This document shows positions 1 to 64,000 of a DNA stretch of 64,000 nt, piece by piece. Position 1 is the stretch's first letter. Each line of letters begins with the position of its first letter. The position numbers and the translations under genes are program-made. The notes beneath the pieces are model-generated. The model did not search any database and had not been told where the DNA came from. It saw only the letters and a program-made list of their open reading frames with translations. The DNA comes from Cirrosporium novae-zelandiae (taxonomy: Eukaryota), in assembly GCA_026023565.1 (NCBI GenBank), contig JAPETS010000006.1, positions 806,001-870,000 on the forward strand, in the 5' to 3' direction.

Positions 1-3000
1 GCCGTCTTTGGTCACTCCATGTACCTACAGATATTCAAAAAATCACGGTTAATCCCCTGTTCTGCAGTCCATCCCGTATCCATGAATCGCAGCTACCCTT
101 TGATTCTGTCGTGACCAAGGCTGACTCTACTGGCTTAATGGGAGATGTGGACGTATTCGCAGAAGATGGAAAGCATGCTATTTTACAGGTTGAGGGAATG
201 AGAGTCAAGCCATTCTCTCCGGCCTCGGAAGCTGATGACTATCCCATCTTTTCCGAGTTACTGTGGGATGTTTCTGACCCGTGCAGTATGGCAATTGAGA
301 AAATCCCACCATCAGCAACTGAGCGTGAGATTGCATATATCTGTGATAGAGCTGCATATTTCTATCTTTGTTCACTGGATAATCTCATCACACAAGAAGA
401 ACGAGAACGTACAGATTGGCATTTCCGTCGCTATCTTGAATTTGCAGCCCATATCAGATCCCTCGTCTCATCTGGCAAGCATCCGTTAGTAGAGAAGGCA
501 TGGGAAAACGACACGCGCGAGGAGATCACTGCTTTGATGGACAGGTACCCGGACTGTGTTGACCTCAGGGTGATGCGTGCTACCTGCGAGAATTTGCCCG
601 CGGCTATTCGCGGCCATACTACAGTTCTGGAGCATATAGCTAGCGATTTGGACGAATTTTATGAAAAGACCGTTGGATTTCCTCAGTATAACGCATACCT
701 TGGTCTTATGGCAGGACAAATCGCGCATCGCTATCCACATATGAACATACTTGAAATAGGTAAGCCTGAGTAATTTACTATTGGACAGTTACTACTCTCC
801 TTGCATGCTCTTCGTTAAGTCCCATTCTTGTACGATTGGTTTCTAATGTCTTGCAGGCGCTGGGACTGGGTCAGCGACGAAGAATATCCTGGAGAAATTA
901 GGACCTGCTTTCTCTTCATACACTTATACGGATATCTCTGCCGGTTTCTTTGAAAAAGCTTCGGATGTGTTCCGAGATTATGGCAATAAAATGAGTTTCA
1001 AGACGCTTGATATTGAAAAGGACGTCGAATCACAAGGCTTTGCCAAACATTCATATGACTTAGTGATTGCTTCGAACGTTTTACATGCGACAGCTGTCCT
1101 CAACGATACAATGAAAAATGCCCGAAGTCTTTTAAAGCCCGGTGGCAAACTTTTGCTACTTGAAGTAACGAACAACGACCTCGTCAGGGTGGGTACAATA
1201 TTTGGGGTTTTCCCAGGTTGGTGGGTTGGTGAAAATGATGGTCGTCGGCTGTGTCCAACTCTTTCCCCAGCACAATGGGTATCGCTTATGCGAAAAACCG
1301 GCTTCTCAAGCATTGACAACGTTATCCCTCCGCCTGATGACAAGGCAAGCACTTGCTCTGTTCTTGCTGCAGAAGCTGTTGATGACCGAGTCAACTTTCT
1401 TCGTCGGCCACTTTCATCTCCTGCAATGGGGTTAGAACCAACCGAGCTGGTGATTCTTGGTGGGAAGACGATGGAAACCTCGAGGCTTGTAGAAGATGCT
1501 TCTAGACTTCTGGGATGGCGGTACCCGAGAACTTTAACAATAGATGCCCTGGAAGACCTCACAGCAAATGACATGTCTCCAATGTGTACAGTTTTAAGCT
1601 TGACTGAGCTCGACGAACCCACCTTCAAGGGAATGACAAAAGAAAAGCTTGAATCTATGAAGAGGCTTTTCGACCAGGCTAGGAATGTCCTCTGGGTTAC
1701 CAGGGGATGCCGAGCAGATGAGCCATATTCCAACATGATGGTGGGGTTTGGACGGAGTTTGCGCTACGAAGTTCCTCACCTTCGACTACAATTTCTTGAT
1801 ATGCCCCATACTGAGAGCCCCGATACTGAAAAGATTGCAGAATCTCTGCTACGCTTACAAGTGTCCGAACAATGGGAGGACAATGAAGATTTACTATGGT
1901 CAACAGAACCAGAGCTTGTGCTTGAGAATGGACAAATTATGATACCACGACTTTATCATAAGAAGGATCAAATTTTGAGATATAATTCTTCGAGGCGTTT
2001 GGTGACTACAGAAGTTTCCCCACAGTCTTCTACTATCAAAATTGAACGCTCTGACTCGGCCTATTTCCTTGTGAAGGACGCTAGCCCCAGAGCATCACCA
2101 TCGCAGCGCCGCATCCAACTAACACACTCCTTGCTATCCTCCGTCATGCTTGCATCAGGATTATCTTTGTTCGTTGGCCTTGGAAAAACTGCTGATACTA
2201 GTGAGATGGTTCTTGTCCTGTCAACAAAGGCCGCCTCCATTATTGATATCCCCTGTAACTGGTTGTTTCCCTGCAACGTTCCTATGGGACAGGAAGGACA
2301 ATTCCTCCAATCAGCTGCGGGTGCTCTTCTAGTTCAATACCTTGCTACAGGAATTTCAGCTAATAACGTCTTGCTTGTCCATGAACCACAGCCATATCTT
2401 GCTCACGCACTTACTAAGTATGCTGCTGGGGAAGGCGTTAACATTATCTGCACTACATCCAAGCTAGAAGACTTGGCCAAAGGTTCTCAGTGGGTCTTCA
2501 TGCATCCTTCTGCATCCGACCGAGCTATTAGGGCACTGCTGCCAAAGAACGTGAAAGTGTTTGTGGACTTTTCAACGAATAAGAGTATAGATAGTCTTGG
2601 CTCTCGTATTTTGGCATGTCTTCCATCTACCTGCAAGGTAAAAAGTTCTGCCAAGCTTTTTGGCAAGGAGCCAGTCCTTCTATCTATTCATGATCACCAC
2701 ATTCCCGATCTCGTCCGGAAGTCCAATTTGCTCTCAATATCAGTAGCCCCTATTGATGATATATCGATGGAGGTGACTGCAGTTCCCCTTAGGGACATTC
2801 CGAATGGCACGGTCGAAAATAGCCCGGTGTCTATAGTTAACTGGACAGTAAATCCAACTGTACCGGTGAAGATTACAACAGCAAGTTCTATGACTTCCTT
2901 TGCCAGTGACAAAACATATCTACTAGTGGGATTAACAGGTGAGCTTGGACGATCTCTATGCCAATGGATGGTAGCCAGAGGTGCAAGAAATGTTGTCCTC

Positions 3001-6000
3001 ACGTCCCGATCCCCAAAGGTCGATAAGAGGTGGCTTGAGAACCTTGAAGCTACAGGGGCAACTATCAAGCTTATTCCCATGTAAGCTGGCAACCCAACAA
3101 ATCTTACTGTAGCTGAAACTGACAATCATAGGGATGTTACCAACAAACAGGTGGTAAAGGCAGTTGTCGATGAGATTCGTGACACATTACCTCCTATTGC
3201 CGGAGTTGCGAATGCAGCAATGGTGCTTGAGGATACTTTGTTCTTCAATATGAGCTTCGAGACTTTGATGAAGGTGCTGAAGCCTAAAATGGATGGGAGC
3301 AGATATCTTGATGAATTATTCCAAGAGGATACTCTGGATTTCTTCATCTTATTCTCGTCCTTGGCTTGTACTCTCGGAAATACTGGACAATCCAATTACA
3401 CAGCGGCGAATATGTTCATGACAGGGCTTGTGGCACAACGCCGTAAGCGTGGCCTCGCAGCGACAGCAATTAACTTAGGTGCAATAATTGGATTAGGCTA
3501 CATTTCCCGTGCCGGACGCCAAGCTGTCTCAGAGCAAACTTCAGTCTTCCGTTATCTACCAGTCTCTGAGTATGCCTTCCTTCAAATGTTCGCAGAGGCC
3601 GTTATGGCGAGCCCTGCCAATTCGAACCGGAATCCAGAGCTGATGGCTGGAATGGGAACTGCAAATGTTGATGACAAGGAGAAGGCGCCATGGTATTACA
3701 ACCCAATCTTTTCACATTTCATTCTCGGGGCCAAAAGTGCAGAATTGGAGAAGAGTGATAGAAAGGTTGTTGTTCCAGTTAAATCTCAGCTCTTGTCTGC
3801 TAGTACTACGGAGCAAGCCTATGAGATATTGAAATGTAAGTGTATAACCTTTGTATCCTTTCCATGTTCTTTAATAGCTTGGTTAAAAACTTTGCAAAGC
3901 TTCCTTCTCTACGAATCTCCAGTCTATCCTTCGCCTTCCTCCGGACAGTGTTAATGAGCAAATGCCGTTGATCGAAATGGGTGTTGATTCGCTGGTTGCA
4001 GTCGAAGTGCGGTCCTGGTTCCTCAAGGAGCTTGGCATTGACATGCCAGTCCTTAAAGTTCTTGGCGGTGCTGCTGTTGCGGATCTGTGTTCATATGCTC
4101 TTGAAAAACTCCCACATGAACTTATACCAAATATCCACCCAGCCGCTACTGAAACCCCGGCCACAAGCAAGCATGAAGATACAAAGGCCGAATCTAGAAA
4201 AGATCAGACAACGAAGCCCACGGAGCCAGAAATGACAAACCTTCGGCCGTCACTTCCCCGGGTACTGACCACAGACACTGTTTCATCTAGTGCCTCTGAG
4301 TCCCCACATTCTAGATCATCGAAGTCCTCTCCGGAACTATTGGTAACGCCGGACACCCCTTACTCGATTTCAGGGCTAGAATACCTGAAGCTCCCCCCTC
4401 CAAGTCCTGTTCTTAGAAGAGAGAAGATATCTTTTGCCCAGTCAAGGTTTTGGTTCTTAAAACGGTATCTCCAAGATCAGACATTATTCAATATCACACT
4501 GTTCATCCGTATGAAAGGAAACTTACGTGTCGCCGATCTTACGCATGCAGTGAAGCTCGTTGGGCAGAGGCACGAAGCTTTACGAACATGCTTCTTCGCA
4601 GAGGGTGATCAAATCTTTCAAGGCGTCCTCCAGGAATCAACTCTATATCTAGAACACAAAAGAATTACAGACACAAAGGAGGCGTTGGATGAGTTCGAGC
4701 TTGCGAGGAACCATGTGTTTGATCTGAACCATGGAAAGACAATGAGGGTCCAGTTATTATCCCAGTCGCCCAGTTCACATTACATTATCTTCAGCTACCA
4801 TCACATTGCTCTTGACGGATTCAGCTTCCAAGTTTTCTTGTCGGATCTAACTAAGGCATATAACCACCAATCTTTGAGCCTCCTTCGGTGCCAATTTCCT
4901 GAATATTCTGCAAGGCAGCGGAAAGAATTTGAGAATGGTGGAATGGAAAAGGAGCTAGAATTCTGGCGCGAAAAGCTCCGAGGCGTCCCGTCAACTATAC
5001 CATTGCTCCCCATGTCGCAGGTAAAATCTCGTCAGGCCTTAAGCACCTACGACTTCAACCGAGTAGACTTTAGACTTAACCCAGGATTGGCTGGGCATAT
5101 CAAAGAGACAAGCCGCAAGTATAAGGCAACCTCATTTCACTTCTATCTCGCCGTGCTGAAGGCTCTACTTTTCCGCTTCCTGGATACCGATGATCTCTGC
5201 ATTGGTATCGCCGACGCCAATAGGAACGACAGCGATGTTCTAGGAACGGTCGGACTCTTTCTAAACCTCCTTCCTCTTCGATTCAGATCAAAGGCGGAGA
5301 CATTCGTTGATGCAATCGGAGATGCTCGAAACCAAGTATATTCGGCTCTAGAAAATTCCAGACTACCCTTCGATGTTCTCTTAGAGGAGCTTGATATACC
5401 GCGATCGGCTACTCATACTCCTCTCTTCCAGGTCTTTGTCGACTACCGTCTAGGGCAACAAGAACGCCAATCTTTTGGCGAGTGTGAGAACTTGAGTGAA
5501 GAATGGCATGTTGGGAAAACTGGCTACGACCTTAGTGTGGATATTGTGGAGAATGCGGCTGGTGATTCAAAAATCACGTTCAGATCCCAAAAATATCTCT
5601 ACTCCTCAGGTGATGCCGAGATTCTAATGAAGAGTTATATCAGTCTACTGGAAGCATTTTCGAAAGACCCTTCCCTGCAACTGGAAACGCCTGAGCATTT
5701 TTCTCCTAGTGATATTGAAAAGGCAATCATGGTTGGACGAGGTTAGTGGCCCCTTTTTTCTTTATATTTTCTTTCTCTAATCTATCCTGATCGGGTACAG
5801 GTTCCGCGCTTCAGACAGATTGGTCTCCGACTCTTGTCCATCGTATTGATGATATGATAAATCAGCATAATACAGATATTGCAGTCAAAGATGGCATAGG
5901 AAACATCCTTACGTATCAGCAGATGGCTGAAAGGATCAATGCTATTGCCGCCGCTCTATTAGCCGCGGACATTACTCACGGATCTAGGGTGGTAGTATTT

Positions 6001-8703
6001 CAAGAACCAACATCCGATTGGATCTGCTCTTTGCTGGCCATCATGCGAGTAGGTGCAGTGTATGTACCGCTCGATTTGCGCAATCCACTCCCACGCCTAG
6101 CAAATATTGTCCGAACATGTCAGGCCAATGCAATACTTGCCCATGCAGCTACCGTGAAAGACGCTCCTGAATTAGGGTCGAAACCAACAATCATCAACCT
6201 CTCCACGATCCAGAAATTTGATACCATGCCAGTTCCAAATCGCGCCTCCCCTGAGTCACCCGCAGCAATCTTGCATACCAGTGGCTCCACCGGCACTCCC
6301 AAAGGTATAGTTTTGAGGCACTCCAGTCTCCGAAATGTCATAGAAGGTTACACCAAGGAATGGAAACTTGGCCCAGAAACAGTACTGCAACAGAGCGCTT
6401 TTAGCTTTGATTTCTCCATGGATCAGTTCTTCGTAGCTCTTGCAACCGGGGGGACGGTCTACATTGTTCCAAAGGCCAAGCGTGGAGATCCTATCGAGAT
6501 GACAAAATTAATCGCTGCAGAAGGAATCACGTATACGAAAGCAACTCCGTCGGAATACTCTCTTTGGCTGCAGTATGGAATGTCTAATCTTGCACAAGCA
6601 TTCGCTTGGAAAAAGGCTTTCGCGGGCGGTGAGAGATTGACGCCAACCCTCAAGAAGCAGTTCAAAGCTCTTGGGAACACGCAGCTGCAACTCTTCAACT
6701 CTTACGGACCAGCAGAGATTTCGGTTTGCTCTCACAAAATCAATATTCCATACATGAGCAGTCAGGATGACTGTCAAGAAGCTATCCCGGCTGGATATCC
6801 CCTACCTAATTATTCTGTATACATTGTGGATGAAAAAACAAGAAAACCTGTTCCTACAGGTGTCCTTGGAGAGATTCTGATCGGCGGTGCAGGAGTCGGC
6901 CTGGGCTATCTTAACAATGAACAATTGACGAAGAAAAAGTTCATTCCAGATGTATTCGCAGCGGCAGAATATGTTTCAAAAGGCTGGAACACAATGTACT
7001 GCACTGGAGACAGGGGCAAACTTCTCAGCGATGGAGCTCTTATGTTTGAAGGGCGAATTGATGGTGATACACAAGTCAAGATCCGAGGGATACGTATTGA
7101 GCTGCAGGACATTGAGAGTACCATACTTTCTACAGCAAAGGGAGTTTTGGTGGAGGCTGTTGTCTCCGTTCATGGAGACCCTGGACAGTTCCTCGTCGCT
7201 CACGTTGTATTCTCGCCAGATCACCAGCAGTTCAACCAGGACCACTTCCTAAACCAATTATCATCTAGTCTTCCTCTGCCGCAATACATGGTTCCGGCCA
7301 TGATCATCCCTTTGGATAAGATGCCGTTGAACAACCATTTCAAGACTGACAGGCCAGCCATCAACGCCCTTCCGCTTCCAGATACTCCAGCAAAGACCGA
7401 GGATGGTGCTAAACTTACTGGAGCTGAACTTCAATTGGAACAGGTCTGGGAAAAGGTTATTTCAAAGGATATCATCAATAGATATACATTTGATGCGAAT
7501 ACTGACTTCTTTCATGTTGGTGGAAATTCCCTGCTTCTAGTGAGGTTGCAAGCTTTAATCCGAGAGAGATTCGATGTCAACTTGCCTTTGATGGACCTAT
7601 TCGAGGCAAGCACACTTGGGGGAATGTCTACCAAGGTTCAACATGCTGCTTTGGGTAGCGCTATTGACTGGAAGAAGGAGACTTCGATATCTGATGTAGC
7701 TCTCCCACATACGTCTTTCCTTGAAGCTCAGGCCCACCGTCCTGGGGTTGACAAAAGCAAATCAGTGCTCCTTACTGGGGCAACAGGATATCTTGGGAAG
7801 AATATTCTTCTCCAGCTTGTTGCAGACAATAGCGTTTCAAAAATACACTGCGTCGCTCTTCGCAAGGCTATGCTACCAGTTGATTCGGATGGAAAGATTG
7901 TTATCCATCAGGGTGATTTGACAGGTCCTCTTCTTGGGCTCTCGGAGAAGGAGTTCGGAGCTTTGGCCAGCGAAGTTGATGTTATAATTCATAGTGGTGC
8001 TAACCGCTCTTTCTGGGATTCCTATCAGTTGCTTCGCCAAGTCAATGTTATGTCAACTAAGGCGCTCTTGAAGTTGGCCCTTCCCCGGAAGATTCCTATC
8101 CATTTCATGTCCTCCGGGGGGGTATTGGATTTCAACATAGCTAGAAACGTGAAGAATGAAAGTGAAGTGTCCGTCATTGGCCTCCCTCCTACTGATGGCT
8201 CGAATGGGTATGTTGCATCCAAATGGGCTAGCGAGAAATGTCTTGAAAATGCTGCCAAGAACCTAGGACTACCGGTCTGGATACATCGTCCATTACCCGT
8301 CATAAGCAAGCAAAATGATTTATCTGAACCTGTCTTGCAAGAATTTCTCCATTTCTCCAAGGTAATGAAAACGGTTCCCGCTTCAGATGGCTGGAGAGGC
8401 CATTTTGACTTCATCCCCGTCGACGAGATTGCAAACAGGGTTTGCACTACCGCCACAGCGCAAGGTACGATGTCATCTTCGGCATTAGTCAAGTTTGTGC
8501 TCCACAAAAGTACTATCAGAATCAACAACGAGGATATAGGAGAGTATCTCGGAAAGCATTGCACCGAAACTGAAGGATTTGACAGTTTGCCTGGTCCAAA
8601 GTGGATGGGGAAGGCAAAAAAGGAAGGGTTTGGGTATTTAATCGCGGCGCAGGAGTTAATCGTTAATGGGCCGGAGGGGAAGGAGTTTGTCTCGAGAAGA
8701 TAG
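1..8703 (+). CDS. Hybrid iterative PKS-NRPS, 5' part outside window (DH end, C-MT, ER0, KR, ACP, C, A, T, terminal R/Dieckmann domain)
   Basis: Frame open from the window edge (RLWSLHVPT). MT SAM motif ILEIG|AGTG spans intron ~760-856. KR motifs VGLTGELG and GQSNYTAAN. ACP MGVDSL. C domain HHIALDG. A domain HTSGSTGTPKG, NSYGPAE, TGDRG, QVKIRGIRIELQDIE. T domain FFHVGGNSLL. SDR-like LTGATGYLG...YVASK. Further GT-AG introns near 3081-3131, 3836-3899 and 5742-5800. Confidence 0.97.
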
Positions 8704-8953
8704 CTTGTTCTATAGCTAATTAATTCATACCTGTTAATTAATTAAGGCTTCTAATCTCCATACCTTCACCTCGTATTTCAAAGCACATCGTGTGCTGTAT
8801 AAAAACCATGTAGTAAAAAATAATTCAAGGCTAGAAGAATGAAGAATATTATAAAAAGAGATAATTGTGAGGTCTCTGCTCATTGTTGGAGGGAGAACTC
8901 ATGTATTTGTGATTATTGTTGCTTGCTGAGATCAAGGGGCCTTGACTAAAGAG

Positions 8954-9189
8954 TGTAGCGGCCATATTAGGGCAAAACCCCTAGTGTACGATTCTAGTGA
9001 CCATAACAATAATACTTTCATAACTCCGCAGAACATAGTATAGGTATATAAAATAGCTTTGATTGAAAGTCTGCAAAACAAGGAGAAGGTTAGTTATATA
9101 AAGAAGAAAGGGGGTTTTAGTGGGGCTAGCACTAACCTTATTAGTGAGGGCAAACCGAAAAGAGACGACTCACTCATGAGGTTCCTACA
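8954..9189. repeat. Possible degenerate solo-LTR-like remnant
   Basis: 236-bp AT/TpA-rich segment bounded by TGTAG...CTACA, with a TATA-like element on the minus strand. No TSD and no partner LTR seen. Confidence 0.2.
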
Positions 9190-9207
9190 TTCCTACCTTA
9201 TACGGCC

Positions 9208-10236
9208 CTATCCATCCGCATCATTACCTCCTCCGGTCCTTCTTCTTTTATACAGGTCCTTGCATGCAAAGGTGATTTCACGAAGGGAGATGGTAAGAAT
9301 CAAGCACAAAAGATACAGCACTACCAAAGAGATGCACACCAGGACAACAACGGAGAACCACTTCGAGACTTGGGCAAGGTTCACCCAAGATTGGTTTAAT
9401 GGGATGACCGGTTGTACAGCCAATGCTACTTGCATTGCACTTAGAGCCACGCTAAAGACGCCGAAGATGAACAGCAGTGGTCCGTAGAATCGAGCAAAGT
9501 ACGCTCCATATTGTCCGTACACTTTCTGATACGTGAAGCGCGGCCACAAAAATATCTTAGACCAGAAATTCAATCGAGTAAGCCGCAGTTCGCCGTATTC
9601 ATAGCGCGGTGAGACATCCCGGTCTTCTATGGATTCAAATGCTTTAATAAAGTTGACGAACTTCAAATAGCTGACTCCTTTCGGTAGCAATCCCAGCCTG
9701 TCGTGTCTGGCGAGGATATAGTCAGATTTGTGACGAATTAGATAAGAGTATGATCGAAGAAACCCTAATGCGGCTCTTACAAGATCCCTTCTCGATGTCT
9801 GCGGAATGGGTGATTGATTGTTGACGAAGTAGTATTTCCAAAAGTCGTGAGATAGCAGATACTTTGGCATAGGCTTGATAAAGACGCGGTCATATATCCA
9901 CACAAGATGCAGCCCTGGCTTTTCAGTTATGGTAATCTGACGTCCCCGGATGATCTGATGTGTGAGAGATGAGACGTGAGAGCTATCTTGCTTTGCGACC
10001 AGCCAGAGATGAGGAGCGATTTTGTTCAGATCCTCAGTCATGAGATCCTCATTGAGATATTTTTCCACTGAATCCGTGTCATGCAAGGCGATTCGTGGTT
10101 GTCCAGGAAGATGAGTGTTCGTATTGTTGAGAGCATCAGGAGGAACTTGCGGAGGCAACCGTCTCTCAAGGTTACCATGGGGATTGTGAAGCTTGTGATA
10201 GAGCTCATCCTCGGTGGTGAATGGAACCGCATCCAT
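9208..10236 (-). CDS. DUF6601-like fungal membrane protein (intronless, two C-terminal hydrophobic helices)
   Basis: 342-aa ORF with motifs HLWL...HQIIRGRQITITEKPGLHLVW..DRVFIKPMPKYLL, ALGFLRSY..LIRHKSD and RYEYGELRLTRLN, which I recognise from this family. Confidence 0.8.
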   Translation of the reverse strand: MDAVPFTTEDELYHKLHNPHGNLERRLPPQVPPDALNNTNTHLPGQPRIALHDTDSVEKYLNEDLMTEDLNKIAPHLWLVAKQDSSHVSSLTHQIIRGRQITITEKPGLHLVWIYDRVFIKPMPKYLLSHDFWKYYFVNNQSPIPQTSRRDLVRAALGFLRSYSYLIRHKSDYILARHDRLGLLPKGVSYLKFVNFIKAFESIEDRDVSPRYEYGELRLTRLNFWSKIFLWPRFTYQKVYGQYGAYFARFYGPLLFIFGVFSVALSAMQVALAVQPVIPLNQSWVNLAQVSKWFSVVVLVCISLVVLYLLCLILTISLREITFACKDLYKRRRTGGGNDADG

Positions 10237-11012
10237 AGCTATATTTTCAATCGCATCAGACCTTTCTCAGACCTCCCAACCTTAGAGAGCGCCTCCAGCG
10301 ACTATGATATGCTTTTAGCACCTGTAAATGTCAACAGTCCCATGTGCTTATTATATGCAATTGCTGTCCATAGCCTTTGTATCTTAGCTCCCGAAGGAAT
10401 CGCTAACAAGCAATCAGCCAATCTACTCTTGACTATGTATGCCTTTCCTAGCCGCACGCATGAAGCCAACAACCGAAAGCAGCTAACAGCGCTTTCAACA
10501 AGGGTATTAAAAATTCTCAATCCCGTGGTATTAGCAAATATGAGCACGGTAGGGAACGATCGGTGATCTTGATTACTATCCTCTTTTTTTTGTGTAACCT
10601 ACATAAAAAATATTTGTGAATAATAGGCCGAGTTCTCGCGTCTGCTTCGGCTTTCGAAACCGGCTAAGGGCCTAACTAGTATCCCTTGACCTTTCATTGA
10701 TATCGGCAGGCTTAAATGCATAGTCTAGCTATTATCAAAAATAATTCTCTATCGGTATGGTAGCTGATCTTCTTTCGTCCAACTTATCGTTAAACATCTA
10801 TTTAATCGCTAGTGAAGGGAATGGACTAGACCGACGGTTACATGATACAGGCCGCACTCCGCGCGGAACAAAATTTTACTTCTCCGATTCACAACACCTT
10901 GTCTTATCTCCACGTGATATCACGTGAAGATAAGATAATGACTAATCTCTACGAAATAAAAAATATACCAAATATTTACCTAGGTACTTCAGTAATATAC
11001 AACGCTGTGAAT

Positions 11013-14000
11013 ATGGATGTGACTATTTTCGCAACGATCTTTGTCGCATATTTTATTTGGGCAACATTTTCCTCCAAAAGCTTTTTCCACAGGGTTTGTG
11101 TGACAGCTCTTGGGTTGCTTGTCTTGCTGATCTTCGCCTGGCATCAAGAACAACAGCTTATCCCAAGTACTATCTACGCTATTCTTGCTATTCTAGATTT
11201 TGCTTTTTGTATAGCTCTGTCACCAGCCCAAGTTCTATTATTTAAGTTCGCCGAACTGAACTCGGACCAGGAGCCTATTAAAACGTTTTTGCCCTGCAAC
11301 CACTCAGGCCATGGCTCAAGTGGTCACCCGATATTCGTAGAGTAAGTCTATCAAAGCGAGTTTCATAGTACATGTTGTTAAGACCATCCTGTTCTTATGC
11401 AGCATCGTTGCTGTTCATGGGCTAGCTTCAAACCCAGCTACCGCATGGGCATACCCAAGTGAAATGATCCGAACCAACGGCTCTGATCAGACTGATCCGC
11501 CCAGGGATCCAAATGACACTGTTAGTCCTATGTGGTTGAGAGACTATCTCCCTTGCGAAAACCTACATGCTCGGATCCTGGTTTATTATCATAGCTCTCG
11601 CTGGAGGTACAATGCTTTTGATATGAATATAAAAGTCTATGGGAGAGATCTGCTTTTAAATCTTGAACAGGCCCGGAATCAGGAGGTATAATATGACTAT
11701 TAACATTTTTCTTTTCGCACTAATCTCACCTTTGGATTCATGAAGCTGATCAGCCCCGTAAATTTATCCCGGAATGCGCAAAAGGTTTTATCTTTCTTGG
11801 AACGCCACATCAAGGGTCAAGTCTTACAATCATTGGGAAGCTCCTCTCATTATTTGGTTATTGGCGGGGCTCAAACACTACCTTACTTGAGATGATTGAG
11901 TCTGGCTCTCATGATAACGCTACCCTTCATGATAGTTTCATGAGAACGCACGGTCGCGATAAACCGTTGGTGAACTTTTTTGAGGTGCAGCCGGAGCGTA
12001 TAGGCCAATTCACCATCATGAATGTGAGTATATGTAGATTAGCCCTATTAGAACATACAATTTGCTTATAACCTTTCACAACAAAGGTTGTGAGTCGAGA
12101 ATCAGCAACCATACCCGGATATGAACCTATACCTTCCTTTAATAAGCATCGTGATATGCACAGGTTCGCGAGCAAAGTTGGTGATGGATATGAGAAACTA
12201 CTTAGCCAGATAAAAATGCTGGTGGAGAAAGTCTCCGGACCATTGATAAAAGAGCTCGAGGGTAAGTCAAATAATCATGGAATATGTATCTTAGAACGAC
12301 CGAATATTAATTTATATTTTCATTACTCTATAGAGCGACAGCAAGCTATAGAAAAAGAAGAAGAAAGTCGAGTACTCATGGAGCATGTATCTTAGAATAC
12401 ATAAATACTAATTTGTGATTTTGCTATTTTATAGAGCGGAAGCGGATTCTGAACGACACCGAAAAAGGTCGGTGGCTCCTAGAATATATTGATAATATAG
12501 TTTCTGATTTTAGACCAGAATGCGTACAATCTCTTCATTTTCCAGAATGGGAAAGCCATCTTCATAACCAGGAAATAGCCGGAACCGATGAGACATGCGG
12601 ATGGATCCTCGCGCACAAGACCTTTCAGCCTTGGAAGTTGGCCAAGGATTCGGGGGTGTTGGTCGTTTCTGGCAAACCAGGTTGTGGAAAGTCTGTGCTT
12701 ACGAGGTTTATCCACGACCACCTGAAGCCCAGCACCCCTAGCACTCCACACGCCTCTAGTAATACCGAAATTGTCGTTGCATTCTTTTCCTTCAATGATC
12801 GAGGTGCGAGAATCGAGAAAACTGTCTCTGGGATGATGAGAGCACTGCTGGTACAGATTTTCCGCCAGCGGCCAGCTCTACTACGCGAACTCTCTGTAGT
12901 CGAAACATATCAAAAGCTAAAGAGAGATCAAAATACCTCCAACGTCAAATGGGATGATAAGGTTCTTCAAAATCTATTGCTACAGCTTCAATCTAGTTTA
13001 GCCTATTATATCGTTATAGATGCATTAGATGAAGCGCTTTATTACCCATCAAGCACAAGCCAGACCCCAAAAGAAAGCTTAAATACGCCTTACGACGTGA
13101 TCAGCCTAATAAAACGCTTAACAAGCCAAAAAAATGAATCAGATCAACCAGGTCAAGTAAAGAGCGCTACCTTCCATATCTTACTTACTGGCCGGCCGGA
13201 AATACGTGAAGAGAGGTTCATGTCCGATCTTATATATGAACAGGTCCGGCTAGAGGTCGGTCAAGACGACGGCCACAGTTTGAATGAAGCAATCCGGAGG
13301 TATTCTCAATCAGAAGTAAAACGGCTCTTTCGTGGAGATAACGATAAAACAACAAAACTGGTTGATAAAATAACGAGTCGCGCCGGAGGCATTTTTCTTT
13401 GGGCGAACTTGGTAATCAAAATACTTATAGAGAAGCTTTCGTATACAGCATCTTTTCACGACTTAGAAGCAAAATTAGACGCGTTTCCAGAAGGAATGAC
13501 TGATTTGTATAAGAATATTCTCCATCGAAACATGGGACAAAATGCCCACCAAAGGAGGATTATGCTGCAGTGGGCCCTTTTCGCAGGACGACCCCTTACA
13601 GTTAGAGAACTTCAAATAGCATATCATATTAATCTTCTTAAGGGAACATATAAATCTGAAAATTCAATGAAAGAGCAAATGGACCTGGACTGGTTTAAAA
13701 ATTCTATAAACGGGATTTCAAGTGGCTTATTAGAACTAATACCAGTAAAGACATCTAACAAGCCACTAAGGTTCAGCTTGCGCCACGAAAATGAGAAGAA
13801 AGAAGTTGTACAGTTCATTCACCAGTCTGTTAAAGAGTATCTGCAGAATCATCTCAAGGACTGGTTCGTCGAAAGCGATGTTGAGACTGAAGCCGACGCT
13901 CATGTGGACCTAAGCAAAACTTGCATCAAATATCTCATGCTGGACGGTCTACCCGATGGTCCCACAATAGATTACGACTACTATCGTCGATCAGAAGAAT

Positions 14001-14535
14001 ACGAGAGTCGGTTGCAGCGATTCGATTTCCTAGAATGCGCATCAGTAAATTTGCTAAAGCATGTTAACGCGGCCTGGAGTCTCATAAAAAAATGACCCAG
14101 GATATCCAAAACTTCATCGAAACAACATCAAGGGTCCAGCTGTTCGTTCAAATATTATGTTTTGCGAGGCACGCCGACTACCTCAGCGACACGACAATGT
14201 TATATGCGGCTAGTTTCGATGGTTGTGACAAAATTGTCGAAATATTACTTGATAAAAATGTCGATGTAAATATAAAAGGGAGGTATTATGGCAATGCGCT
14301 TCAAATAGCTTCAGCTAAAGGTTATGAGAAGGTTATTGAAGTGCTGCTTAAGGTGGAAAATATCAATGTGAATATACAAGGGGGATGATATGGCAACGCA
14401 CTTCAAGCTTCAGCTTGGGGTTATAAAAAAATTGTTGAAATGCTACTTGAAAAAGGTGCTCTCTACTCCGACGAACTCGATGCTCAATCAACAACGACAA
14501 CCGCCGGCCCCGCAACACTAACCCCCACCAACTGA
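11013..14535 (+). pseudogene. NLR-like gene: N-terminal TM segments, SesB-like alpha/beta-hydrolase, NACHT, ankyrin repeats; disrupted
   Basis: Spliced VD|IVAVHGL, MWLRDYLP, GFIFLGTPHQGS and VVSRESAT...HRDM. P-loop GKPGCGKS, Walker B IVIDALDE, AGGIFLWA, FIHQSVKEYL. Ankyrin YGNALQ repeats. Frame break at A7 run 14086-14092 and in-frame TGA at 14386-14388. Confidence 0.85.
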
Positions 14536-15473
14536 CTCACATCCATGACCGTATCCTGCGCCGTCAACACCGCAAAAGCCCCCCCATTCACATTCTCCGG
14601 CACCTGCGCCTTCACAACACCCTCACCCGCCATCTCGGCCTCCACATACGTCGGGGTATTCAACTGATTCAACCAAGCAATATACAACTTCTGGCCGGAA
14701 GTAGCAAGCGAAGCATCAAACGAAAACGAGACCTCAGCCAACCGCGAGGAAGTCTCGCAAAAGGTAGAAGACAAGATCTCCAAAGCCGGAATAACCGGAA
14801 AATCAGGAACCACAGCACAAGACCCCTCCACCACAAACTGCTGTGCCAGATTCAAAGCATAAGCGCCCGGAAGCCTCGTATCAAAGGGCGTAGGATTCGG
14901 AACCACAAAGTCCCCATCCCCTGCCTCCATCCGAAAGAACGCATCATGCCTAGCCTCCACCGGCAAAATAGAAGCAAACGTCTGCGTCAACGCCGGATCC
15001 GAAACCTCCGTATCAACAGCCAGATCGATCACAGCCCCAATCCCCACCGTCGTAATCAAATTCGCCAATTCCAAAAACTCCATCTCGCTCTCAACCCCAA
15101 AGTCATATTTGCATGCTGGCACCAGCTCGACGTTGAAGTGGGAGAGGAGACCCTCGATCGCTTGCACGTGAATGGATTCCTGAGCGGCGACTTTGGAGAC
15201 CGTGGTGATGGTAGAGGTGGAGGAGTTCCAGATGTTGCTGAGGTTTTGGGCTCCCTGGGTGAAGAAGGCGGTTTCGAGATTTTCGAGGAAGAGAGCGGCT
15301 TGGAAGCCGCCCGAGGCGGTTTTGGAGAGCGTGGGGGGTGGGTCTGAGTTGGGGGTGCTGCCGCCGGCGATGGTGGAGGTGTTTGGGGCAGGGGTTGGGA
15401 GGGCGTGGAGGGGGGTGGAGAGGAGGGAGAAGAGAGAGAGGAGGGGAAGGGGAAGAAGGGTTGAGGTCCGCAT
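14484..15473 (-). CDS. Secreted ferritin-like domain protein (Rds1/Ferritin_2-like)
   Basis: Signal peptide MRTSTLLPLPLLSLF. Diiron-type motifs ALFLENLE, QESIHV and ILPVEARHDAFFR. Intronless, 329 aa. Confidence 0.85.
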   Translation of the reverse strand: MRTSTLLPLPLLSLFSLLSTPLHALPTPAPNTSTIAGGSTPNSDPPPTLSKTASGGFQAALFLENLETAFFTQGAQNLSNIWNSSTSTITTVSKVAAQESIHVQAIEGLLSHFNVELVPACKYDFGVESEMEFLELANLITTVGIGAVIDLAVDTEVSDPALTQTFASILPVEARHDAFFRMEAGDGDFVVPNPTPFDTRLPGAYALNLAQQFVVEGSCAVVPDFPVIPALEILSSTFCETSSRLAEVSFSFDASLATSGQKLYIAWLNQLNTPTYVEAEMAGEGVVKAQVPENVNGGAFAVLTAQDTVMDVSQLVGVSVAGPAVVVVD

Positions 15474-15961
15474 GGTTTGGTTTCTTTGGCGGTTTGGTTT
15501 GGTGTTTGATTGGTAGTTCGGTCTTCAGTTCTGTCAAGACGTTCAAGGCAATTCAAGGATATTGTATCGTATCGTATCAAATCAGATAGTAATCGTCTAA
15601 TCAAAAACAAATATTGCACTCTCTTCGTTCTTTCGTTCCCGTATCTCGTTCTTCGTACTATCCGTCTATAGCAAAAAAAAATCAAAAAGAGATAAAAGAG
15701 ATATTAATAACGTTATTAAAACTGATGATATTTTTTTTTCTAGTAAGAAGGATAGAGAGAGAGAAAGAAGAGGAGGTATTATATAGATAGAAGGCAAAGG
15801 GAAATTAGAGAGGCTGAGAGATATCCAAACTTTCTAAACTTTCTAAACCTTCTAAGCCTCCCCCATCCACCTCCACCCTAGGACCCCTGGCGGTGAGCAT
15901 CGCCACAAAAGGCCAGAAGGGTCAGTAGTAGTGGATATCCACTCACTATTACCGCCATCAC

Positions 15962-16026
15962 CACTCACTACCATCACTCACTACCATCACTCACTACCAT
16001 CACTCACTACCATCACTCACTACCAC
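15962..16026. repeat. 13-bp tandem repeat (CACTCACTACCAT)x5
   Basis: Read directly; last copy ends CAC. Confidence 0.9.
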
Positions 16027-17348
16027 CACCGTGCCAGTACAAAGCCAAAAAAAGTATGGGTCTGGGGTAAGGTAGAGAGAGAGATGGATAGAAAGCCACG
16101 TTGTTCTGTTCCTCCGCTTTTGGCTGCGTACTATATGGGACTAATGGGATATGGGATTTGGGATGTGGAATTTGGGAATGTGGGAATGAGAGCTAGTACG
16201 GACGCACTATAGAACACACACTACAGTACAGTACAGTATAGTATAGTATAGTATAGTACTAGAAGAAAGAAGGGAGAGAAGCCACAAATGATGACAGATA
16301 CATCCAACATCCATCGGAAAATAAAAGAATAGAACAATATGGAAATCAGGTACAATACACCTAACCCACACCTAACCCACATCTACCTACTTACCTACCA
16401 AACCCCTTGCATAAACTAAAACTGTAACGAGAGAAAACGAGAGCAAATGAGGCACGGTAGCTATAGCTATGTACTGTATGTATGTATTTACCTCCATCAG
16501 CCTCCAAATAACCCAATAACCCAAATACCCAATAGTTCTAATTTAGACAGGTAAGCCCAAAACAAAAGCTTAACTCGATACAAGCTTTCATGTCTGGATG
16601 GGTGTGGATGGATGGGTTGGATAAGCTTTTTTTTCCCTTTTTCGAAGGATCATAATACAGTTAGCAGTGGTGGTGGATTCTTTTTTTTTGGTTGGCTAAG
16701 TTGATCACGGAGAAAATAATCAAAAATAATAAATGGAGGCTGGGGAGAAAAGAAGCAAGAAGCTGAGGTTCCTAGCTACCCTACTTACTGTACCTAGTTT
16801 AGCTCATTAGCGAGTGAGGCTTGGCTCTTTTTTAGTGTTAATTAGTGTTAGATTAGGAGTGCAATAATTAAGGTTGATTTGGTTAGGTTGGGTGGGGGGA
16901 TTCTAAAAATAAGCTTGTTTTGGGTTTTGGAGTTTTAGAGGGAGTGGGAGGCTTGTTTTTTTTGGTTGATGGATGGATTGGACTAATTAACTAATTACCT
17001 AGGTAGGTATAGGAAGGTAAGGCTGGATGGATGGATGGTTAGGTAGGTAGGTAGTTAGTTGTAGCTTGTTGTTGGGGAGGATTTTGGAAAATAAATGAGT
17101 AAGCCAATTTCCACCGTCATTTTTAATTATTTTAGATTTAAACAAGTGGCTACTCGAGTATAGTGCTATGGTAAGTAGGCTGGCCCCAGGTACTAGGCCT
17201 TATGATGGTGATGATTTGGCTCTATTTTTGGCTTGTTACTCCTCGAGTACATAACAATAATGACTTCGGTTATTGTCTACTAATAATCTTTATTCCTTAC
17301 TGTCATCTAAACAACTTGTTGAAGAACCATCTTTTTATTTAACTTATA

Positions 17349-19618
17349 TCACTCTTGTAATTTCCGATCATTCACCGTCGACTCCTCTGCAGCTCTATCC
17401 ATATACTCCCTCAGCCTTTCTTCGATCCTCTCATCCCATCGTCCCAATATCCTCGCTGCCCCCAAAGCGGCATTTGTGGAATTGTTGACGCTCACAGTGA
17501 ACACCGGGACACCTCTGGGCATGTTTAGGATGCTAAGGACGCTGTCCATGCCGTCACCAATGCTGGGTTTGACGGGTATGCCAATAACTGGCATTACTTT
17601 GGAGAAAGCTGCGACCATGCCAGGGAGATGTGCAGCACCACCTGTGTTTTTGAAGTTGGTTAGATAGGTAGCTTGAAGACGTGAGGGTTGTAATGTTGGG
17701 AAAGTCCACTACGCAATATTTGTTAATACGTACCTGCTGCTGCTATGATTACCTTCACGCCTCTTTCGGTGGCGTCTCTCGCATACTCTGCCATAAGATC
17801 GGGGGTTCGATGGGCTGATTTTATACCTTTCTCAAATGGGATACCAAAGTCTTTTAAAATCTTATAACAAGGTTCTAGTACCGGTTGGTCAGATATCGAA
17901 CCTGTCACTATACCGACAAGGGGTTTGGATGCAGGTGTTTGGGGCCGAGCCGCTGGAGTGGATACTTTGGAGTCTTCTTTGGGTGCGAATCGTTCGGCGC
18001 GGAGTTCGTCCGCCATCTTTATTAAGGGTTCGATGACTTGTTCTGCTTTTTCCATGCTGCGTCTTGCTACGGTGATATGACCGAGCTTTCTGCCCGGTCT
18101 TGCTTCACCTTTCCCGTAGAGATGGACCTTCGCCGCAACTGCGTCAGCAGCGTTGGCAAGTTTGAGGTAGGAATATGGATTCGCGCCACCGAGAATGTTG
18201 AGCATGATCGCAGGATTGAGGAGCTAACCAAAAGAAACTAGTTAGATAAAGTTATAGACTTAATATGGCATATTGGGGGTAGTTTAGAAAATGATTTAGG
18301 AATAGAATTTGAAACTCACCTCTAGACCTTCTTTGGGAATAGGTCGATTGAGGATAGAGAGTATGTGGGCATCATATTGCGACAAAGGACACGCTTCAAT
18401 GGTATAATGGCCAGAGTTGTGAGGCCTTGGGGCGATTTCGTTTACTAGCAGATTGCCATCCTCTAAAAGAAACATCTCTACACCAAATATTCCTTTGCCT
18501 CTAAAACTAGCAATGGCTCGTCGTGCAAGGTTTTGAGCTGCGATATTGGTTTCATCGGATATAGCGCGAGCTGGAGCGTAGCACAATTTGCAGATGCTGT
18601 CTTCATGAATAGTTTCAACCGTAGGGTATGACAATGTCGAGGATTCCCAAGACGAAGGGTTAGCCTCATCCTTGGTCTTTACAACCATAACAGCCAACTC
18701 TTTTGTAAAATTTGCCCATCTTTCTCCGTAGAGAGGTCGATTTTTCAAAGCTTCGAGGGCTGGTTTGAAGTCTGATAGTGACTTGACAGGGAAATTCCCC
18801 CTTCCATCGTAAGCGTTGGTACGAGCCTTGAGCATGAAAGGTAGACCGAGGGTTTCCGAAGCCCTTTTCAATTCCTCTTCTGATGCCGTAGGAATAGGAA
18901 TCGAGTCTGCTATGGCGACTTTGCCTTCTATTAACCTTTCCTTCTGGGCATATTTGTCCTGGATCACCCTTATTGTTTCCCAGCTTGGCTGAATCTCTAG
19001 ACTTTTGCCTTGCTCCCGTGTTTCTTTTTCTAATTCCTCAAGTACATAAGTATCCACATGCTCTATTTCGACGGTCAAGATATCGCATTGTTTCGCGAGC
19101 TTGCGTATGGCTTGAGGGTCTGAAAAGGATCCGTTTACATTGGAAGACGAAGGGTTTATTTGCTTTGCCGGAGCACCGGACTTGTCCAAGATAGCGACAT
19201 TGATATTTCTTCGGCTTGCTGCTTCACACAACATCCGGCCTATATGACGGGGTTAGCTCAGATCCCATGGAACCAAACCGCCAAGCCAAATGACAGAATA
19301 CTTGAGACTTCAGACATACAAGGCCATTCTGTTGATCCAAAGGTTTGCTTAGTACTCAAGCCACCATATTTAGCACCAATTGAGATTAAGCGCTCCCTCA
19401 AATCTCATAGTACTTGGAGACTTTTTTGTCATGGTGCCCATCAAAGCTGGTTTCGATTAGAGACTGGATTCCTGCCCCTTCTATACCTAGGTCCTTAACA
19501 TTGGGTTTGGTTTTTGTCGCAGTCTCAAGTATTCTGTCGCTCAACTTGGGACAAGAGTTGGGAGATAGTAATTACCCAACTGGCCGCCACCCAGAACACC
19601 TATAGTGCGGTCATCCAT
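17349..19618 (-). CDS. ADE2: Phosphoribosylaminoimidazole carboxylase (PurK-PurE fusion)
   Basis: Exon 1 19618-19576 MDDRTIGVLGGGQLG; intron 19575-19240. ATP-grasp motifs YDGRGN and NEIAPRPHNSGH, GRKLGH. PurE motifs SAHRTP, AAHLPGMVAA and MPRGVPV. Confidence 0.97.
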
Positions 19619-20460
19619 AGTTAGATATTGGGCCAATGGAGGAATGATTACTGTAAATTTGTTGATTATGTTAAGGGTAAAACCCTGACTCCACACAGAC
19701 CAGTTCAAACACACGAAACCCGTAGAATGGATTCTAGGATAGTAACTAATTCAACTCGTTTACCTCAAGAGGTTACGTAGTATTGCTTCTCGTGAATAGA
19801 GAGGAAATGGCGAATTGTACTGGCAAGGAGTCGAATCAAAGTGGGTAAATTCTTATGTAGGTGGACTAAATGTATTATTTGTATTATTTCCTTATCGGCA
19901 AACAGCCCAAGCACGCCAAGTAATCGATCCTCGGTGACAATAATATCCGAGTCCTGACATTGATAGCCAATCTTGAAAGTGCCTACCCCGCCCCCGCCCC
20001 CCACCTCAGTAAGGCTGCCCGACATTTCCAAGTCACCCCGCCAGATCCCTGCTGTGCTAAAACATTTATATTTCTCCCTTCAATGCTCAAAGACAAAAAT
20101 TATCGACATACATGTTCCTTTACATATACCCTGCTTGACTTTGTATATGTGCTCAATATTGCCTGATCACAGCTGAAGCCTACGAGCAATTTTCCGACTA
20201 ATTCTCAAATATACTATACAAAACATTAACTAAAGATTTTTCTCAACTCCACATATTATCCTATGATAGCAGTAACGATGCGGAGATAAACCATTGTATT
20301 GACTTCCTCCTTAAGGCCTTCTTTCCGAGGCTTCATATAAGGAAGTCTTCTTTCTTCCAGAAACACAGAACACATGAATCATTAAATAAGAGTACTAATA
20401 AAGGCATTCACTCTAGCATTCAACCAAACCTCTAAAAGGCATTCTTCCGTAGCCCATGCC

Positions 20461-21250
20461 ATGCCTAATGAAGACCCTTCTCATTACACCTACGACCACA
20501 ACAAATTTGTCCTAAGCTCCCGCGAATGGCACGCCCCAGTTAATTCAACAGGATGTTTATTGGACTCCTTGAAACCTAACATGAAGATCCTTGATGTCGG
20601 CTACGGGCCAGGTATCATCACTGCTGGCTTCACTCAGTGGGTTCCTCAAGGTGATGTCACCAAAGTTGACGTCCCTTTGAAGATGTCCTCGAACACGCAC
20701 AGAATGTTGCTACTAAACGTCAAGTTCTTGAAAGCAGATATTCATTCCTTGCCATTTTTGACAACACGTTGGACGTTGTACAATACACGCCTCCGCAGTC
20801 ATGCAGCACGTGGGAGAAGGGATCGCTCCCCTTCATAAAATACGACGAGCCACGAAACCTGGTGAAATTGTTGATTGTGATCCAGTATTCTCTGAATACC
20901 ATAGGTATCCTGACGTAGATGGGGACTCAATGCCTAGAAAGATATTTACTTAAAAATTGGTCATTTTCATAGTGGTGAACCTGATGCGGGAAGCCGTCTT
21001 CATGCATATGCAAAGCAGACTGGTTTTGAACGAGAAAATATCACCACCAAGGCTGGTTGGTTCATGATACTACAACAACCTAGAAGAAAGAGATTGGCGG
21101 AGTAGGTTATGGGCAGATGGTACTCTAACTTCCGGATCTGCAACTACTGCTATTTTGAAAATGCTTGCTACAAAAGAAGAGCTGAGCCATCTCTCTCAAG
21201 AATAGCAAAAGTGGGGACTCATTCCTCAAGGACGGAGATATTAGCCAGAA
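20461..21250 (+). pseudogene. Degenerate UbiE/COQ5-like class I SAM methyltransferase
   Basis: LKPNMKILDVGYGPGIIT, FLKADIHSLPF, GEPDAGSRLHAYAKQTGF and EERDW..LWADG..ATKEEL..LSQE*QKWG lie in different frames with stops; 3' end approximate. Confidence 0.75.
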
Positions 21251-22934
21251 GATAAAGTTGACAAGATCATGTACTATGTAAGAGACAAGTTTTTTTTGAC
21301 AGGATCTTTTTTGCAAGGACTTGGAATGAAGCAGGAAATGCCACTCGATGCCCTTGTCACTTACATATGTTATGAATCAACAAAAAAAACATCCTTCAAT
21401 AAATTACGCGAACCCAGGTTGTCGGAGAGATATATTACATTACCTCACCTTGAGACAAAGTATATGCCGAAACATGCAGCCTTCCTCTTTTAAAGTGTGT
21501 GGAGAATTAAAGGCATTTCCCCCAGAAATCCCATTGATGACTTGTCTTTGATTTCCATTTCGGTTTTAATGCATGATCTGGAAATTGCCAAATGCCGTGG
21601 AAGATGTTTTCGAAGTCTTTGCCAGCAACAAAGTGGAAGAGGCTAAATAGTCAATCAAATAATTTAGGCATCACTGTTGTTTGTTTGCCTAATTATGAAT
21701 AATAGTTTGCGCTTACAGTTGCAGTTTTAGGTATTTTTTCGTTATTTGAATATTAGATAGTGCCCCGGTTGAATTGCTAGAGCCAAATAGTGGAAATAGT
21801 GGAAAGATCAGGAGTGAATTTAGGGATGACAGGCTTCTGGAAGGTGATTTTCTCCGCACTACCAAATACCGGCCCCCAGCCAAATCTTCGGAAGACGTGC
21901 AGAAGCTGCAGGATGCTCCACCGTTTCAAACCAAGTCGTACGATTCTCCTTTAGGCCCTTTAGTCCTGTTTTATTTGTTCGATTTTGTCAAATCATTAAA
22001 AGACTTGCAATACTACACTGTTATTGTTCCAGCTATGTATCACTGTCGGCCTGAAGGAAATGGGCACAAGCCTTTAACAGCCCTTCGGAAGCAGAGGAAC
22101 AAGGATTGGCCCACAATGCAATGATCTTCAATGCTTCGGCTTTCCCCCTAACAGATCCAAATGGCCTTGTCTCATCGCATCATCGTCTATGGACGAATCT
22201 GTGTCGGCTGAACTGAAGACCAAAACACAAAAAAGGATGATTCACCTGCCTGAGACCAACATGGCAATATTTCGGCGATCGAGAGGACCAGATACGCCAG
22301 ATAGGAAAGCATTTTTCTTGGATTATTTTGTTACTCCGAGATGGTCCCGAGAAATGCAAGATCCCCCCTCAAAAGCACATTTTAATCAATTTAACCCGCA
22401 TTGGCAGCTTTGTCTAATTTGTTCTCCAAGCCAGCCGTGTTGACGTGGGGGTGTAGAAGTGGTGTGGAAACCATATTCTGGGGAACGTTGCACTTCCAAT
22501 CCCTGGTGGAGTCGAATGGCCTCAGTGGCGCCGGGGAAGCCACGCCGGACATGGGGGTGACATGAGAATGAAAATCGGTCTATCGAGTCTCTGGAATTAT
22601 CGCCTGAAGGTGGTGACGCGGCAATACTCCTCCACCGTAACGAGCATCTTACAATTTCGCATGGATGTTTCTGGATAATTGCAGATACGAGGCTGCATAC
22701 GGCACTGCTGTTGCTTGTTACTGGTGATCGGTTGCTTGCAGGATAGCACAACTGTATACTGTTATGCAAGCCGTATCGAGGTTGTATGCCCAACAGCCTC
22801 AAGAATCAGGTAGCATTATTGTTACGGGGATGAATAACTACGTTGAAGAAGCCACGAAAGTGCGAGATGCCTAACATCACCAATTCACACTGTACTTTGT
22901 TGAAAGTAATACAGGAATCAGTAATCCAGGTAAG

Positions 22935-22974
22935 GCGAAACAGAGCGAAACAGAGCGAAATAGAGCGAAACAGA
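22935..22974. repeat. 10-bp tandem repeat (GCGAAACAGA)x4
   Basis: Read directly; one C>T variant. Confidence 0.9.
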
Positions 22975-23712
22975 CCTATAGATACACATTGAACAAACGG
23001 AGAGACAAGAGTTCAGAATCTAGAGTTCTTTGGGGGGGGATGCCTGAATTAACTGAAGAAGTGCTAGACACCTTTGAATCTTTGAGTCTTTGACACCTGG
23101 ACATATTGGAGGGGGAAAAATGAAAAATAAAATAAAAAAACCAAGGCCAAGGAGCTTTACCCCAGACGCCAAATGGGATAACGGATTTCAGTTGGTCTCC
23201 AGTTGAAATTCTAGCGGTGAAACCTGGCTCATGGGAATTACTTGGGAATTCCTGGTGGTGGTCCAAGTGGTCTTAGACTCTCTTCCGAATCACACCCATT
23301 TCTTACATTCTTGTCCATTCTAACCCAGTTTAACCCTTGCTGAATATCCATGGCTTTCCACGGCCTTTTCTATCCGGACTTTAGCTTATAAGATTATTTA
23401 TTTATTTAACTCTACCATCTCCCTTGCATTCCTCGTCGTCTTCATAATTCCTTCTCGCCATCCAATTCACCCATCAAGGAGATCGAGCTGTGTATTCCTG
23501 GCCCTTGCGCATAACCTGTCTCAAGTAACAACAATCCTCCTGTGATACCACCGATAATATATATACAGTCGGCCTTCCCTCCATGTCATCTTCTTTCTGA
23601 GTATTGTCTGACTAATTTTCCATATAGATCGTCGCATTAGGTGCCTACATCTGAATTTATCCATCCTTCAAGCCCTTGGATCCCTCAACAATTGTTTATA
23701 ATCCTCTCCACG

Positions 23713-23952
23713 ATGACTTCAGCTCTCCCGCAGGCTCGTCGCAAGCTCTCTCTCCTCACGTCCTCCACTCTGGGAGATGACCTTTCATTAATCATGAAGG
23801 CCTCCCGACCACCAAAGTTCAACGTCAACTCTACAACCAGAACGGTGATGGAACAACCCCCTCCACCCCCGCCATCACCTGTCGGGTGGAATCCCCACTC
23901 ATTGCCGGAGTGGGAAGTCGAAGAACAGAGTCTCGCCTCATCTCAGCGATAA
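23713..23952 (+). CDS. Small Pro/Ser-rich hypothetical protein (79 aa)
   Basis: ATG ORF MTSALPQARRKLSL...MEQPPPPPPSP. Upstream CTAAT...YAG acceptor near 23627 suggests a spliced 5' UTR. Confidence 0.35.
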   Translation: MTSALPQARRKLSLLTSSTLGDDLSLIMKASRPPKFNVNSTTRTVMEQPPPPPPSPVGWNPHSLPEWEVEEQSLASSQR

Positions 23953-25096
23953 AGGATTCTTGGCAAAAAAGAAGGTCGGGGTGGGTGGGGTATATTCATT
24001 TAACGGCGTTATGGACGGACGCCTCGGAGTTTCGGCATATATGGAATACCAGCTGGATATCTGGCATCCATTGACGGATCAACGGGCAACTGGAACACCT
24101 TGACGAGCTGGAGTTTTTTGAACATGGGTTATTACGTCGCAAGCATTCAATAACGACTTATTTTTTAATGACCTTGTGGTCAACCATACATCTATACATT
24201 CAGACGCGTTCGTTGAGCTGGTATCATGAGAGAATGGGCATGTCAAACTATCCTGTATAGTTCGGATTGACAATCTATTTTATTTATTCTTAGTGGAGAT
24301 AACTAGAGACCAATCAATGTCGGCACGTTATGCTCTCACTCTTCATTTTAGTGGTCCTCGTGTCATCTGAGTGGGGAATTTGCTCTCGCTTGGAAAAGAC
24401 ACTTAAGGGGCACACACACGAGGGGCTATCTCGGAGAGAAGATGTAATTAATTGTCCCTAGCTCCAACCCGTTCCAATTTTTAAGTGGGATGAATCGGAC
24501 AGTGGATCTGGAAAAGATGGATTTGTAGTAATTTTTTTAATTAACCTTGTATATTTGACAAGTAGGAAAGAGAGAAGTCCTGTAGACCGTTGAGAGAGGG
24601 GCATTGGAGGGGTTTGAAAAGGAGAGGAAAATGAGGCTTATTTTTAACGTTTTTAGGTTGAGGAACTTGTGATGGCAGTGGAGGCCTTCTTAAGGGCGCT
24701 AGGCCTTCTTTTGGCTTCATTTGATCATTCGGCCTTGCCACAACTGCTTTCCGCTTTTACTCTGCTGCTGTGACACATTTAGTATTCTATCTCCGCTGTT
24801 TCCAATTTGTAATTTTCCAAACTTCTCCTCTCTTGTAAAATCCCACTTAACTTGGTTATTCCATATTCCATATTCCATATTCCATATCCCGTATCCCGTA
24901 TCCCCATATCCCCATTCATAACATGTCTTCTGTCTAAAAAGACCATTCCTTCACCTTGTTCAAATCAACCTCTCCTAATCTACTTCCTGAAAGCGTCTGA
25001 GCTCAACGCCAAGCAACCCTTATGACTTCAGTTCCAATTCATTCACCATCCAACTCTTCTTATTGTCCAGGCTCAGATCGCTTTTCGATTTAATTC

Positions 25097-26403
25097 ATGC
25101 ACCCACCTACCTTTCCACCCACAATTCTCGACCATGTTATCGCGTCCACATCGGACATCCCCACCCCTACCCCAACGGTAGCCGTTAGTTCTCTTCAAAT
25201 CACATCATCATTTCTCATGAATTCTCTACATGAGTCTGGAGCATTGGCTCCTACAGCAACCATCGGCCAGTCAATGCTTACGACCGCTATCGCAATTGCG
25301 ACCGCAGCAGCCGTCAATTCCACTTCAAGGCCGCCACATGACGATGAAGAAGATAGAGGGGAATGTAGATTACTAGGGCCGTTTGCTCTGGTTGTACAAG
25401 GTGCTTTGGGAGGACTAGCCTTACTCGCGCTAGTATACAAAAGATGGAGGGAGAGACCCCAACGACCGGTAAAAATCTGGGCATTCGATGTATCAAAACA
25501 GGTCGTAGGATCAGTTTTATTACATATCGCGAACCTTTTTATGTCCATGTTCTCTGCTGGCCAGGATCCTCTTCCCTCTGCTACGGCTTCATACAAACCT
25601 AATCCGTGCTCGTTTTATATTCTTAATCTTGGGATCGATGTGAGTTTTCTGACACTCTGGTTTTCACTACATCGGATAAATAGCTGACTTATACCAAGAC
25701 GACCGTTGGCATCCCTGTTCTTGCGCTTCTTCTTCGTATCCTCCACTACGGCTTCTCCCAAACACCCCTCGCCAATCCCCCAGAATCAATACAGTCTGGA
25801 AACTATGGCCACCCACCCCGCGCTACCTGGTGGCTCAAACAGTCCTTTATCTACTTCCTCGGTCTCATAGGCATGAAGATGTGTGTATTTGTATTCTTCC
25901 AATTATGTCCTTGGATTATCAAGCTCGGGGAATGGGCTCTTAAGTGGACGGAAGGGAACGAGGCGATCCAAATAACGTTCGTGATGCTACTATTTCCTCT
26001 CATCATGAACGCGATCCAGTACTACATCATTGATGGCTTCATCAAGAACAAGGCACCTAGCGACCACGAACCGATCCCCAACGAGGACGAAAGAAGTTTA
26101 AACGAGGGCACAGAATACATCGATTCCCAAATGCTAAACGAAGATGACGAGGGCGACGAAAGCGAAGCTCTGATGAAAGCCTCTGTCAAGGAGACAGAAC
26201 GCCGTCAACAAACACCTACCTCTAAGGCCAGAAGATTCCGCGAATATGATCCCCACAGGGACGGAGAAACCACCCCGATTATTGTCGCAAGCAGCAGCAG
26301 CCCCAGTCGCGATTCCACGGCCGAAGACGCGCTATTATCAGCCCCACTAGGTGATAAAGCCAAGGATATAGACCGTACGCGACATCCAAGCTCGAGATCA
26401 TAG
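25097..26403 (+). CDS. Vacuolar membrane protein, YPL162C/STIMATE-like family
   Basis: ECRLLGPFALVVQGALG, KRWRERPQRPVKIWAFDVSKQ, NPCSFYILNLGID|TTVG (intron ~25640-25698), SGNYGHPP...WWLKQ, FPLIMNAIQYYIIDGFIK. Confidence 0.9.
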
Positions 26404-27542
26404 CGGCCGATCAATCACCTTGACATATACATATACAAAAAAATTTATATTGCGCCAATCCCTATCAAAGCGTAACTCGCATTCTTGTGTTTTTTTTTAA
26501 CTCCGTGACGGCTTTTTTTATGAGCAAGCTGGCTGGCGTTTCAAACGGTCCATGAGACCCGTGGGGTGGGGTTGTGTGTAGGCTTTGTGACGGATTAGGG
26601 AGGGGAGGGGAGTCATTAGGAATTGATTGATTATGGTTTCGGGACATTCTGGCATTATACAGACGTAGCGATTCCATGAGGCATATCTATATAACATACA
26701 TTACATGCATACACATGAGTGGATAAAGTTGATATTCTGGCTTGGATTAGGGGGGGTCTGGTTGTTTCAAGTAGTCAATATTTTTTTATTTTATTACTTC
26801 CATCATGGTAGGATAAGATGGATGGATTGGGTGGGTGATAGAAATATAGTATATTATATTTTTTGGATTTGTATCAGTGTGGATGTGTATATGTATAGCT
26901 GTTGGGTTGAAGCTAGATTTGAAATAAGTACGGTAGCTTTCTTAGGGAGATTTGGGGGAGGAGGGGAGGAAGGGGGGTTTCAGATTAAATCTTCATTTTT
27001 CATTTTTAGATTCATATATATATATATATATATCATATAATATAGGGTTGGGGGATTCCATATAAGCTATCTATATACTAGCTAATCTCAAATATAAACA
27101 TTATCAATCCAAATGTTTTCATGTCTTCTTCTACCCCCATTAACAAAAATCCATAAATCTTCAAAAAAAACCTCCATTCTCTCTCCCACTCTTTTTTTAT
27201 GCTTTCAAAGCATAATAATGATATGATATGTATATATATTCGTGGGGGTGGGTGTTTCGGCATAAAAACAAGAGAGATTCGCTCATAAACATAAAAACAT
27301 AAAACATGAACATAAAAACATAAACATGAAGGACGCCGTTAGAAATGCCATAATACATTAAACCATTTGAGTGATCGCCAATGCGTGATATCATGCGTGC
27401 CGTGCAAATAGGAGGAAAGAAAAAAACAGAAAGAAATGCTGAATCAAACCATAACCCAAACAAATTAGACCAACTATTTAACCTTTTGTAATAAATGGTG
27501 TTGTCGGGTTTGATGCTATTAAATATATCCAATTGTTTCAAA

Positions 27543-29155
27543 TCAAATCAGCATAGAGCTTAGAGCCATGCTGGCGATGATAGCACTAGCTGTCCAGAGC
27601 ATGTTCCTGGGGAGAGAAGTCATGGCACCGGATGCGGTGACGGCTTCGGCTTGTGCGCTCGAGGTCGAGGAACCGAGGGATGAGCCTGAGGTTCCCGATG
27701 CAAGGCTCGTGATTAGGGTTGAGCCGGTGATTGAGGGGGTTGAGGTTTTGGATTTGGTGATGGTGGTTGTGAGGCCTTGAGAGTTGGTGGTGGTTAGGAC
27801 TTCAGGACCAGACGAGGCAGAAGCCGAGCGTGAAGCTGGCGAGGATTGTGTAAATGATGCGGAGGCTTGGGATGACTATGTGAAAGAAATGTTAGTTATG
27901 TGACTTGAGTGGAAGTGGTGGTTTATTGATAAAAAAGACAATAAAAAAAGGGGGAGGATGGGATGTCTCACGTACACCTCCAGCATTCGGAACCACCTTG
28001 CCGGAGCTAGTGACATGCCAACCGCTTGGAAGATTTGTGATCGTAACGGAAGGATTAACACTGGTCGTCAAGGTGGTACTGCCGGCAACCCATGGGTAAA
28101 CTGTTGGGGTCAAGTATATCGATGTCTGCTTGTGCGTGCCTTCGAATGGTGCGGGAACGCTGTTCGTGGATGTAGCTGTAGAGTAGTCGGATGCGACGGA
28201 GACGGTTGCGACGCTGCTGCTGTCTTCGTTGGAGCCGATGGAACCGCCTTTGGATTCGATCGAGGTCCAGTCGCCGCTTTGGTCGCCGTAGGAGTATGAA
28301 GTTCCGGTTGAGTAGTCCGTCACGGAGACGGATTTCACGTACATGGAGTAAGGTCCCGAGGAGTAGTCGGTTTCGCCACCAGCCCAGGCTAGAAAAGGGG
28401 TCAGTTATGAGGTTTCAGTAGGTGTGAAAGGAAATGGAGACTTACAGATTGTGCCTTCGGTGTTGGAGGAATCACCACCGCTCCACGCTCCGAACTTGAC
28501 TACCATCGGTGTCTGGGGATACTGATCCGTATCAGCGGTCGCGGGCGTCAATGTCCTGACAGCAGTTCCATCGATAGACCAAACAATTTTCTTTGCTGTC
28601 CAATCAATAGTATAAGTGTGGAAATCATCCTGAGTTCCGGAAAAGCTGACGGTCGTGCCGCGATCATAGGTAGATGTGTCTCCCTTGCCGAAATAATTTG
28701 TTTGTACCTCGCCGTTATAGGCTCCCAACCACTCCCAGTCGATTTCGTCGAGATCATCGGACTGGAGAACACAACTACTCACGATTCCGGTTCCTGGTGC
28801 GGCTTTGACGGTAAATTCGACCTTGCCGAACATTATGTACCAATTCGAAGTCAGTAATGGGGAATCGCCGGATTTGGAAATCGTGAAGACGGCGCCATTG
28901 CTACCGTATGTAGGAGATCCTGAAGCTGTGAATTGTGAAGATTCTCCGCTTGTGAAATCGACTGCAATTGATTTGCCTAACGCAGTATCGGCCGGACAAG
29001 CTATGGACCATGTCAGCACCGTTGACAGCATGTATAGCGGAACGCAGATGACACTTACATTCACTGAGGGGATCACAGTCTGTGTACGTCTGTGCAGCAG
29101 TGAGCGTTGCAAACGCAGCGAGAGCAGCCGCTTGTAGAAGTGAGCGAGCTCCCAT
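27543..29155 (-). CDS. GH16 Crh1-like GPI-anchored cell-wall chitin transglycosylase
   Basis: Signal peptide then QTYTDCDPL. Catalytic DLDEIDWEW, YPQTPM, WAGGETDY. Ser/Thr-rich stalk and hydrophobic C-terminus (LWTASAIIASMALSSMLI). Three GT-AG introns. Confidence 0.95.
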
Positions 29156-30661
29156 GATGTCGTAGAAATATGTATAGGAAGCTTAAGCTGCTTCGAGATG
29201 AGAGGAGCCCTTTTGGTGAGTACGACTGAACACGGTGGGGTGTTGGACCAAAGAAATATTTGTACAGCAACAATGTTCAGAAGACTCGAGCGAATAAATG
29301 GATATGTACGTATGGATGAAGAGTGAAACAAAGGGACAGTTGAGAAATGATTCCCTTAAATCTGAAGGACGTCTACAAAAATCAAAAAACCTTAAGGACC
29401 AGCCTCACAATTAAAAAGCCGACTAGAATCTTCGCATGATTATTTCTTTCTCATGAATACACCGTACCATGTCTCGGATTAGATGTTGGTTTGTTGAAAA
29501 CTGGGGAGGTTGGCGTTGTTGGCATAGGTGATGCCAAGATTAGGCGACTCACTATCACTACCCAGCCACTCAAAAATGACGCTATGCCTCTTTTAGGTAG
29601 ACAGAGGATACCCAGCCACAACTTTCCGCCCAATGATCACCAATTAAAGCTGGAGCTTTATATCCATTTAGATTCTGTGGAGCCATGTCATCAGTTTGAT
29701 ACCTGTCTTGTGTGAGAAAATTGGGCAAAGGATTTGGTACTTGAATACACCGCTTTGTCTTTCGGAAACCCCTTAAGCCAACCGCTCAAACCTCAAGCCT
29801 TGATTATTGATGAGAGCTCTTCATTAGAGGGAACAGGTAGATACCTAGTATATACTCGTATGAATTAAAAAGTCGTATTCTTGGCATACACGGAATTTCG
29901 GGGTACCGAGAATACCGATGAAGTTTTCTCGCGAGTCTGGCCACATATAGAGTCAGAGATCATATGACCTAGGTCACATGTATTAATGCCTAAGAATGCC
30001 TAAGGGTTCTATAATTATATAATAAATATCTTAGTAATACCATCAATGACTAATGAATGCCAAGAGTGCCAAGGTATATATTCTGATGTATTCACGTGTA
30101 CTGATATTAGGTATTAGGCCATCGTTCGGTTTTATGCATATCAAAGAACAGACTAACCGAGAATGGAATAGACTGTCGAAAAGTAAACAAGCTAAGCCTG
30201 ATCAAGCAAATGGGTCTTTCTTCCTAAACCCAAGGAGGATGATCGATTTACAATCCTCGTCGCATAAAAATATATACAAAAACAGAGCTTTGTATCCCCT
30301 TTAACAAAATGCGAAATGGTGAAATGATACTCTGTAATAATGTTATCTCTTCCACAGAATGGCCAGTGGTGAATGATACTTGACAATGTCATCATTGCCT
30401 CGGTCCCAGAACCCAGCCGAAGCCCCTCCTCCCCTCCCCCTCCTAAATAGAGCGGCAGCCAGCCAAGGGAGAAGCATTACCTCTGGCTTTCATGTGCAAC
30501 GTCAAATGTACTCTTTATCTGCCCAGTTTGTGTCGTACTCTGTACTCCATCTCATGTCTAGGTCAATAGTAGATTCCTTTAAAACCTCCCCACCACACAC
30601 ACGTAACATCCATTGTCGAAAGCTGAACCATCACACAACCTATAATCATCTTCGGGTGAAA

Positions 30662-32323
30662 ATGCTTGAATTGATATTGAACTCCGGTATTCTTGCCCAT
30701 CTGGTGTTTTGGGCTATTGTCCTCTTCCTTGTCGTATCTATTGTGAGGAATATGAGATATGAACAAAAATTGAAAGCACTGGGAGGGGCTTGTGCACCTC
30801 GGGTTCCTACTTATTTGCCCTTCTGTTCGACCTCCAAAAAAGCCTTTCATAATAAGATATTCTAACACATGTAGCTGCCGACTTCTTCTTCTCTGGAGCT
30901 ATCCATTCAATACGCAACCAGAACAGAGAGCTGTTCGAACGCCAATTCAAACATGCCAATCCGCACAATCCATATATAGTCGAAGTCAAAACTGGTTCAT
31001 CGTCGCGATGGATCTTCACAATGGATCCGAGGATGATCAAGGTCATTCTAGCCTCACAATTTAATGACTTTGGCAAAGGTGACCTCTTTCGCAAAGAATG
31101 GCAAGAGTTCTTGGGTAATAGCATTTTCACTGCCGATGGAGAATACTGGCAACAGTCGCGTTCCATGATACGACCTATGTTTCTCAAAGAACGAATTGGG
31201 GATTTGGAGATATTTGAGCGGCATATTCAGTCTTTCCTAACAAAAATTCCCGGAGAAAGGCAAGAGATTGAAATAACTGATCTATTCTTTCGATTTACTC
31301 TCGATGTTACTACCGACTTCCTGCTTGGGGGGTGCGTGGATAGTCTAGCCAACCCAAGGGCAGATTTCGCAACGGCATTTGCAGATGTTCAACGTATGCA
31401 GAATATTATTGTCAGAACAGGGTAAGCCTTTGAACGCCCAATGTTATTAGGAAGCTTATCAAACATACATCAGAGCGATCTCATGGCTCATCCCTCGTGA
31501 CAAATTTCGACGGGGTCTTAAAGTCATCAATACTTTCGTTAATACCTTTATCGATCGCACCCTCCGACTCTCCCCAGAGGAACTCGATAAGGTAGCGAAA
31601 TCTGATAGCAATTACACCTTCCTTCATGCTCTTGCACGCTTTACCCGTGATCCCAAAATCCTTCGCGATCAGATTGTTGCGACTCTCCTAGCTTCGCGAG
31701 ATACCACCGCCTGTACTCTAGCCTGGGCAATCTGGGAGCTATCTGCTGCTCCGGACATTGTTGAAAGTCTACGTGCTGAAATTCTTGATGTAGTCGGCCC
31801 TTTCAAAGCTCCAAACTATGCGGATCTCAAGTCAATGAAATATCTTCAAGCCATATTAAATGAGACTCTTCGACTCTACCCCGCCGTTCCGTTCAACTAC
31901 CGTTATGCCATTCGTGACTGTACAATTCCATTCGGCGGTGGACTCGACGGCTCGCAACCGCTCTCCATCGCCAAGGATGACATGGTCGTATACTCCACCC
32001 TCGTCATGCAGACGAATCCTGACTTCTTCCCTCCACCTTCTAAAGAATTTCCCCCTGTTGAGAAATTCGCACCTACACGATGGTTGCATTGGACCCCTAA
32101 ACCATGGACATATGTGCCATTTAACGGTGGCCCAAGGGTTTGCGTTGGACAGCAGTTTGCTCTGACGGAGATGGGATATACACTCGTGAGAATGTTCCAG
32201 AAATTTGATAAGGTGGCGAGAAAAAGGCCAAGTCGAGAGCAGTTCCTCAAGGCAGATATTGTGGGCCAACCTGGGGCGGGTGTGCATGTAGAGTTCCGAA
32301 GGGCAAAGGGTGAGGATATGTGA
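30662..32323 (+). CDS. Cytochrome P450, CYP52 clan
   Basis: N-terminal TM anchor, FLGNSIFTADGEYW, FFRFTLD, I-helix LLASRDTTA, ETLR, heme motif PFNGGPRVCVGQQFA. Introns ~30826-30874 and ~31422-31473. Confidence 0.95.
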
Positions 32324-32444
32324 GTCCGAAGGACTGATGCCTCTAGGCGTTTTTCTCGTTGTTTTACTGAGTACTTTATCTTCCTGTGACGAATAATGAT
32401 GAGGCAACGCCTTCTTTCAAGCACAAGAACCTTACGTATAAAAA

Positions 32445-32976
32445 GCGGAAAATTACTCGGGTACCACTGTCTGAGATATGTCATTGCTCGTATACCATCC
32501 CCCCACTGCCCGTGTCTCGGGCACCATTTTAACTGCAGTGGTCGCTTGCTTCCCCAACACCTTTGAATAAAGCCTTAACCAAGTATTATATATTCACCCC
32601 CCAAAGCTATCAATATTTACCCTAGAAACCCTCAACATTCGCTAAATTACAAGTATACTTTAGGCTTCTAAGCCACACGATTTACCATAGATTCCTTAAA
32701 CTGGCACCTTAGACTGGACCTAAGTCATCAATACCCACACTAGTTACTCGAGTATACGCCTAGATAAAAACTTCACTGAGCCTATGTTTTAGGCGTCATA
32801 ATACTTGTTAATAGTTCTTTTAGATGTTCAATTTATTCTAAATAATTTTCATTTTATAAGCGGCGATAATCTAAATATCGAGTTTACGGGATAAGGAAGC
32901 CCCGAGACACGGGTAGTGGAGGGGTGGTATACGAGCAATGACATATCTCAGACAGTGGTACCCGAATAATTTTCCG
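32445..32976. mobile_element. Non-autonomous DNA transposon (MITE), probably Mutator-like
   Basis: 76-bp TIRs at 32446-32521 and 32901-32976 with 4 transition mismatches. Flanking direct repeat GTATAAAAA at 32436-32444 and 32977-32985. AT-rich non-coding interior. Confidence 0.85.
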
Positions 32977-35900
32977 GTATAAAAAAGTTCTAATGGTGGT
33001 CTACTGCTCGTATTTTTAGTCTTCTCCATATTCCTTTGCTCGAGTAGCCATGTCTCAAACTCCTTTCCACTTAACCAGCCACACACCCTCCTACTTATCT
33101 GTTTGCATTCACTCATTCGTATGAAAGGGACTCTCTCGCTCTCACAGCCCCATAATCCTATCCCTTTATACCATCGGCCCTTTGGACGTGGGACGAAATA
33201 ATTATATAAAGTTACATCGTTCAAATTATACTCTCGGTCGAGCATTAATAGCATTAAATAGGCTCTCACGGCTCTCACGGCTCTCCGATCTCTTCAGTTT
33301 TTTCGTCATCGTCATAAATATTCTCCGATACTCCAGAAATATACACAAACTAGTGAACTTGAACCAATACTGAGTTGTGGAAGTTGATGGTTCCCTCAGT
33401 TTCTGTAACTGAGGGGAGTCCATGTACGTGTGTGGGAGCATGACAATCGCCTAGAGATGTTCGAACCGAGTTTTGTGTCTAAGTTGGGAGTGAATTTCGA
33501 ATATCTGATTATAGCCAGTTTTTGAGCTTCGGGGTTGTTTGGTAGAAGGAAAGAATGGTAATTTTATGAGAGAAGGGAATGAGTACCTTCTAGCAAAGCT
33601 CGAAGCACTACTTTGTCTCTCGCCTACGAGTCATTATCCAAAGGATCCCCGAAAGAAGGCGGTATCACATCGTTCACGAAATATAAGGTGTTCAAGTGTC
33701 GAAATGAGCAAACACGGAAGGGCTAACCCGTAGGCTAGAACAATATAAAAAGACTGAAGAAGAATCCTATCTTTCCTTTAATTTCTATCGTCTTGGTTTA
33801 TATAGTGGATTAATTGCAAGGACGATTATAAAATATTGGAACAAAAGCAGGTTGCATTGAGAGATAAGTGGCAAGAGAAAGATCGTTGGCTTGCATCTCA
33901 AGCTAGGCAGCAAAGTGATGCCCCAGCAATCTCAACTTGGGGATAACCAGGAGTCCCATGCGGCTTCTTCTCCAAGCAAATATGCGCTTCCTAGTGAGCA
34001 TATTGGTTTTAATCCATCAATAACCTACTAATAGATCGTAGTTCGCCCAAAACCTCTTTCTTCGCTACAATCTCTTCATGAGATATCGGAGCTTCCTCGT
34101 GAGCTACCAAAGTTACCCATAGAGGCTGTGCCTGTCTACCCTGCTTCATCCGTCGCCTCATCTTCTGAAGCCAGAACATGCCAAACTAATGGACTGGAGA
34201 GGACGAAGAAGCAAGCAGTCATAACTCGCGATAATGAAAAAAGTGGTTCTGGTGAGATCATAGTTCCGTGGCATACTGCGAAGGGTCTTGTCAATAGTCG
34301 ATTGGAAAACGAATCTTCTTCCACTAGCAACTCTATGCCAGCTGCACCAAGGGCTTCTCGGATTGACACAACGAAGTTGCCTCTTTACAGTCATTTAACT
34401 CTCCCAGTGAAGGATGAGCTGATTCGTTTGCTCCACGTAAGTCAATGACTATTAGTTGTATAACCTTTTATTTTCATAAGTCGGAATAATCCAATATCGA
34501 ATTGGCTCTGTGTGAAGAAATTGTGTTAATTGCATGAAAGAACGCTTTCTTTCATAGCCTAATCCGCAATTGATTCCAGAAAGCTTTCCCCATCTCCTAT
34601 TGCTCGTTTTTAGGGGCTGTACTCGACGAGGCTGGTTTGACGGGAACACTCGTTCCCTCCAAAGAAAACGAAGGAGTATGTCAACTGCTGACACCATATA
34701 CCCATTAGGCCGAAAAGGAAGCATTGCTGCAACACTGGTATCTGCGACACCAACGCAGAGATAGAGAAATAGCGCAGCTTGAAGTCAGCACCAGACCGTT
34801 CCATTCCCCCGTCTTATCTCATAACTGACAAGATTATGCAGGCAGAAGTCGCAGCATTGCGAGACGAAGTCGGCATGGACACATTTGGTATAGAGGATAT
34901 GAGTTTGGAGCCGACTGGTAGCATGGACAACGATAACAAGGGCACAGCTGAAGCCGGCAATTTAGACGAATGGTATCAAAAATGATGTTCGATCGGGGAC
35001 AGTAAGTGATTCGGGAATGGTGTTGAGGAAGATCTTTCCCCAGAAAAGGAGAAGGCAGCTTTCTCAGATGAGAGATGAAGTAGACTTGGCTTCTTCTGGA
35101 TTACTTGTTTGCGACTAAAATAGTAAAAAAGATTGATAGCGGAGAGAAAAGAACAGGGGAGGATACAGACGTGAGTCCCTGAATGTTCGATCCATCATCA
35201 TTATCAACATTCAAGCATCATCATCCTTCCAAGCACGGACATTATCTCAAACTAAGTGCTTACGAAATTCCCCCCGTCCAGTACATGGATCTAGTACCTT
35301 GGTTAGTGAATTGAACCAGCCAGCCACCCATAACCCACCCATAACCCACCCATGACATCTATCCATCCATGATCCTTCCCATGATCCTCCCCTTTTATGC
35401 CTCTTTCCCTGCTCGTTCTCCATGATCCGCGACGCCCCAGAAGGACCAAGATCGCAATATGTCCCTAGTTTATGGATCTCATGGCACTTCACTTTCAGCC
35501 CTTTATCATTCTCCGTCCTTGTCCCATTGCCTTCCTCATCCAACATCCTTAACGCCCATTCCCCCCCCCCCGAATTCTATGCAAGGAACCACGGCACCTT
35601 AAAGGAAAGGGACGCCCAAACGGGGGCCCACCCATCCATCCTATCTAACTGACCTCATTCGTAAGGCGTAATAATTGTACAGTGGGTGGGTGTATGTCAC
35701 ACTGTACACATAGATCAACGTAGGGATCCTGCTAAATATATACATGTACATGTAGACATGTATATAATCAGTATTGTAACAACAAAAACTCCCCAAACCA
35801 AACACAAACAAAACAAACACCAGACACTCAAATTCACATTTCCACTCTCCAAAATATATTCATTCCTTCCATTCCTTCCATCTCCAACCCCCCATCTATT

Positions 35901-38900
35901 TCCCATACCATTGTCAGCCAAGTCGCGCGGCAGTTTTAATTAACTATCCTAATTGCTTACTGTACGTGCTTTTACTCCTCACTTAATCCCATGAACCTCG
36001 TCCACACGCACGCACGTAGGAAGTAAAGAAGCAGAAAGTAGAAAGAAAGGCTACGTTAACGTAACTTCCTCACGCCCGACTCAACCAGCCAACCAACAAA
36101 AACACCAAAGCTCGCTTTCCTGATTTGGAAAGGTGTTTTGGAATGATTTGGGTAATTTGGGTAATCTTACCTAGGTACGTAGGTATCTAACCACCATCAC
36201 CGCCATACTGTAATTTCCATAATTAACCGTCTGCCTAGGTACAGTACCTAAGTATGTAACTAATGAATTAAAGTTTTTTTCCCTTCTCGTCTTGTTCTTC
36301 TTCTTTTTTCTTGGGTTGGGGAGAGTAGTTTTCTTTTTGACGCACCTTTCTTTTATTGGCTGAAATAACGAAAAGGCAGGTTTAGCTTGGGTTTTTCGTT
36401 TTTAAACTTTTGCTTTTTTTTTCAATGATAATAGGAGGTTGACATTGATATCGAACATGACTCGAGTAGATTGGGGGTAATTGAATCCTGCTCTACATTA
36501 TACGTACCAAGTACACTTCGATCGCAAAATCCAGGAAATCGCCCCCATTACTACAACTAGACGCATGAAAGAAAAATCCCCGTGCACTCCACGCTACACC
36601 CTATCAACTGACCGACTGACTGACTGACCTATTTTACTTGATCTATTTAATTAATTGAGTTGATTAATTTAAGGAAGGTGGAAGGGGGTTTCTCGGTGGA
36701 ATGGCATTATGATGTGATGGGATGTAGTAGGAATTGAGATGAGATGAGATGAGATGGTAATTAATTATGATTGTATGTATGAGTATGGGGGAGGTGGGAT
36801 AGTACAGTACTGTACTGTACACATACTCAACTATGATATAATTAATAGCATCGTGAGTACCTCGGTACCTTGGCATGATTGATGAATTAGTTACGTTACA
36901 TTACAGGAGAGACAAAGTAACAGACACCAACCAACCGCCAAAAAAAAGCAAAAACAGAACTATACGTAATAAAATACCTAAATTACAAAAACCCGAAAAA
37001 ACTAATTCCCATCATCATTATCTATTATTTCCGCATTCACAAACCCATCCAATTCCTATCATCATCATCACCATTATTATTGCCGCATCAAACGATCGCA
37101 ATCCCAATCCTTCCAACGTCTCTTTCCCACTCCCACTCCCAACGGACGGGTATAACCAAAACTCAAAAAACTAGAAACCCAAATTCCCAACCAACCAACA
37201 CAACCCAGCTCCTGCAGCTCAGCCCCCAAAATTTCTCAACTGCCGCGTTCCTTTTTCACATACCTAGGTACACAGCAACTGCTATATACGGTAAGTGGTG
37301 TCTATGTATATACACAGTATGCTTTTCTATAGTACTCGAGTGACATACTTTTCCCACAACACAAGGAACAGAAAAAAAAATACGTTTTTGCTTGCTTCTT
37401 GGATTTTATATACTGTACTGTAATTTATTTGTTTGCATTATTTGATCGTTCGGTTTGGTTCGTTGGACTTGGGACTTAATTACACCCGTCATACCTACCT
37501 ACCTCCTACCTCTACCTACCTCCCAGCTCACAACTTCCAAAATCAAACCCCCCAGCCCAGAAAAGAGAATTTCCAACACACACACATATACGTACACTAA
37601 GTACATGCATTTCCCCTGTAATCTTTACGTCCCTAGGTACCTAGGTAACTGTCAACCTGCCGAGATGGCCCACTTTCCACACTTTCCACACATTTCAAAC
37701 TTTCAAATTTACTTTATTTTTTACCTTAGGCTTACGCTTTTTTACACGCTTACCACACGCTACAGTACCATGCACTAACCCCCCTTCCCAAAAAACCAAA
37801 TAATCGGACCGGATCGATACATCCCCCCCATTATTCCCATTCCCCCCCGTCCCCCCCTTCCCTGCCCTTCACAAAAGCACAACCAAAGTGCAAAGCACAA
37901 AGACAGCTTCGGGAAGGTGGGTAGCCCACATCCCGACCCTTATTAATCCTTTTCCCTTTCTTTCCTTTTTTTCTTAGCTAATTAACAGCTAAAGTTTTCG
38001 GGATGTGGGGGTGGGGGAGATCTATGAGATTTGATATTTGAGATGCCAGATTTGAGATCTTAGATACTTGGATTGGATTTGTTGTTGGTTGGTTGGTTAG
38101 ATTGGTAGATTTGTTAGATCTGTGGGATAATTTTTTTTGGGTAGGAGGTAGGGAGGTGGAGTGTGGAGGTGCCAGAGGGAAATGGAGGGAAGTGGAGGGG
38201 ATGGATGTATATAAGTACGTAAGTAAGTAAATACATACTCAAGTAGACATAGATGGACCTCCTCCCCCTCCCCCGAAGGAAGTACATACAATACCTACAA
38301 CAAGTACAATAATTACCCAAACCCACAACAACACCCAATCCAATCCAACCAAGAATCTAACCCAAGAACCCCAAACATAGCCCAAAAAACAAAACCTCGG
38401 TCCATTCCCTCATTCCCTGCTTTCTTATTTTCTTTTTTTTTTTTGGATCAAGCGAACCCATATATAATTAGAAAAAAAAAAAGAGAAAGAGAAAGTGAAA
38501 AGTAAGGAATAGAAAGGAAAAAGAGTGAGTGAGTGGGCTTGGGCTTGGGCTTGGGCTTGGGAGGATGGGGAGCTGAGAATTTTTTCCATTCGATTTTTTC
38601 CATTTGAAATTTAAGTTTTCTGGTTACTTAGAGTTTTGGATTTGAGTTTGGGTGGGTTTTTTCCGCGGGATGGGGGGGGGGGCATGGGTACGTATTGGTT
38701 GTGGGGATGGATGGGATGAAGCAGGTACGCAAGGTACCCGGGTTTACTTATGGCTAGGAGAAAAGAAAAAAGAGGAGGATTCTTTTTTAGTGAATTAAGG
38801 GTAATCAATTGAATTGAATTGAATTGATGGGGGGGTTGTTGGAGGTGCTGTTGGTGGTGCTGGTGCTAGTGCTGGGGGGGAATAATAGTCAGTGGTAGTA

Positions 38901-39649
38901 AGTAAAGTGGTCAAGTAGTAAAGTAGTGGCCTTCTGTCCGAGTTTGTTCGTTCGTTTTTCCTCATCCTCCAGGAGGAACAGGAGGTCTGTGTGTGTGTAT
39001 GTGTGTGTCTAAGTAAGGGGTTCTAGGGTGGTGATTATGTATTCATTTTTTTGTGCTTTGTGTTCACTTGCTTGCTGGATGTTGGAAGTTGGGTGCTGGA
39101 TGTTGGAAGTTGGGAGTTGGATGTTGGATGTGGAAGTGAGTGGTTGATGATGATGATGGTGAGAAAATAGAAATTAAATATTATATCGAGTTAATAATGT
39201 GATTATCTATTCGTTTTTTTTTTCTGTGCTCGCTCGCTGGGAAGTGGATTGTAGTGGTTAATGATGATAAGGAGGGGAGGGATAGTTTTGTGTGATGAAG
39301 TTGGTGATCTGTGTCTGTCTGTATGAGACTTGTTTTAATTGCGCACTCCAGAGTGTCTCGAAACTTTTTTTTTCGTTCATCAAATAAAACGAAAAAAAAA
39401 AATCTTTTGGAGGGGATATATAAAGGTGATAAAAAAAAAAGAGAAAAAAAAGAGAGTGAGCGAGTGAATAATGAATCGTGGATCATAGTCCCGTTGTAGT
39501 GCATTTGTTGCATGTAATAATCAACCATCCCCCCCAACACCGAAAAATCCATCCATTAGGGTATAATTGTTTATATACCTTTACCATTTCCCTTTCTATC
39601 GAAGCAAGCAAGCAGAAGTTCATATTATCAAAAAAATGAAATGTGAAAA

Positions 39650-40973
39650 TCACCTGCTTGACCTTCCTCCTCGAAATGGTCTTTCATCCCCGTACCGAGT
39701 CTTCTCCTCCTCCCCATCACTATTCCCGCCAAGCGTCATCTCTGTTTCTGTGACGCTCGTCTTGCTGCTACCGTCCTTGGGCTCCGCTTCATCTCTCGTG
39801 ATGACCACATTTGTAGTCTTCATGATTCCGGCACCCGTGAATGGATCTCCCATGTCGCCGAAGCCATCACCCCCATTGACCGTATCCTTTCGATCTCCTG
39901 AGGTAATGTCTGCAAAGTGGATGCCTCCTTGGGTGTTGGGTGAGACCACGCCGGTGAGACGGCCAGTCTTGCTGGGGCCGGCGTTCTTGGAACGTGGGCC
40001 GGATTTGGGGTTTGAGGTGAGCTCGGTGGGGTAGGTGTGGTTTTCAGAGGTTGAGGAGAGAGCGCCTGCGCGGAAGCCGTGTTGGCGGGAACGCGAGACG
40101 CGGGAAATAAGTTCAGCCATGGTCATTTCGATGTTGAGTTTTACAAGATAGGCCAATGGATGAAACTGCATATCTAAGAAAGCGTTAGAATACAAAATCT
40201 CTTCTCTAGATTGCCTTGGTAAAAACTTACAGACAAAGGTGTTGTGAAGACTCATTGTTCCAATAATCATCACATCCATGCCCAACGAAAACCCGATGAT
40301 CAGAATGTTGAATCTGACGAGGGGTTTATACTTCGAAAGACCCTGGGCAACAAGCTTCTCTTTGACAATGTAAATGAAATAGAAATTCAGAGCTGCATCA
40401 ACAATAAGATAGATGACCTTTTCGCAACGATCCCAGATATTATTGAGGGTGATATATTTCTCTGAGATTTGCAACCTGGCGGGAATCCAAATACAGTACA
40501 CAGAAATGTTGATGGCTGTAATGATGGCTGCAATGCTAAATTTGATCCAGAAAGCCTTTCTGCGATCAACCAGCAAAACGGCAACTCGATTGACAATAAT
40601 CTGTAGGAGGAACTGGACTTGGAGGGCCCAAAGCGTAACTGTTCTTGAATCAGTACATGGTACTTATAGATAACCGAACCATTGAAAACTGCATACCCAT
40701 TGCAAAGTAAAACGCAAAACTCGGAGGTATAGTCTCATTTAGATGGAGCCAGCAAACAATGCTAAAGACTGTGCAGACCACCGTTTCTAACCAGATCATC
40801 CACACATAAGGCTTGTTCAAATCCGAATTGGTACGGATTTTGTCTGTTTGCCGCATTACTTTCCATGCTGTCAAAAATCCAAACCCAAGTGTGAAGCCCC
40901 AAGCAAGACTGGCAATTTTCATGTCCTGCTCGGTGGACGGAATGGGCACATAGTTAGAGGGGAGTAGAGACAT
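39650..40973 (-). CDS. Conserved fungal multi-pass (about 7 TM) membrane protein of unknown function
   Basis: MSLLPSNY..IASLAWGFTLGFGFLTAW, LWALQVQFLLQIIVNR, WIPARLQIS, WDRCEKVIYLIVDAALN, MQFHPLAYLVKLNIEM. Two introns (~40640-40696, ~40174-40230). Confidence 0.88.
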
Positions 40974-42654
40974 GATAGCTGTTGATAGTGTGTGGCTGCT
41001 TAAAGAATGAATGGTACAAGGACAACAAGCTTGGTTGCTGTAGAGGTACCGGGAAGCAGCAGCAAAAGTACAGCACAACACAGATGTTATAAAAACTAGA
41101 TAGAAGAAAATGAGGGGAGACTGGAGAAATAGAAAGGATATGCCTTAGAAGATATGTGGCCCCCAAAAGGAGCCATGGGTGATAATTTAGAGGTTCGGGC
41201 GATGAACCATATTCTCGAGAAGCTTGTCCCTGTGGATCAACCGTGCTTGGTTGGCCTTCAGATAAGTGATCGTCGGAGCAGCAATTCCAGTTCGAAATTC
41301 TCATCATGGTTACTCTAGGCAGGTTGCATTTTCTCTATAATGCGCACTTGGATAAAACGGTATTACCCACCAATGCGCCTCCTCAAACCTTGTGTCGGTA
41401 GAGGGTAGGTTGATAGCTAGGTGTAATTTTACCAAATCAGAAGGCTCTGGTCCATATGCACCATGGAGCCTAAGCACCAGGTCGAGGCAAAGAATAAAGA
41501 GAGTGCAGAGGGATCCGGACGAAGGGTTGTTTAGCAGCGTTTGGATCGATCATACACCGGAGGCTCCGCACGACAGTCTAGGTATGTTAGCCTAACTAAT
41601 CGGGACTTTGCCCTGGAGCCCTTGGAGTGATGACTATGCTTTAACGATCAAATTTGGCGACCAAAGCTTATAATATATATGAAAATGAACAAAAACACCA
41701 TGGATAGTCACAGGGGATACTTTTTGACATGCTTTTCTGTCCATGAACGTTTGTTCATCCATGATCCCGAAGCGCCCCGAGAGTGATCCAATGAAATCCT
41801 CATGGTAGACGGTGGTGGGCTGAGTTTCAACACTGTCAAATGTCACTCAGACTGTTCGTTGGATTCAGTACAGGTGTTCGGTCATGGGTCCATTTAGTTC
41901 CAAAGTGAATGGATCCGCGTAATGGATTTTGGTAAAAACTGGTACCATTTCACCAGATTTGTGGTGGAGTTGACTTTCGGGGAGATGGCAAATCATACAT
42001 AGTACGCCTTGTGGAGTCCAGAGTTGACCAGAAGTTGTGATGGCATAATCAACACACAGATCATTTATGTATGCATGCATTCAGCAATTATTTGCATAGC
42101 TAAAGGATAAAAATATGAAATAAAACCCCCATCTGAACTTGATGTTACTGGGTTGGGTCAACTGCGGTTGAATTTTTCTTGTCTTGGCTGCTTTCGAGTG
42201 GACTATCAAGGGGGGGGGTGCCATACAACGTGGCTGACAGCTTTCAAATGTCTTCTCGAGACGTTGAATGAATTACCAAGAGTGTCAACCATGTGCCAGC
42301 CTTTATTGACGCAAATAATCTTACAGAAATCTTCCATATAAGTTATAACTTAAAAACACTAGACAAGCCAAGTCAGAAAAGTAATTACAAACTTTTTTCT
42401 TAGCTAGTCGGCTAGACTTCCTTCCCCCCTTCCACTTCCCTGCCTCCCCCAAATCTCGTATTACAAAAAGAGATCAAGGGGAGATCAAAGAGATCAACGT
42501 CAAGGGCTCTGCTAATCCGATAAATAGCCAAATGCCAATAAACCCTTGGAACATGTCTAAGTGCCCAAGCCTACAAATAATAATGTAGTGGCAGTCGCTT
42601 ATCCTCTTATGATCTGGTTCACTTCATCATATCTATACTATCTATCTATACTAT

Positions 42655-44174
42655 CTATACTTCTTTATTCGCGACTTCCAGTTTTTCCATAGCGTCCTCC
42701 ACCCCCGCTCCAAGGCTGACCTTCTCCTTTTCTTTCCCTTCTAGTGATCCATCTGGTTGCGCAACAACTTGCGCATCCTCGTTTTTCTTTCCTGCTCCTG
42801 GATGTCGGCTTCCCTTGTTCTTAACTTTCTTCTGCTTCTTTTGGGTATCTACTGTTGGATATGCTTCCTTCTCTAACTGCTGCCATTCGCTATTGGACTC
42901 GAACTCGGCTCGAATCGGCTCGAGTAAAACATTCAAGGCTTTGGTGACACCGCTTTTGAGTAATTGGGGGGTAAGCTATGAATAATTAATACCCCTCTCG
43001 AGAACATAGTAAAAGTCTGTGTCCGCAACAAGCAACGTACAGCCACGTGCGTGGTTGAAGGCCTTCCGAGTACACCACTTCTTGTTTTACATTTGCTTTC
43101 GGGTCAAGTGCCGGATTGCCATGCTGCGAGAAACGGTAAAAATTGTATGAAAAGTACTCACTATGTCGTTTTTGTAGTCCTCCTTCAGCTTCTCTATATC
43201 AGTGTATTCTAGAGGTGGCTCTTCTCTTTTTTCCACCACAAACCTTCCCTTCCCGTTATTCTTCAGTGCACTGATAGGCAGCAAGACATATTCCACAAAT
43301 GAAATAATGCCATTCCCTTCGACTTCCTTTGGGACCGCGAAAGCCTTTTTCAACTTCTTCTCAACGACCTTGGGCTCCTCCAACAGATCAATCTTCGAAT
43401 CTGGGTCTGATGCAGACATCTTCCCACCTGCCAGGCCTGGGACCATTGGATTCATGAGATGTGCTCGTGTTCCGTATCCATCCTTGACTTGCTTCCCTGG
43501 TGGGCCTATCTTTCCTGATACTTCGGCTGCTAAAGCAAATATTTTCCTCTGGTCTGCTCCTCCAAACTGAACATCTACCTTTAAGTGTACCTCATCCAGT
43601 GTCTGCATAAGAGGGTAAATCAATCCACTCAGTGGCGCGTTGGCTGACTGTTTGACGACCTCAGCTCCTGCTTTCTTGGAATCATGCTCTGAAACCATTG
43701 AGCTCAACTTGAACAAGTCCATTGTGTATTCTGGCGTTAACTGGTAACTGCTGCCCAATATGAATTCTAATTTATCAATCGAGACACCGACGGCCTTCAA
43801 GGCGGCTTGGATGACATATTTGTAGTAACCCGCTCGTACTTTGACCAAGTCGATCGGGGCTTTGAGGTTATCTAAGAATCCGTGAATATCGGCCAAGAGA
43901 ATTTTAACATGGCAACCGGCGTGTAGAAGCTGTGCGATTTTTACCATGGGAACAAAATAGCCGCAATGAGGTCGTCCAGTCGTTGCACTCCCTAGGCATG
44001 AGTCAGTCACCGTAGCAGTGAATATAGATAAAGTAATAACAGACCCCAGTAAACCACCGGTGATCTTTTCTGGTTGAAAATTATGTCTTCAATGATATCA
44101 GGTCGCATAACCTCTTGGAGGTTCTGAAAGATCAGATCGATCTGTTCTTGCGGTGTTAGTTCGGATCCCGCCAT
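42655..44174 (-). CDS. TYS1: Cytosolic tyrosyl-tRNA synthetase
   Basis: Exon 1 MAGSELTP..NLQEV..VYWG, then SATTGRPHCGY (HIGH-like), LLADIHGFLDN, QFGGADQRK, GGKMSAS (KMSKS-like). Introns ~43993-44044 and 42976-43161. Confidence 0.97.
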
Positions 44175-45732
44175 GGTGGCTGTGATTTGAACAATTATTA
44201 TTTGAGGGTGTAGAAAGTAGGGTCGAGATTGTTGGATGTCTTCCTCAAACCGGGGAAATTTCCATAAGTACCTAGGTAGGTAGCAGAGCTTAGGACAGGT
44301 ATACTAAATGACTGAAACTGTTGACTGTTTCTCTTGATCTCGCTGGTAAGAAAGGTTCCCCAGAGAAATATCGGAGTGAGTCATGTGATCTCGTGGATTA
44401 TCTGTCTTTGACTCACTGATTAACAGTGGGGTAAATTGTATCTCGTTTCACATAATTTCATATCCTTTCGCAAGATCATTAAACGGGATATCTAATTAGC
44501 TACCTAGGTATAGAATCATAATTTCTTTAAGATTACTTTCAGCTTCAACTTATTTGAATATACAGCTCACATGGGATGAATGATTTAATCCTAGAAAATT
44601 TACGTCACTAATTACTTTCTTGGGACATAATATTGAATCATTTTCTTTTGGGAAAAATTACAGCAACCAGAATGTGCTCCATCCAAATAATTTGTTCCTT
44701 CAAATCATAGATCTAGGGTATTAGCCCTAGGCCAAGGTCATCAAAGACCCTTAATGTGTTTATCGGACGTGCGGACGTGCGGACGTACTGTAGACAAAGA
44801 GATGGGGAAGTGCATCAGGGCTTGAATGATTCAAGAACATCTAGCTTTTACTACTGCCAACACTCTTTTTTTTTTCAGTTTTAGCGTTTGTAGACGTCCA
44901 CGTTTGGAACTAGGACACTGTAATCCTGTGAAAAAGGATTGACGGTCATAACACAAGAGCAAATTGATCATTTTTCCATGGCTATGATCCAATCAGAGCT
45001 AACTCGATTGATCAGATGGCATCGTCGATGCAGGCTTGTTCATAAGCTCCGGAGACGTGTTACAAGCCGGCAGTGGTGTTGCCCCATTTATGATATTGAA
45101 ATTTGCATTCTCCCCACATAGATGCAGAGGCCAGCAAAGAATAGTAAAGTTGAGATCTGAATATAATATCTTCGATCAAGATGAAAGTAGGTCTGGGGGT
45201 CCTTCCCACTGGCACACCAATTGCATTGTCGCATGTCGCAAATTGGAGGGTGGGAAAGATTCTTTGTATTCCGGAGTGGCCGTACCATTGACCGAGTCCC
45301 CTATGGCGATGTTGTGTCTCCCAACTTCCCAAGACCTTCCCAAAGGCTGAGACTTGTAACCAATGGATGGAACAGGACGGGAGAGAGAACAAAGGCTATC
45401 TACCTGGCAACCTTGTGATGACTATTTTAAACACACGTGGCCTTGTGGATTGATGATGGGCATAATGTAGTGGAATGTAATGGAATATGTGTCTTGCCTT
45501 GTTCTTGAATGTGTGTGAAGGCAAACACATGGCTTTGGTAGAGCCGAATGTGGAGAGACATAAGTTTCATAATTAACATGATGTGATAATTAAAGGTATA
45601 TGTTGCATAGCAGTATATGGATACCTGGATACATAACAATGAAAGCAAAAAAAGGATTATTTCAATTTATGAGTTATGATATACCTTGATAGATATAATG
45701 TTCAGATTGTGCGGGTTATTTCCTGGAGATTA

Positions 45733-45780
45733 TGCCATAGTGCCATAGTGCCATAGTGCCATAGTGCCATAGTTCCATAG
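45733..45780. repeat. 8-bp tandem repeat (TGCCATAG)x6 upstream of adenylate cyclase
   Basis: Read directly; last copy TTCCATAG. Confidence 0.9.
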
Positions 45781-46243
45781 TATCGGATTATCCGCACGGA
45801 CCGCATTTCGCACACTTGCACTGGGCATAGCCGTGTCCCTCGTCCCCACTTTTTGGATGGCGATTTGGGCTACTTGGGCGACTTGGCGTTCAAAGGGTTC
45901 CCCTTCGCCGCATCTCTACCAAGCACAAGGCACACTCCATCCACCACACGCCCAACGGCCTATATTTCCAGATATTATAATCTGATAATTACATCTTTCT
46001 CCTGCCGAGAATTGCACTACTAACCTCTAATCGCGTACCCTTATACCTTCGTTTTATCGCCCAAACCAAACCGAGAATCGCAATCCAAATGCCTCGCCAT
46101 TTGCTTTAACTCCTCTTCGCTTGCCCATCTGCGCAAGCTCTCTAGCTATCGCCGATCCATGCTTGGGACCTAACCCTTCAACGAGGTCTCCCTCAACTCG
46201 TCCTCCAACCCTTCCTGAGCTCTAACACCTGTTTCCCAACAAC

Positions 46244-49200
46244 ATGGCTCGGAGGAACGGCACCATCAACACGCGAAATGCTTCAGAGAGTTCCAAGGCT
46301 TCGAGCAGCAGCAGTTTGCGATCAGACGACACTGTGACGGAGGGTATCCCCGGAGCTGAAATGTCTCGCGCGACCACAAAGGATGGCATGAAACACCGGT
46401 TAGTACTTTCTGTCGCTTTACTACCAGGACAACTTCAGTCGACTTTAAATCCTTTTCATCTTCCACTATGAACCAAGCATGTGCATAGTTAATACCATCT
46501 CATCTACTTTCAGCGCATGGAAAGGTTGTAGTGAATGGATGGATGATTTCATGGCTACCATTTGGATAGCTCACCTCATTCTCACCTATCTCGATATACA
46601 ACCCTAAATTGGGGTTGAGACCTTGCAATCATCTATTTTCATGTCTTCTAGTACCGGGAAACCTAATGCTGACGCATTACTGCTTAGACTTCAGGAAGAT
46701 GCTCCGGGCCCACAATTTGCAGCCGAATCTAGCTTTCCGACAATACCATCTGCGACCAGCCCCGCGAAGAAGGCAAGAAGTGCCAAAGAGTTCGCGAATT
46801 ATCGGAGAGAGCTTTCTGTGCTGGAAACGGGAGGACCTTCATCGCAGAGTCAATCAGCTGCAGCTGCGCAAAATCCTCATATTATAACTTGGACAAAAGA
46901 TCGCCCTCAACCAATGTATATGACCCAGTTTGGAAATTTCTTCAACCCCGATTCTTTGGATCCACAAATCTCCCCAACCTTCCGTCCAGGAACATCAAGA
47001 ACCGGCATCAGTGACTCTCCTGATCATGGCTATTTCGGCGATGAGCGCAGGCCATCGGTTGCCAGCAACACCACTGTAAGTAGTCAAGGATCAAGATCAA
47101 GCACAAGTGGAGGTCGGTTTCATAAGCGATTACAAGGATTTTTTGGAGACGAGTTCCCTGGTCATTCCCAGCATGGTTCTGAAACCAGTTTGCCAATAAA
47201 TCTTCAGGGCGGTAGTCGAGATGCATTTAGACCACGAGATCGAACCAACTCGGTCAAAACCAATGGTACTGCTGATAGGCCAATTTCTCCGTCCAGCTCA
47301 AGACCAAGGACACCGGTACCATCGAGCGATGTCACTCCGTGGGTTTTTCAAAATCCAGATGTAAGTTCTTATTTCGGTTTATTTGGTCGTTGTCACAAGC
47401 TCCGCTCGTTATTGATACCGCTTTGCTTGCGAGACTGTGCAAAGACTCTATGTCCTTGTAAGATATGCTGTATATCTGCCGACTAAGTATTAAACTGTCC
47501 TGGTGTTTTCCCCTTGCTTGATACATGGATAACCAAGCATCATCACCATGCTTGCTTTTATATACTTCTGTTGAATATTTTTTGTGCTTGGAACTTTTGA
47601 GGTTGGCGGGATTACAGTCCATTCCGGATCCCGACAATGTTATTCTCCGGAAGGGAGTCGCGTTGAACCCTTCTTTGTACTTTCCATTTATACTGATATT
47701 TTATTACTTCAGGATATTTCCCAGTACGGCGATGCTCCGATAAGAGAATTGCCGACAGGCCCGGACAAAATTCGCTATGCAGCATCCGAAAGTAACGCAC
47801 CTATAGAACAAAATCATCATAAGATACATTTTCCAGGACATAGGCATTCAAGAAGCAAGGAAGAGACATCAAAAAGTAAAGATATTAGCCCAGGATACCC
47901 TCTTCGCCCAACAACCAGCAGAGATGAGACTAGCGTAAGTCTCCGACGGCTAAGAGACTACGGTATAAACCCTCGATCTGTATCAAAAGCCCGCTCAAGT
48001 AGTCCAACCCCAAGTACCGTCAGTGCCATGAGCCGGGAAACGCAACAGGACCAAAGATCTTTGAATGGTTCCGCAAAACGATCATTGTTTGACAAGTTAC
48101 GACGACATAAACCTGCTGTTGCTGACACCCTCAAGGCCCTGCCAGGTTCCTCGCGATCCCTAGGGGAGAGCAGCAGACAACCACGAATGGCAAGGCCAGA
48201 GCCTTCTCCCGGGAACAAGCCTGGTGATCGGAATGCATCCCCTTTCGAATCCCAAAAAGGATCCGAAGCCGCCGGCGTAGATCAGTCACAGCAGAGAAAA
48301 GACGCAAATAAAAATGCTGTCCACGCACGGTTCAGAGGGAAGCGAAATGTCAGTTACGAAACTGGTGGTGGTAAAGATGTCAAAACGCGATCTGGCTCAG
48401 AGGCGGGAGCTGAAAATTCTTTATGGGACCTTGATACAGATTTAGACCATATGGAAGGTATTATCAGCCAGCCGGTTCCTGGAACTCCTCCTGGAAACCC
48501 TATTTTTGCCGGATACCCAGCAAGTGATGAGGGACAGACTGGACCAAAGAATCCCATCTTGCTAAACGAAACGGGGGCCTGGGATGCCCCTGACAGCTGG
48601 GCTGTCAAGAAAGTCGATGAGACCGTGGAAAAGCTTGGGGAAATTGACGAGGAGGGTATCCCCCAGAAACTCGAAGAGGACACGACACCGCATTGTGTGC
48701 GAGTATTCCGAGTTGACTCGACTTTTGCAACACTCTCAACAAGTGCCAATACAACCGTAGCCGACATCCTCCAAATACTTGGGCGAAAATCATTTCTCCA
48801 GGATGAGCTGGGAAATTATCAAATCATCATGCGCAAACATGATCTCCACCGCCAGCTCCAACCCGGCGAGCGACCAATCGCGATGCAGAGGCGCCTCCTA
48901 GAACAAGCCGGGTATACTTCCAACGACCGGATTGAAGATATCGGCAGGGAAGACAACAGCTATCTAATTCGGTTCACTTTTGTACCTACTAAGCTCACTG
49001 GCTTCTACAGTCTCGACAGGGACCCGGGGTTTGGTAAATCTCAGAAGTTCAGCCACGTTGACCTGCAAGGTCGAAATCTTGCCGCCATTCCTATCTCTTT
49101 GTATCAAAAGTCAGCTGACATTGTTTCCTTGAACCTATCTCGAAATCTCGCTCTGGATGTGCCGAAGGATTTCATCCAGGGGTGTATCAATTTACGGGAG

Positions 49201-52200
49201 ATCAAATACACTGGAAATGAAGCTTGGAGGTTGCCTCCTAGTCTAAGCTTGGCAAGCAGGTTAACTGTCCTTGATATCTCCAACAACCGTCTCGAGCAGC
49301 TGGAGCATGCTCACCTGGACCAGCTCTCTGAGCTCATTAGCATCAAACTCTCTAATAATAAGCTCAAATACCTTCCGTCTTATTTTGGAAAGTTTAGGTG
49401 TTTGCGCAACCTCAGTCTGTCTTCGAATTCATTTGAAGAAGTCCCAGAGTTTTTAGGACAACTCAACTCGCTAGTCGAATTGGATATTAGTTTCAATGAG
49501 ATAAAGACATTGCCCAAATTGGACCACTTGGTATCATTGGAAAGACTATGGGCGACTAATAATAAGCTTTCTGGAGCCTTCGATGACAGCTTCAAGAATC
49601 TTGCAAGACTGAAGGAGCTTGACCTACGCTTCAATTTTATCACCAGTATAGATGTTTTTTCACATCTCCCACGTCTAGAACAACTGCTCGTTGGCCATAA
49701 TGCAATCTCCAGGTTCGAGGGGACCTTTAACAAGCTCAAGGTTCTACAGATGGACCATAATCCTACAACGAGATTCCACATCACTCAACCAATTCCAACG
49801 CTTACCATCCTTAATATAGCCTCCGCAAAGCTCTCCCAACTTGACAAAGAGTTGTTTGAGCGGATCCCAAATGTCACCAAACTGAATCTCGACAAGAATC
49901 ACTTCAGCAGTATTGCCAGCGAGATCAGCAAATTAGGACGCCTGGAACATCTGAGTATGGCTAAAAATCCTCTTAACAATCTTCCCTCCCAGATTGGCTG
50001 CCTCACCGAGTTGAAGTTTTTGAATCTTCGGGAGTGCAATCTCAAACTCCTCCCTCCTGGTATTTGGTTCTGTTTGAAATTGGAGACCCTCAACATCTCT
50101 TGCAATGTCCTTGATGCTTTCCCTAAGTTCACTGCTGCCACGGCACCACCTGATTCCACACAGTCGAGCAAACTCGGTACCCCAGCCACAACTCCAGGTC
50201 TTAATTCCAGTCCCAGTTTTGAAGAGCTTGGCAAGCTTGAAGAATTTGGCCAAAGGCGACCGAGTCAAGCATCAAGTGGGTTAGCATCCAGTGGGATGTC
50301 ATCAAGTGGGTTCTTGGGGGTTTCCTCTGGTACATCAATTCGAAAGGCTTCGGTGGCATCATCCCAGGGATACGGGGCAAGAAAGGTTTCTCGAACACCA
50401 ACAGAAGGGACGGTTACCGGTCGCAAGGACTCCAGTCACTCGAATCGCCTGGCGACAACGTTTGCAGGCAGCCTCCGGAATCTTTATCTGGCGGATAACA
50501 GGCTGGATGATGATGTCTTCCGGGAACTTTCCATCTTACCGGAGTTGAGGGTCTTGAACCTGTCGTATAACGATCTTACCGACTTCCCTCAAGGTTACCT
50601 CAGACGTTGGCCAAATCTTGCGGAGCTATATTTGTCCGGGAACGAGTTGACGTCGCTTCCTTCAGATGATCTAGAGGATAGCAGCACTTTGAGAGTGCTT
50701 CATATCAACGGAAATAGGTTTCAAGTTCTTCCCGCTGAACTCTGCAAGGTTAAGAAGCTGGCGACCCTGGATGTTGGTTGCAATTCGCTTAAATATAATG
50801 TTTCCAACTGGCCTTATGATTGGAACTGGAACTGGAATCGAAATCTCAAATATTTGAACTTCTCCGGTAACAAGAGGTTGGAGATCAAGCCCAGCATATC
50901 TTTTGGCGCTGCTATTGGAACAACAAGCAAGGATCTTACAAGTTTCAACTCCCTCACATATTTAAGGGTCCTGGGTTTGATGGATGTTACTTTGACCAGC
51001 CCCATGATTCCAGATCAAACCGAAGATCGCCGGGTTCGAACTACTGGTTCAATGGTCGGTGCAATGGCGTACGGAATGGCAGACACACTGGGCCGTAATG
51101 AGCATTTATCGACTATAGATCTTGTGATTCCAAGGTTCCGCAGTCATGAAATGGAAACTGTAATTGGAATGTTTGACGGTCAGTCATTGTCAAGCGGAGG
51201 TTCCAAGATCGCCAAATACCTTCATGAAACATTCCAATTCCAGTTTGCCGATGAACTGGACAGGTTGCGAACCGACAATGGCGAAACCCCTATAGATGCT
51301 TTGAGAAGAACATTTCTAGCCGTTAACAAGGACCTAGCATCTGCCGCGAACATGTCAACAGACGAGAAAGAACTTCGAACCCCTTATGCCCACCGGGGCT
51401 CAAGTGCTGCTCAGGTTCTCAGCAAGGATGACTTGGACTCTGGAGGTGTCGCAACTGTTCTTTACCTTCGAAACATGGAGCTTTTTGTTGCAAATGTTGG
51501 CGATATTCAAGCAATGCTTATGCATACAGATGGAAGCTTCCGATTTTTAACCAGGAAACATGACCCCGCTGAGACAGATGAACGAAAGCGTATCCGCGAT
51601 GCAGGAGGATATGTCTCTCGTCATGGCAAGCTCAACGATATTCTTGACGTGTCTCGAGCGTTTGGATATTTCCAATTCATGCCGTCCGTTATGGCTGCTC
51701 CTCATACCTTGCAAACGATGCTCAAGGAGCAAGATGAGATGATCCTTCTTGCTACGAAAGAGCTTTGGGATTTTGTAACCCCGGATGTTGTTGCAGACGT
51801 GGCTCGGTCCGAAAGAGGAGACCTTATGCGCGCTGCCCAAAAGGTTCGAGATCTAGCCATTGCCTTTGGGGCAACGAATAAGATCATGGTCATGATGATT
51901 AGGGTTAGTGACCTGAAGAAACGAGACCGGAATCGGTTTAGAGGCCAAAGCATGTCCTTTGGAAACTTCCTCGGTGATGAACAATTTCTACCCACCAAGC
52001 GTCCGAGGCGTGCTAGAGACGGCCCGGCAGACTCTACTCTTGCTAGATTGGACCAAGAAGTGGACGCGCCAGTTGGAGATGTTGCTATCATTTTTACCGA
52101 CATTAAAAGCTCTACAGCGCTTTGGGAAACCCATCCAATCGCCATGAGATCTGCTATTAAAACCCATAATGATCTTATGCGAAGACAGTTAAGGAATATA

Positions 52201-53214
52201 GGTGGCTACGAGGTCAAGACTGAGGGTGACGCTTTCATGGTTTCTTTCCAGACTGCAACCTCGGCACTTTTATGGTGCTTCTCTATGCAGAACCACTTAC
52301 TTGATGCAGAGTGGCCCAGGGAAATTCTCAATTGCGACTCTGCGAAAGAAGTTACCGACAATGATGGCAATATCATATACCGAGGTTTGTCTGTGAGGAT
52401 GGGTATTCACTGGGGCGCCCCAGTTTGTGAATTAGACCCAATAACGAAACGAATGGATTACTTCGGACCTATGGTCAACAGAGCATCTCGTATCTCTGCT
52501 GTTGCAGATGGTGGCCAGATTACCGTCTCGGGCGACTTCATCACCGAAATCCATAGAGCTCTTGAGTACTACGCCAACTTCGATCGATCAGCATCTGAAG
52601 GTTCTGACGAGTCATTTGTTGATGATGCGATCGGTCAGATAATTCGGCGCGACCTTCGAAATCTAAGCAGCCAAGGTTTTGAGATCAAAGACCTAGGAGA
52701 ACAAAAGCTGAAAGGTCTTGAAAATCCTGAGCTCGTGTACTTGATGTATCCTCATGCTCTAGCCGGTCGTGTTCAAGCTCAGGAAACGAGAGAAGAAGTC
52801 GAGACGGATGACAGTGCAGATCCGGTCACTCTATCTAGAGATAGTCAATTGGGCATCGAAGCAGACGAGGTTTGGAGTCTCTGGAAGGTCAGCCTACGTT
52901 TGGAGATGCTTTGCAGTGCTCTCGAGAACCCCCAGGCAAATGTATTAAGAGTACCAGAAGAGTTTGTTTTGGAAAGGATGAAGCAGCGCGCCGGAGAGGT
53001 TACAGATGGCTTCCTGGTGAATTTCATGGAGCATCAGGTGTCACGCATCGAGACATGCATTTCTACGCTCAATTTACGACATCTAGTGAAACCCTTCAAC
53101 CCCTATAGTCGATTGTCAGACTACGCAGCTCCGATTTCAGAGATATTCCAAAGCTTGGCAGAGCAGCTGCAAGAATTACAAGCACTCAAGGAAAGAGTGG
53201 GCCCTGATGCTTGA
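46244..53214 (+). CDS. CYR1: Fungal adenylate cyclase (RA, LRR, PP2C-like, class III cyclase domains)
   Basis: Exons 46244-46398, 46688-47360 and 47713-53214 splice in frame. WDAPDSW, RA-region HCVRVFRVDSTF, many LRRs, PP2C-like region, catalytic FTDIKSST / VKTEGDAFM / DYFGPMVNRASR. Confidence 0.97.
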
Positions 53215-54121
53215 TAAATGGGTTGGTACGGTATGGTTTGCAGCATTTACGCTTCTTTAGCAAGGTGCTTGGTGTCGGTAGGAAAGCAATTGGGTTTCTA
53301 ACTCTTGGTTAGATTCTGGGACGATTTTTTGATGGATGTTATGGTGGCTTCGTTGGATTATTTTTCACTTCCTGGTTAGCAGATGCATCAACGGCGGTGT
53401 TGACTGGCAATGATTAGGCTCTGCTTCTCTGACGATTGGATGGAATTATGACTTGAGCGTTCGTTCATGCAGGTCTGTGGATAAGCGGCTCCACCTCTGC
53501 CTCGTGTGCTTATTTCTTGAGGCATACATATATTCGCTCAAGCACCTACAAATACCTAGATGCTTTTTTTATTGTTGTCGATTAATTACACGACCTAATA
53601 ATTTCTACCTCAGGCCGGTTCAGGATCCGTACAATTTGTAGGCTAATGATTTAATTAATAGTTCAAGCAGGATGGATGCCTGAGGGGTGCCTGAGGGGTG
53701 CCTGAAGGTACTGGGATATACCCGGATATACCTGGGGGATAATTTTGGGTTAAAAGTGTGAAATGCTCAAAGGATAATACAAGATTTTGTCAAGTTGGCC
53801 GTGCCCCTCGGGGGCTTCCCCCCCTCGGACGGGATGTTTATTCCCGGGTGAGGGTCAAGGGGTGGGACGGCATGGAAGGGTTAACAGCGGAAGTTTCCGT
53901 GGACAAGGCGTAGTGACAGGGTTTTGTATGGGTTCGGGTATTAAGCGAGACAAGCCAATCTAATGAGTTTTGAGGGCTGAAGAGGAATTTTTCAAAACTG
54001 GGATCTAACTTTCCCCCGCCACCCTCGACTCCATATCAAAGTCTGCTCAACCCCCTCGTCCCCCTCAACCCCCTCAACCCCCCTCTGCCCCCCCCCCCTC
54101 GGAACTTATCCCCTTGCCCTT

Positions 54122-56082
54122 ATGGCTACTTCAATGACTGCTACAAGCGCAGGGAATGTTCGTGAATTGCAGGTAGGAGATGTTTTTGACTCCATTAAGG
54201 ATGCCAAAGCCGTCATTCGATCTTGGGCCATTGCAAAAGGCGTATCTTACAAGAGTTTGAAAGATGAAAAACATCGTTGGGTTGTTGTCTGCAGAGACAA
54301 AACCGGCCAATGTCCCTTCCGACTTCGAGTTAGTTATAGTACCAAAGAAGATGTGGCAAAAATCACCATTATCGATCCCCATACTTGCCCTCCCGAGACT
54401 CATATCGGTTGGAAGCCCATTCAGCCTACCAATGGTTTTACCCATGTCACCGAGCGTCCTGAACCCGATCCGAAGAAACCTCGGAGAACTTATCGCAAAC
54501 GCGCTGCAACAGAATTATCTTCAATGATTGAAGCTTTGCCTGCTCCTCTCACTTATCCTTTATCATCTGAAGCTGCTCTTAAAGCACAGTATGTCGGCAG
54601 ATCTCTTAATGAAGTTCCCACCCCGGCAGCCGTAATTGATGTTGCCACTACACGTCGGAATTGTGATTTGATGCTTGAAACTGCTCATGCTCTGGGCATC
54701 TCTTTACGAGCTCATGTGAAAACTCACAAGGTCAGTTTCACATTGGATATTTTTTTTCTCATATATATTGTATCATTATGCTTTATATTTTTCTATTTTT
54801 GTTTTTTATTTTTTTTTTTATTTTTTCCAGAAATTACCTTGGAAATTTCTTAACATTTATGGAAGGGTTGACGCGTAACCTAGAAACGACTAACATCTTG
54901 CAGACAACTGAATTGACGCGTCTACAAGTGGGAGATGATGCCGATGTTAAAATTGTAGTCTCCACGCTTTCCGAAGCCGAAAACCTAATTCCATTTTTAT
55001 CCGAATGTCAGCGTGACGGTAGGAAAACCAATTTGCTTTATGGACTTCCGCTTCCTCCCTCTTCGGTGCTCCGGCTAGGACGCATCGGAAAGCAACTTGG
55101 TCCCGGAAGTATTTCTGTCATGGTTGACCACCATGAACAGTTACATGCCTTGAAAGCCTTTGTTGGCGCGGCAGGCTTCCACGCGCTAGTGTTTGTTAAA
55201 GTTGACACAGGTTACCATCGTGCGGGCATCGAGGCTCGTTCTCAAGAACTCAAGGCTATTCTTCGAGCCTTCCACAAAGACACTGCTCTCCAAAAAAGTG
55301 CCGAGCTGTATGGATTTTACAGCCATGCAGGGCACAGTTACGGTGGGAACATGGAGACTGAAGCTATGAATTACCTCGTGCAAGAACTGATGCGCGCCGA
55401 AGAAGCTGCAACGGCCGCTCAACAAAAATATTTTGCGGATAAGAGATTTATCATATCCGTTGGTGCTACTCCCACAGCTACTTCGTTGCAGAACATCCTA
55501 AACACGGATTCCTATGCGACAGAGCCCCAGATGCTCAAGATGACTATCGAGCGAATCAAACTTTCACATGATATTGAGGTTCATGCTGGTTGTTACCCAT
55601 TGCTTGATATGCAGCAGCTAGCATCAAAAGCCCGGCCGACTTACAACAATCGTTTTGAAACTCTTCTCTCTTATGATGACCTTGCTTTCACCATCCTGGC
55701 TGAAGTTTCCAGTCTTTACACTGATCGTCCTGAAACGGAAGCACTCGTGGCTGCTGGATCTCTTGCGCTTGGCCGCGAGCCATGCAAATCCTATCCCGGG
55801 TGGGGCATTGTAACCAATTGGGGGATGCCGCTTGAAAATAACGGGGAGTCGGGGTGGATGGTAGGCCGGCTAAGTCAAGAACATGCCATCCTGACGAAGT
55901 TCAGGTCGGCCGGGCAAAATGTTCCTGACTTGCAAGTGGGACAGAGGGTGAGAATTATTCCCAACCATGCTTGTATTGCCGGGGCAGGGTTTGGGTGGTA
56001 TCTGGTTGTGGACACAAGCAACCAAGGAGAAAGTGATGGTGACTATATTGTTGATGTTTGGATTCGGTGGCGTGGCTGGTAA
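54122..56082 (+). CDS. DSD1: D-serine dehydratase (fold-III PLP/Zn) with N-terminal MuDR-transposase-like zinc-finger domain
   Basis: Exon 1 54122-54730 ends LRAHVKTHK. Phase-0 intron 54731-54903 (GTCAGT...GACTAAC...CAG). Exon 2 TTELTRLQ, KVDTGYHRAG, YSHAGHSY, SVGATPT, LSQEH, PNHAC. Alternative start at Met135 (54524) is possible. Confidence 0.9.
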
Positions 56083-57069
56083 CACGTCTCAGCGAGACAG
56101 GTGTTTGGGTGGCCGCCATTGGAGTTTAGGTTACGTAGTTACGCCTTACGATGATATTTTGTCCACAGATCCCCCTCATTTGAGTTCACATTTTGATCAT
56201 GTCATAGCTAAGGTCAAGCAATACCCTGATAATATGAATACTACATTACTGCAATAGTGTCGGCAGCAAAGAAATCAAAGAAGATGTTTAACTTATAGAG
56301 GCGTTTATGGAGTATTTATAATTAAAAGGTGGTGGTAATGTAGGTGGAAGCTGATGGGGCTGATAAAGGTATTAGAGCTATTAGAGCTATTAGAGCTATT
56401 GAAATTGCTGACAAGGCAAGACAAGCAGAGCGAAGAGGGAACCTGAGAGCCTGAGGAGTCCAGAAGAGGAAAAGCGTTATGGTCAAACGCCAAGATAAGC
56501 TCATCTATTCATCTCATCCCAATAACTATTTCCAGCTCTAAATCCAACTCGAGGTGGGTTTTGACTGTCTGCAATTGCCACCACCCAAGTTCCATGTCAC
56601 AGCTCATCGCATAATTCTGATTCTGATCTTTCTGGCTGTCCCGCATACATAATAATTACAACATGGCGTCAACATCTTCATTCATGAGATAGGAACAATA
56701 TCTCGAGTACCTCTCAACTTCTCAATATCTCGCAATATCAACTATTTCTCTGACACTACCGGCGTTCTATGAATCTTTTGCTCTGAGACGGTTGAAGCGC
56801 ACAATATCGCTAGGGAAACACCAGAGAAACAGTCATGTTAGTGTTAGATATCAAATCGCGATCATTTCAGTATATAATTCTCTGAGTACAAGGACCAAGG
56901 TACAAGCCTCTGGTTGTATTCTTTGTTAATTCCAATCTACACGTCGCCAACGATTTTTTCTCCTCGTCGTCGTAGCCCATTTAGCATACGCTGCCTAGTC
57001 ACTGGATTCAACAACCCACGACTGGCCCGCCAAAGCTTCAATCATATTTATATAATATCTACAACCACA

Positions 57070-58902
57070 ATGCTCGGTTCAGCTCTATTGCTCAAGGCTC
57101 CTGAAGTCAATCCAATAAATCAGAAAGCACGTTCTATTCCTGCGCTCAATCCTATCAACATATATGGAAGAACTTTTTTGTTTAGTTGGTTGGGATTTTT
57201 CATAGCATTTTGGTCATGGTATTCGTTTCCACCTCTTATCAACGTGACCATCAAGAAGGATTTGCATCTTACCCAAGTGGAAATTGCCAATTCCAATATA
57301 ATTGCCCTGGCTGCAACCCTTCTCGCTCGTCTGGTTACTGGACCTGCATGTGACCGATTTGGTCCTCGTTTGACCTTTGCTGGGTGTTTGTTTGCTGGAT
57401 CAATTCCTACTGTGCTCGCCGGCGCAGTCTATGATGCCAGAGGGCTTCTAGTCCTTCGATTTTTTGTTGGGATTCTTGGTGGTGAGTTTAGCTGTACAAT
57501 CGTGTAGGAGACATGAGCGCTAACACATACCAGCCTCGTTTGTGTAAGCTCACATCTGAACTGATTAATCTCACCCAAATCTAATATAATACAGCCCCTG
57601 TCAGGTGTGGACTACCGCCTTCTTCGATAAAAACGTCGTAGGAACAGCAAATGCTTTTACAGCTGGCCTAGGCAACGCTGGTGGAGGCGTCACTTACTTT
57701 GTGATGCCCGCAGTTTATGACTCCCTCGTCTACACACGTGGTCTCTCTCCACATGTAGCCTGGCGTGTCACATTCATTGTCCCCTTTATCTGCATCATCT
57801 TCGTTGCAACTCTCATGCTCCTCTTGTGTCCGGATACCCCCACTGGTCCCTGGTCTGACCGTAAGGCTGTTACTCAGCAACACCTTGTCGACCATGGCCT
57901 CATCATAAACGACATAGTCGATGGTCCCAGTAATCTCACCACTAAACCCATCCACTCAACCGACACATCCGAACCCCCAGCCATCAACGAAGAGAGGCTC
58001 GAATCTCAACCCGGCACTTCGTCCCCCACAAAAAATCCACCCAGCTTCGCGGCCGGGAAAGCTCGTCTATCCTCACAGGATATGCTTGACACAGTCCGCG
58101 GTGAACTAATCGTGAAGCCGTCCTGGACCGAAGCCTACCACGTCTCCATCTCCCCCCAAACCCTCGCCATCGCATCCTGCTACTTCTGTTCTTTCGGAGC
58201 CGAGCTCGCCATCAATTCGATCCTGGGCGCTTACTATCTCCACAACTTCGAATCCCTCGGTCAAACGGGGACAGGCAATTGGGCAGCCATGTTTGGACTC
58301 TTGAACGTGGTGTTCAGACCGTTGGGCGGAATCATCAGCGATGCGATATACAACTACACGCCGACGAGACTATGGGGAAAGAAATATTGGATGCATTTCA
58401 CGGGTATCATACAAGGGGCCTTTCTACTTGTTATTGGATTGATAAATCCAAAGAAGCAAAGCGAGATGTTTGGGCTTATTGCAGTAAGTAGTTTTTTTTT
58501 TTTTTCAGCGCCTTTACACTCGCTTGAATAAGAAACCTAACTCATTATATGGAACCACATCTAGGGCCTAGCATTCTTCCTCGAAAGCGGTAACGGCGCG
58601 AATTTCAGTTTAGTCCCACACGTACATCCATATGCCAATGGTGAGCTTCCTCTTCCCCTTTCCCTTCCTTTCCCTTTCCCCTTCCCCTCATACTAAACCC
58701 CCCCTCCCTATCCATAGGTATCATATCCGGCATAACCGGCGCAGCCGGAAACCTCGGCGGGATCGTTTTCGCAATCATATTCCGCTACCTAGACAAAGAC
58801 TTTGCAAAAGCGATTTGGATCATTGGTGTTATTACTATTGGGATTAATGTGGGCGTTTGTGGGGTTCGGCCGATTCCGGGGGGGCAGGTTGGGGGACGGT
58901 AG
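57070..58902 (+). CDS. MFS high-affinity nitrate transporter (NRT2/NNP family)
   Basis: [29 protein letters not shown], nitrate signatures AGLGNAGGG and [24 protein letters not shown]. Four introns, including a 10-nt micro-exon at 57534-57543. Confidence 0.95.
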
Positions 58903-59506
58903 GTTTGAGGGGATGGGGGAGGGGGAAATGGGAGTTTGTATGATATGAATTAAGATGGGGTGCACATGTACAGTAATTCGTATCAAAAAAAAAAGAATGA
59001 AAGAAAAACGAGATTTTCTTTCTTTCTTTCTCCCCTTCGGGGTTCTACTGTATGACACATATATATGCACACGTATATCCTAACCCTTTCTTCTGTTTTC
59101 TTCTTCTTTTTCATCGACCAAAAATATCCACCTTACTTACATCTACTAAAAAAAAAAAACCAGATTCGATATTAATACTAAGATCGTGAGTTACTCCGGG
59201 TCGTTAATCATTTATTTTTATTTTTATTTTTCTAGAATTAACTCCTTTTCCTTTTCCCCTATATATATATATATATATAGTAGAGAGAGAGAGGGAGATT
59301 AAATTCATAATTTTGTAGGTGGCTAAGGGTGTGTGTGTGGGGGGATTGAAAGTAATTAACAAACCTAACCTATCTAAATTAATCTCATGAACGATCCCTC
59401 ATTCATCCATCATAATCTTATATACATACGATCGGATCTGTTTTTTTTTCTCTATTGGATAGATAGATAGGTAGATGGGTGGGTGGGTGATTTGGTCGAG
59501 GCGAGG

Positions 59507-59560
59507 AGGAAGAAGAAGGAGAAGGAGAAGGAGAAGAAGAAGAAGAAGAAGAAGAAGAAA
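59507..59560. repeat. (GAA)n/(GAAGGA)n purine microsatellite
   Basis: Read directly. Confidence 0.85.
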
Positions 59561-60837
59561 AGGGAAGATTAGGATTAGAATTAAAATGGATGTGCGTGTG
59601 GTATGGAAACTTGAAAGAAAAAGAAAGGGGAGGGGGGGGTTGATAGGAGGGGGAGTGGTAGCCTTTCTCCTTTTCTCTATATATATACTTGTGAAATAAC
59701 ATAGCCTACCCTACCCTACCTTACCCTACCATATCCAGCATTATATCATGCCCATATTCCAAACCTGGAGGTTCGATCTTCCTTATTAAAAACTCAATCT
59801 ATCTTAGACATGAAGTAGAGGCCAGATATTTAGGGCTCGGACCTCGAGGCGTGGAGAGTCGAGGGGCGAGGGGAGGTTGGCTTAGGGAAGAGGGCTGGTG
59901 TGGTAGTGTGTTAGTATGTTAGTATGATAATATATTAGTATGTCAGTATATTGATATGTTAATGTAATAGTGCTGTACTATATTATATTATACTGTATTA
60001 TTATGCTGTATTGTGTTGTGCTGTATGGTATTTGTATTGTGCTGTGTTGTATTATACTGTATTGTGTTGTGCTATGCTGCGGTGAAGAGAAGCAAAGTAG
60101 GGGAGCGAATAAAATAAAAGAGAAAAGAAAAAAAGAGAAATGAAAAAAAGAAAAATGAAAAAAAGAAAGAGAATAAAAAAAAGGGTGTTGATAATAAAAT
60201 TCGACATCCTTCATTTTTTGTTTGTATGCTATTGTTATTTTTTGCTTGTTATGCTGCTCACTATTAATTCGTTCATTAATTCATTATTCGTTATCAATGT
60301 TGTTTATAGGAAATGCTTATTGTTGTTGTTATTGTCGTTGTCGTTGCTTATGGTTTGTTCGTCATCATCGTATCGTTCTCTCCATTTCTTGTTGTTATTC
60401 TTGTTTCTGCCTTCCACGTTGTGTTGGTTGTTGTCTTATTATGTCATATTGTAACACGTCATGTCACATCACCACCTAATCAATCACAAATCCTGATCAA
60501 ACTCCTCACAAGATTCTAGGAGAAAAGAGAGAGAGAGGCCTTCGTCTCCGAGGGGAGGGGGAGGGGGGTTCTGGATGGTTGATGAGTTGGTGGGTTGTGT
60601 TTGGGAGCTAGGTTTTCAGGAAGTGGAATGTGGGATAGGTGTAGAGATGGGGCAGGTTCGCTGGTTGGCTAGTTATTTGGAGATTCGTTGGTTCATGCTG
60701 CATATCGTCTCGGTTGGCGAGTCCTTGGGCATAAATAGTATGACTGTATGCATGTGTTCTTCGAACCGTTGGACAGCAGTCTGAAGGGGAGGTATGTTGT
60801 AGGGCCGAGAGTTTACTGTTAAGATAAGGCGAGGTGA

Positions 60838-62387
60838 TCATCCACGTCTGGGCCTGTAGGGGGTTGTTAGCTGTTGAGTATGAAGGAGGGTATGAGGGGC
60901 ATACACATACGGTTGTTGATGGGGTGGTGGGTTCTGCTGCCGCTGTTGTGGTGGTGGGAGAGGATACTGCTCTTCGTTCTGCTGTAGGGCCTGACGTATT
61001 GATGGTAGATGTTGGTCTCGGGGTGGTGGTGGTCGGAATTGTGGTGGAGGCCGTTGCTGAGAATGTATTGGGCCTTGTGGTGGTGGTGCCATCTGGCGTC
61101 GCTCGTTAGGATATGGTTTTCTTCCATATACGGTATACAGCTTATGGTATGCATGGACCTATTTGATTAAATTAGCAGATTGGTTTAACAGATTAGATTA
61201 ACAGGCAATCGTTTTATATTTTATTTTTGGGGGAATCATGTTTTGGCCAACTTACACTTTGATCTTGAAGGCTTTTTCTCACTTCCACAAGATAAACTTC
61301 CACTTGTTCTTTACTCCATCCTAGGTACCTCGTAAACGGTGCCATGCAAAACGCTTGCACACCATCCACCAAATTAAGCATGCTACATTTTCCAACGGCA
61401 TTGAGTCTTGGATCTGTCGGCCACGCATTCAATGGTACCATCCTAATCTCCTCGTGTACGTCCACAAACCCTGCCTCTTCGTACCACCGTTTTAGGTGCG
61501 AGGCAATGTTCATGGGACGATTAGAGGCTCGTTGTGCTTCGTCCATAAACCCAATCCACTCACTGTAAACGTGATTTGGAGGGGGAGCTCCATCCTCGTA
61601 ACTAACAGACAATTCGAGCTCGAGGGACTCGAACCATCCACCCGGCTGGAGATATTTCAAAGCTTGTTTCACAACATGTCTGAAATCGCGCAATGATCCC
61701 AGCATCATTGATGTGTGGATGTACGAAAAGTGGTCGGGTGAGAATAGCCAGTCTTCCTCTTCGCAGTCGTCGACGATGAAGTGCACATTTGGTGGAACGG
61801 TGGTTGGTTGGATGGGGGATAGGTCCATGCCGATGACTTCGGTCGAGGGAAACAGATCTGCCATTTCCACACACCATATCCCGGTGCCTGTGCCAATGTC
61901 GAGGATGTGGCGAGGGTTGCTGATGGGGGCTATGTAACAACGGTTCTCGAAGCAAAGTTTGTGGATCTCATATTGCATGTCGAGGCGGTCTTGTTCGGTT
62001 GGGTCATTGGGGAAGATGTAACCTATGGGAAGGGTGTTAGTTGGGTTATTTGGCGAGTATGTGTGTGATGATGAAAGCAGTTCAACATAAAGTTCTCTAA
62101 TGAAAAGACAAATGACGAAAAAAGGATTCTTTTATCAACTGCTATCTGGATTCCCAAGATAACAGTCTTTCCAGCAGAGACATTTAGAGACTGTGTCTAT
62201 AACAAAATTCAATGGGTAGTTGAGTAATACTTCCGGCCCGAAATCTATGATATGTTCTTCCATTCTCAGACACAAAGTCGAAGGCAGCCGAAGGTAGAGA
62301 TACGGTATCGCTCAAGGAACTATCGCTATTTGGAGGTTTAGCATTGGATCCTGTATTCCCGGTGGATTGAATCTGGAAAATCGTCAC
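60838..62387 (-). CDS. LaeA-like/Tam-type class I SAM methyltransferase with Pro/Gln-rich C-terminal tail; 5' end unresolved
   Basis: ENGRTYHRFRAG|SYIFPNDPTEQDRLD, ILDIGTGTGIW, GMDLSPIQP..VPPNVHFIVDD, LQPGGWFE. Last exon VHAYHKLYTVYGRKP continues into a P/Q-rich frame ending at 60838. Confidence 0.9.
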
Positions 62388-63839
62388 AATCTATCAGATG
62401 GGTACCGACTTTGAGCATGTCCAGTTGCTGGTACTGGAAGTGTCCGACTCAGCGGGCTACCAACATCAACAACAATGCACATGACCTAGATTAAAAGATC
62501 GGGTCTACCGTACCTGTTTTCTTCGACCTGGAGTCATGCTTGTGGAAAGTTTGTAACACACGGAGTAATAACAGCCGAAACAAATGAAGAAACAAACAGA
62601 TGTAAATGACAATCAACGTTGTAATTCCAGTCAGCAAAACCAGATAGTCATGCATACATATATAACAATAGAGAAGGGCTCTAGAGAAGTCTAGTGGCCT
62701 AGAAAGACATCAAGGGGTGGAGCAATTAATTGATGTTCAGAAGGAAACTTATGCGCTCCAAAGTTAACTAAAGATCAGTCTTCACGCTGTTTGGATATAT
62801 CCCCGCTAACCAAGGACTCCCCGGTCCTGCAAGAAATCCACAGACCACAACAGGTGTCATCGACTCATGCCTATCATTACTTGTCATGAGAAGTTGATTA
62901 TCAACCGTAATTAAATGTTAATATGTGAAAATCTGACCGATTGTTTGTTATGGAACTAAAGAATTGAGGGAATTCATATACTTTTACATTTCAAGTAAAT
63001 AATGAGAGAATAATGAGAAAAGCAATTGATTATATCCCGACATGATGGTTAGACGTAATTAATACTTAAAGATTAACAACCTAAGGGAGGGGGGTCGTTT
63101 ATCACGTTATGGAGAATTTTCGTTAGGATATCAATGCGTAGCGTTTAACTACCGAGTACGACTTCACACCAAGTAGTACCTCCAACAGCAAGCCAGCAAG
63201 AGGTCCAAACAAACCCCCAATCACCCCCCATAACCAGAAGTCGCTTCATTTTTGGTCCCACCGTTTTGGTTCCGCTGTCATTAAACGCCATATACCGAAG
63301 TAACATGTGGGGGCCAAGAAAGGGCCAAAGAAAGGTCCAGACCTCACCAAGAATATGGCACGTATGATATAATCAAAGCTTCATTTATTTCTTTCTTGAT
63401 GTGATTTTATGTGACAAAGTAATTCTGGTAATAATGAGCCAGCAAACACGACCCATGATGCGATATGATCAGATTTGTTAACTAGGAAATTTGCGGAATC
63501 TACCTTTGCCTGAATTAGAAAAAAATCAGACCTACGACCCACAAAATCATGAGAAGCTTACACTATAGTTTCCTGTCTATCCGTAGTTGCTGGATTGAAT
63601 GTTCAATGAAAATGTTGCTTGGATCTGGCTGGACCACTATCTGGCACTATGAGCAAGCGCTCCCGCCCGAGGTTTTTGGAATTTACAGCGGGTGAGCGGC
63701 TAAATCCAACGATGCCCAACGGAGTATGCAAACCCATCAAACATGATGCTTACATAATGTTTATTGCTTTTGAGCATCATTGACCTCTGTTTATTGCGCC
63801 ATCATTGTGTCTTCTAAACATCACATATCAATAACAATA

Positions 63840-64000
63840 ATGGAACAGACCACCTCAACTACAGATCCAATTCCAGATCCTATGATTCGCCCTAACAAGC
63901 GACGAAAGTTTATGCGCCGTCGTTTCGATGACGATGACGAAACGACAACAGAAACACACCCTAGCCCTCCCCAGCATTCTATATCTCATGGAAATAACGA
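63840..64000 (+). CDS. 5' end of a probable nuclear protein, truncated by window edge (possibly C9orf78/Tls1-like)
   Basis: ATG frame MEQTTSTTDPIPDPMIRPNKRRKFMRRRFDDDD is open to the edge, with a basic NLS-like motif. Family guess is weak. Confidence 0.45.
   Translation, partial: MEQTTSTTDPIPDPMIRPNKRRKFMRRRFDDDDETTTETHPSPPQHSISHGNN

Follow-up and report, generated by a model that had tools for sequence, protein, structure and literature searches.

This analysis identified, in a 64-kb window of the genome of Cirrosporium novae-zelandiae (the window being the whole stretch of DNA analyzed), a gene that joins in frame a Mutator-type zinc finger, with its own start codon, to an enzyme of the D-serine dehydratase family. 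Both domains are intact and the transposase parts have all been lost. We hold, with slightly more confidence than doubt, that this is a host-transposase fusion gene whose long form is translated. The features of the locus are as follows:

53640-54121, + strand: non-coding block 5′ of the first ATG, G+C-richer than its flanks, with short tandem repeats
54122-54730, + strand: exon 1, ATG at 54122, no in-frame stop up to the donor at 54731
54122-54412, + strand: start codon and whole WRKY-GCM1 zinc finger of the Mutator type, HxC family (aa 1-97)
54413-54523, + strand: linker, aa 98-134, predicted to be disordered (low pLDDT)
54524-54730, + strand: ancestral start codon (Met135), followed by the exon 1 portion of the enzyme through HVKTHK (ortholog and structure alignments)
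54731-54903, + strand: T-rich intron, GTCAGT donor, ACTAAC branch site, CAG acceptor
54904-56082, + strand: exon 2, ending with the TAA stop 56080-56082; predicted rest of the PLP barrel and C-terminal D-ser_dehydrat domain (PF01168, PF14031)

As originally predicted, exon 1 is uninterrupted, with a frame open from its ATG to the GTCAGT donor, and the joining of the two exons (203 + 392 = 595 aa) gives the expected protein of about 595 aa, which matches the database protein P0003 with 100% identity and 100% coverage. The branch site of the intron (CTAAC) is located 10 nt ahead of the CAG acceptor. An alternative splice inside exon 1 was rejected, its sole donor-like site (54589) falling in the conserved QYVG codons. 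The source of P0003 names it a hypothetical protein, from a MAG of Cirrosporium novae-zelandiae. This 595-aa model is an automatic MAG annotation, and such models favor the longest open frame.

Exon 2 matches the Pfam profiles D-ser_dehydrat (PF14031, 1.7e-24) and Ala_racemase_N (PF01168, 9.3e-12). The same two domains characterize the eukaryotic D-serine dehydratase of chicken (3anu) and 3wqc, and their motif blocks align here: HVKTHK (aa 198-203, with K200 at 54719-54721) with both structures, and PNHAC (aa 556-560, nt 55960-55974) with PNHAC in 3wqc and PYHAC in 3anu. We take the residues of HVKTHK to bind PLP and those of PNHAC to bind zinc. Both motifs, as well as PKKPRRTYRKR, a basic segment at aa 117-127 (nt 54470-54502), are found in the parts of the protein where they had been announced. 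Compared with 30 orthologs, hand-picked from the exon 1 and enzyme homolog searches to span classes, the enzyme keeps 72 of the 73 near-invariant columns (identical in at least 29 of the 30 orthologs), and its mean identity to them is 49.3%, versus 42.4-51.3% for the orthologs among themselves; the nearest ortholog is only 52-53% identical. In the full-length model, pLDDT is mostly >90 from aa 150. Judging from these alignments, aa 135-595 are, as foreseen, an intact and normally conserved enzyme of the D-serine dehydratase family, which apparently evolves at a normal rate and has been kept in use. Its substrate is putative, and the two best solved relatives differ in theirs (D-threo-3-hydroxyaspartate for 3wqc, D-serine for 3anu). 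Related enzymes dimerise, and yeast Dsd1p is a eukaryotic D-serine dehydratase.

Met135 occupies the same first alignment column as the start methionine of all 30 orthologs and is still an ATG, precisely at the ancestral start, whereas the 134-aa N-terminal extension that distinguishes this protein from D-serine dehydratases is found in none of these aligned orthologs. These observations favor another explanation, which we consider a real possibility while judging it less likely than not: the extension would be an untranslated relic and the gene model over-long, the real product being an enzyme of about 461 aa starting at Met135. The first codons (about 100) of a decayed Mutator-like element would have persisted ahead of the enzyme, within its promoter or leader, in frame and free of stops by chance; the mRNA would start downstream, and the 595-aa protein would exist as an annotation only. 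The retention of Met135 fits either a continued use of this start or a young event.

The original prediction read the first part of the protein as a MULE-type finger and suggested a profile check. PF03108 (DBD_Tnp_Mut) indeed matches aa 16-80 (E 4.7e-10, 39.4 bits vs a cut-off of 25), the alignment spanning positions 4-66 of the 67 positions of the profile, and PF08731 (AFT) matches the fusion protein just above its cut-off (22.3 vs 21.6 bits). The PF03108 score is close to the median of the relatives (range 23.7-60.1, median 40.1, for the 33 with a PF03108 match among 42 scanned). These independent Pfam scores were used instead of a leave-one-out HMM ranking (finger 1/111), which was discarded as evidence because its sequences had been picked by their likeness to the query. 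The predicted metal ligands, read from the sequence, are present in the translation as announced (C57-x6-C64-x22-H87-x-C89) and correspond to the pattern that defines the HxC family (C, short spacer, C ... H-x-C) in the excerpts of PMC1702500 available. An alignment of 24 sequences, relatives included, shows six invariant residues (C57, C64, F66, H87, C89, H94), and the finger keeps them all. Its AF2 model consists of one helix and four strands (H25-39, E43-48, E52-57, E67-73, E78-85), and its block-mean pLDDT, 86-97 over aa 11-90, falls to 73 over aa 91-100. The top Foldseek match of this model is, in agreement with a MULE-type finger, the Aft2-DNA structure 4lmg (E 4e-4, probability 1.00, TM 0.43-0.49); weaker matches include WRKY and FLYWCH domains. 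By HMM and modelled fold, this part of the protein is assigned to the Mutator-type WRKY-GCM1 zinc fingers, with predicted zinc and DNA binding. Furthermore, its codon statistics are host-like, typical of host coding DNA: its codon-frame score (11.2) corresponds to the 26th percentile among coding windows, and none of 3000 non-coding windows attains this value.

The locus is not an autonomous Mutator-like transposon, as it is devoid of transposase core, SWIM and terminal repeats in the 64-kb window. The absence of DDE, SWIM and TIR nearby, noted from the outset, was borne out: (i) neither the MULE/TnpA catalytic domains (PF10551, PF00872) nor the SWIM zinc finger (PF04434) were found in the fusion protein or in the 37 long ORFs of the window; (ii) the sole tblastn matches in the window of ten MULE transposases, full-length or partial, fall at 54125-54556 and involve the N-terminal finger of these proteins; (iii) no inverted repeats bracket the finger piece (within 53200-56400, the search gave just two pairs of 18 nt at 78%), no direct repeat of note flanks it, and with 53215-54523 as a blastn query no match in the window exceeded 28 nt. 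In an HMMER search of the finger against 1.84 billion representatives, the best among 200 matches were 33-47% identical, and a word-index search of the finger against longer proteins returned only P0003 itself, out of 248 candidates. No close copy of the finger was thus found among listed proteins, which gives no support to an active family as the source of a recent insertion, although with unannotated or unassembled copies in this genome the insertion could still be recent. The frame of the finger (97 codons) is nevertheless unbroken and consensus-like, which argues against an untranslated relic. On the other side, none of the best 14 non-self matches of the finger (every one with E <1e-13) has a transposase core, some of them lacking the length for one, and its closest relatives are mostly finger-only proteins (86-468 aa). 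Truncated finger-only fragments are thus common in related fungi and relics plentiful, as the relic explanation would have it.

The borders of the finger piece are clean. It starts with the native N-terminus of the family, whose members begin 1-50 aa ahead of the VGxxF motif, and it ends directly after the last conserved residue of the finger, the tblastn similarity to MULE transposases stopping at 54403-54433 for nine of the ten queries. Such borders fit selection for a whole domain, and their exact retention is a further point against a relic. Upstream, the G+C content of the non-coding block is 0.53-0.555 vs 0.41-0.47 in the flanks. This block contains tandem repeats (53677-53705 and 53714-732), a C-rich tract of 9-10-nt repeats (54037-54099) and only two tiny ORFs (starting at 53928 and 53963), and the codon-frame score of 53981-54121 (-4.6) is non-coding-like. 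It may be a promoter or a leader brought along with the finger piece. CT-rich tracts were also considered as promoter marks and rejected: few passed across the genes of the window, and the tract before 54122 is below the 90% threshold.

The linker has a pLDDT of 52-59 in the domain model and, in the full-length model, a pLDDT <50 for aa 93-118. It displays no similarity to relatives in the 24-sequence finger alignment or in the tblastn searches with the ten transposases, and would derive either from the tail of the donor gene or from the old 5′ leader of the enzyme gene. Two of its features are in keeping with a relic that is not translated: a weakly coding codon-frame score (1.9), and a sequence open in two of the three frames. 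Comparable intergenic stretches are open in a given frame in 14.6-20.4% of cases, so that a join both open and in frame would arise in about 5-7% of cases (one in three x 0.146-0.204 for an open stretch of 37 codons). In-frame open joins are not rare by chance and such accidents are expected across many genomes, which also speaks for the relic. However, the basic cluster of the linker would be unusual for non-coding DNA: its density (7 K/R per 11 residues), a statistic noted after the fact, occurs in 3.2% of the intergenic windows that are open; for open shuffles, the figure is 0.12%.

The start codons provide an additional argument. Eight out-of-frame ATGs are found between 54134 and 54524, the last one at 54444. 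Therefore, a clean mRNA for Met135 needs a leader <80 nt that starts inside the foreign piece. As only 78 ATG-free nt precede Met135, the promoter and leader of the enzyme would have to sit inside this piece, which weighs against an enzyme gene with an untranslated relic in front. In the fusion gene that we favor, a Mutator-like gene would have contributed its 5′ end (its own start codon and the whole HxC finger), now attached to the enzyme at the ancestral start, the donor gene being cut off just after the finger and the join falling in the frame of the enzyme. Transcription would most likely begin upstream of 54122, so that the first AUG would give the 595-aa protein. A plain shorter enzyme, translated from Met135 after an internal transcription start, may coexist with this long form.

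The locus could also encode two separate products, a small stand-alone finger protein and the Met135 enzyme, the continuous frame being incidental; the finger transcript would then end or be spliced differently, and its product would resemble the relatives of 80-300 aa. We regard this as very unlikely. It would agree with the mostly finger-only nature of the closest relatives and with the stand-alone fungal versions described in the excerpts of PMC1702500, but the finger frame has no stop before the enzyme, the scan of 54122-54523 found no donor-like site, and the gap between the finger and Met135 (about 110 nt) is too small for a terminator and a promoter.

The name given by the source to the identical protein indicates that the window comes from a MAG, and the finger and the enzyme might originate from different places or organisms and have been joined by the assembler. 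This is hardly credible, as one Logan contig of 9095 nt covers 53000-54780 with 0 differences and holds the 3′ end of an adenylate cyclase gene, the finger, the linker and exon 1 of the enzyme. Its depth (355.6) is comparable to that of the contig covering exon 2 (349.4), the assembler being independent but the reads not, since the Logan run may be the window's own source. The only contig break corresponds to the T-rich intron tract, skipped as a repeat. Among the sequencing runs listed, words of the window were found in one DNA run, possibly the source, and in no RNA run; two runs of the same study contain nearly none.

The fusion was searched for in other genomes. All 25 other matches of a word-index search with exon 1 cover only the enzyme end. 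None of the 119 other enzyme homologs listed, of 838 found, carries PF03108, and none of the 17 long HMMER matches of the finger that were scanned carries enzyme domains. A metagenome scan yielded one locus from 158 candidate stretches, with the enzyme part only (aa 136-202, 45%). Across three word-index searches, one exhaustive HMMER search and this metagenome scan, the fusion is, as far as these sequences go, a singleton.

The original prediction knew of no described example of such a protein. This has to be corrected, since a fusion of a fungal finger with an enzyme, isochorismatase, already appears in the excerpts available of Babu, Iyer and Aravind 2006 (PMC1702500), where it involves a related WRKY-GCM1 family and where the isochorismatase domain is proposed to be a small-molecule sensor, an idea shared with the original prediction. 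Fungal proteins that combine fingers of this superfamily with an enzyme have thus been published before, and the new element appears to be the fusion partner, a PLP D-serine dehydratase. Both fusions place a transposon-derived DNA-binding finger on an enzyme domain in filamentous fungi. [quoted passage not shown] The same excerpts report that fungi have stand-alone WRKY-GCM1 proteins of MULE transposase origin, and an HxC family whose transposase part is truncated or lost in fungi. These truncated or stand-alone versions have the same finger type as the one described here, which differs from them by its in-frame join to a metabolic enzyme, in one genome only. The yeast iron-responsive transcription factors Aft1/Aft2/Rcs1, placed in the insert-containing family by these excerpts, provide the best structural match to the finger and the Pfam AFT match. 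However, their identity with the finger is only 16-18%, and Aft proteins are conserved regulators devoid of enzyme domain.

Other captures of transposase domains by host genes provide further comparisons. According to the excerpts available of a preprint on vertebrates (bioRxiv 10.1101/2020.05.07.082677), such captures likewise generate new architectures, in most of which host exons are spliced to those of a transposase and the domains joined are regulatory; here, by contrast, a single exon contains the join, placed at the start codon of the host gene, and the partner is an enzyme. In an Aspergillus protein cluster, DBD_Tnp_Mut is N-terminal to a Zn2Cys6 transcription factor in three of the four members (P0130, P0306 and P0308, from A. 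brunneoviolaceus, A. aculeatinus and A. fijiensis), the fourth (A. aculeatus, 516 aa) being devoid of both finger and Zn cluster. The same finger family is therefore found at the N-terminus of a host protein in these Aspergillus cases, which are known as gene models and in which the partner is itself a transcription factor. Together with the finger-enzyme fusions of PMC1702500, they are precedents for the capture of this finger and speak for a fusion gene at the present locus. Our literature searches found no fungal fusion of D-serine dehydratase and zinc finger, and nothing relevant beyond PMC1702500 on a link between isochorismatase, WRKY and transposase; an F-box/TE-domain screening preprint makes no mention of MULE or of fungi.

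If the long protein is produced, it would begin with a DNA-binding zinc finger and end with a PLP/Zn enzyme that would stay catalytic within the fusion, the two being connected by a flexible basic linker (about 35-50 aa). Along the lines of the original prediction, the finger and the basic linker could carry the enzyme to the nucleus and onto DNA, where it may act as a substrate-sensing regulator or simply be a relocated enzyme. A more specific proposal, which we consider unlikely, is that of a eukaryotic one-component regulator, in which the binding or turnover of D-serine or of a related D-amino or hydroxy acid would change DNA binding. The enzyme dimer would then carry two transposon-derived fingers that bind DNA, and would directly read the D-amino acid at promoters, possibly at scattered relic Mutator ends.

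If the long protein is not made, this locus would be a warning that in-frame transposon relics inflate the number of "novel architectures" in automatically annotated fungal MAGs. If it is made, the locus would be a clean natural case of the capture of a transposase DNA-binding domain by a fungal metabolic enzyme. It would also offer a single-exon view of the birth of a fusion, with the native transposase start and finger set on a host start codon. The idea of an enzyme acting as a sensor was already raised in 2006 for the finger-isochorismatase fusions, in the excerpts available of PMC1702500. Provided that its long form is made, the present fusion would be a testable candidate for such an enzyme-as-sensor control of transcription in eukaryotes.

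The gene under study lies on the + strand, and its two exons, once joined, encode 203 + 392 = 595 residues:

54122-54730, + strand: exon 1, from the ATG at 54122 through a stop-free frame up to the GTCAGT donor at 54731
54731-54903, + strand: intron, with a CAG acceptor and an ACTAAC branch site directly ahead of it
54904-56082, + strand: exon 2, ending in TAA (56080-56082)

When 5.8 billion protein clusters were searched by word index, an identical protein was retrieved (P0003, 595 aa), labelled by its source as a hypothetical protein of a metagenome-assembled Cirrosporium novae-zelandiae genome and carrying the precomputed domains PF03108, PF01168 and PF14031. All motifs quoted in the original prediction are found in the predicted fusion protein at the positions that it assigned to them. 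The full-length model displays two folded parts separated by a low-confidence stretch (pLDDT <50 at residues 93-118). The encoded architecture runs from the zinc finger through a basic, flexible linker (about 35-50 residues) to the PLP enzyme.

At the N-terminus lies a genuine Mutator-type zinc finger. Residues 16-80 match DBD_Tnp_Mut in Pfam (39.4 bits against a cut-off of 25, E 4.7e-10), and AFT is also matched with a score just over its cut-off. HMMER, run exhaustively against 1.84 billion representatives, gave 200 proteins at E <=0.001; among the best 150, the closest non-self relatives are 33-47% identical to the finger. PF03108 was detected in 33 of 42 listed matches that were scanned with Pfam (23.7-60.1 bits); since their median is 40.1 bits, the finger studied here is typical. 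The MULE catalytic domain is present in 11 of the 42, in most cases together with SWIM; two of the 42 are unrelated repeat proteins. C57, C64, F66, H87, C89 and H94, invariant across 23 aligned relatives, are all retained. In the AlphaFold model built from this alignment, the finger folds into one helix plus four strands (block-mean pLDDT 86-97, residues 11-90); the model's top Foldseek match is the Aft2-DNA complex (E 4e-4, probability 1.00), with WRKY and FLYWCH domains among the weaker ones. The HMM and structure matches, whose absence would have refuted the original prediction by its own terms, thus agree with its Mutator-transposase call. By the criteria given in PMC1702500 (short Cys-Cys spacer, HxC ligands, N-terminal helix), the finger belongs to the HxC family.

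This piece is a fragment, not a transposon. Its homology to relatives ends around residues 98-104, and it lacks the conserved segment (…SV.xL…SYxQxWR) found after the finger in most of the 23 aligned relatives. Ten MULE-domain proteins match the window through the finger only, nine of them ending at 54403-54433. The 37 long ORFs of the 64-kb window include no transposase and are ordinary fungal genes (among them PKS-NRPS, ADE2, P450, tRNA synthetase, adenylate cyclase and MFS transporter genes), and the window contains no second copy of 53215-54523 and no inverted repeat bracketing the piece, in line with the original prediction, which had seen no DDE, SWIM or TIR nearby. The following neighbors were annotated:

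3-8700, + strand: 3' part of a hybrid PKS-NRPS running off the window start, with dehydratase, methyltransferase, KR, ACP, condensation, adenylation, thiolation and reductase domains in successive frames
9211-10266, - strand: DUF6601 gene, near the PKS-NRPS
30856-32320, + strand: P450, near the PKS-NRPS
47575-53211, + strand: fungal adenylate cyclase, a single 1879-codon frame (G-alpha binding, RA, LRR, PP2C and cyclase domains), ending 908 nt ahead of the fusion ORF
56878-58528, + strand: MFS transporter gene of at least two exons, directly downstream of the fusion gene

A block just upstream of the fusion ORF, higher in G+C than the DNA on either side, carries short tandem repeats at 53677-53732 and 54037-54099 (TGCCTGAGGGG x2.6, GGATATACCC x1.9 and a C-rich CTCAACCCC x4 tract), which could be subterminal repeats of a lost transposon or promoter elements. 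About 290 nt past the enzyme stop codon, at 56370-56400, a 9-nt unit forms a perfect tandem array (TATTAGAGC x3.4).

From residue 157 on, the protein can be aligned both with D-threo-3-hydroxyaspartate dehydratase (3wqc, E 4.1e-23) and with the chicken D-serine dehydratase (3anu, E 7.6e-22), HVKTHK and PNHAC blocks included. In an alignment with 30 orthologs picked from the homology-search lists to span classes, the protein conforms to 72 of the 73 near-invariant columns (exception: G to A at 531). The mean identity to these orthologs (49.3%) falls inside the range observed among themselves (42.4-51.3%), and so gives no hint that change has been relaxed or has sped up. By these comparisons, the C-terminal part is a normal enzyme, as predicted at the family level. 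None of the 30 orthologs extends upstream of Met135, the old start of the enzyme.

We lean slightly towards a translated finger-enzyme fusion. The finger frame is intact and consensus-like, though its closest known copy among the matches listed is at most 47% identical; the piece is bounded at exact domain borders; its codon-frame statistics are host-gene-like and those of the stretch ahead of the ATG are not; eight out-of-frame ATGs lie within 54134-54524, only the final 78 nt before Met135 being ATG-free; and the enzyme is clearly kept in use. It is less probable, while still a serious possibility, that the finger is an untranslated relic and that the enzyme starts at Met135: the 595-aa gene model was produced automatically, the ancestral start codon survives as an ATG (Met135), the chance of an in-frame open join is ~5-7%, the linker has an ambiguous coding score and is also open in another frame, and finger-only fragments are plentiful in related fungi. 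In the +1 frame, an upstream ORF of 87 codons (54264-54527, further in-frame ATGs at 54351, 54432 and 54444) ends in a TGA overlapping the Met135 start codon (ATGA); should transcripts start inside the finger region, this overlap could link termination with re-initiation at Met135.

It is improbable that the two parts give separate products or that their join is an artefact, even with both readings taken together. One Logan contig (9095 nt, depth 355.6) spans 53000-54780 with 0 differences and so takes in the 3' end of adenylate cyclase, then the finger with its linker, and exon 1 of the enzyme; another (depth 349.4) spans 54834-56300, the gap between them being a T-rich intron tract skipped by the matching tool. 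Since the Logan run is possibly the window's own source, an assembler-specific chimera is excluded and a read-level one is not.

The same fusion was not retrieved elsewhere. In the word-index search, all 25 other exon 1 matches cover just its last 23-34%, the enzyme end; PF03108 is absent from the 119 other whole-protein homologs listed (best 120 of 838, each covering 64-77%); enzyme domains are absent from the 17 scanned of 18 HMMER matches of at least 400 aa among the best 150 of 200 (a 6703-aa protein was left out); and a metagenome scan gave one locus with the enzyme part only. The nearest enzyme ortholog among homologs listed is just 52-53% identical, pointing to a lineage without sequenced close relatives; therefore, the missing second example says little on age or selection.

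The recruitment of transposase fingers as regulators is well documented, FAR1/FHY3 in plants being one case. For fungi, PMC1702500 (Babu, Iyer and Aravind, 2006) describes Aft, Rbf1 and loss of the transposase part; vertebrate host-transposase fusions are also known. Three Aspergillus species have the same finger family ahead of a Zn2Cys6 factor, whereas the partner here is a PLP enzyme. These section Nigri gene models (P0130, P0306 and P0308), with DBD_Tnp_Mut N-terminal to Zn_clus and Fungal_trans, possibly represent a conserved capture by a host transcription factor; a fourth cluster member (A. aculeatus, 516 aa) has neither finger nor Zn cluster. Another unusual partner is the HNH_2 endonuclease domain joined to DBD_Tnp_Mut in P0094 (525 aa, 2330-nt contig).

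In the fusion protein, the finger and the PKKPRRTYRKR stretch would bring the enzyme to the nucleus and DNA, where it would either stay active or serve the finger as ligand sensor. Basic clusters occur in the tails of 7 of the 23 aligned finger relatives, so the donor gene, and not the former leader of the enzyme, may be the source of the linker, although the linker itself aligns with none of these relatives. The sensor idea was proposed in PMC1702500 for fungal proteins in which a related finger family is fused to isochorismatase. The prediction that no example had been described must therefore be narrowed to D-serine dehydratase, for which our literature search found no paper combining this enzyme, a zinc finger, fusion and fungi. 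This kind of fusion is already known; what appears to be new is which enzyme is joined and that the join falls on the start codon. The putative fusion protein is a neat, testable case, but a singleton, and the metagenomic genome that encodes it was annotated automatically.
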